Source: Fistulifera solaris (taxonomy: Eukaryota). From it: DNA of 47,812 nucleotides. The translations under genes were made by a program, and so were the position numbers. Location: contig AP026127.1 in NCBI GenBank assembly GCA_030295235.1, positions 1,488,001 through 1,535,812 of the forward strand. Direction: 5' to 3'. Below the pieces are notes generated by a model that was not told the DNA's origin, did not search any database, and worked only from the letters and a program-made list of their open reading frames with translations. Below are positions 1-47,812 of this stretch, piece after piece (the first letter of the stretch is position 1; each line of letters begins with the position of its first letter).

Positions 1-927
1 CGTTTAATTTCAAATGTCCAGTAGCAGCTTCCCTCACCTTTTCTACTGCGGCGATCGTATGATACGACTCTGCTTCTTCACGATTCGGTGCATGCTGTGC
101 TTGATGGTCTGCACCATTTTGTAAATAATTGTATTCATCTTCGTCGACCTGCCAAGTACCCTCCTCTTGACGACGTCGCTTTTCCAGTTCTTCTTCAATT
201 GCCCGTTTCGTCCGCGCGGCCGACTCTTCTAGCGCTCGAATTTCGGCTTCCAGTTGTTGACAATCCAGTCCCTCGTCCTCACTTCGGTGTGTCGTCTCAC
301 CGTCGTGTCCTCGCTGTTGTTGCAAATTGATAACGTCGCTTCGTTGAGCGTTTACACGATTCTCTGCTATCGGATCATTCTCTGAAAGATGACTGGAGGA
401 GGAAGTGTCATGTGTCGCAGACGCTCTCAATTCGCTAGCAGCAACGACGGACTGGAGAAAGACCGAACGGCGCACAGGTGATTTATTCTTCCAGTTGGGA
501 GAGACAAGGTTCTTCTCTACTGTCTCTGCTTCAGTCTCAGTTTGATACTGATGCGCTTCAGTCACATTCCTTTCCGATTGCTCACTTCTTTCTGATGCGG
601 CTTGAACTACCGATTTCAGAAAAGAGATCTTCGAACGGGTGATTTCCCAGGCGTACTCAAAGGACTTTTTATCGTCGTTCCCGACTGCACCGATCTCGGT
701 GATCTCATTTCATTCGAAGCTGAAAACGACTGATCAGACACATTCTTCCAGTTGCTCTTGGGTGCCGTGAGTACGATTAATTCCTCTTCGTCGTCGTCGT
801 TGTTGTCGACCATTTCTTGAGCAATCTCATTCTCCATTGCCTGAATTTGTTGCTGAAGCCTTTTCCGCTCGACTTCGGCTTCCAGGCGCGCTATTTCAGC
901 TGCTAAGGAGTCGTTTAAGAGACTCAT
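1..927 (-). CDS. Uncharacterised coiled-coil/low-complexity protein, 5' part (runs off the window); frameshift at T4 run 620-623
   Basis: ORF MSLLNDSLAAEIARLEAEVERK... stops at 616. Adding one T at 620-623 continues an open frame to base 1 (LFLKSVVQAASE...LEAEIRALEESAARTKRAIEEELEKRRRQEE). The internal repeat KSPVRRSLFLKSVV / KSPVRRSVFLQSVV spans the break and supports the correction. Confidence 0.6.
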
Positions 928-1452
928 TTTCGAATAAAACAATCAATGAGCTACTCAGGTTTTATTGATGCTCACAAATAATGATGAAGAAGTCTTTCAA
1001 GTGTTGGATGAGTATTTTTAGCCGGCACGACGTTACGCGTCTTTCGAAAAGACCCAAGAGTTTTTCGTTGATGTCTTGTTTTGCTAAATGACTTTCCAAC
1101 CGGTACTAGATTCAAAGTCATTGCAGTCTTCAACGGAAAACTGGGGCCGATTGCTACTGATAAATTCGTCCGCGCCATGACTTGAACAACTTTCGAACCC
1201 TAAGTAAACGTGCCTGTATCGATCTTAGTGTAGAAGCAACGCATAATGGAAACCGCGAAAGGCCTCTACGAAAAATTTGACCAGCATCATTGACGAACAT
1301 GAAACATCATCATAACGAAGAATCATGAATCCTGGTGGTTGCGAGCTATGACTATCGATAGCTAACTACAAAGTAAAAACTATCTTTGAAGATGCATAAC
1401 CTTTATTAAGCTTTCCATAAAAAATAAAAAAGTTTGAAATTGTGATGCACAT

Positions 1453-2457
1453 TCAATATTGTTTCCTCGACGTCTTGCTCTTCTTTTTCTCCTTCCGTTT
1501 CTTTCGTGAGGGTGATCGATCACGTAAATTTCGATACCGTTTGTGTCGGCGTCTTCGTTCTTCGTCTGATGAAGTTGATGAGTAGGAGTCATCGCTTGAA
1601 CTTGAACTGGAGTTATCCTTTCGACGCTTTGCTCGTTTCATTGTTTTCTTTTGTGCTACAGAAGGATACTCTTTCACCTCTTTCGCCAAACCCAAACTAC
1701 TCGTTGTCGTTGTTGCGAAAGGATCCCAACCTGTTTTACTGCACTCCCTATCGCCTCGACTGTGTCCCCAAATCCCACAAGCTAAGCACCGCACGTTGCG
1801 AATCTGTGTCCCCAAAGGTTGAAATGTAACACCGACATCGGTGGCAGAGACACCTTTAGCTCGAGGTGCGTTCGCTAAAGCAGGAAATCGTTGTATTTGC
1901 TCATCAAAAGTAAGATTTTGATGCTTTTTCCGTCCCACCGATTGTTCGAGAGCACTTAGGACCGGCTTGGGTGCATCCGATCGATCCATGTTGCTGCCCT
2001 GTAACACCGTCCCGAATGTAGTTGCGGTAGAAGCTGTCAAAGAGTTGGCGTCTACTTCATCGGTTTTTTGAGTTGATTCGGTAGTCTGGCCTGCTAATAG
2101 TCGTCGAAAAGCAGCGGCAGCGTCGTCATCCCCGGGCTGTCGTTCAAATAACGAATTGTCGACTTGTTGTGTTGATTGTGTATCCGCGGGCACCTTTGCG
2201 TTAAGGTTCGCCTCTTTACTATCTGTTTGTATTAGCCCAGGAGGAGGCTTGTAGAGAAATTGCAGTTTCGTATCGCCTCTGGCTATTGCTAGTTCTTCAT
2301 CTTCGCGCTCTCTTCGAAGTTGCGCTTCACGTTCGCGTATTCGCGTCTGTTCTTGATGTTTCTCTTGTTCTCTTTCCCATACACGCTTTTGGTTGCTGCG
2401 ATTTTGCGGATGAAACGATTTTTTCGACAGAAATTTGAGTCCTTGCACCATGGTCAT
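1453..2457 (-). CDS. CIR1: CIR1 (CBF1/RBPJ-interacting corepressor)-like splicing-associated protein
   Basis: N-terminal Cir_N-type motif LKFLSKKSFHPQNRSNQKRVWEREQ, zinc knuckle FQPLGTQIRNVRCLACGIWGHSRGDREC, S/R/K-rich tail. ATG at 2457 or 2451. Confidence 0.8.
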   Translation of the reverse strand: MTMVQGLKFLSKKSFHPQNRSNQKRVWEREQEKHQEQTRIREREAQLRREREDEELAIARGDTKLQFLYKPPPGLIQTDSKEANLNAKVPADTQSTQQVDNSLFERQPGDDDAAAAFRRLLAGQTTESTQKTDEVDANSLTASTATTFGTVLQGSNMDRSDAPKPVLSALEQSVGRKKHQNLTFDEQIQRFPALANAPRAKGVSATDVGVTFQPLGTQIRNVRCLACGIWGHSRGDRECSKTGWDPFATTTTSSLGLAKEVKEYPSVAQKKTMKRAKRRKDNSSSSSSDDSYSSTSSDEERRRRHKRYRNLRDRSPSRKKRKEKKKSKTSRKQY

Positions 2458-2643
2458 GTAAATATGGTTGTTTATTTCATGAGACGAGCGTTGCAACAAG
2501 CAATGAACGCGCCTCTCACCCTTTGCTGCTGTGCTCTTCGTGATTGAACTAATTCATGCAGTCGTGTAAAAAGTAATCTACAGTTCGCACCATAGTAATT
2601 ATAGGGACGACAACAAACAAGTCGGTGAACGTTTTAAAACCAT

Positions 2644-5600
2644 TTATTTCGTTTCTTTTTCCTTATCTTCCGCGAGCCATTGCTTGATAGTCGTCTGAAT
2701 GGCCACTGTGTCCTTGTGACCAGATGCGTACAAAGCCTTGTACATGCGATGAGCTTCCTTCAAATGCGAAATCGCTGTCTCTTGATTCTCAGCTCCCTCG
2801 CGTTTGCGAAACATAGTCGCACACTTAATATGCGCCTTCGCCTTTTCAATATGTGATGCTATGGGACTGTCATCGTCGACTTGGTCAATCAAATACAAAT
2901 ACGCTTCCAATGCACCTTCCTGATCACCCAACTTGATTTTAAGCGACCCGATACGCCCAAGAGCAGCAATCACGTGTTTGTGCGATGAGTGTTTTGCGGC
3001 CGTCAAAACGGATCCATTGATCTCTCGGATCTTTTCCATGGCTTCGTCGTATTCGGCCAGACCTTTCACGCCTTCTTCGTAAGATTGCAAGGCACGTTGT
3101 AGATCGTTCTTTTGGAATAAATGGAAGCGATGTTTAGGGTGATCAAGGTCATGTCGTAGCTACACTTTGCTTCAAACTCTGGATCAATAATAAGCGACGG
3201 TGGAGACTTGAGATACGTGTCCCTGGCAACTTCATACTGCCGCAAAGCGTCGTTCATCCGACCGTGTTTCGCCAAAAGAATCGCGTAACTGTTGATTGTT
3301 TTTGCCACTGGTACAGAATTCTCCCCGTACACACTTCGCTTCATTGCAATCACTTCTTCAAACATAGCTTCCGCCTTTCTAACGTCCCCAATATCCACGA
3401 GCAACGAAGCCAGAGACTGAGCATTGGCGATAGAATCATAATGAAGTGTAGCATTGCAAGTTTCGTAAATTCGAGCGGCTTCGGCAAATTTCAGCAACGC
3501 TACACGGGTTTCACCCAGCTTCACTAAAGCCTTCGCTACCGAATGAAGAGCATGTGCTACATACACATGATATGGTCCCAGGAGACCACGGAAAATGCTG
3601 ACACCCTCCTCCAGACGAAGCATGGCGTCTCGCGGCTGTCGGCATCGAAGCAGAGTCTCGCCGACTGTGACGAGACACGTAGCCATTCCAAGGGAATCAG
3701 ACGATCCCATGCTGTTGGTTGCCTTGTGGACTTCCTCTATAATCATACGGCCCGCCTCGCAGACAATTGTATCTGATTCGAACGGAGAGGTGGAGGCAGT
3801 AGCTGCGCCGTCGCTTGGTTTTGATTCCTTACCCGGAGATCGCGGCGGTGACAGAGGCACTTTGGGAAGCTTGCCAGGGGACCGAGGTGGAGAAAGGGGC
3901 ACTTTCGATAGCTTGCCCGGAGAGGGAAGAGCGTCGTCGTCTTTGGCCCATAACAATCTTTTTATTTTTTGCCGCCTTGGCAGAAAAGTTACGCCCGTCC
4001 AAAATATCGGCGACTTGCCTTCCTGTCGACTCCATGATTCCAAGTCCGAACACCCTACGCCGGACAAAGTCTGGATTGGTCAGTAATTCGGCAGCCGTTG
4101 TATGAGCATTGGCAAACATGAGGTGTTCCGGGAGGAATGACGTCGTATACTCTTCGAATTTATCGCCTCCTTCGATTAACTGCATCGAAAGCTGGTTGGC
4201 TTGAAGTACCTCCTTCAAATTTCTTTTCATTAGCGACCTTCCATCACCACCACCGAGCAAGGTTATTGCAACAAGTTCGTGAGTGAATTCATCCGTAAGA
4301 TGCGTAGTGTCTTGCTCTTTATCGCGGGAGGGTGTATTGAAGATAAATCGGAGTGGAAGTTCTATTGGTGTCATGTTCTCTTTCGCAATCATCTTCTCCT
4401 CGGCGACAGCTTCCGCAAAGTACGTGTACGTATCGGCTTCCGGAGTGAAACAAGGCATCTCTCGTTCAGCCATTTGCTCGGCAACAGTTTTCAGCGAGTC
4501 ATGCATTGTGTAAAAGTGCTGAATTTTCCTCGTTGGCATATCTTCGAAATCATCCCAATCCCCTTCTTCTTCGGATTTCTCGGATATGTCGATGTTCGCT
4601 TGTGAGTCCGTGGCGCTAAAACTGTCTTGTCCGGCTTTCGAGGTCGTTCGGGTAACTGCATGCATTGCCCGAGAAATCAGCTTCAAACTCTCCAAGTCTT
4701 TCACTACCTTTTTCGGATCTAATTTCTTGCCTCCAACAACTCCGCACTCAATGACTGTCCCAAAAACTTAAGCAGCACTGAATGAGGAATTCCGCGTCCG
4801 GAGAGAACCCAGTCATTTGACCTGAACGCCATGGCAAACAAGACGAAACAGCGTCGTAGTCCAATTCGGACATAACTGTCATCAATTGTAAAAAAGCTCA
4901 AATCGACAATTCGAAGGAAAGCGTTCTTGAAACTTCTAAGATTGGCTGCTTCCTCGAGGTTGAGACTGCATTGATTGTAGACGCCCATCCACACGGGGGA
5001 ATTTAAATTCCAATTACGGCTCCAGTGTCGAAGCATACTTCCGATCAGCAAAATGCCAAGTGGAGAGTTTCCACAGCCCTTTACAATCATTTTGGACTGA
5101 TTGAAAACCGCCGAGCTTCGACCCCCGTAGGGTCTTCTTCCTGCCGTTGAAAGTAAAAGTTTCACCGCTTCGTGTTCTGAGAAGATTCGAACAAAAACCT
5201 CCTGAACTGTACCACTACCAAGAAGGGCTGGCATACGCGTCGTGATTAATATTTTGTAAGGACTATCTCGCGGAGGAACTGCGTAAGAGGGCGTCTCAAA
5301 AATAAACCACTTCGCATCTTCCACGCGCCAGACATCGTCCAAGCAAATCAAAATATTTCGCCGAACAATCATTCGTGCCAAATCTTCTTTGATTCCTTCC
5401 AGGTCGCCGCCAGCAAATCGACGTGAACTATCTGCGCGGTCCACCATTCGATCAATCCTGCTTTCGGAGAGAACAGAGCTGAACGAGTCTTCCATTTTAC
5501 CCTCACTGACAGGGTCGGTTACGGATGCTTCCAGGTCCTCCTCTTTTGCAATGATTTGCCTGTATAAGTCTTCGTAGAGCCTTCTCACATCACGATCGCC

Positions 5601-7292
5601 CAACGGCGCAGGTCCTAATTTCAACCACGCAATGCCGTCAGAAAAACGCTCCCTTACTTCTACTGTTTGAATAACAGCAACGGCCAGAATGGACTTGCCG
5701 TTACCAGCCTTATCCCCATGTCTGGATGTCACACAGGTGATCGCGGTGTTCATAATCTGCCCATTTTCGTTCTCCTGGAACTCTGATTCGTCTAACAAGC
5801 AACCGACGACCTGTTTCATTAAGCGGTGTCTGTGAACATACTCGAGCGGCAGCTTCGGTACCGCAGATGGAATGTCTGCTTTAGGACGCCAACTAGGTTT
5901 CAATGCAGCGAGATCGGCATCTGCATTGGCGTCGTGATTTTTTAGTTTTTCTACTCGAAGTCCACGAATAACATCCACCAGCTCGTCCTTAGCTTCCACC
6001 GGTTGAATTTCCTTGAGTGGATTGTGACTTGGGCCTCTCATTAATCCGCTAGGAAGAAGATCAGTATCATCATGATGCCGAGACGACGGACTAGGAGACG
6101 CCGATCCGGATGAAAATCCATCTTCACCAGCGTCGTGATCAGCATCACCCTCGCCATCTTTGAAATGCTTTCGAAGTCTAGGTGTCGGCGTAGCACGTCG
6201 CGAGCGCACACGTCCAGCTGTCGGTATCAGCTGCCTGCCTCGACTAAAAACGCCCACGCGGCTACTCACGCTCCCAGATGGAGAACCCATGGTGTTCGCC
6301 GAAGTATCAGAAGAATCTTCCGTGCCACTTTCTCGTGGAATATCCGTGACTTGCCCGACCGCCTTTTCGACTTTTGCATTCCATGCACCAATGCGGTCGA
6401 TCAAATCGGTGTCAAACGGCTGCGCTAAACGAAAGAACAAGGTGTATTTCCGCTCTCTTCGAACTAGCATCGTCTCTAACACTCGATTTCCTTTTTTAAT
6501 GACATCTCTCAATCCCTTAAAAGTAGCGTCGTCTTTCAAAGCGCCTCTCGTGACTGTATCGACCGACACTTCATCGACAAGGGCAAGAAGCTGTCAAGAG
6601 ATAGCAACGTTGAATGAGTTACAAAGGAAAGATCGCAAAGAATTACAAACGGAGAACGATTTTTCTGCACTTACAAAGTCCAGATTCCCAACAAAGTTCC
6701 ACAATATGAGGCGAGCTTCGAATTCTCTCGAATCCATAGTTGCTTTATCACTGTCAGACGGCTTTTGCGGTCTTGCTCCTACAGCTACGTACGCATCTTT
6801 GACTCCTACTGCCAACTCATGAAAAAGTTTCAAGTTGGTGGGTGCTTTTCTGGGTAATTTGCTCGTTGAACCCGGTGCTTTGTCGTTGTAATAGCCGTCA
6901 CTGCGACATGAAGTCACCGCAACTAACATTTCTTTGCGCCTTTCCCCTTTATCATCGATAGCACTTAATCTAGGACGCGAACGGGAGCGTGATCGTGACC
7001 TATCGCGCAGTTTTTGAAAGACATTCCGGCGCGCTGGCGGAGGTGATTGTGTTCGCGGAGACTTATTAGCGTCCCCATTGTCATTTATTTTTGGGACGTT
7101 TGCTTCTACAGAATGAGCGCGACGATTCGAATTTCCCTTAGGGCTTTTCGGTGGCATCAAACTGTGTCCTCGTCGTTTGCTAGCAGATTCCGGTGAGATG
7201 GGCTCGTTCTGAGTCGCCTCATCATCTTTGCTTTTCCTCCCAGAAAGTCTCTTTCGAAAACTGCTTAAACTAGGCCTTGCTTTCGTTGACAT
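2644..7292 (-). CDS. NLR-like STAND NTPase: basic disordered N-terminus, helical domain, NB-ARC, C-terminal TPR repeats. One intron (6591-6674) and three homopolymer frameshifts (~4762-4766, ~3965-3970, ~3110-3113)
   Basis: Walker A GNGKS followed by VRERFSDGIAWLKLG, Walker B ILICLDDVW, KILITTR, GLPL-like CGNSPLGI, MHD motif (YTMHDSL), TPR-like repeats (LGPYHVYVAHALHSVAKAL; VYGENSVPVAKTINSYAILL). GTAAGT...GACAG intron joins NLDF|LLALVDEV in frame. Four consecutive ORFs join when one base is corrected in each homopolymer. Confidence 0.8.
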
Positions 7293-7933
7293 ATTTCAGT
7301 TCGATTAGTTGTTGTTTCTATTTACTCGAAGAAACAAGTAGAAAGCTACTCAACCGTTCGTTTCACTCTCCTCAGAAGAAAATTATAAATGACGCGATTG
7401 GTGCCCGACCAATTAACGACCGAGATAATCGTCCCACTAACAAGCTTTCGTCGTTTCAGCTCTATTCTTCCTTTTAAAAATGATAAAGTGCATTAATAAT
7501 GATCTCTGGCGTGCTTGCTGCATTCGGGAGGCGGTGAATGAATAGATCGATAATAGCGCGTTGCGGCACCGCGGCAGCGAGAAAAGGCGTCAAATGACTG
7601 TATCATCAAAAGTACTCCGTCACTTCGTGTGAAGGGTGAAGGGTCATTTTCGTCTGTCCGTTGATTGACTTCTTTGCGTGTCGGTTTGTCGGTTGAAAAA
7701 CGAGAAGAAAAAGACGCACCGGCACTTCTCCGTCCGTTGAAGTTTACGGGACTGCAATCGTGTTGAGTCAATAAAGACGGCACTGCCACCAGACTGTCAG
7801 ACTCAAGGTCACACTCGTTTTTTTATTTTTTTTTTATAAAAAAATAAAAAAAATACTCCGTAATAGCTTTCGGATGCAACTGGATGAAAAGAGAAAGGAG
7901 CGGTCATCGTAACTAAAACCCACTTTTCGACAT

Positions 7934-9088
7934 CTAATTATTGCTACCATGCTTGAGTTTCCTCCACACTTTCTTTCCTAATTGCATCTCGGATTGCGTA
8001 CCGAAGATAGACTTCGTCAAGGCAACAAAGTCCTCCGGTGTCAGTTCCTCGGGTCGCTGCACTGCCCATTCTTCGGATAATTCTACTCCTTCCTGTTGAC
8101 ACAGTTTCTTCAAACTATTCCGTAACGTTTTTCGCCGTTGTTGAAATGCTGTCGTAACTACTCGGCGCAATTGCACGGGAGCGACTCCTTGTAATCTTTC
8201 ACGCAAAAGAGATGGTGAATAAAAATGCAAGCCAATCAATGCCGAATCGACCGCTGGTTTCGGATAAAAAAACAGTAGGTGGTATTTTGAAGTGGCAGAC
8301 AACATCTGCATAAAGTTGGAAGACCACCGACAGAATGCCATAATCTTTCGTCTTCGGTTTGGCGACCATACGCTGACCGACTTCCCATTGCATTGTAACA
8401 GTTGCACTTGAGACAGCTCCGACATGTGCTGCATCCGCCAAGGCAAACAAAATCTGGGATGTAATGTAGTACGGTAAATTGCCAATAACGACCAGTGGTC
8501 GCTCGATCGCCATATCGGAATAATCGACTTGTAATACATCGGCGTGCGTGATTTTTAAAGTCGGATGCTTCTGTTCTAGTAACTGAATCGATCGTTCATC
8601 AATTTCTATGCAATGTAGACGACTTGCGCCGTAGACTTCGACGAGTTTGTCAGTTAATGCGCCAGCGCCCGGTCCTAGCTCGACAATTTCTTCCACAGTT
8701 GGTTGGTAGCGACTGGCGTCTTGATGAAAGGCGCGAACAATTTTAGCGACAGTATTCGGATCTTTCAAGTAATTTTGTCCGAGTGATTGCTTGGGTCGGT
8801 ATGTTCCCGAGGGAAGTTGAGGTGTTGCCGATGCTTGTATCACGACAGATGTCGATGCCTGATAATTCGGGTCGTCTTCTTCCCATTCCCATTCGCCGTC
8901 TTGATCTTGTACCCACCCATCTATAGCAAAATTGAATCGTCGTTTCGTGCTTATATTGCTGTTGCGAAAGTGTGTCGTCAACGGCCTTTCTAGAAAAGAC
9001 TCCACACAAGCAAATTCTGCGAGTAGAACGACAACAAGTTGCTGTCGCAGAAGCAGTTTTATCAGTCTTTTGAATGGACTCTTTTCAT
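7934..9088 (-). CDS. ksgA: KsgA/Dim1-family rRNA adenine dimethyltransferase, probably organelle (plastid) targeted; frameshifts at 9082-9085 and 8266-8272
   Basis: PKQSLGQNYL, VELGPGAGALT, IEIDER, VIGNLPYYIT, MQWEVGQRM, DYGILSV, PTVF|YPKPAVDSA, AFQQRRKTLRNSL, RPEELTPEDF. The corrected start MKKSPF...LLAEFACVES-F resembles a bipartite plastid presequence. Confidence 0.9.
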
Positions 9089-9365
9089 CCTTATTGTATA
9101 TCAGGGAACTTTATAAAAGGCTACCGAATTCGTTCAACACGACACAACGACAAACAATTACGGAGTAGTTTTATAGCTTGCTGCTTTGTTGCGATGAGAT
9201 TTCTATGGTAATGGTGATAAGTGACGAGAAAAAGAAAATACCTGCTGGTACCAGGTACCAGGTAGGTCTGCTCGTCGCAATATTCATTCGATGATGTTTA
9301 CCAGTATGGCGTTCACGCACCGCACGCCGCCCGCACGATCACAGTGCAGGCGGGCGGGCGGGCGA

Positions 9366-9596
9366 AAACGACGTTAAAATTCTGCCTCGCCGTAGGCTCT
9401 ACGTAGAAACTTGTACTGAGAGGCAGAATTTTAACGTCCTTCCGGCGGGGGTGCGGGGGTCCGTCGGTCTTTCCACCCGTACGCGTCATTAAAATCTTTT
9501 CACTTTTTTTATTTTTTTAAAAAAAATAAAATTCCACCTTTAGTACAAAACTCTACCTACTAGGATCTACGACCTGGCAGAATTTTAACGCCGTTT
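9366..9596. repeat. Inverted-repeat cluster (perfect 19-bp IR plus a third copy); possible MITE remnant
   Basis: GACGTTAAAATTCTGCCTC (9370-9388) and GAGGCAGAATTTTAACGTC (9420-9438) form a perfect IR. GGCAGAATTTTAACGCCGTTT (9576-9596) is inverted to 9366-9386 with one mismatch. Confidence 0.7.
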
Positions 9597-9629
9597 CAGT
9601 TTCATTCAGTAGACTAACTAGGGTCTAAA

Positions 9630-9865
9630 GGGGGTACCCGGATATAAAATTGAGATCACACCAAATCGAGGATCCATTATGTGCTAAAAGTAAACATCCA
9701 CCTCACAACAAGATAAATAAACGAACTGAAAATGACAAAAATTTCCTATAAAAATCAAATATTCAACACTTCGAAATCTACGCTTTTTCCACGTAGCCTT
9801 CGTAAGGAAAATTATCCAAACACGGGTGCCCAGGCAAGAGGAAGGCCCACGACCCGGATACTATT
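9630..9865 (+). repeat. Dispersed ~215-bp motif-bounded repeat unit, locus A
   Basis: GGGGTACCCGGATAT...ACACCAA...TCTACGCTTTTTCCACGTAGCCTTCGTAAGGAAAATTATC...ACCCGGATA. The same motifs occur in the same order at 16250-16540. Confidence 0.55.
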
Positions 9866-10078
9866 GGATTTTTTTACTACGGATTTTGAAAAAGCGTCAA
9901 TAACCTAGAACCTATAGTCTACCTAAACCTAATTCGAGCTTTTTAGCAGCAATATTTGACAAGCAAATATAATGTGCAGATGCAACATAGAGTAGACTAC
10001 GGAGCTAACTAGAAGTAGAAGACCTAGTCTACTGGACGTTCAAAAAGTTGCTAAGCTTAGCAAAATAGCCAAAAATTG

Positions 10079-10140
10079 TGTCGCAAGTGTGAATCGAACA
10101 CACGACCTTCAGATGGACTGTAGTTTGAAGAGTACTAATT

Positions 10141-10172
<32 letters not shown>

Positions 10173-10178
10173 TGCGAC
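10079..10178 (-). tRNA. tRNA-Phe(GAA) with 27-nt intron (10115-10141)
   Basis: Minus strand reads GTCGCAA TA GCTCAGTTGGGAGAGC G TCAGA CTGAAG [intron] A TCTGA AGGTC GTGTG TTCGATT CACAC TTGCGAC A. All four stems pair, the intron is at the canonical 37/38 position, and a T5 pol III terminator lies at 10071-10075. Confidence 0.95.
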
Positions 10179-11162
10179 AACATGCTAACTGTTGTCGAAG
10201 AAATGTATTTGAAAACTACAACAGATTGAACCGTAAAACTGAACCTTTTCTACAGCTTTTTGTGTGTATTTTTACCATCCGTCGATGAATAAAATTCTGC
10301 GCTTATAAACAAAAAAGCAACCATTCTTGTTGCGGACCTGGTACGAACAACTTTATAGAATTACTCCGTAATTTTTACAGAAAATTAATGCAGGCTGTAT
10401 GATGTAAGTTTCACGATGAATTTGGCTGAATTCTCTCAAAAAAGTTATGGGCAAAACCCATGTTTTCGACGAGCTGCGTCATGTACTCTAGCCTAGCTAG
10501 AATGGAGCGACCTTGTCAGTCATGCGTACGGGTCGGGCTCAGCACTTGCAGATTTGTAACTTCTCAAAATAAAAATGTTTATTTATTTTGCTTCGTTTTG
10601 GAAATATTCAATATTGTGTTCATATTTAAGCGTAATTATAATAATATGATATTTTATGTTTTTTTTGTGTTGTGAAGCAAGATAATATCAATTTTACTCG
10701 ACGGATGACAGACCAGATTTAACGGTAACCTTACTGCGAAAAATTAAACGACGAAAATGTTAGAGGTTAGAGCAGGCATGATTGCAATGAGCAACGGGCT
10801 TGTGAGAGCACTCATCAATAAACTATAGTTGCTCCCTCCGTACCAAAGCATTAGACTAGTCAATGTATGAGCCGGAAGGAATTACGATAAGGCTTAATGG
10901 GTTCCAAGCACCACAACGGCATTTACTATAACGTAGAGTGTTGTCACAGCCCGACTGATCCGAGTGAGTATCCGAACTTACTTTCAGTCCCAAAACGGTT
11001 CGTCCGCATTCCGCATGCAGTTTTTTTTTGTTGCGTATTCGGCGTGTTGTTTGCTTGCATGAGCTATTGAACCTAAAATGTTATACGTCCTTAATTGAAC
11101 CATCCTACCATTTTCAAATCATCATCATCGCTTGTAACAATCTTATTATATATATGAATAAA

Positions 11163-12091
11163 ATGACCGACTTGAGCACCATACAATTGCTAAAACAGCG
11201 CTTACAGAAAGTAATAGATCAAAAGAAAGATGAATGGGAGGACGATGCGATCGTAGACTCTTGCAAAGACTGCCTCGACAGATTAGATGGAGTTGACATG
11301 ACACTCGCGTTACTAACAGATACGTTGATAGGTGCTTCTGTCGCCAAATTTAAAAATCATCCTCAGCTAGGCGATGCGGCCAAGAAACTGATCGCAAAAT
11401 GGAAAGAAGTAGCCAAAAAGTCGGAAGCAACACAACCAGCAGCGGCAAAAGCGAAAGAAAAGGGAAAGGCAATTCGACGTGAGAGCACAAATAGTCTCAC
11501 AGATGCAGCGACTAAAGAAATTACAGAAAAGTGGTCCGATCTACCTCCAAATCGACAAAGTATCTGTCAAAAGCTTTTCGAACTGCTCGAACTCGCCAAA
11601 TCGCATTTAGATGGAATGTCAGCCGAAGCCATGCAAGAGGCTCTAGCGCACACTGCCGTCGACGTAGAAGCTGCTATTCACGACAATAACGATAAGGACC
11701 GTAAAGCCTATTCCGATAAAGCTCGTTCGATTGCCTTTAACTTGAAAAGAATCAGCAACTGGCTGTGGATCTCATTTTTGGGTCGACATCTCCGGACGAG
11801 CTCGTACACATGTCTCCAGAACAGCTGGCAAGCGCAGATCAACGCCAAGCGCGAGAAGAACAGGCCAAAAAGCTCACCGACTCGCGAAGATTGGATTGGG
11901 AAGTAGCGAACGAGGCAAAAATCAACGAAATGTGTGGTATCAAAGGTGATCTACTGAAAGCGAGTTTATTTACATGCGGTCGATGTAAATCGACCAAAAC
12001 TACTTCAACTCAGAAGCAAACGCGGAGTGCGGATGAGCCGATGACTGTCTTTGTTCTTTGTATGAATTGCGGCAACAGATGGAAATGTTAA
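11163..12091 (+). CDS. TFIIS: Transcription elongation factor TFIIS; frameshift at A4 run 11745-11748
   Basis: N-terminal domain (LLTDTLIGASVAKF...AKKLIAKWK), central domain (YSDKARSIAFNLK|KNQQLAVDL...MSPEQLAS), zinc ribbon FTCGRCK...QTRSADEPMTVFVLCMNCGNRWKC. Alternative ATG at 11154. Confidence 0.93.
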
Positions 12092-12210
12092 ACATTGTTG
12101 ACGCTGGTGTAGGGAGTCTGACGGTATTACTTCGAATTGCCGCTGTTGGCCTAGTTATAAGGTACAACAAATGAATAAAATGTGCAAGTAATATATTTAA
12201 TTAAAAAGCA

Positions 12211-15200
12211 TTACAATCGAGTCGGTGCCTTGATTACTCGAGAGCGACTTTTGAACGGCCAAAATCTTGTTTCCTTACCCGCCTGTTGGAAATCGCCACG
12301 GGGCTTCTCATCACTCACAGATATTGATGCGATACTACACTCATCGTCACTTTCCTCGGAACGATTCTGCGTACAAAAGTTATCGCAAGCGTCGAGGGCT
12401 GGGTCGAAAACCCGAAAACATGGATCTAAACTGTCCATGTATTGGCCGGAAATCACCGCCCTCTTCGCTAGTTGCAGCTGCTTCTGAGTCTGCTTTCTTT
12501 CAAAGTCACTTTGATGCTTGTGGAGTGTGTCCGTCACCTTTTGGTAGCTTATATTGCCAGGAACCGTAGCAAGCCGGATTACTGTGTTCCTCTTGTGCTT
12601 CGGTAGTTCTAGCGTTGAGCTTGCTGAGAGCACGAGTTGAACATCCCTGAGCTGCTTCGGACCAGTGTTGAAAGTGGGTGTTTTATTGCCTCGTGACAAT
12701 TTCGGAGCCGCAGTCCAAACGGATTGCTCTTCTATCTCATTCTCGTCGTCGTCTTCTTCCTCGCTTACTTCCTCTTCCTCTTCCAGTGGCTGTTCTATTA
12801 GCCTTCGTAGATACCCTCCTTCATCTACAATTTTAATTCCTTCTCCCGTGAATACTCGTGCAGACTGTGCATCCCCTTTCCAATTTCGGGATTGTTTGTC
12901 CAAATTTCCCCTTAAGCCCTGCGCTGAATGTAGACGGCTTCGTGTCTTCGCGTGATTATTTATTACTGGCGTATCGCCCGAGAAAAAGGAGGACATCATT
13001 TGCGACGCCTCATCGCTGTGATTGCCCTTCTTTTCCTCCGTAACCCATTCAATGCGCCTATAGCGTAGCCCCGTTTACCCGATGCACACGACGCCGAATC
13101 ACGAACCATCGGTATTTCAAAGCTAGATCTCCTCGATACAGTGCTGATTCTTTCTTCATTGACAATGCCACTATCTTCGCTCGCCTGACTTGCTGAGATT
13201 ACATTCCTTGTTGCTTGCTTTGACGAAGATGTAATGTTACGAATTTCGACCTCGGTGACAGGTTCAAAAACTTACTCTCTTCCGAGTTGTCTGTGATGTG
13301 GCGGTCGCTTCCCGTTTTCGTTGAATGCTCAAAATCAATTAAGCTACCACCAGAGTGCATCATATTCCGGTTACTGTTGCTACTCACGCTATGGTATCCT
13401 TTTCGCTCAAAATATTCATCAATTGCTGGAACTTCTTCGTCAATATTGCAGGTGAGCTGGTGTCTTAAAGATCGAAGTGCAGCAACCGTATCTTTCGCAG
13501 GGTCTTGATGACATTGCTTTTGAGTTTGATTTCCCGAAACAAGCCATTGGTTTTTCTGTTCCGCAGCATACTCATCCTGAAAATATCTTTTCTCTTTATT
13601 GATAGTGTTGTCACTGTAACTCTCGCACGCGAATCGAGTTCGAAGCAACTGAATTGCGTCGTAAATTCTGTATCCAGTAGGTTGATAGTGGCGCTTGCCT
13701 TTACCAAACTCATCACATTCTACCCATTCTAGACCCACAGAGCTCGTCAGACCACTAACGCCGCCCGCCATCGGCATTTTATTTGATTGTAATTTGTCGT
13801 TCAAACTTTCGGATGGAACATCTTGGTCTTTACGATCACACGCCAAATCCATAATGTTCCGTTCTTTCTCTTCAAACTTCGCTTTCAGTACGCCGGCCTG
13901 GCTTGTTGCGTACTTGAAAGCTTCGGAGACAGGTGAGACAGAACTCCGTTTCGGGTCGTGTTCATGATCAATTGTTTTAGCAAAGCTATATGAAGCTCCT
14001 TCGACACCTTGAACCGCAGCGGCCTGGTTACTGGACGCCGCCTCTGACGTCAAGTGTTTCGACTGATTAGGAGGAAAGCGGATATCAGGGGTGCCTTTTT
14101 GTAAATCAGAAGCATCATCAGATTTAAGTTGCAGTGCTGGATTGGCCGGAAATTCCTGCCCAGACTCATTTCTAGTGTTCGACTCCTGTCTACTTCGTTG
14201 CAACGGATCATGACTTTCCAATAGCTTCGTGGGCACAATGGGATAAAATTGCCTGTATGCCATCCTCTTTCCCGCCACAACAGACGAGCTTTCTGTCAGA
14301 TCATCCGCAAGGCTCACACTCTTCTCGTCATGGTCGTATTTCTTTTGCAGCATAAGCCCGTCTTTCGATGACATGTTTGTGGACAAAGGTGGCACAGAGT
14401 GTGCGCATGAATTGCCGTTTTCGGTCGCTACTTTTCTCGGACGACGATAGTGCCCGAATAGTCCGCCCTTTTCTGTCACCACAGAAGAGTTGTCCGTAGC
14501 ACAGTCCACGAGCCTACCGCCCTGTGACGAAGGTGGTAAAGATTGCACATCTGAGCTTTCGAATTTCTTTTTCATTTGATGATTTCGCCCCAATACGCTG
14601 CACTTTTCTGTCGCTACCGACGAGTTACCTGTGGCGCAATCTACGAGACTCAGGCCGCGTGACGAAGCCGGTACACGCTGTGCATCAATTCCTTCATTTG
14701 TCTCTATTGAACGACAGTTCCGATTCCGCCTGAATATACCGCGCTTTCTTGACGCCACAGACGAGCTCTCCGTTGCACAATCCATCAGACTCACGTCCTT
14801 TACATCGTGGTCGCTCTTGTGCTGTGATTTATAATTGGCGTTGTCCTTTTGATGCGTGCGTTCCTTTTCATCGTAGTTTTGAATTTTATTTGTGGGTTCC
14901 TTTACTAGCATGGTTGTCGACAAAGGCGGTTTGGAGTGTGTGTCTGGTTCTTCGTTTCTGATCATGCTTTTATTCGAACGATGCTTTTGCCCAAATAGTC
15001 CATGTCTTTTCGTCACCACAGTGGACCTCCCCGAATCACAATCAACTAGGCTTGCGTTCTTCGATCTTTCGTCGTTTTGAGGTCCTTCGCAATTTTCTAT
15101 CGCAACCTCGCAATCACTCACACTTGCCATAATCGAAATACTTGTATTGCCATCGTCAACTGATAGATTCTCGTTTCTTGCTATAGAAGCTGGATCATCA

Positions 15201-15795
15201 ATGGAGACGCACCTTGAAGAAACATCAGTTCTTTGATACAGTGGTGGTCTTTCGAATGACGGCTTATTTTTATCGTCAAATTCATTCATCGGGATCGTAA
15301 GGTTTTTCGTCATTTGGTCGAGTGATTTTGATTTGACAATTTCAGTCACAAAACTGTCGTTATTTGAAAGACTTGTCACGACAGAGCCACTAAAATTGCT
15401 TCTCGCATAGTTTGCTTTGCTTGACCTAGGACGAATCCGATGAAGCAGTCCCTTATTCTTTCGGTGTGTAGCCTTGTTAGGTATCAACGAAAGATCGGCT
15501 TTGCTGACCGCTGATTGCTGCCTTCGTCTGTTTCTTCTGTTATGAGTGCCTCCCTGGTATCGTCTACGCTGCTTATAACCGAAAATCCTTTCGATGTTTC
15601 ATCCTGATGCATTTTTCTCGAACAAGAATCATCTTGGTCTTCGAGCTCTGTTCGCGACTCGATTCGCAAATTTTGATGGTTTCGACTTTCCTTCGCTTCC
15701 TCGTCAGCCGCCAACGATTTCTCACTGGAAAACACGGCAGCTTTGTTCTCTATGAAAGGAGCCAAATACTCTGCATCTTCGGCCTTGATCACCAT
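12211..15795 (-). CDS. Large low-complexity uncharacterised protein with five internal ~23-aa repeats; frameshifts near 15490, 13268 and 13075
   Basis: ORFs 15484-15795, 13199-15487 and 12211-12999 join into one frame when a single base is added at each short homopolymer. S/D/K-rich; no recognisable catalytic domain. Confidence 0.6.
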
Positions 15796-16249
15796 CTTGC
15801 CCGTCTTTTCGATTGCTTTGGGAACACCGAAAAGTTTGTTCAGTTCGGCAAGTGGTCCAGTAAAGCGCGAAAGTACGTATAATAAGTGTGGAAAGTGATG
15901 GCCCTAAGTAATTCTTCAGAGCGATACCGTTGTGTTAGGACAGTCGTCCAAAATGAGACCAATTTTCGCCAACGTCTTAAATCTTTCTACCGCAGAATGT
16001 CACATTAAAACACCATCATCGATAGTCAACTTGGACTTTAGTCTATCCTGTACAAGTAAACGATGACCGCCTAAGGGACTCAGGACTCCTCCTCAGGACT
16101 CAGGACTCAGGACTAATGACATTGTCGCTGACGCGGCGGAATGTTTTTTAATCCCATTCGCAAGATAGCCTTTCTTTGGCAATCAACGCTAGTCTATTAC
16201 CTGGTACCTTCGTGAAAATATTTTTTTTTGTAAAACGCATGGAAAATTT

Positions 16250-16540
16250 GCGATTCGAATGGCTGCGTAGCTTTCACGTAGCTCTCGTAGGGAAATATAT
16301 CGGCAGAGGGCGAACCCGGATATTGCTAATTTTAATGACACCAATTGTTTGCATCATTTGGACGCCAATGTCAACCATACTTTGCCCGCTATCGCAATTG
16401 TACGTAATCAGACAATAAAGGACTTTAATTTGACAGTGACACATGAAACACTAGAAAGATACAACGCTTCCAATGTCTACGCGTATTCGACGTAGCCGCC
16501 GTAGGAAATTTATCTCTGTAGGGGTACCCGCATATTGTGT
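16250..16540 (+). repeat. Dispersed ~215-bp motif-bounded repeat unit, locus B (two motif blocks)
   Basis: TTTCACGTAGCTCTCGTAGGGAAATATATC...ACCCGGATATTG (~16272-16325) and TCTACGCGTATTCGACGTAGCCGCCGTAGGAAATTTATC...GGGGTACCCGCATATTG (~16476-16537). Confidence 0.55.
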
Positions 16541-16928
16541 GTTTTTGCCTTAGAAGAATGCTTTGAAGATATTTTTGCACAATCAAACCAGCTTTTTTTT
16601 ATATTTTTTATTGCCCAAAATGTTTTTGCACAAGTCATAAGTTTTATTCGCCAAAATTGCCGAATGAATTGAGTACGAGGTTGACCGCAGTTCGGCTCGA
16701 AATGAATTGTGATTCATGACTGAAATGCAGTCGTGGGTCTACGAAGCCTATAGAGTTGAACGCTGGTACCACGTACTATCGAAAAAACACGCTTCAAAGC
16801 TTTGGTCTCTATTATTTTGGTTTACTCATTGATCCTATGTCTTCGTTATGCAATATTGTGCACAAAGTGAATTCAAACTGGCAAGAAATGGATTCATGGC
16901 TGTATCGTCGAGTGTTGACTTGAGATAC

Positions 16929-19223
16929 TCAGGGGGAGGGGTCAGGAAGCGTATCTTCTACAACTCCGGTATCCTCACTAGGTAGCATTGTCAACTCAGC
17001 ATTTTTGGATTCGGATCGATGACGATCTAGACCTGTGAACGAAGCTTCTTCTTCACCTCCAAATGATAAGCCAAATAAAGCCTTTGCGGGACGAATTGTT
17101 GGAAGCCGCGGACTAGTAAAGTCACCCAGGTGCACATGATTATCGATCTTTCTTCTGTATCCCGATATTAATTGTTCTTCGGTTCCGGAGGGATATGGCT
17201 GAAGCTCTAAGGCAAAACTGTTTTCGCCAGAAAAGTCAGTTTTGACTCTTGTCGAAAGAGGATACTTTTTCGAAGCACTTCGATCGTATATTGTTGTTAT
17301 TTTGTCCTCCGTTGCCGCGGTTACATCGGTAGACACTCTTTTCGAAGGACTAATAGAGGAACTATGAGAGCTGCATTCTTCTTTACGAACGTGGCTGGAA
17401 ATGATATTGGTTGACTGTGGAGCCATCAGAGACTTCCTAGCTTTTTGTTTGCACCTCGAGAACAAGCTTGCCTTGGTAGCAACTGAGTTGATTTCGCTAT
17501 TTCTATTCGGTATTCTGCCACATCGATTTTCAAAGGACTCCGGATTGGAGGTAGCAGGGGATAGCATGTCGCCAACATCCTGACAAGTTTCGTTTGTGGA
17601 ATTGCTCGAACATACTGACAAATTATCGTGCGTAGCAGCAGTATGTTTTCCAGCAACCTTTCTTCTTGCTACTCTCATTGCCGTCCTACGTCGAGCTGTC
17701 TTCATTAAAGCTGGACTTTGCTTTACTGCATAATTATCCGAAATGGAAGTGGTGCTTTGATCCTCTGAGAAATTCATGTCAGTCAACTCAGATGTAACGT
17801 TTTCAATCACATTCGAAGTAAATGCGATAGTCGGCCCAGTGGACATGCGTTGATTGTGCTTATGCTCAACCGTCGTGTATTCGGATATTAAGGGTAGCCC
17901 TCGCTCTGGCAAACTGAAAACGGATTGAGCTCCTGACCTGTGTTGTGATATCTTCTCCTTAATCTTTTTAGGAACCAATCTTCCCAGCATTTTGTTTGCC
18001 TTGACTCCGTTGAGACTCTTGCTTCTGATGGAGTTAAAAGTCGTCACTGAGCAGACGTCATCACAATCATCATTTCCTTTATTTGTTCCTTTATAAGCAC
18101 AAACTTCGACTTCAAAATCGCTTGCTATTGTGCTCACTCCCCGAAGAGACTGGTCACTTAAAGTTCGCAATTGGCGTGGGGAAACACTGTTTTGTTCTAA
18201 AAAGCATTCGTGTTCCCGGGTCTCTGTCACTTGCTTTGCAACTCTTGATCGGCCTAATTCGACATAGTCGGCTGGGCAAATATGCTGCCGACGAAAAGGC
18301 GTCGAGGCGGGCGAAAAACAATCGTCACTCTTTGGGTATCGAGAGCGCTGAGACTGAACGGCGTGATTTCTGGCGTTACTTTGTACGTAGCTGGATTGCG
18401 TTTGGGTTGTAAAACGTGAATCGCTCTTTGGCAGATTTTCATCACCACTTAGCATATATTGTTTCTCCGACGTACGATCTCTTTTAGTTGTGCACCCATT
18501 TAGATGCTTTCGAAACTTAGTCTCACGAAATGTATTGAATTTGTTGACGGCGAATCTTTGAATCACCGACGGAGCAGTTTGAATAGATGTCAGGGAGTTT
18601 TGGGAAGTCAGAGGAGGATGCCTTCGCTTCGATCTCATTTTCACTCTTCGTTCGGGGAACACAACAATGGATCCGACGTCTACATATTCTGCATATCCTT
18701 TGACGGACACTACTGATGAGATACTACCGACAGCGTCCGAAAGGGGGGAAACCTGATTGATATCGGTAGGAGAAAAAGAATCGACGACGTGCACGAAGTC
18801 AGGCCGCGAAGGACGACCTTTTATAGAAATCGAAGACCGAGCTGGCGCAAGCGGAAGCGGAAGCGGATTGTTTTGCGATGACACTAGAGTTTTTCGCCGT
18901 GGCTGTCTTGTATATTGTGAATCGTCTCTGTCTTGATACAAGTTATCTTGCCGTGTGGATTTTTCTGGAGCATCACGCTTTTCCGCGGCGGTTTCCTCTA
19001 CGAATCTTGACTCAGGACGGTGGCTATACGTTCGAGTAGCACAACAAGAATCAATCACAGTGGCTTTTCCAGATTTGTAAGGGTCATATCGCATTGATAT
19101 AGAAGACTGCGCGGAAACTAACGGAACATGCTTCTTTGGAAAATGCTTCGTTTGGGCAGAATGTTCAACAGATCCGTTGTGGCTCGGAATGTCTATTTCT
19201 TCAGGAAGGACTTCCGGTTTCAT
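16929..19223 (-). CDS. Uncharacterised S/R/T-rich, probably disordered protein (764 aa)
   Basis: Uninterrupted 2.3-kb ORF with ATG start; no recognisable domain. Confidence 0.7.
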   Translation of the reverse strand: MKPEVLPEEIDIPSHNGSVEHSAQTKHFPKKHVPLVSAQSSISMRYDPYKSGKATVIDSCCATRTYSHRPESRFVEETAAEKRDAPEKSTRQDNLYQDRDDSQYTRQPRRKTLVSSQNNPLPLPLAPARSSISIKGRPSRPDFVHVVDSFSPTDINQVSPLSDAVGSISSVVSVKGYAEYVDVGSIVVFPERRVKMRSKRRHPPLTSQNSLTSIQTAPSVIQRFAVNKFNTFRETKFRKHLNGCTTKRDRTSEKQYMLSGDENLPKSDSRFTTQTQSSYVQSNARNHAVQSQRSRYPKSDDCFSPASTPFRRQHICPADYVELGRSRVAKQVTETREHECFLEQNSVSPRQLRTLSDQSLRGVSTIASDFEVEVCAYKGTNKGNDDCDDVCSVTTFNSIRSKSLNGVKANKMLGRLVPKKIKEKISQHRSGAQSVFSLPERGLPLISEYTTVEHKHNQRMSTGPTIAFTSNVIENVTSELTDMNFSEDQSTTSISDNYAVKQSPALMKTARRRTAMRVARRKVAGKHTAATHDNLSVCSSNSTNETCQDVGDMLSPATSNPESFENRCGRIPNRNSEINSVATKASLFSRCKQKARKSLMAPQSTNIISSHVRKEECSSHSSSISPSKRVSTDVTAATEDKITTIYDRSASKKYPLSTRVKTDFSGENSFALELQPYPSGTEEQLISGYRRKIDNHVHLGDFTSPRLPTIRPAKALFGLSFGGEEEASFTGLDRHRSESKNAELTMLPSEDTGVVEDTLPDPSP

Positions 19224-19859
19224 TTTCTTTGATCTTAAAGTCTCTTTGCGGCAAAGACTTTTTTACCTTTGGAAGATGATGATCGTCACGGTGCGCTTCG
19301 TTTCAAGACCGAAGACGATGCTGCAAAATTGTGATGGAGAATTGATGTGCGATAGGAGATACATTCATTGCGAATCCGTTGATGCTTTATTTAGGGCATT
19401 TTCCTCGCCAACGTCTATTTACGAGTACCGTCAACACTGCTCTAGAGAGTAGTCTGGAAGTCGCCTCGCGCACATGGTCTTCTTAAATAAAAAGTACTCC
19501 GTACTCCATAGTATTGCACTGCATTTTTTCAAGCTTGGATTTTTTTTAAAAAAAACTAAGTCTCTCTTCAGCATCCTGTCTTTCCGAGTGTAAGATAGAC
19601 TAGTAGTGTCGTAAAATAATAATCACCTTTCGAAAAGAAACCAAATGTTTCGTTATGGCTGTCGAAGTCGTCATTCATGGAAGCTGTCTTATGTAACGAT
19701 TAAATAATGTTATTGCGGGTGCCCGTTGGCTGAAACTCATTTCTCATTCTTCCATTCTTTCAGCAAATCTTACCACAAACAATGAAGTCCACTGCCCGAT
19801 CAACCATACCAATGCTCTCTAGAACATCATGTCGTTGCTTGTCGGCCCTTCGCAAACGC

Positions 19860-20911
19860 TCATCCCTTCCTTTTGTCTTCCCTAAACAAGTGTTTTGCAT
19901 CCTCTTTTGCACCCTCTTTTGTACTATCAAAAAAATCGTCGAATACAATTGTTTCATTTTCGGGAATGACATCAAGTATTGATGTAGTCGACACTCGTCT
20001 CGCAACCTTCCGGCTTGAGACTGCTCGTGTTTGGTCCGTGTGTTTGTGTGCACTCAATAGTTTTTGCATTTCAGCAATAATCTCTTTCGGAATCACGGCA
20101 TACTCGTCAGTGTCGCTGGCTTCGCTCTCTTTTTCGAGGACTGGAGCCGACGGCTCCGGTCTTGGCTGCTCTGACTGTCCTTTCGTTTCGAAATGGTGAA
20201 GTGAATTGGATTCACGTTGCGCTGGAACCGCATGATTGCATCGAGCGTTTAACGGCGTAGTCCGCTCAGTTCTCTTCGGGCTAACGACAGAAGTTGGTAT
20301 TTTTGACATTTTCTCTTTGATCTGCAGTAACAAACAAAGAAGTTTCTCGCGCTTTTGTTCCTTTTGCTTGTCGAGCTTCCTGCCTGTTTTTTTGTTGTCG
20401 CTTTGTTTCTGTAACTTTTGAATCATGTTTTCCAAGTATGCATCTAAATGTTTCTCCTTCCACATACTCGACAATATTGAGTCTTTTGCAGGACTTTTCG
20501 ATTCGTTTTCACGGTTTGAAATCGCAGCATCCGCGTACTGATCGTTGAAAGCCTTCGTCGTGCTCGAGTTTGACTCTCTCATTCTCCGGCGATGTCTCGA
20601 CGCCATTGACCTGGACTGAAGGGACGTTCCAACCCAGCGATTCGTGTCGTTTACAAGTCCTCTCAGGCTAGTTTCCTCATCCCTTTGTTCGATTGTCGCT
20701 TCTCGATTGTCGAAATGAAACTGTTCCGTCTTCCACTTTTGCTGCAAATCGTTCAATGCCCCCACGGTTTCAAAAGTTGTCCGTTCCTTTGGAGCTTTAT
20801 CCTCAGCTTTTGGTGTTCCTCTTTTTGCTTGAGCCACTCTGATTTCTCTTCCATGCGACGCCGAAAGCTCTTGTGGGTCGGAAATTGACACGACGGTCCT
20901 TCCCTTTCCAT
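19860..20911 (-). CDS. Uncharacterised coiled-coil/charged protein; probable frameshift at 20788-20790, C-terminus uncertain
   Basis: Long ORF to 19860. ATG at 20911 gives MEREGPSCQFPTHKSFRRRMEEKSEWLKQKEEHQKLRIKLQ, which joins KERTTFETVGALNDLQQKW with one extra A. Confidence 0.55.
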
Positions 20912-21454
20912 GATCACAATACAAAATCACCAGAAGTATGACGGGAAATTACAAGTGATCGCCGGATGTCGGCAATCTTCACTGATACTAATGATGTCTC
21001 TTGAGCTTTCTTTAGCGATGCAATGAACCTCAACACATCGTGTTTTACAGATAAAGACCGCCTGACATGCTCCAAAATACGGAAATTTTTTTGGTTGTGG
21101 TGTCGTTTCTGTTCTCGTCCTTTGCGAATCCATGAAACGGCTTTTAACGCTACCTTGATAGGTGAACGGATAAATTGAGTACCGTAACCAAAAAATAGTG
21201 CACAAGTGAATAGATGTTTATAAGATTCACGATTTGTTAAACGGACACTTCTTATATACAGATTGTTAAATCTCCATCGCCAATTTCGCAAGGTTAGTTG
21301 CTCGCATCTCGCCTTCTCACTTTTTTCCGAAGCGGAGCAACAAGCAACGAACGCCAAGACACAAGACAAATTCCCCTTGGAGCGTTTGGCGACAGCACAT
21401 CATAGAAAAGTTGAGATATACCGATTCAAGTCAGTCGCGACAAACAGCAGAACC

Positions 21455-22201
21455 ATGGTGATCATGAACAATCTATTTCGTTATCATTCACAAATCGCAG
21501 ATGTGGCGACCTCTCCGCGACGCAATACTGCCAGTGTCAAGAGCGCACCTCAGCTGCAACAAAGTCGGGACTTTTTCGACAAAATGTCACGTTATACTCG
21601 AGCTAGTGATCGGAAGAATGTCTTGAAAACGCTGAACGAATGTGGCGTACTCAAGCTGGTAACACTGCCTTCCAAACCGGCATCGCCTTCCAGTGAATAC
21701 GCATGGAATATGTTGGAAGAAGAAGTATGCCGAATGCGCTTTGACATCAACGGTGTTCCTCTCGGACCCGGCTGCTACTGTTCGAGCTTTTTCGAAATTC
21801 AAAAAATCCTAAAGACGGTGTGTGCCAAGCTAGCAGATCGAACAGACTCTTATTCGGCGGATGAACTATACCGTGAACTCATTGTGCGAATGGCAGAGTC
21901 AAATACTCAAGCTGACTCCCACCGCGCTCTAGATCCTCTCATGGGGAGTCCGCAACTTCAGCTGCAGGTGCCTCCCAGAGAATCTGCTGTTCACGAACCA
22001 CACACTACAGTTTCCTTGTACGAGGCCAATGGTCACCTACATTTCGTGCTTGATACGTCTCATACTTTCGGTTTGTTTCGAAAACTAGACTTGGGAAGCG
22101 ACAAGCCATGGATCAAAATCACCGCAGCTTTTCATGAGAGATCCAATCTTTGTACCGGTTCAGCGGTCCGTAATGTTGCAATCCATTTGCCTCAGAAATA
22201 A
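21455..22201 (+). CDS. Uncharacterised globular protein (~248 aa)
   Basis: ATG at 21455, mixed helix/strand-like composition (EEEVCRMRFDINGV..., HTFGLFRK, PWIKITAAFHERSNL); family not recognised. Confidence 0.65.
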   Translation: MVIMNNLFRYHSQIADVATSPRRNTASVKSAPQLQQSRDFFDKMSRYTRASDRKNVLKTLNECGVLKLVTLPSKPASPSSEYAWNMLEEEVCRMRFDINGVPLGPGCYCSSFFEIQKILKTVCAKLADRTDSYSADELYRELIVRMAESNTQADSHRALDPLMGSPQLQLQVPPRESAVHEPHTTVSLYEANGHLHFVLDTSHTFGLFRKLDLGSDKPWIKITAAFHERSNLCTGSAVRNVAIHLPQK

Positions 22202-22289
22202 GAAGCGAAGCGTAGTCTACTTGGAATAATGTAATAGTCTTATGTTTGTAACAAATGCAACGTGTCAAAATGCTCAAATAGTTTTAACA

Positions 22290-24431
22290 TTATGGCATAT
22301 CGTCACGGTCAGGAACTTCGGATCCGCCGGCAATATCTTCCATGTGGATGGCGTGATACATTTCGCTACTCACATTTACGTACTGCGACATGTAGGCCAG
22401 CTGACCTTTAATCGCGTCGTTCAATGTATCCACGCCAATCTTTTCAATTACTACAATGCAAGGCAAGTTATTGGTCGTACGAACGACGTTGCAGCGTAGT
22501 AGCCGATAGCGACCACTCAACTTACGAACAATTCGCGTCAATTGCAGCCCTCGCAAAACCAACATTACAATACGTCCTTTGTCTTTCAGCACATACCAAG
22601 CTGTTCGGAGGAAAATCTCGTACAAGGATTGCAAGTCGTTTACATTCTTTGACCCTGTCATGACACCCCATGGCAAGTTAGACACAATAGAGTCCACAGA
22701 TTCATCTTGTAAGTGTTTGCGTAACGCACGAGCATCCGTGCAATGGATTTCACAAGATCCTGGGGGACAATTTTCAGCCCGAGCGTTCTCTCGCGCTCCA
22801 CGGGCGCTTTTACCCGATACATCCATGCCAATACACTTGACTTGCTTCCCCGTCATCTCCATTGCTTCCAACAAAATAGTTCCGCCTCCACAAAATGGAT
22901 CCACCACAAGATGCCCGGGCTGAACATTGGCACAGCGCAACATGACGTACGCTAAATTGCATTTGATAGTGACACCATTTCGAAATCGAGTAAAGTGGCG
23001 GCGAGCCATTTCTTCCACATTCAGTTGTGTTCCTACCATGACAACGTTCCCCACGACATCGACACGAATCTGAACGTCATAGTCTTCCATCTGAGGATGA
23101 CACGTGTCCTTGTAATATTCCGATAAAGCACCACCGATTTCAAATTCGACTTGCGGTGCTCGAAATGCATGAGGTCCACCAATTCGGTCGCATGTAACAC
23201 GAAAACTGCGTTTGTTAGGACCCTGTAGATTTGGAATTCGAACGTCGCCTTTGACAAGCCGGTGCTTGTAGAACTGATACAATTGTTCACCATCGATGGT
23301 AGCAACGTCTTCCTGGATTTCATGCAAGTCAAAATGATCGTGGTATTGCATCAAATGATGTGCCGATCGCAGCTGCAGCAATTTAGAGACAATTGCGGTT
23401 GATGCCGACGAGTCCGATTCACACAAGTCAGATACTTCGTCGTTTCCAGGTCGCTCAGTGCGACAAATCGCAACGTAGCCCGCAGCATCCCATGGTCGAG
23501 GAATAGCCACCCAACGATCACGCAATTCACTTTCGGAAGATATACACTCCCAGATCTCCGAGACAGTATATTGTTCCGCCCCAATGTTAGTCCGCACGGT
23601 GTAGACCACACGATTCAGAGAGGATTCCTCCTCGAATTGCGATGTAGTCGATAATGCATCCCCAAACACAACCAAGCAACCTCCGTTACCGTCCTGATCA
23701 TCATCTGGCTGATAAACACTAGGAAGATTCCCTACCGGCAGATCTGTCATGCGTTGCAACCACTTGTCACGGCGTTCATGCTCTTGTTCACCCAGGGTAT
23801 CTTGACCGTATTGTTTACAGCGAAAGGTGAGATTGATGCGTCCTTCGGTAACGTTCGCTTGTCTGGGAATACTGTGCACGTACTGCTCTTGACAAATGGG
23901 TTCCATAATCACTAAAGAACCGTGTTGCAATTCGAGTGTGTGCTTCTCGAGCCCCTGCTTCGCGCGAATGCCAAACGACCGTGTCGCACCCAAACTGATA
24001 CTCGCAATCGGCGTCAAACGACCGATTTCTTCTCGATCGCAGTGCCAGCCGATTCGCTGCTGTCCGTCTTGATAGAAATTCAATAAACATACGTTGAAGT
24101 GGACATTTGCGTTATTCTTTTCTTTGTACCAAGTTTCTGCTTTATGTGAGATGGCTTTAATCGTCTCGGTAAAAGGTTTGCTTTGCTGTTGCTGCTGATG
24201 ATGAGCTTGTGGATTGTCGCGATACTTATATGCGTTGCTGTTCGTACTATCGCTTGCTAAATCATTCTCCGGCTCTTCGTAAAGAGCGACCCAGCGATTG
24301 ATTTTCGCGGTTTTCTCCCACGGCGTGTCGTTCAGTAATTGCTGATAAAAAAGATCAGCTTCTTCGAAAGGCAAGAAATTCGCATCGTGATAGACACAAG
24401 GAGTTTCTAAAGGCACTTTGTATTCGTCCAT
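22290..24431 (-). CDS. Fusion protein: ALKBH2/3-like 2OG-Fe(II) dioxygenase + THUMP domain + class I RNA (m2G-type, Trm14/THUMPD2/3-like) methyltransferase
   Basis: AlkB part: FNVCLLNFYQDGQQRIGWHCD, IASISLGATRSF, LQHGSLVIM, YVHSIP, RINLTFR. THUMP part: SFRVTCDRIGGPHAF..VEFEIGGAL. MTase part: VVDPFCGGGTILLEA, GMDVS, DSIVSNLPWG. Single intronless 713-aa ORF. Confidence 0.88.
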   Translation of the reverse strand: MDEYKVPLETPCVYHDANFLPFEEADLFYQQLLNDTPWEKTAKINRWVALYEEPENDLASDSTNSNAYKYRDNPQAHHQQQQQSKPFTETIKAISHKAETWYKEKNNANVHFNVCLLNFYQDGQQRIGWHCDREEIGRLTPIASISLGATRSFGIRAKQGLEKHTLELQHGSLVIMEPICQEQYVHSIPRQANVTEGRINLTFRCKQYGQDTLGEQEHERRDKWLQRMTDLPVGNLPSVYQPDDDQDGNGGCLVVFGDALSTTSQFEEESSLNRVVYTVRTNIGAEQYTVSEIWECISSESELRDRWVAIPRPWDAAGYVAICRTERPGNDEVSDLCESDSSASTAIVSKLLQLRSAHHLMQYHDHFDLHEIQEDVATIDGEQLYQFYKHRLVKGDVRIPNLQGPNKRSFRVTCDRIGGPHAFRAPQVEFEIGGALSEYYKDTCHPQMEDYDVQIRVDVVGNVVMVGTQLNVEEMARRHFTRFRNGVTIKCNLAYVMLRCANVQPGHLVVDPFCGGGTILLEAMEMTGKQVKCIGMDVSGKSARGARENARAENCPPGSCEIHCTDARALRKHLQDESVDSIVSNLPWGVMTGSKNVNDLQSLYEIFLRTAWYVLKDKGRIVMLVLRGLQLTRIVRKLSGRYRLLRCNVVRTTNNLPCIVVIEKIGVDTLNDAIKGQLAYMSQYVNVSSEMYHAIHMEDIAGGSEVPDRDDMP

Positions 24432-24542
24432 CTCTTACGATAGTGTTTATTTTGTGCGAAAGGGGAGGAAGAAAGAAAGAGAAAGAAATGAATGGCGAAA
24501 ATGACGAAAATATAGTGAAACCGGAACGTCTTACAGACGGCT

Positions 24543-25351
24543 TTCCAGAATTTCTGCTCTGGAAGCGATGTCTTTCATCATTCATCATTCAGAAATTCTG
24601 GAAAGGTGATTGCGATCACACAGCAAGTCTGGCCGATCCTGAATTTCTGGAATCGATGTCTGCGACCATACAGATGCAACCACACAGATGCAACCATACA
24701 GATTTTCTGTGATGTTCCAGAAATTCTGGAATTGGTCTTTGCGATCACACAAATTTTCTGTGGGTGTTCCAGAAATTCTGGAATTAGTGTTCGAGTCCAG
24801 ATATTCTGGATCTTTGTTTGCGATTATACAGAAATTTTTGCGGCAGTTCCAGAAATTCTGGAATCGGTGATTGCGATCGCGCAGTTCGTGGTTGATCCCG
24901 AATTTTTTGAAATCGGTATATGCGATCATACAGTCATTTTGTGGCAGTTCCAGAATCTCTGGAGACACTGAGGTCGCTCCAAAAATTCGGGAATAAGTGT
25001 TTGCGATCATACACTTTTCTGTGGTTGTTCCAGAAATTCTGGAATGAATCGGTGTTTGCGATCATACAGCTTTCGGTGGTTGTTACAGAAATTCTGGAAT
25101 CCGTCTTTGCGATAAAACACATTTTCTGTGCCGGTTCAAGAAATTCTTCCTGAAATTCTGGTGAAGGTTTTTTCATCATACAGAAATTCTGAGTATTTCC
25201 AGAAATTCTGGAAAAGGTGATTGTTTCAACTTACAAAATTCTGTGGACTTTCCAGAATTTCTGGAAACGTTAACTATATGATCATACAGAAATTCTGTGG
25301 ATGTTCCAGAATTTCTGGAGACAATGCAATTCCCCATACAGAAATGCTGTG
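24543..25351. repeat. Minisatellite-like array of ~15 palindromes TTCCAGAA(A/T)TTCTGGAA, mostly at 48-56-bp spacing
   Basis: Perfect or near-perfect copies at ~24715, 24767, 24848, 25028, 25197, 25250 and 25305, plus degenerate ones. The spacers share TTGCGATCA(T/C)ACA and TTTTCTGTG. Confidence 0.9.
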
Positions 25352-25501
25352 TACTTTTTACATAATCTAGGAAACAAGTATAACCTCCCCAGGCATCAAT
25401 AATTAGCTTTCTCTTCCCTGGTCTTAATAGTGGGTAGCGAGAGGTCAACCTAATATCACGGGATAGCGATGGTACTGAAAAGAATATTGAAATGGCATAT
25501 A

Positions 25502-26389
25502 TCATTTAAACAAAAGATCGTTGAAACTACATTTTTCCTTGTAATCTTTAAACCAGGATCGGGCCACGTCAAGTTGATGTTGCGGATGTCTCCATTCTTC
25601 GGGTATATATCTAGAGCGCTGCAATGTCGCTGGGTTAAATTGAACGGCCCATTTGCGTTTGCGCTGAATGTGTTTTTGTAAATTGCGACACGGATCTTGT
25701 TGTCGTGAATAATAATGATGGTTCGAAGAGAAAAACATTAGCGAATCATCCAGTTGTAAAACACCTCGTTGGAACGAAACCCGATCACGAAGATCAAGTA
25801 ATGCCAAAGCATCTGTCCAAAAACCAGTCTCATTCTGTGCATGCTTATACAGTGCGTTTGTCATGTCTTGCCATGCCTTTTGCGACCCTGACATGCAAGT
25901 GGGTGCAATGACTTCATGTACGACCAATGTGTCGGATAGAGATTGTACTGGAATCGTTGCATTGGCCTTGTTGCTGAATTTGTAAGAAAACTGAAAGTAG
26001 GCATCAGCCGTCGGATTGTCTTGTTTCTTGTAGTGAGGCAAGGGAAATACATCCCAATGACAATAATGTCCTCCTCGTGTTGCCATCGCTATCCACTTCT
26101 GTAGCGATGGAAGCGAAACGTACTGTTGCAGCAGAATCGTCGCTTGAATGTGAGTTGTATTGAGAACGGCAGTCTCCCAGCCCACAGCTTGCCAAGACTG
26201 TTCCCAGTATTTCAGCAGTTCCTGACTGTATTCGTCATTTTCGCCGAAATAGGTGTGTATAGTTCTTTGCGCCTGCGCCTGTGCGTTTGCTGTTCTTGTA
26301 TCTGCCGCCCAAGTTAACGCAATAATGAGACAACAGTAAATGCTTCGTGTCGTGGTGTGGCGGTCTCTCCTACACATCCTGTGTGGCAT
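25502..26389 (-). CDS. Putative secreted/type II membrane protein, possibly glycosyltransferase-like
   Basis: Hydrophobic N-terminal segment (SIYCCLIIALTWAA), then RTIHTYF...YWEQSWQAVGWETAVLN...KWIAMATRGGHYCHWDVFPL. The family assignment is tentative. Confidence 0.55.
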   Translation of the reverse strand: MPHRMCRRDRHTTTRSIYCCLIIALTWAADTRTANAQAQAQRTIHTYFGENDEYSQELLKYWEQSWQAVGWETAVLNTTHIQATILLQQYVSLPSLQKWIAMATRGGHYCHWDVFPLPHYKKQDNPTADAYFQFSYKFSNKANATIPVQSLSDTLVVHEVIAPTCMSGSQKAWQDMTNALYKHAQNETGFWTDALALLDLRDRVSFQRGVLQLDDSLMFFSSNHHYYSRQQDPCRNLQKHIQRKRKWAVQFNPATLQRSRYIPEEWRHPQHQLDVARSWFKDYKEKCSFNDLLFK

Positions 26390-27160
26390 GTAAATGAGGC
26401 AGCTTTCTAAAGCAAATAGATCCTTTGATGAGTCATTAAAAGAATGCACAATTCGCGTAAATAATCTATCGTAATGCCGCTGATATTGAAGATAGCTTTG
26501 TTACGTTCTTGCTTGTCGATGCAATGGAATGAGAAATGAGCGCTTCTTTCGTTTTGTGAAAACCGCATCAATTTTTACTATAGCGCAAAGAGATAGTTTA
26601 CGGCAATAACGACTCACTTGGATCTCAGTCCCGAAAATGAAAATGAAACTAAGACCACTACTTGGACCTTGTTTTAAACATTCATTTGCCGCTTTTTGGC
26701 TTGACATTAATGCTTACCATTAACCAGTCACGCATGGAAAATTCCAATCACTCTAGACTAGACTAGGTCTATGTAACCCTCTCTCCATCTGCAGTTGTTC
26801 TTATAGCACTGCGTGCGTAAAGAATACATTGCGTCTTGCCGCTCGCCGCTCGCCGCCACCATGTTTATAAATTTAGCGCTAAATAAATTTGAAAACATCC
26901 GTTCGAAACTGTGAAAACGCCCGTCACTCTCTTCGCGCTCGACTGATTTAGGAATTGCGCAGCAATACAGTGTAGATAGAAGCAAGCCGGCGCACCGCTC
27001 TTATGCCGGCGCAAAACTTCCCTCCTCTTTTTTTCCCTCGCGTGCTTGTGCCGTGTCATTTTCGTTTTTTCGTTTGCGCGCAACGACTCATTGTTTTCTC
27101 TTCTCTCTTTCGAGTAATTTATTCATTCATTCTCTTTGATAAAACGAAACAGGCACTATC

Positions 27161-29823
27161 ATGTCCATGTATGTACTGAAACGCAACGGCAAACGTGAAT
27201 CTGTTCACTTTGATAAGATTACGAGCCGCGTCAGTAAGCTTTGTTACGGCTTGGATGCAAAGGTAAGTTGTCTACGACGAAAGGAAACCCATTTGTAGTG
27301 TTTCATCTTCTTAACGCACTCGCTTCGTCTCTCTTTGTACTATTCATAGCACGTCGATCCGGTCGTCATTTCGCAAAAGGTCATTCAAGGAGTTTATCCG
27401 GGCGTTACGACTTGTGAATTGGATGAGTAAGTGCAGCAAACAGAAACTATAGTAAATATTTGCTTCTTCCTTCCTTCACTCACTCACACAATCCTTCTTT
27501 TCCTTCATAACAGACTCGCTGCGCAAACGGCGGCCGCCATGGCGACGCAACATCCGGATTACTCGATCCTCGCCGCTCGCATTTCCGTATCCAATCTTCA
27601 CAAGATGACGGTCGCACGTTTCTCGGAACTCTGTCAACTCTTTCATGATTACAAGCATCCGCAAACGGGAGAACCCGCTCCTCTCATCTCGCAAGAAGTC
27701 TACGATATCAGTCAAAAGTACGCGGGAGAACTGGACGGAGCTATCGTTCATGCGCGTGACTTTGAGTACGATTACTTTGGCTTCAAAACACTCGAAAAGA
27801 GTTACCTTCTCAAGATGCACGGACAGATTGCTGAACGTCCCCAGTTGCTATTGATGCGTGTTGCTGTTGGAATTCACGGAGATGACATCCCCAAAGTCAT
27901 TGAGACCTACAACGACCTTTCGAATCGGTACTTTACGCACGCTACGCCCACGCTCTTCAATGCCGGAACCAACATGCCGCAAATGTCGTCGTGCTTCTTG
28001 CTCACCATGAAGCAGGACTCTATTGAAGGTATCTACGATACGCTTAAGAACTGCGCCATCATCTCCAAGTATGCTGGAGGTATCGGTCTCGCCATTCACA
28101 ACATTCGAGCCAGCAAATCCTACATTCGCGGAACCAACGGAACGTCGAACGGTATTGTGCCCATGCTTCGCGTTTTCAACAACACGGCGCGTTACGTGGA
28201 TCAGGGTGGTGGCAAGCGCAAAGGCAGTATTGCCTGCTATTTGGAGCCGTGGCATGCCGATGTCTTTGAGTTCCTGGATTTGCGCAAAAATCACGGCAAT
28301 GAAAGCGATCGTGCGCGTGATCTATTTTACGCGCTTTGGGTGCCCGATTTGTTCATGAAGCGAGTCAAGGAAAACTCCACTTGGAGTTTGTTCTGCCCCA
28401 ATGAGGCGCCCGGACTTGCCGATTGCTACGGAGCCGAATTCGAGGCGTTGTACGAAAAGTATGAACAGGAAGGACGCGCTCGTCAGACTATAAAGGCACA
28501 GACGTTGTGGTTCGCCATTTTGGACTCGCAAGTGGAAACTGGAACGCCTTACATTCTCTACAAGGACGCCTGCAATGAAAAGTCGAACCAGAAAAACTTG
28601 GGCACCATTCGTTGCTCCAACTTGTGCACGGAAATCGTCGAGTACACCGCACCGGATGAAACCGCCGTCTGCAACTTGGCCAGTATTTCCTTGTCGAAGC
28701 TTGTCACGCCCACCACCGATGCGGAAGAAGGTAGCTTTGACTTTGATCGTTTGAACGAAATCTCGCAAGTGGTGACCCGTAACTTGAACAAGATCATCGA
28801 TCGCAATTATTACCCAATTGAAGAGGCTCGCAAGTAAGTTCTTTTCTGCTGTGTCTTGTTCAATGAATGGACGTCGAAAAGTCACCTGACCGGCTGCGCT
28901 CTCTTTCCAACAGCTCCAATATGCGCCACCGTCCCATTGGTATCGGAGTACAGGGTCTGGCCGATGCTTTCCAAATGTTACGTCTTCCTTTTGACTCGCC
29001 CCAGGCTCGTCAGCTCAACAAGGACATTTTCGAAACCATTTACTACGGTGCTTGCTGCGCCAGTTGCGAATTGGCCGAGATCGATGGTCCGTACTCGACG
29101 TATGAGGGTTCTCCCGCTAGTCAGGGACAGTTGCAGTTTGATCTTTGGGGTGTTACTCCATCGGATCGATGGGATTGGGCGGCATTGAAAGAACGTATCG
29201 CTCAACATGGTCTCCGAAACTCGTTGTTGCTAGCTCCTATGCCCACGGCGTCTACCGCACAGATTCTTGGTAACAACGAGAGCACTGAACCGTTCACCAG
29301 CAACATGTACAACCGTCGCGTTTTAGCCGGAGAGTTTACGGTCGTCAACAAACACTTGCTTCGAGAGTTAACTGCCCGTGGTTTGTGGAATGAAGATGTT
29401 CGCAACCGTATCATTGCCGACAACGGATCTATTCAAAACGTCAAATCTATCCCCGAGTCCATTCGGGAAGTGTACAAGACAGTGTGGGAGATTCCTCAGC
29501 GTTCCATTTTGGACATGGCGGCCGAACGCGCTCCTTACATTTGCCAGAGCCAGTCTTTGAATGTGCACTTGGCCGAACCCGACTCGAAGAAGTTGACCAG
29601 TATGCACTTTTACGCATGGAAGAAAGGATTGAAGACCGGAATGTACTATTTGCGCACTCGTCCCAAGGCAGACGCTATCAAGTTCACGGTCGATCAAGAA
29701 CTTATTAATGCGGACAAGCAAAAGAAAGCGCAGGCCGGTGCAAAACCAGTCAATGGATTCCAAGGGGCAGCAGGCTTGACCACCGTTAGCGACGAAGAGG
29801 AGTGCTTGAACTGCGGTGCCTAA
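27161..29823 (+). CDS. RNR1: Ribonucleoside-diphosphate reductase large subunit; exons 27161-27262, 27350-27426, 27514-28833, 28914-29823
   Basis: ATP-cone [83 protein letters not shown]-terminal CLNCGA. Three GTAAG...AG introns keep the frame. Confidence 0.97.
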
Positions 29824-29913
29824 ACGCCGCGATCCGATCTTAGCGAGGTGGCCTAGTCTAAAAGGATTTAATAGCAAAAGTAAAGTGTTGAAACCTAGTT
29901 CTATTACAGTTAC

Positions 29914-31476
29914 TTATTGGTCGACTTCAGCAGCTACTTTTCTGATAGATTCCCATTGAGGTGTCTCTTGAAGGTGCACGAGATCCTCTTTGTCGATGTA
30001 TCCATTGCCGTTTCGATCCATGGAGTGAAAAATATCTTTGAGTTGATCGATTGACTCGCGATCCACTTTCTGAAGCATGACCAACATGAACATCATCCAT
30101 TCTTCCCTGCTCACCATACCATCTTCGTCTGCATCCATATTGCGTAGATCGCAACGCGTGAGAGCGCGCTGCAAATGTTTCGTTTCCGCTTCTCGTGTCC
30201 TCCTTTGAATATAGATGCTGGCAATTCGTCCCAAGACTTCTCCAAAGACTGCTACCGAAAATGGAAAAAAGAAGACGCAATACAATTTGTCGATTTGTGA
30301 TTGTGGAGTATAATCGCCGTAGCCCGTCTGGCAATGAATAAGTGAATAAATGGAACGATTAGAAACACAAAGTATTGCATGACGTATACAAGTCTTCGTA
30401 AACGTACCGTGCTCGCCGACATGACGGCGAAATAAAGCGTCGATGTAAACGTCCATCCTTCTCGAACGCCCAATATCATGGCAAAGATAACGACAGCCAG
30501 TATTTCCAGGAATTCCAGTCGAACGACATCGACACAATCCTGTAGCAATGATACATGATCGCTCAGAAAACTTTTTCGCCGGATGATTCTGGCCGCATGT
30601 GAATTTTGCTCCACGTGAAACAAAAGTTTCAATAATTGATGCTGTCGACCCTTATTCAATCGCTGAATCGCTCGTTGCTGTCCCATGCTAATAGCATGCC
30701 CAAAAATACCGATAAATATGCCCAATATGATGACCCCGTAGACCGAAAATGCAATGGTAAACAGCTGACCAACAACAGTAGATGGTTGTTGATCCCCGTA
30801 CTAGATCCATCGACCAAAAGTCGTAAGAGTGCAAAACTTTCTCCATAACGATGCTATGATTCTGCAACGTACGTACCCCAACTGTAGTAAAGGTCGCGAC
30901 CGCAAAGTACATAGAGTCAATGATCGTCCAGTGTTCAAAGACAAATGAAAAAGCGATCACAGCCATGAGCACATACAAAGCCGCATACACACCACACAAT
31001 CGTAAGACAGCCAAATCGCTATCGACTTCAAAGTTCGACGTCAAAGATGGTCGGTCTTCTTCTTCGTCTCCTCCTCCTGTCTGATGAACAGGGTCCTCAT
31101 AGACTCTATTGCGGGTCCACAAACCACCAAAAAGAACCGATTGAATATAGCTACGGTGATGATGGTGGTGGTGATTATCATCGTTTGAATAGGAAGAATC
31201 ATCGTCAGGAGGCGGCGGCGGCGGCGGAAGAGCTTGGTCAGACGCTTGCTGCCTCATGCTTTCATAGACCGGAGAGAGACTTCCATTGGTCTTTTGTTGC
31301 GTATTGTTGTCGTTTAGTAAAGGACGTTGTTCGCCGTTTTTGTGTACTCGCTCTTCCTTGTCTCTCGAATACTTCGCATCATGATAATTTTGATTGTAAA
31401 GATTGTGATTGGTTCTCCATTTTCCTCCTAAGAATACCATAACGAAGAGAGATGTTAGCAAATAGATGTAATGCAC
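29914..31476 (-). CDS. Two-pore K+ channel with C-terminal EF-hands (TPK/KCO-like); two introns, start uncertain
   Basis: Pore 1 WTIIDSMYFAVATFTTVG|YGDQQP and pore 2 WTFTSTLYFAVMSAST|TGYGDYTP are each split by a GTACGT...AG intron. EF-hands DADEDGMVSREE and DRNGNGYIDKED. Confidence 0.88.
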
Positions 31477-31845
31477 CCACGATTATTGTAGTGTTGCAAA
31501 CAAGATGAGCATGAACGTTTGTTGCATTCACAATTTTTTGTTTTCGTTATCGATTTCTTTTTGGTGGGAGATCGCAAAAATAGACGGAGTATCAGTTGAT
31601 GTGTTGTCTCGTGGCGCTATCTGGTACTCGTCTTGGTGTCGCTTCGGTTTCGCTCCAGTAGATCTATCGTCCGTCGTCCGTCTGATCTCCTATCACCGCG
31701 ATCCGCGATCCACGACGATCACGCGATCATCGACGATGATTACAGGTACTGGTATTCGATTCTTTCATTCCGCTGCAGCTGTGCAGCGTCTCCTTTGTAT
31801 TCATTCATTGTCTTGAATAACACCTTACGATCAACTTCATGCATC

Positions 31846-34800
31846 ATGGAAGGCTTTCTTGCTTCGTTTTCTCCTCCATCTCAGAAGGATGAGACGTATG
31901 CTGACGTATCGGCTGATGTAACGGCCGCTTTGCAAGCGCTGTCTCATGCTCTCGAAGCAGCACTAACAATCGCATCCGTCTCGTCCTCTTCACCGTCTTT
32001 TCCTACACAACGTGACGCTATTACAGCAGATTGGCTGCTTCAAAAATGTACTTTACAAGATTCCTTTTTAACTCCGCAGCAACTTGCAATGTCAATTTGG
32101 GAAACAGCGCATTTAGAGAATGAGATGCAACAGCAGGAGGCACTCTTTCAATTGTTGGGCGAGCAAAATTTCGATCTTCTGCTGGAACTGACACCACAGT
32201 TACCACAAATCGCTAAAATAGCGCGACATTCGATAGAAGCAGCCGTCAATTCCGCTGCTCCTACTACTCCTTCCGATCCAGAGGTCTTTGTTGACGTAGA
32301 AGAAGAGAGACGTATCTATTTACGAGAACAAGCGGCGCAAGCCGCACGAACGGCATCACTGGCAAAGGCGGAACTGGAGGCACTTATGACTGTCACTTCA
32401 GGAGCTACACATGCAGCAATATCCAAGAAACAGGAAAAACAAGCGAGGAAGTTCGCGGAAAAGGCACAAAAGCAAGCAGCTGCGGCTTTACAACAAGCGA
32501 AAGATGCGGGGGCGATTTTGGACGAAGACGATTGGCTCGCTGTCTCGAGTACTGGATGGGGAGAGGGCGGTTTGGTTAACCAGGATGCAGCTTCTCTCAT
32601 AGCATTTCAGCAGTCACTACTTCCCGAAGGGACCAAAGAATACTACGAAATGAAAGGTTTGCCGGCCGATGCTGAATACTTCGAAGACGACAATATGAAA
32701 CGTGTCTTGATTCCAGCTATTCCTAGAGACACGGCGAAACTTCGTTCGCGGCTCAAAATTGTGGATGTAATAACGGATCCTCGAGAAGCGGCGCCGTTTT
32801 ATGGAACGACGTCGTTAAATCCAATGCAGTCGACCGTCTTTGAACGCGCGTTTCACAGTCGTGACAATCTGCTCATATGTGCTCCAACAGGAGCTGGAAA
32901 GACAAATGTCGCACTTTTGACCGTAGTGGCGCATTTTAGAGACGTTGGTTTGCTGAATGCTCCTGGGCGCATGGACACGGGACACAAAGTCGTTTACATT
33001 GCTCCAATGAAAGCTCTGGCGCAAGAAGTCGTCGAAAAGTTCTCTTCTAAGCTGAAACCGTTCATTGTACGTGAATTGACGGGTGATATGCAGTTAACCA
33101 GAGCAGAAGCAGACTCGGCACAGGTCATTGTGACAACTCCGGAAAAATGGGATGTTGTGACACGAAAGAGTGGAACGGATGAGTCATCGTTAGGGAATCA
33201 GTGCGGCCTCTTGATCATCGACGAAGTCCATTTGTTAGCCGACGAACGTGGGGCTGTGGTTGAATCGGTCGTGGCGCGTTTACACCGTTTAGTAGAAAGT
33301 CGACAAAAACAAGTCAGAATTGTCGCGTTGTCAGCGACGCTACCAAATTATGGGGACGTGGCCGACTTTCTACAAGTTCCTTCCAGTGGAGTATTCTTCT
33401 TTGGACCCGAACATCGCCCTGTTCCATTACAGCAGCAGTTTATCGGTGTCGGTACGAAGAAGATGCCGCGAGATGTCCGCGAGCAGAAAATGAATGAATT
33501 ATGCTTCGACGCTGTTCTCGATTCTCTGAAGCGCGGGTATCAAGTCATGGTGTTTGTGCATTCTCGTAAAGGGACTGGAGATACAGCCCGTGCCTTGGCA
33601 GAGCAAGCCAGCAGTGAAGGGCTACTGGATAAATATTTTGTGAACGAAGAGAAGGCCAAGCATTATGCGGCAAGAGTTCAAAAATCTCGCAACAGACAAG
33701 TGACACAGTTTTTTGAACAGGGCTTAGGAATTCATCACGCCGGTATGCTTCGAGGTGATCGCAAACTGACGGAACAAATGTTCTTCGACGGCGCAATTCA
33801 GGTTTTGTGTTGCACTGCAACTTTGGCGTGGGGTGTTAACTTGCCTGCGCATACTGTTGTAATCAAGGGAACGGATGTTTACAATCCGGAAAAAGGTGGA
33901 AATGTTGATCTGAGTATCTTAGACGTCCAGCAGATCTTTGGTCGCGCCGGTCGTCCGCAATTCGATAGTTCTGGTGAAGCTATTCTGATCACTTCTCTCG
34001 ACGCCTTTCCTCGTTATATGGATAAACTAGTACGGCCCATTCCGATTGAATCGAATTTCAGCAAGCAGCTCGCTGATCATCTGAACGCAGAGATCGCTGG
34101 AAGGACAGTCACAACGATTACGGAAGCAGCTACATGGCTCACCTACACGTATATGTACGTACGAATGGGAAAAAATCCTCTACAATACGGAATGCGGCCT
34201 GACGATGGCAGCGATCCGCTTGCCATTCGAGAACATTGCCTTTCCCTTGTTACAGAGGCCGCCAAGCTTCTCGAAGCCAATAAAATGATCTCCTTTCATG
34301 CTATGAGCGGCAATCTTTCAGTGAAAGATAAAGGCCATGTTGCTGCGCACTATTACATTCAGGCTGAAAGCATCGAGGTTTTTAACGAGCGGTTCTCGCG
34401 ATCGATGGTTCCTACTGACAGTGATTTATGCCGCACCATTTGCCTCGCGAATGAATTTAACAATTTAAAGTTACGCCCGGAAGAGGTTGAAGAGTTACAA
34501 GCGGTCGCTCAGAAAATACCATTGAAGATAATTGCACCTGGAGCGGACGAAATAGGGAGGAGTTTGATTGTTGATGCAGCGGATAAGGCTTTTGTGCTGC
34601 TACAAGCTTTCATCACGCGGGAAAGAATCAAGTCATTTACGCTCATCTCAGACATGAATTACATCGAATCCAACGCAGCTCGGATCGCTAGAGCTTTGTT
34701 TGAAATGTCGAAGCGTGAAAGCCGGGCAACGACGACAGTAAAGATGCTGCGAATTGCGAAGAGCATTGAAAAACAACTCTGGTGGTTCCAAACTCCTCTG

Positions 34801-37800
34801 CGCGTGTTCGAAGACGAAATTCAGGCTCATGTATTCTCGGCGTTGGAGAATTACATCAGCAACCGTTCTTATGATGCCTTCGAGGCGACCCTTTCCTTGA
34901 TGGAGCTGCAGGCGAGCGAAGTTGGACAGATTTGCAAATCGCGGAATATTGGAGGAAAAGTTCAGCGATTGATATCAATGCTTCCTCGGCTTGAATTGAC
35001 GTGCAACATTCATCCGGTCACGAGAGCGGTTTTGCGTATGCACGTCACGATAGAAGCTGATTTTAATTGGTCTAAACGATGGCATGGTGCAACGGAGTCG
35101 TTTTGGATCATGGTTGAAGATCCTGATGCGGACCGCACGTACCATGCTGAGCTAATCACTTTGCAGTTTCGCACATACCAGGATCCGATACAGCTTGAAA
35201 TTTGGATTCCCGCATTCGACAAACTTCCTGACCAATACACTGTACGAGCTATATCGGATTCATGGGTCGGGGTTGAGCAGATTTTACCAGTCCTTTTGCA
35301 TGGTAAGCCGAAAAGATTATATGGAAATGGCACCTGGTACCCGAAACAGATACTTACTATTTCCCCCAGACGTGCAATTTCCGGCATCTCAAGATTTAAA
35401 AACAGACGTACTTGACCTTACCCCTCTTCCGATTTCCGCTCTCCAAAATAATCGATACGAGAGACTTTATACCAAATTTGAAACATTCAACCCGGTAAGT
35501 CAGCATTGCTTGGTCTTCCTTATGCTTCCTCTTTTCTCACGTTGCTCGTTCAGATCCAAACACAGCTATTTCATGTGCTGTACCACACCGACTTTCCAGT
35601 CTTTTTAGGCGCCCCCACAGGGTCCGGGAAGACGATCATAGCAGAGCTAGCGTTTTTGCGCATGAAAAACGTCCACGCGGACGGAATTTGCGTCTATATA
35701 GCGCCTTTGAAAGCTTTAGCCCGAGAGCGCCTCAAAGAATGGCAAAAACGATTAGTGGACTGGACAGTGCTAGAACTTTCGGGCGATACGCACCATGATC
35801 AATCAGCTTTGCAGAGAGCCGATATATTGGTGTGCACTCCCGAAAAATGGGACCTTGTGAGTCGTTCGTGGGTATCGAAAAGTTTCGTTCAACGTGTGCG
35901 TCTACTTGTGTTGGATGAAGTTCATTTACTCGGGGAAGAACGCGGAGCTGTTTTGGAGGCGATTGTAAGCAGGACACGATTCATCTCGCGACATCTTTTG
36001 GACAAAGGCGGTGCAGACCAATTCACTGACAACAAAGAGCCAACGCGCATCATTGGACTTAGCACAGCGATTGCGAATCCAACAGATCTAGCCGACTGGA
36101 TGGGGATTGATACGACGAGCTTCGGGTCACAGAAGCTGAGAGGATTGTACAATTTTCGACCAAGCGTGCGTCCCGTCCCTGTCACTGTCTGGGTGCAAGG
36201 GTACGCCGGTAGGCATTATTGTCCCCGAATGGCAACCATGAACAAACCTTGCTACGCGGCAATCAAAGAACATTCTTCTGCGAAACCAGTTCTAATTTTT
36301 GTAGCCTCGCGACGTCAGACGCGCCTTACTGCACTTGATCTGATAAGTTATGCCGCCGCCGATGAGCTTCCTCGAAGGTTCCTTCATACGGAGGACCGTT
36401 ACATGGAAGATGTAGCCTCGCAACTCTCCGACGCTTCGCTCCGCCATACAATGCAGTTTGGAGTCGGCCTCCACCATGCCGGATTGTCAACTTCGGATCG
36501 CGACGTAGTTGAGCGCATGTTTTTGTCGGGTGACATTCAGATTTTGGTGGCAACAGCAACGCTTGCTTGGGGAGTTAATTTACCTGCACATCTCGTCATC
36601 GTGAAGGGCACCGAGTATTTCGACGGGAAGAAGCATGGGTATGTCGACTATCCACTTACAGACGTACTGCAGATGATTGGACGAGCTGGACGTCCTGGAT
36701 TTGATACGGAAGCAAAAGCGGTCGTCATGGTGCAAGAGGAGAAAAAGACGTTTTATTCGAAAGTAAGTGCTGAATGCCTTTTTGGTGCTTTGACCTTTTC
36801 GCTAATGTGCGCCGTTCGCAGTTCCTCTATTCTCCATTTCCCGTTGAATCATGCTTGCGCGAACGTTTACCGGAAGTATTGAATGCTGAAATTGCTGGCG
36901 ATACGATTCAGTCGCTAAACGAAGCTTTTGGATACATGTCGTGGACTTTTTTCGGCCGACGAATGAAGGTGAATCCATCTTACTATGGTGTTAGTGTTCG
37001 GTCTTCAGAATCTGCAGACGAAGATGTTCTAGACGCTATTGAAAACGTCGTTGAATCCGCCTTATTGTTACTTCGCACGAATGGCTGTCTGTTACAGGAC
37101 GACAAGGAAAATTTGTCATCAACATCGTTGGGCAAATGCGCCTGCAACTATTACCTGAAACACGAAACGCCTCGGCAGATGCAAATTGGTATTCGCGAGT
37201 CCATTAAATGGACGAACGAAAATATCAAAAGCAATTTATCTTTTTATCATGGTGTGATTCCTCTCCTGCGGACCGAAAGAATGGAGGAAGTATCCTCCGC
37301 CTGGATTTTGTATTCGCTGTGTGCCACCCATGAATTCGATGAGCTTCCTGTACGTCACAACGAGGAATTTTTAAATAAGGAGCTAAGTGAAAGCTTGCCT
37401 TGGGGTCCTGACACAGCTTCTCTTTTAAGCCCTGGGGCGTACATTCATCACAACGAAGAAGTGTTCCTAGATCCGCACACAAAAGCCTTCTTGTTGATCC
37501 AAGCCTTCTTGGCGAAGTCAAAGCTTCCCATCAGCGACTATGTCAACGATACCAAAACTGTTTTTGATAACCTCCCTCGCCTACTTGCCGCCATGGAGTA
37601 TCTAGCTCTCAACGAAGATGTTGGCATCCCCGGATCTTTTGAAGTAGTGACTCACTTCACAAAGACACGACAATTAATAAATGCGGTGTGCATGCCGAAT
37701 CAGAGTCCGATGTCGCAGCTGGGAAATGGGGCTGAAAATTTGTCGATGTCCTTGTTCGAGCTAAGGTGCATGAAGCGCGAAGAGGCGCAATCGCTTTTTC

Positions 37801-38186
37801 CGAAACAAAAGACTGATCGATTGTTGAGTGCACTGTATGCTTTGCCGCTTGTAACCGCATCCAATATCTCCATTTCTCCCACTACGGACAAAGCGACCGG
37901 AACTACAACGGGAAACCTGTGCCTGGATTTGGACTTGAACGTTTCGCCGACAAAAAGAGGCACCGAACCATGGGGTGTGAAGTTGTTAGTTGGAAGTTTC
38001 GAAAACCACATTTTGCTTGGTCATGCATCCTTGTCACTCGGTTCCGCACAATCGCGTCGCGTAAATATTGAATTCGACTGGAGAGAGGCAAAGGCTCACG
38101 GAGGTCCGGATGCTGCGATTGTAATTCGCTGCTTGTTAGATCAAACACGTGGCCTAGATTGGGAGCAAATGATAAAGTTGCAATAA
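31846..38186 (+). CDS. ASCC3: ASCC3/Slh1 tandem Ski2-like helicase with Sec63 domains; introns 35303-35369, 35495-35553, 36763-36821
   Basis: Two cassettes (APTGAGKTN/DEVH/SAT/GRAGRPQFD and APTGSGKT/DEVH/STA/GRAGRPGFD), the signature HYCPRMATMNKP, and Sec63-type EFDELPVRHNE. The introns restore one frame. Confidence 0.92.
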
Positions 38187-38224
38187 GAATTGTAGGTAGA
38201 ACTTTATCATTTATTGTTCAGCTA

Positions 38225-38803
38225 TCATTTATTTAACCGAAAATAGACTTTTTTGGCAGGAGTAGCCGCAGCCAGAGTTTCCTTGGCGACTTCGACGTGC
38301 TTGGCGGCGTTCGCCAAGTCGTCAAAAACGTTTAGGCAAACACCATTTTTATCCAAAACATAAGTGACACGTCCTGGGAAAAGACCAAATGCGGCTTTTG
38401 GGACTCCGAAAGCCTTTCGGACCGCGTCGCCTTCATCCGCCAAAATGGAAAAGCATAAACCCAACTCTTTCGCAAAGGCTTGCTTTGATGCAACGCCTTG
38501 TCCGGAGATTCCGACGACGTCAGCGTTGTACGTCTTGCGAATATCCTTGACCGCATCATTGAAGGAATTAGCTTGCACAGTGCAGCCAGGCGTCGAGTCA
38601 GCTGGATAGAAGTAAACAACTAGAGGCTTTTTGAAGCTAGATCGCTTCACCGTTTTGCCGTTCTGATCGACGAGGGCGAAATCAGGGGCAGTTTCTCCGA
38701 CGGCAAGATTCAACGCCGTCGACGAAGCCATCATTCGCTCAGCAGGAGCAAATGCCGATGCCGAAGCAGCGAAGAGAAAGGCGATAGAAGATGAAAGCTT
38801 CAT
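38225..38803 (-). CDS. Plastid-targeted BCP/PrxQ-family peroxiredoxin
   Basis: Presequence [20 protein letters not shown] (ASAFAP motif); [40 protein letters not shown]. No resolving Cys at +5. The last codons may be shifted at the A6 run 38249-38254. Confidence 0.92.
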
Positions 38804-39060
38804 GGTGACTTGCTGTTTGCGTAATGAACGTAGTACGGGTAAGATAGTTTTTTGATGAGTGATGTGCTTGTGAAAGGAAACGATGAAAAAAAAAAAAAAA
38901 ACATTGGGAGAGTGAGTCATCGGCTCATTGTCTTGCATCGTGCATCGGTGTTCGAGAAAAGAAGAACGCAAAACGTGTGTGACGTACGCCATCCAATCAT
39001 CTTAACATCTCAAACCCTAATGCAATGGTTCTTGACCATACAGCTGCGCACAGCGCACAC

Positions 39061-39374
39061 TAGACATGTGACTTTTCAAAATTTTCGTGAAAGTCAAGTG
39101 AAAGTAAAGTCAGTGGCCTTCAAGTAAAGTTTGCAGTGAACAGTGAACTAAGCGGTAATGAATTACTATGGTGTTTTGTGTAAGAAACGGTGTCGCACTG
39201 AGCTTATGAAAGTTAGCCCTTTCCCTCTCATCCCTAATCTACGCAGTCCTACGTACATTTACGTAGGTTGGGTACTTCAAGTGAACTCACCGAAGTCTCA
39301 AGTAAAGTGAAAGTAAAGTAAACTTCAGGTGCTCAAGTGAAGTTGCAAGTTACAGTGAAAAAGCCATATGTCTA
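39061..39374. mobile_element. hAT-type MITE, 314 bp
   Basis: TIRs TAGACATGTGACTTTT (39061-39076) and AAAAGCCATATGTCTA (39359-39374) match at 14/16. Identical 8-bp flanks GCGCACAC at 39053-39060 and 39375-39382. Many internal AAGTGAA/AAGTAAA subterminal motifs. Confidence 0.85.
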
Positions 39375-41652
39375 GCGCACACCGCACACGCATGGTGTCT
39401 TATGTTTGCCCATGGTGAATGGAACAATGGGATAAAAATGTAAAGATAGATGTAAGTAGATTGACAATGAAATTGGCTAATGCAAAATTGTGACGAGTAA
39501 TTGATTATCCTGTTTGACTGGTTAAAAGAGAAAAACTGCTGAGTCATAACCTTCAGTCATTATTTATTTGTTCCTCCGCAGAAAAGAACTCCTAAAAGTC
39601 TTCTCTATAGAATCTGTCTCACACATAGGAACTCCTACTTTCGGAAGTCCAAGCTTTAGTCTTGTTTGGTTCCCAATGTATCTTAGAGCATTCACTATCT
39701 ACAGAATTACGACCGGTACTCAGCGTTTTCCAGTGAAAATTTTTTGGACCCATAACCCTTTCGATGCTTCATTCACCAAAAAAATGTTTTTCACTGGAAA
39801 GCCCAAATTGTCACCTTCTTTTCATTTTGTTGCTGCGGACAAACCACCATGGAAATCGATAAACGCGCTCATTTCATCATGAATATTGATGTTCATATGC
39901 TTAATCGATAGCTATAATCATTGCCGATCTGATGGTCTACTTTTTTGTTGGCGTATTCGCTCGAATTCCAAAGTTATGGGCTGAATGGAGGGAGGCTTCA
40001 CCATCGACCACACTTTTGAACCTGCGAAAGAGGGCATAAAGCCGTCGTTTCGTCAACAATAATAAGCCACTAGCTTCATAAGAATAACAGGTAATGATTC
40101 TATAATAACAATTTATCGACAGTCGCCAAGTTATTATTTTACGGGGGTTTTCAGTTTTTGTCACCACTTGCCAAAATACTGCCATACTTTGAAGTGGCGT
40201 ACTTCCACCAACTTTCGATCAAACAAAGCGCCTCCTTTGCAAATCATCTCAATATATTAATGAGAATCAAATATCAAGTTTTTAGCCGAGGCAGAGCAAT
40301 ATTGAATCAATTGAAATCATATCAATCAACTGGCCATTGTCGTCGTAGCGATTATGCGAAAGTCTCTGAAGAAAGTTATTGGTGCAATGCAGCCCGTGAC
40401 TGATAAAGAGATTAGTTGGTACACTGGGTGCATTAGATTTGTCGTGAACCGTGATTGAACCTAGTGTAAATTTTTATAGAACTCCTTTTTTTGTACAACT
40501 TTGAAAGTTGTGCAAAAAACGGAGGTTGTGTAAAGATTTTATCGAGCCAGCGTAAAAAAATTGGACTTAGTGAGTGACGATCGGTTTTCACTGGCATTTT
40601 TGCCTTCTGTAATTGTAGATAGTGAATGCTCTTAGTTACACTCTCACCCAGGTGATTGCCATACAACACAAGGCTTTATTTCTAGTCTTGTTTATTTCCG
40701 TTATGCGACTGACTGTCCGTTGCATGTGTTGGCCTACAACATGCCATACCAACAGAATCTTAGTTTTAGTGCACGACTTACATTTGTTTATGTCTGTTTT
40801 GTATCAATATTCTATAGAGGTTTAACCCCATCTCTCCTAACTCTCGACTGGAATCCAGAACCATGACACATGGCATGGTGTTAAAATCATGATGTTATTG
40901 AAATAAAATAAAATAAAACAGATCCGACATAGGGACTCTTTATCCGACATAAAAAATAGACATTGATATAAGCATAAAACTATGTCTTTTTTGTGCTTAG
41001 GCGATGGCCCAAAAGCAGTATGCAACAAACCGGCAATTCACACTTACAGCACTGACAATTGGAACACACAGAATGAACAAGAACTTTGAGGTGACATCTC
41101 TACTTACAGCTTTTGGAGCAATTGCAAAACAACCACTTTTAACGTCTGTGTAACTGATACAGACGCCCCTTCACACAAGAATTGTGATCCAATGAACATA
41201 CTCGCTTCTAAAAAGGTGGAGAAACAAAGATTTTACGGAAGCCCTGTAAGGTGTAATAGACGAGAGGCCCGTGTAGTTAAACAAATGTATTTTGGTGCTT
41301 TATGTAATGAATACCGTATGACACCGATGTGACATAGATACATTGTGTACAGCTTGTGTTCGTCCGCAATACACCATGTACACCTCGTAGAAAATGTACC
41401 AGACTGTCCACAAAAATTTTTACTGTATAATTTTACGTACAAATTTCCCATTTTCATGATCATTTTTATCTTTCATGAAAACTTTGAATGAAAAAGATAA
41501 ATATATAGATAGATTCAGAATTTCGAGAGCTACAAAATAAAATTTTCGATCCGCAAACTGGGCCTTACTTTGCGTACTACAAAAATATCCATTTTCTTTG
41601 TTTAATAAGGCCTAGTTCGCGGATCAAAAAACTCTAGGGTTAGGGTTGGTAT

Positions 41653-42160
41653 GGGAATTTTTGAAGACCCATGACCACAAAAAACCCTACAAAAATAGGC
41701 CTCACGAGTGCCCAAAACGTGTTCTTGAAAACCAGATTGTTGCGGTTTAAAAATAAATCACACAATTTTCTTCAGTTTAAATTCATTTTATCATAAGGAA
41801 TTGGACGATATGTATACTTTTCTCAACAAATTAAAGATCTTAGAGCAACAAACTAAAAAAAGCAATTTAGTGAAGAGCGATGATTGCCAATGCGGCTGAC
41901 CGGTACTCCTTTGTACTGTTAATAATTTGTGAGCGGTACTGACCGTCAACTGATTTTTGACATTGCTTAAAATGTAATTTAATTTTTTTCTAGAAGAGAT
42001 ATGATAAGTCTAATTTTATAGATCAATTTGTCTCTTTAAGCGCTTTTCATTGATATGTTATTTATATTTGCGCGACAGAAAGCGCTAAATATGGTGACGT
42101 GGGATGGGACACTATTATTTGGTGCTGGTTTTTTGTGGTCATGGGTCTTAAAAATATCCC
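41653..42160. mobile_element. Nested MITE-like element with ~34-bp TIRs
   Basis: GGGAATTTTTGAAGACCCATGACCACAAAAAACC (41653-41686) is inverted to GGTTTTTTGTGGTCATGGGTCTTAAAAATATCCC (42127-42160). AT-rich interior; no clear TSD. Confidence 0.65.
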
Positions 42161-42694
42161 TCATCACCTCATCACCTGTCCTCCATCAGTTGACTGTCTG
42201 TCCATCACCAGGTAAAAGCCGTTTTTCCGTCATAAGCTCTCTCTGCGCCCGGCCTGACCAGTGACCAGTTCAATGGGCGTACATAAAGACCTTGCTTTTT
42301 TGTCCAAGTCGGAGGATTTTGCCCTCCACAGAGAAGAAAAAATAATGTTCATTTATTTAAAATATAAGAAACAATCATTCCAGCAAAAGCATTAGGAGCC
42401 ACAATTATGAAAGCTTTTTGATATATTTAGTTCATCATGTAAATGCATGCATGAGGCGGTCCTTAGTTGACGTCAAAAGACATCTCACCAAGTCATCTGA
42501 GCCGCCCGGTGACTCCATAAAATTGGGTAAGTTCATGTGCCAATAAAGACATGTCTAGAAGTGAATTCTTTGATAAATAATTGTCAATGGACTGTCAATC
42601 TAGCCTTGTAGCAAATGGAAGTATCATATTGCTTTGGTTGTTCATAAAGTAGCCGGTCCGGTTTTGGGTCAATTCTGCTTTTGTTTCTTATCTG

Positions 42695-43475
42695 TACCGG
42701 GACTGCTATCTCTTTTATCGTGAGCTCACCTCATAGCAAAAAGACAATTTTCTCAGTAACTTTGGTTTAATAGTCTTTATCGATATCTATTTGAGCAAAC
42801 CGAATTATAAAAGTATCATCTTTATTAATAAGATTGCTTGTTATCGCGAGAAATCAAATTTCCTTTTTGATAGATATTACCGGGACTGCAACCATTTGTG
42901 TCATGAGTCGTGAACTTTTTTCTTAGCCAAAAAGATATGTTTAGAAATGATTTTCTCAGTAACTTTGGTTTAATAGACTTTATTGATATCTATTTGAGAG
43001 AACAGAATTATAAAAGTATCATCTTTATTGATAAGATTGCTCGTTTTGGCTGAAATCAAATCTCCTTTATTGATAGATATTACTGGGACTGCAACCATTT
43101 GTGTCGTGAGTCGTGAACTTTTTCTTAGCCAAAAAGATATTTTTAGAAATGATTTTCTCAGTAACTTTGGTTTCATAGTCTTTACATATATCTATTTGAC
43201 CAATAGGAATTGTAAAAGTACCATCTCTATTAATAAGATTGCTCGTTATGGCGACAATCAAATTTTCCTTATTGATAGATCTTACCTGGTACCTAGACTG
43301 CAATCAATTAAGTTCTTGAAATCATTTGCTTAGTCCAAAAGACATAGTTCAATGGACTTTCTATCGGTCCTTTTGAGCAAATGGATCCATAAAAATATTG
43401 TCTTTATCAATAAGATAGCTCATTACGTTGGAATCAACTTTCCTTTGTTGATAGTACTGGGACTGCAATCGATTA
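42695..43475. repeat. Tandem repeat of ~4 degenerate units (best period 204 bp) inside the TIR element
   Basis: GGGACTGCAACCATTTGTGTC recurs at 42881 and 43085, with related anchors near 42699, 43295 and 43460. A CTTTATTGATA-like sub-motif occurs three times per unit. Confidence 0.85.
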
Positions 43476-44297
43476 AGTCAAAGTCAATAACTAACTGGTA
43501 TAGTGCAAAGGACTGTCTATTGGTCTCTTTGAGAGCAAAACTACAAGAGAAGGATAATATGATAGCTTGTTTGGTTGAATTGACATTGTTCTTGTCCTAA
43601 AAAACAACAAGTGGACTACAACTCTTGGACTACAATCCTCCGACTTGGAAAAAAAATCGCCAAGGTGTCTACCGACAGTTATCTTGTGCGGTATAGGTCT
43701 ATCTTAAAAGCGTAAACTGTGACACTGCATTCCGAAATTAGAGCAGAAAAAAGTTTCTTACACGTGGAATGTATGACATCACGATGGCCTTAATATGGAC
43801 TGGCGGAGGACGAAGCGATGAAGGATATTTAAAGGTTCCCTTTTCACTCGAAGTATTCATGAAAGATAAAAATGATCATGAAAATGGGAAATTTATGCGT
43901 AAAATTATACAGTAAAAATTTTTGTGGACAGTCTGGTACATTTTCTCACGAGGTGTACATGGTGTAATGACGGACGAACACCAGCTGTAGCACCTAGGAG
44001 CAATCCCGCTGGGTCCCTCTGAGGACTCGGGATTGAATATTAAAGAAGAATATTAGAAAGATAATAGAAAATGACTACTTTATTGGCTACGGCACCCCGT
44101 TTGCATTGTAATGGTGGTCTTGTTCATTGTTGTTTGAAGCATATTATTTTGTGTGTGTGTCGCAGCGCGGAAAGCGGAGAAAAGTCGGAAAATTTTATAA
44201 AAGTTTTTGGTCCTTCCTTGGGCCCTAAATTTTATTTGAAGGTGATAAAATTTTAATAACCAAAAGTACACTTTAACCCACAGTAAATTTCCTTTCC

Positions 44298-44313
44298 TTA
44301 GGTTAGGGTTAGG
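44298..44313 (+). repeat. Interstitial telomeric tract
   Basis: TTAGGTTAGGGTTAGG, same polarity as the terminal telomere. A similar tract TAGGGTTAGGGTT lies at 41635-41647. Confidence 0.7.
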
Positions 44314-44317
44314 TGGG

Positions 44318-46135
44318 AGGACAGACTGCTGAATTTTTTCAAAATGTAAGTGGGTGTGATGGACAGACCATGCTACAGCAAAATGCAAGGTACCCAATAG
44401 GAGCACCAACTCCTAGGCACAACTTGGTCAAAGATGCACACCAGAAACAAATGCCACCTGGTGTTTGTGATTGGTATCAGATAATGAATATGGGAGGTCA
44501 TACAAGGGATAAAGGGTGACCAAAATTGAACCACTTGGCATTTTGGCTAATAAGGCTGAAATGCTGTTGTCAAGAGTGTACCCCAAGGTTTCTTCCAAAG
44601 AGCGTGCTGCAAACTTCCAATCTTAGTTGTTGACAGAAGCCTTAGAACATCCACTTGTTGGGTCCATAGATATTCCATGTAAAGCACCTCAACACTATCT
44701 GTCAACAGTTGTGGGTTGCTTAGAAAGTCAACATTACTTAGCTCTTCCAGTCTACCCTGTGAGGTATTTCTTCCAACTTTATTTGCTTAATTGTCATCTT
44801 GTGTCTGCAGTTTTATGTTTTCTACTATTTTTGTGGCCTCCTCATGTCCAACCTGAATAAATTTAAGACCACGGCTTCAATAGCCATGAGTGTGTGCTGC
44901 TTTCGTGCTGGAACATTTCCGTTTCCCGCCCAACATCAGCCAAAACATCAACTTGAGACAGACCAAGAACTTGACAAAGAAAAATGGTTGCATCAGTCAG
45001 CAAGCACCTGTACTGAGCCTTTAGTTGGCTTTGGCTTTCCTTTGGTCATTTGTTTGCTGTATACCCTGATGTCATTAGGCTTTTTGATGCGCCTGAGCAA
45101 TGCATCATCCAACATGACAATTATTTCATCCAAGCTATAAATGAAAGCCTATGGGTAGAAAATATGCAGTAGTTAGTAGTTAGTTAGTTGAGTGCTAAGT
45201 CTTGAAAGCTCTATAGCAGCTTAATGTAAAATTTACACACATCCATCCTATTAGGCTGTACATTGCTGTCTCCTTGTAAAACTTCAGCAAGGCATGGCTG
45301 TCTGTTTCTGCTTCCACATTGACACTGTTCTCTGCTTCTGCTTCAGACTCAAACTTCTTATCTCTCCAGCTGTCACTTTCTGGGACTTACGCCAACAGTA
45401 CAATCTGCTTCCACTTCCATACTACTGTCACTTTCTGGGACTTTTGCATAAATATCAACATCTTCATCATACCATCGATTTTCCACACAAACCTCTTCCG
45501 GAACTCGCTCAAACACATCCATCTCTGATGTTCCCCAATAAAATTTGACATCATCTAGTCGCTATTTCCATTTGACCATAGTGTGCTTCTGAAGTTGTTG
45601 CATCTTAACCCAGTTTTGCACTTATCTTTGTAGATGTTCTTGAACTCTGTGTAGATACTGTAGTTCTTCATCCACTCAGCAAAGCCACTTGCTAAGGCAT
45701 TATAAGGAATAAATTTGAAGCCCAATTTTTCCAGCATCTCTTGAGAGATTCTGTTAGAGTCCCAGAACAGTAATGTTCCCTTTGCATTCTGACCCAATTA
45801 ACCAGAATTTTGTCTGGATAGGATTTTTCAACTTGACAGTGACCAAAGCATTTCTTGAAACTTTCAAGATCCTTATAATGTCCCTCCCATTCTTTTTGCT
45901 CTTTTTCTTTTCTGTTCCAAGTAAACCAGCTTCATTTAGCAGATGGGCTCTGTGTGCTTTCATCTTGCCCTTCCTCATTTCTCTGCGTTGCGTTTGAATC
46001 CAAGTGTAGAGTCCACTATACTTCTTGTGTGTTAATGTTGAATTTTTCTGGTAGCTTCACGTGTATTGCTAGAGGGTTCAACAGTTTATACTCAACAATG
46101 TAGTCCAGCAGCAAACTGTATTTTGTTCTCCATTG
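44318..46135 (-). pseudogene. Decayed gene: helicase-associated (HA) repeats + acidic linker + DOT1-like SAM-dependent methyltransferase
   Basis: Manual minus-strand translation across frameshifts. HA repeats: QWRTKYSLLLDY...YSGLYTWIQTQRREMRKGKMKAHRAHLLNEAG and EWEGHYKDLESFKKCFGHCQVEKSYPDKILVNWVRMQR...EMLEKLGFKF. DOT1-like part: LGLSQVDVLADVG(x)GNGNV, AAHTHGY*SRGL, QGRLEE, KASVNN*, LDNSISALLAKMPSGSILVTLYPL, AVAWS. In-frame stops present; intron-like segment ending CATAG at 45149. Confidence 0.7.
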
Positions 46136-46771
46136 TATGTCGTGATCATCAAAAAGACCCAGATTAGCGAGCATTTCTTAAGTACCGGCCTTACCGGGGA
46201 ACTATCATCAGAGGAGCTACCCCCCAGCTGGTATCACCCCCCGAAGGCGCTAGCGGCAAGCGAACCAGGAGGCGGGAACAGCGACAGCGGGCCGAGAACA
46301 GGGACAACCGGGCGGGAACAGCGGTGGGCCGGTGCAGGAACAACGGCAGCAGGAGCAGCAACGTTGTTCGCCTGTCTGGGTTAGCCATCGGCCTCGGAGG
46401 AGAGGACCAAGCGAGCGGGTTCTCCAACGCCGGCGACATCATCGGATCGTCCTCCTCCTCCTGATTAAAGCCGTCAGTTCTTGCGGACCACACGGTACCG
46501 GGGCCTCATTGCTTCCCCAGACATAAGCTTCCGGATCCGCATTATCTGCGGCGCCCGGTTAGAAACTGAGGCCAGCGACTGGGATGGCTGTTAAGCTGCG
46601 GGAACTTCGCACAAAACCAAATCCGAGCGGATCCGCATACCGCAGCTTGCAAGCGGCGCTGTTCCTCCACGGTTCCAAAGCAGCGAAGGCACATGATGTC
46701 TTTTCGAACTCCTCAGTACCTTCCCTCGACCCGATGTGTTTTGTTGGCTCCGCGTCCAGCACATGCGAAGA

Positions 46772-46802
46772 GGTTAGGGTTAGGGTTAGGGTTAAAGTTA
46801 GG
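46772..46802 (+). repeat. Interstitial telomeric tract
   Basis: GGTTAGGGTTAGGGTTAGGGTTAAAGTTAGG, same polarity as the terminal telomere. Confidence 0.85.
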
Positions 46803-46967
46803 AATTTGGAAATTGGGATCACGGAACTTGGAACATGGAAAAAGGAACTTAGAACTAGGTAAATAGGAAGCTGGAACCAGTAAGCGAGGGGAGTAAGGAA
46901 GATGGAAGTGAAGGAAATGATGAAAATAAGGGAAAATATAAAAGGTGGCCGGAAAATGCAAATCAAA

Positions 46968-47390
46968 CTATCTTTTTTTATTTTGTGGTGCAACAGAGAC
47001 AATTGCAGCTCTCGTGGAGTGCGTTCGGGTCCATTTAAAGCAGACTTTGATCAATGTTGTACCAATATGAGCGGTGTCCTCTTTGTAGATTTGCTGGGTG
47101 TGATGGTAGAGCTTTGTTGTAGTGAGTTGGACCACCCGAAGCATCATTATGGAAGGCGATTCCTTGTAGTGCATCCAAAACAAGCTTAGCGCCAATTGTC
47201 AATGTCGGGGAGCATCGTGACAAACTTTGGGGCATTGCTTTTCAAAGGCCATGGTTCTCCAGCGGGCCTGACCATGAAGTGGTGCTTCGGACGTGGAAAG
47301 TAGAACTTGGCGGTAATGGCGCCGCGGGTTGCCATTACAGCGAAAGATACCAGCAGGGGCTTGCATCAATGCCTCCTGAAATGCCTCACG
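46968..47390 (-). pseudogene. rusA: RusA-family Holliday junction resolvase-like gene, 5'-truncated by the telomere, with small frameshifts
   Basis: Manual translation across three shifts: EAFQEALMQAP...AITAKFYFPRPKHHF...LKSNAPKFVTMLPDIDN|AKLVLDALQGIAFHNDAS|VVQLTTTKLY...GTTLIKV. This matches the RusA pattern PDxDNxxKxxxDAL..i...DDx.vv.l...K.y. Confidence 0.78.
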
Positions 47391-47812
47391 TTAGGGTTAG
47401 GGTTAGGGTTAGGGTTAGGGTTAGGGTTAGGGTTAGGGTTAGGGTTAGGGTTAGGGTTAGGGTTAGGGTTAGGGTTAGGGTTAGGGTTAGGGTTAGGGTT
47501 AGGGTTGGGGTTAGGGGTTGAGGGTTAGGGTTAGGGTTAGGGTTAGGGTTAGGGTTAGGGTTAGGGTTAGGGTTAGGGTTAGGGTTAGGGTTAGGGTTAG
47601 GGTTAGGGTTAGGGTTAGGGTTAGGGGTTGGGGTTAGGGTTAGGGTTAGGGTTAGGGTTAGGGTTAGGGTTAGGGTTAGGGTTGGGGTTAGGGTTAGGGT
47701 TAGGGTTAGGGTTAGGGTTAGGGTTAGGGTTAGGGGTTAGGGGTTAGGGTTGAGGGTTAGGGTTGAGGGTTGAGGGTTAGGGTTAGGAGTTAGGGTTAGG
47801 GTTAGGGTTAGG
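47391..47812 (+). repeat. Telomere (TTAGGG)n
   Basis: About 70 TTAGGG units with occasional variants (TTGGGG, TTGAGGG, TTAGGGG), running to the window end. Confidence 0.98.

Follow-up and report, generated by a model that had tools for sequence, protein, structure and literature searches.

Whether one gene can join an RNA methyl eraser to an RNA methyl writer, and what such a protein would act on, is the question raised by a locus in the genome of Fistulifera solaris. RNA methyl writers and erasers are normally separate proteins, and debate continues over whether tRNA methylation is truly dynamic. We analyzed a window of 47,812 nt (NCBI GenBank assembly GCA_030295235.1, contig AP026127.1, positions 1,488,001 to 1,535,812 of the forward strand), to which all positions below refer. 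An initial annotation of this stretch had described a fusion of an ALKBH2/3-type demethylase with a THUMP RNA methyltransferase, encoded in one uninterrupted frame of 713 aa, in an arrangement unlike that of ALKBH8.

The frame is as described. The whole gene (22290..24431, minus strand) is a single-exon open reading frame (ORF) of 713 codons plus stop, which begins with ATG, is preceded two codons upstream by an in-frame TAA and contains no internal stop. An open frame of this length with 174 database homologues (E ≤ 0.001) is far beyond chance, and most of the listed orthologues are colinear with it at 96–100% query coverage. Contigs from four sequencing runs (X1–X4) span both halves and the linker without any joint inside the ORF. 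The X1 contigs cover 30 of 30 bins across the region, the kind of run being unrecorded; in runs X2–X4, also of unrecorded kind, the bins on either side of the ORF (~21907–22308 and 24520–26500) are uncovered, an absence that is no evidence of transcript boundaries. The motifs quoted in the initial annotation all occur in the translation: IGWHCDREE (residues 128–135), H186, RINLTFRC (198–205), DPFCGGGT (511–518) and NLPWG (585–589). An AF2 model of the whole protein reached a pLDDT of 86.4 and a pTM of 0.71. We consider this a genuine intron-free nuclear gene, which encodes both catalytic modules, each of them intact, in a single polypeptide.

The N-terminal module (residues 1–208; 23808..24431, minus strand) was identified as an AlkB-type Fe(II)/2-oxoglutarate (2OG) dioxygenase by Pfam, by a family profile searched against the PDB and by superposition. 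The Pfam family 2OG-FeII_Oxy_2 (PF13532) matches residues 17–204 with an E-value of 1.1e-33 (117.6 bits; cut-off 31.2), and the domain combines the double-stranded beta-helix fold with the HxD...H triad and the RxxxxxR 2OG motif. The metal ligands H130, D132 and H186 are invariant in 90 of 90 aligned orthologues, as are the 2OG residues R198, N200 and R204 and, beyond these, Y68, Y70, L116, N118 and Y120. Block conservation over the catalytic core (residues 121–140) is 0.89 and, together with that of the methyltransferase core, the highest in the protein. In the family profile search, only ALKBH3 (2e-25), ALKBH2 (1.4e-21), a rice 2OG oxygenase and E. coli AlkB (7.7e-6) reached E ≤ 1e-5; at this threshold there was no match to ALKBH1, 5, 6, 7, 8 or FTO. 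Structural matches to AlkB folds ranged from Z 22 to 24 (rmsd 2.0–2.5 Å), with ALKBH2 (Z 24.0, rmsd 2.2 Å, 184 residues) and ALKBH3 (Z 22.8, rmsd 2.3 Å, 181 residues) tied. The NCBIfam AlkB equivalog model was missed widely (37.4 bits; cut-off 267). The module is a Fe(II)/2OG dioxygenase of the ALKBH2/3 clade, the other AlkB subfamilies being more distant.

Similarity to ALKBH2 and ALKBH3 extends over the whole domain fold at 28–32% identity. The diatom AlkB shares with ALKBH3 the HxD...H metal triad and the 2OG motif RxNxTxR, and counterparts of ALKBH3 Tyr143, Leu177, Asn179 and Tyr181 are present. In the family profile alignment, the invariant Y70, L116 and H130 fall on Tyr143, Leu177 and His191 of ALKBH3, residues whose roles are described in PMC10816986. 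The lid appears to differ: in the profile-based alignment, the RED hairpin of ALKBH3 (R122-E123-D124) pairs with an invariant N45-R46-W47 and D194 with R133, likewise invariant, while the region of Arg131 faces an acidic loop of variable sequence. ALKBH3 is described as a tRNA m1A/m3C demethylase (PMC6411830); with such a lid, the diatom enzyme may have a specificity other than m1A/m3C. Unlike ALKBH3 and ALKBH2, it is also fused to an RNA methyltransferase and carries an extra conserved helix after the fold.

The C-terminal module comprises three domains. A ferredoxin-like domain (residues 274–370; 23322..23612, minus strand) was delimited by its beta-alpha-beta-beta-alpha-beta secondary structure in the AF2 model, by superposition, in which the first residue of Trm14 and of TrmN aligns to model residue 274/275, and by the profile, positions 265–591 of which pair with Trm14 residues 2–310. 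The following THUMP domain (residues 371–470; 23022..23321, minus strand) is marginal by sequence, with a Pfam THUMP match (PF02926) at 405–467 of E 5e-4 (20.9 bits; cut-off 20.6), but is confirmed by its fold and lies inside the whole-chain superposition on Trm14 and TrmN. The third is a Rossmann-fold SAM-dependent methyltransferase (residues 471–666; 22434..23021, minus strand), recognized by the Pfam UPF0020/RMKL-like family (PF01170, residues 478–637, E 5.5e-28, 98.5 bits), by its match to TrmN and by invariant columns. Motif I (D511-P-F-C-G515..T518), the acidic residues D537 and D566 and motif IV (N585-L-P587-W588-G589) show conservation of at least 90%, up to full invariance, and block conservation over residues 481–660 is 0.70–0.86. 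The motif IV consensus of such methyltransferases is (D/N)PP(Y/F/W/H). Compared with TrmN, motif I reads DPFCGxGT instead of DPFTGSGT and motif IV NLPWG instead of NPPHG, the second proline being replaced by leucine, whereas the acidic SAM-binding residues of the two align.

The TrmN entry 3tma was matched with E 1.2e-23 from the single sequence and 1.2e-32 from the family profile, which also matched Trm14 at 1.6e-24. Model residues 274–668 correspond to Trm14 and TrmN over their full lengths, so that the order ferredoxin-like, THUMP, Rossmann is complete. The superpositions reached Z 38.1 for archaeal Trm14 (rmsd 2.6 Å, 356/368 residues), Z 32.9 for Thermus TrmN (rmsd 4.2 Å, 331/332 residues), Z 28.1 for the RlmL-type 3v8v and Z ~24.5 for four Trm11 entries (rmsd 7.0–7.4 Å). 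In a review of THUMP proteins (PMC9957541), the distance between THUMP and the catalytic pocket is described as deciding between G6 and G10, THUMP is described as capturing the CCA end, and human THUMPD3 is placed in the m2G6 class. By rigid-body rmsd, the diatom model appears to have the short spacing of the G6 type rather than that of Trm11 (G10), although in a predicted model the domain arrangement may have been learnt from the Trm14/TrmN crystal structures. By homology, the C-terminal module is best described as a complete Trm14/TrmN-type unit and a putative member of the m2G6 class. The NCBIfam equivalog cut-offs of Trm14_Arch (87.8 against 280 bits) and TIGR01177 (94.4 against 316.55 bits) were missed; because these models were made for archaeal and bacterial proteins, we regard the diatom module as a class relative, not an equivalog. 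Best scores in a language-model protein atlas (0.81–0.82) went to THUMPD3, THUMPD2 and bacterial clusters, which lie below the trusted level and serve as leads only, and the atlas showed no large cluster with the fusion. Taken as a whole, the architecture proposed by the initial annotation stands, with an ALKBH2/3-type AlkB, a THUMP domain and a Rossmann methyltransferase in one gene and both active sites intact; its assignment of the second half to THUMP methyltransferases in general can be narrowed to a Trm14/TrmN-like enzyme.

The two modules are joined by residues 209–273 (23613..23807, minus strand), which comprise a conserved helix after the AlkB fold and a variable linker of low model confidence, close to the ~23600–23820 (residues ~204–277) given previously. 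K206, G214, E215 and H218 are invariant at the helix, and AF2 places helices at residues 213–230; pLDDT is about 50–66 over 221–270. Block conservation in the linker region is 0.30–0.45, and the segment 206–275 varies between 56 and 113 residues among 90 orthologues. Docking of AlkB (1–232) on the methyltransferase module (256–713) scored 0.32, against a mark of 0.34, a value that speaks neither for nor against a fixed interface. The linker is long and flexible and sets no geometric limit on the reach of AlkB, so that action of both domains on one substrate does not follow from the architecture. The chain ends in a tail (residues 667–713 plus stop; 22290..22433, minus strand), defined by conservation, the AF2 model and superposition, that extends beyond the Trm14/TrmN fold, the alignments with which stop at model residues 665–668. 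Its residues 667–698 are conserved and helical, with D668, Q677 and L678 invariant. This tail and the N-terminal AlkB domain set the diatom protein apart from Trm14, TrmN and THUMPD3.

The fusion is widespread among diatoms. Both modules, AlkB first, were found with our own HMMs in 118 of the 120 best of the 174 homologues, and precomputed Pfam annotation contains both in 117 of these 120. The architecture recurs in separate genomes, among them assembled diatom genomes with contigs of 0.7–3.7 Mb, in metagenomes and in transcriptomes; 18 of the 19 organism-named sources are diatoms, both centric and pennate, and six orthologues come from MMETSP transcripts as ORFs labelled complete. A sequence labelled Gymnodinium smaydae may be contamination. 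None of the catalytic residues of either half varies among the 90 aligned orthologues, so the fusion is retained with its full catalytic complement across centric and pennate diatoms. Trees of the separate halves, an analysis that the initial annotation had proposed, are congruent and yield one fusion group each. The 36 fusion rows of the methyltransferase tree all fall together (SH-aLRT 89), and their group is nested in a clade with support 99 together with stand-alone choanoflagellate and Guillardia proteins and separate from 56 bacterial-length TrmN-like rows. In the AlkB tree, fusion rows and fragments form one group of 32 rows (support 92), and the basal pair P0108+P0115 is common to both trees. 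This congruence is compatible with a single fusion event. The nearest non-fusion relatives of the methyltransferase half are the stand-alone choanoflagellate and cryptophyte proteins, followed by bacterial TrmN-like ones. The trees were built without animal THUMPD2/3 sequences; none of these occurred among the 104 matches of one search or the 150 rows listed of another, neither search having been designed to exclude them.

AlkB domains are joined to methyltransferases elsewhere. ALKBH8 combines an AlkB domain with an RRM and a Trm9-like methyltransferase. The diatom protein resembles it in carrying an AlkB dioxygenase and a SAM-dependent tRNA methyltransferase on one chain, but its AlkB is ALKBH2/3-like and its methyltransferase is of the UPF0020 type with THUMP instead of the Trm9 type with RRM, which agrees with the distinction drawn initially; Pfam found no RRM or Trm9-like family in the 713-aa protein (E ≤ 0.1). 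In other protists we observed uncharacterized fusions of AlkB with a BMT5-like protein (rRNA m3U methyltransferase family), one of them labelled Amoebophrya. The AlkB domains of these fusions rank with the closest relatives that the diatom AlkB has (40–47% identity, E 1e-27 to 1e-35) and form a neighboring clade in the AlkB tree, whereas their methyltransferase is N-terminal, belongs to PF10354 and comes without THUMP. The BMT5-like combination is an independent fusion, a hint that AlkB-RNA methyltransferase fusions have arisen more than once.

Around the gene, an ASCC3/Slh1-like helicase is encoded 7 kb away, homologous to the partner of human ALKBH3. A metagenome scan around the fusion and the helicase gene, made with generic patterns, returned at least 79 loci with 21–53% identity in the best segment; none of those listed matches both query halves, and apparently none is an orthologue of the fusion.

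What might such a protein do? Our preferred reading, in which we place about even confidence, is a tRNA-directed writer and eraser or repair enzyme that couples THUMP-guided m2G writing to AlkB removal of m1A/m3C-type methyls. We infer its substrate, position and chemistry from homology. The protein would act in the cytosol or nucleus, because it has no N-terminal presequence: in 55 of 90 orthologues, only 7–10 residues lie ahead of the conserved core. Plastid or mitochondrial targeting was rejected on the same ground. THUMP would dock on the 3'-CCA end of a tRNA, as in other THUMP enzymes, and the methyltransferase would transfer a methyl group from SAM to guanine N2 in the acceptor stem, in position 6/7 geometry. 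On the same tRNA, the tethered AlkB could then oxidatively strip N-methyls of the m1A/m3C type, arising either as damage or as regulated marks, with THUMP supplying the RNA targeting that free ALKBH3 does not have. A strong argument for a common substrate is the covalent linkage, which predates the centric/pennate divergence and has been kept ever since without loss of either active site.

Read-through of two adjacent genes in an assembly or annotation artefact is, apart from its generic possibility, favored only by the existence of short AlkB-only and methyltransferase-only database entries, and we rejected these as split genes: they run out where a contig ends or carry the mark 'partial', and the close AlkB-only matches look like partial models, since they stop at the RINLTFRCK motif or inside the ferredoxin-like domain. 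The uninterrupted frame, the orthologues in independent genomes and metagenomes, the six complete transcriptome ORFs and the congruent half-trees effectively refute an artefact, the probability of which we consider practically negligible; two separate genes, the outcome named initially as contrary to the fusion, are seen in neither orthologues nor transcriptomes. It is also conceivable, if unlikely, that the halves perform two independent jobs, AlkB as a general ALKBH2/3-type repair enzyme for alkylated DNA or mRNA, perhaps with an ASCC3-like helicase, and the methyltransferase as a housekeeping tRNA m2G enzyme, with the fusion coupling only their expression or localization. The AlkB fold is as near to that of the dsDNA repair enzyme ALKBH2 as to that of ALKBH3, the linker is long and variable, and human ASCC3 provides ssDNA for AlkBH3 (PMC7608686), which would fit the helicase gene nearby. 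Gene adjacency is weak evidence in eukaryotes, however, and the fusion and its order are retained in 118/118 homologues that have both modules; no split form among the homologues is convincing, and retention this strict suggests a functional link.

Other alternatives concern the substrate. Instead of tRNA, the target could be another structured RNA whose 3' end is free or which offers a similar helix. Examples are U6 snRNA, in which THUMPD2-TRMT112 installs m2G72 (PMC13109388), and rRNA, the substrate of RlmL, whose fold is shared; the THUMPD2 and THUMPD3 atlas clusters also score equally. Over the whole chain, nevertheless, Trm14 (Z 38) and TrmN (Z 33), both tRNA m2G6 enzymes, give a better fit than RlmL (Z 28), in agreement with the sequence matches, which makes a target outside tRNA distinctly improbable. 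Very improbable, in our estimate, is sequential chemistry in the manner of ALKBH8, which PMC9957541 presents as an AlkB and tRNA methyltransferase making wobble-uridine derivatives. The diatom enzyme would install an N2-methyl group on guanine and oxidize that same methyl to a hydroxymethyl or formyl group, or reverse it, possibly tuned by Fe, 2OG and O2. A changed base specificity would be in keeping with the apparently altered lid and with R133, which is invariant and takes the place of D194 in ALKBH3. E. coli AlkB can strip N2-alkyl groups off guanine in DNA, which counts in favor of such a step. Against it, the AlkB sequence is not ALKBH8-like, G6 lies within a helix out of which AlkB-type enzymes must flip the base, and a futile cycle would be the simplest outcome, because N-hydroxymethyl products are usually unstable.

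Returning to the reading of a tRNA-directed writer and eraser, no published description of an AlkB + THUMP methyltransferase architecture was found in the open-access literature searched, outside which lie subscription papers and ~1.7 million further PMC articles. The words THUMP, ALKBH3, fused and bifunctional do not occur in PMC11312118, which covers microalgal RNA writers and erasers, and databases carry the fusion only under automatic names. The initial annotation had allowed that the architecture might prove already common and characterized: it is common within diatoms, while a published characterization was not found in the open-access literature. The same holds for any description of the TrmN-like eukaryotic methyltransferase clade that the gene marks, comprising diatoms, choanoflagellates and a cryptophyte.

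The fusion offers a testable system, since the gene is single and intron-free, some members of the lineage are genetically tractable and the separation-of-function mutants to make are obvious. Such a system can reveal by what means tRNA becomes the target of an AlkB demethylase, and of what use a tethered eraser is to an enzyme that makes m2G in the acceptor stem. A bolder proposal, which we hold to be quite unlikely, is that the protein constitutes a self-contained reversible tRNA methylation switch that, with a tRNA held by THUMP, writes m2G and erases N-methyls on that same tRNA, possibly including its own product. If this were true, tRNA methylation would answer directly to SAM versus Fe(II), 2-oxoglutarate and O2 in organisms whose ecology hinges on the availability of iron, and the ASCC3-like helicase encoded nearby might have been kept as a partner. 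Such a switch and the independently formed BMT5-AlkB fusions would jointly indicate that protists possess a wider, unrecognized class of enzymes in which one chain both writes and erases RNA marks.

The initial annotation had described an ALKBH2/3-type demethylase joined to a THUMP RNA methyltransferase in one ORF, and the sequence bears this out. The frame (22290-24431, reverse strand) comprises 713 codons from an ATG, which an in-frame TAA precedes by two codons, and its translation contains all motifs quoted for it. Pfam placed an AlkB-type 2OG-FeII_Oxy_2 domain (residues 17-204; E 1.1e-33), a THUMP domain (residues 405-467; 20.9 bits, just above the 20.6-bit cut-off) and a UPF0020/RMKL-like methyltransferase (residues 478-637; E 5.5e-28) in this single frame. 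ALKBH8 was ruled out as its identity, since Pfam found neither an RRM nor a Trm9-type domain.

Of 5319 candidates from a search of 5.8 billion proteins, 174 qualified as homologues (E ≤ 0.001). Among the best 120 of these, precomputed Pfam assignments gave PF13532 and PF01170 together in 117, and HMMs built from the two halves detected both modules in 118, with AlkB first every time. The other two (P0119 and P0120) start inside the ferredoxin-like domain and are therefore truncated models. For most of the 120, query coverage was 96-100% and identity 40-78%. Six are MMETSP transcriptome ORFs marked complete; in relatives, a single mRNA therefore spans both halves. A short-protein search against residues 1-210 returned 58 matches. 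Among the first 25, which we inspected, the close AlkB matches either end at or a few residues past RINLTFRCK (two are labelled partial) or extend into the ferredoxin-like and THUMP regions before ending. Judged by these ends they are fragments, and we rejected them as a split form; the AlkB tree places them within the clade of fusions. In contigs of four public sequencing runs from this organism (X1-X4; kind of run not recorded), both halves and the linker are covered, and no joint falls within the ORF. The two separate genes named in the initial annotation as the alternative thus did not appear among the 120 homologues, the MMETSP ORFs or the inspected short matches, and we consider an artefactual fusion extremely improbable. 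Some contigs carry clusters of single-base variants within the ORF (22449-22566 and 23802-23858), as expected for alleles or strains.

All 17 organism-named entries among the 120 homologues are diatoms: Seminavis (1), Cylindrotheca (2), Thalassiosira (4, one of them identified by taxid), Skeletonema (2), Nitzschia (2), Pseudo-nitzschia (2, again one by its taxid), Amphora (1), Cyclostephanos (1) and Bacillariaceae MAGs (2). Cluster look-ups added Conticribra weissflogii and a transcriptome that bears the name of the dinoflagellate Gymnodinium smaydae (either genuine or contamination), so that diatoms, both centric and pennate, account for 18 of 19 named sources. In a second search, of 1.84 billion cluster representatives (50% identity), 9056 matched at E ≤ 0.001; only a handful of the best 150 were full-length two-module proteins (P0022, P0058, P0071, P0112, P0115), the others being fragments or single-domain relatives.

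Separate trees for the two halves, as the initial annotation had proposed, each recovered one fusion group with the same basal pair (P0108 and P0115). The methyltransferase tree held 111 rows (36 of the 116 fusion rows with full coverage, plus 75 of 120 others; it excluded the remaining 80 fusion rows, the 45 others with the lowest scores and 15 diatom-like models that are truncated). All 36 fusion rows grouped together (SH-aLRT 89), nested in a 99-supported clade of stand-alone proteins of 400-520 aa, among them those of choanoflagellates (Diaphanoeca, Didymoeca, Barroeca) and of the cryptophyte Guillardia, and 56 bacterial-length TrmN-like rows lay apart from both. In the AlkB tree, built from 23 of 123 fusion rows together with all 42 others (65 rows), fusion rows and fragments formed one group of 32 (support 92), neighboured by a BMT5-like-fused AlkB clade, a Balamuthia AlkB and a DUF4326-AlkB protein. 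Because each half forms one group with the same basal pair, these trees, both unrooted and built without named sequences of animal THUMPD2/3, archaeal Trm14 or ALKBH2/3, are consistent with one fusion event, after which the halves descended together.

Other domain combinations occur among the relatives. P0167, P0176, P0213 and P0217, one of them labelled Amoebophrya, carry an N-terminal BMT5-like rRNA uridine-N3 methyltransferase domain and a C-terminal AlkB domain that ranks with the nearest relatives of its diatom counterpart, both in the matches listed and in the AlkB tree; AlkB and an RNA methyltransferase were here joined a second time, independently. Further relatives combine a tRNA U5-methyltransferase-like domain with THUMP and UPF0020 (P0192/P0280, 764 aa), a RING finger with a UPF0020 methyltransferase (P0166, 682 aa), or DUF4326 with AlkB (P0185, 795 aa).

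Across 90 near-full-length orthologues, picked by coverage from the 120, conservation peaked in the two catalytic cores (0.89 at residues 121-140; 0.70-0.86 at 481-660) and was lowest at residues 241-280 and 321-340. Invariant residues of the AlkB half include the metal ligands H130, D132 and H186, the 2OG-binding R198, N200 and R204, and Y68, Y70, L116, N118 and Y120; those of the methyltransferase half are D511-P-F-C-G515, T518, D537, D566, N585 and P587-W588-G589. Two conserved elements are family-specific additions: a helix C-terminal to the AlkB fold (K206, G214, E215, H218) and the C-terminal tail (residues 667-698). The helix and the variable linker behind it (residues 206-275) span 56-113 residues among orthologues. 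As 55 of the 90 begin only 7-10 residues ahead of the conserved core, a targeting presequence is absent. An AlphaFold2 model from this alignment reached a mean pLDDT of 86.4 and a pTM of 0.71, with low confidence at about residues 231-258.

Residues 275-666 of the model superimposed on Pyrococcus Trm14 (Z 38.1, rmsd 2.6 Å, 356/368 residues) and Thermus TrmN (Z 32.9, 331/332 residues), whereas four Trm11 entries reached only Z ~24.5 at 7.0-7.4 Å. By sequence, the family profile matched TrmN at 1.2e-32, Trm14 at 1.6e-24 and Trm11 at about 1e-8; NCBIfam equivalog cut-offs were not reached. PMC9957541 states that THUMP domains bind tRNA at its 3' CCA end, that TrmN, Trm14 and THUMPD3-TRMT112 produce m2G6 (and human THUMPD3 m2G7 as well), and that the choice of G6 over G10 is set by the THUMP-to-catalytic-pocket distance. 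Given this distance rule and a rigid-body fit to Trm14/TrmN rather than Trm11, the model points to an acceptor-stem m2G6/7-type activity, although a predicted model may take its G6-type geometry over from crystal structures.

The AlkB half (residues 1-208) resembled ALKBH2 (Z 24.0, rmsd 2.2 Å, 184 residues) and ALKBH3 (Z 22.8, 2.3 Å, 181 residues) in structure, and profile E-values were 2e-25 for ALKBH3, 1.4e-21 for ALKBH2 and 7.7e-6 for E. coli AlkB. ALKBH3, described in PMC6411830 as a tRNA m1A/m3C demethylase, has counterparts here of Tyr143, Leu177 and His191 (roles from PMC10816986). The substrate lid differs: in the profile alignment, ALKBH3 RED corresponds to an invariant N-R-W and D194 to an invariant R133, and the region of Arg131 is a variable acidic loop.

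The genes around the fusion are eukaryotic. They include an NB-ARC protein (STAND NTPase; 4722-6569, reverse strand; 616-aa ORF, NB-ARC E 4e-18), a TFIIS-like protein (11028-11903, forward) and a ribonucleotide reductase large subunit in two adjacent forward ORFs (27431-28837 and 28867-29823). The latter hold positions 1-275 and 276-523 of the Pfam barrel-domain profile, respectively, which fits a short intron or frame change between them. A dual-cassette Ski2-like helicase (31633-38186, forward; ORFs 31633-35415, 35506-36882 and 36774-38186) contains DEAD, Helicase_C, wHTH and Sec63 domains, each set twice; its residues 1-1260 scored higher with human ASCC3 (1063.8 bits) than with yeast Slh1 (1008.9) or Brr2 (943), and it is likely an ASCC3 orthologue by sequence. 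That it lies roughly 7 kb away from the gene for the fusion is a striking but post hoc observation; ASCC3 supplies its partner, human AlkBH3, with single-stranded DNA (PMC7608686). Directly upstream of the fusion gene, 24661-25319 consists of arrays of 53-80-bp units, each with the palindrome TCCAGAAATTCTGGA or a near variant. Summed depth in run X1 was about 200-310 here against about 20-40 on the flanks, and run contigs show many alternative joints within 24730-25336, which suggests a dispersed, multi-copy repeat family. Contigs of all four runs have an extra T after 20821, possibly because the window sequence is in error there or because strains differ.

The fusion protein is predicted to work as a methyltransferase of the Trm14/TrmN class linked to a dioxygenase of the ALKBH2/3 class. 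On the simplest reading, which we infer, the THUMP domain would dock a tRNA, the methyltransferase half would write m2G, and the AlkB domain, tethered via the conserved helix and variable linker, would strip m1A/m3C-type methyl groups off the same RNA, either repairing methylation damage or erasing regulated marks. A possible ecological reason for demethylation lies in methyl halides and other SN2 methylating agents, which diatoms make. The ALKBH3-unlike lid, the unreached equivalog cut-offs and the inferred common substrate call for caution. Two independent activities that are simply co-expressed are a less probable but still appreciable alternative. A target other than tRNA, such as U6 snRNA or rRNA, is unlikely, and slightly more so is a sequence of steps like that of ALKBH8, in which the enzyme would go on to oxidise or reverse the m2G it has made.

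A full-text literature search found no description of an AlkB plus THUMP-methyltransferase architecture, and a microalgal writer/eraser survey (PMC11312118) does not mention the fusion. Database names are automatic only, for example 'tRNA G10 N-methylase Trm11/alkylated DNA repair dioxygenase AlkB' or 'alkB homolog 3'. Assembled from well-known parts, the protein is a conserved, lineage-wide, uncharacterised eraser-writer fusion.
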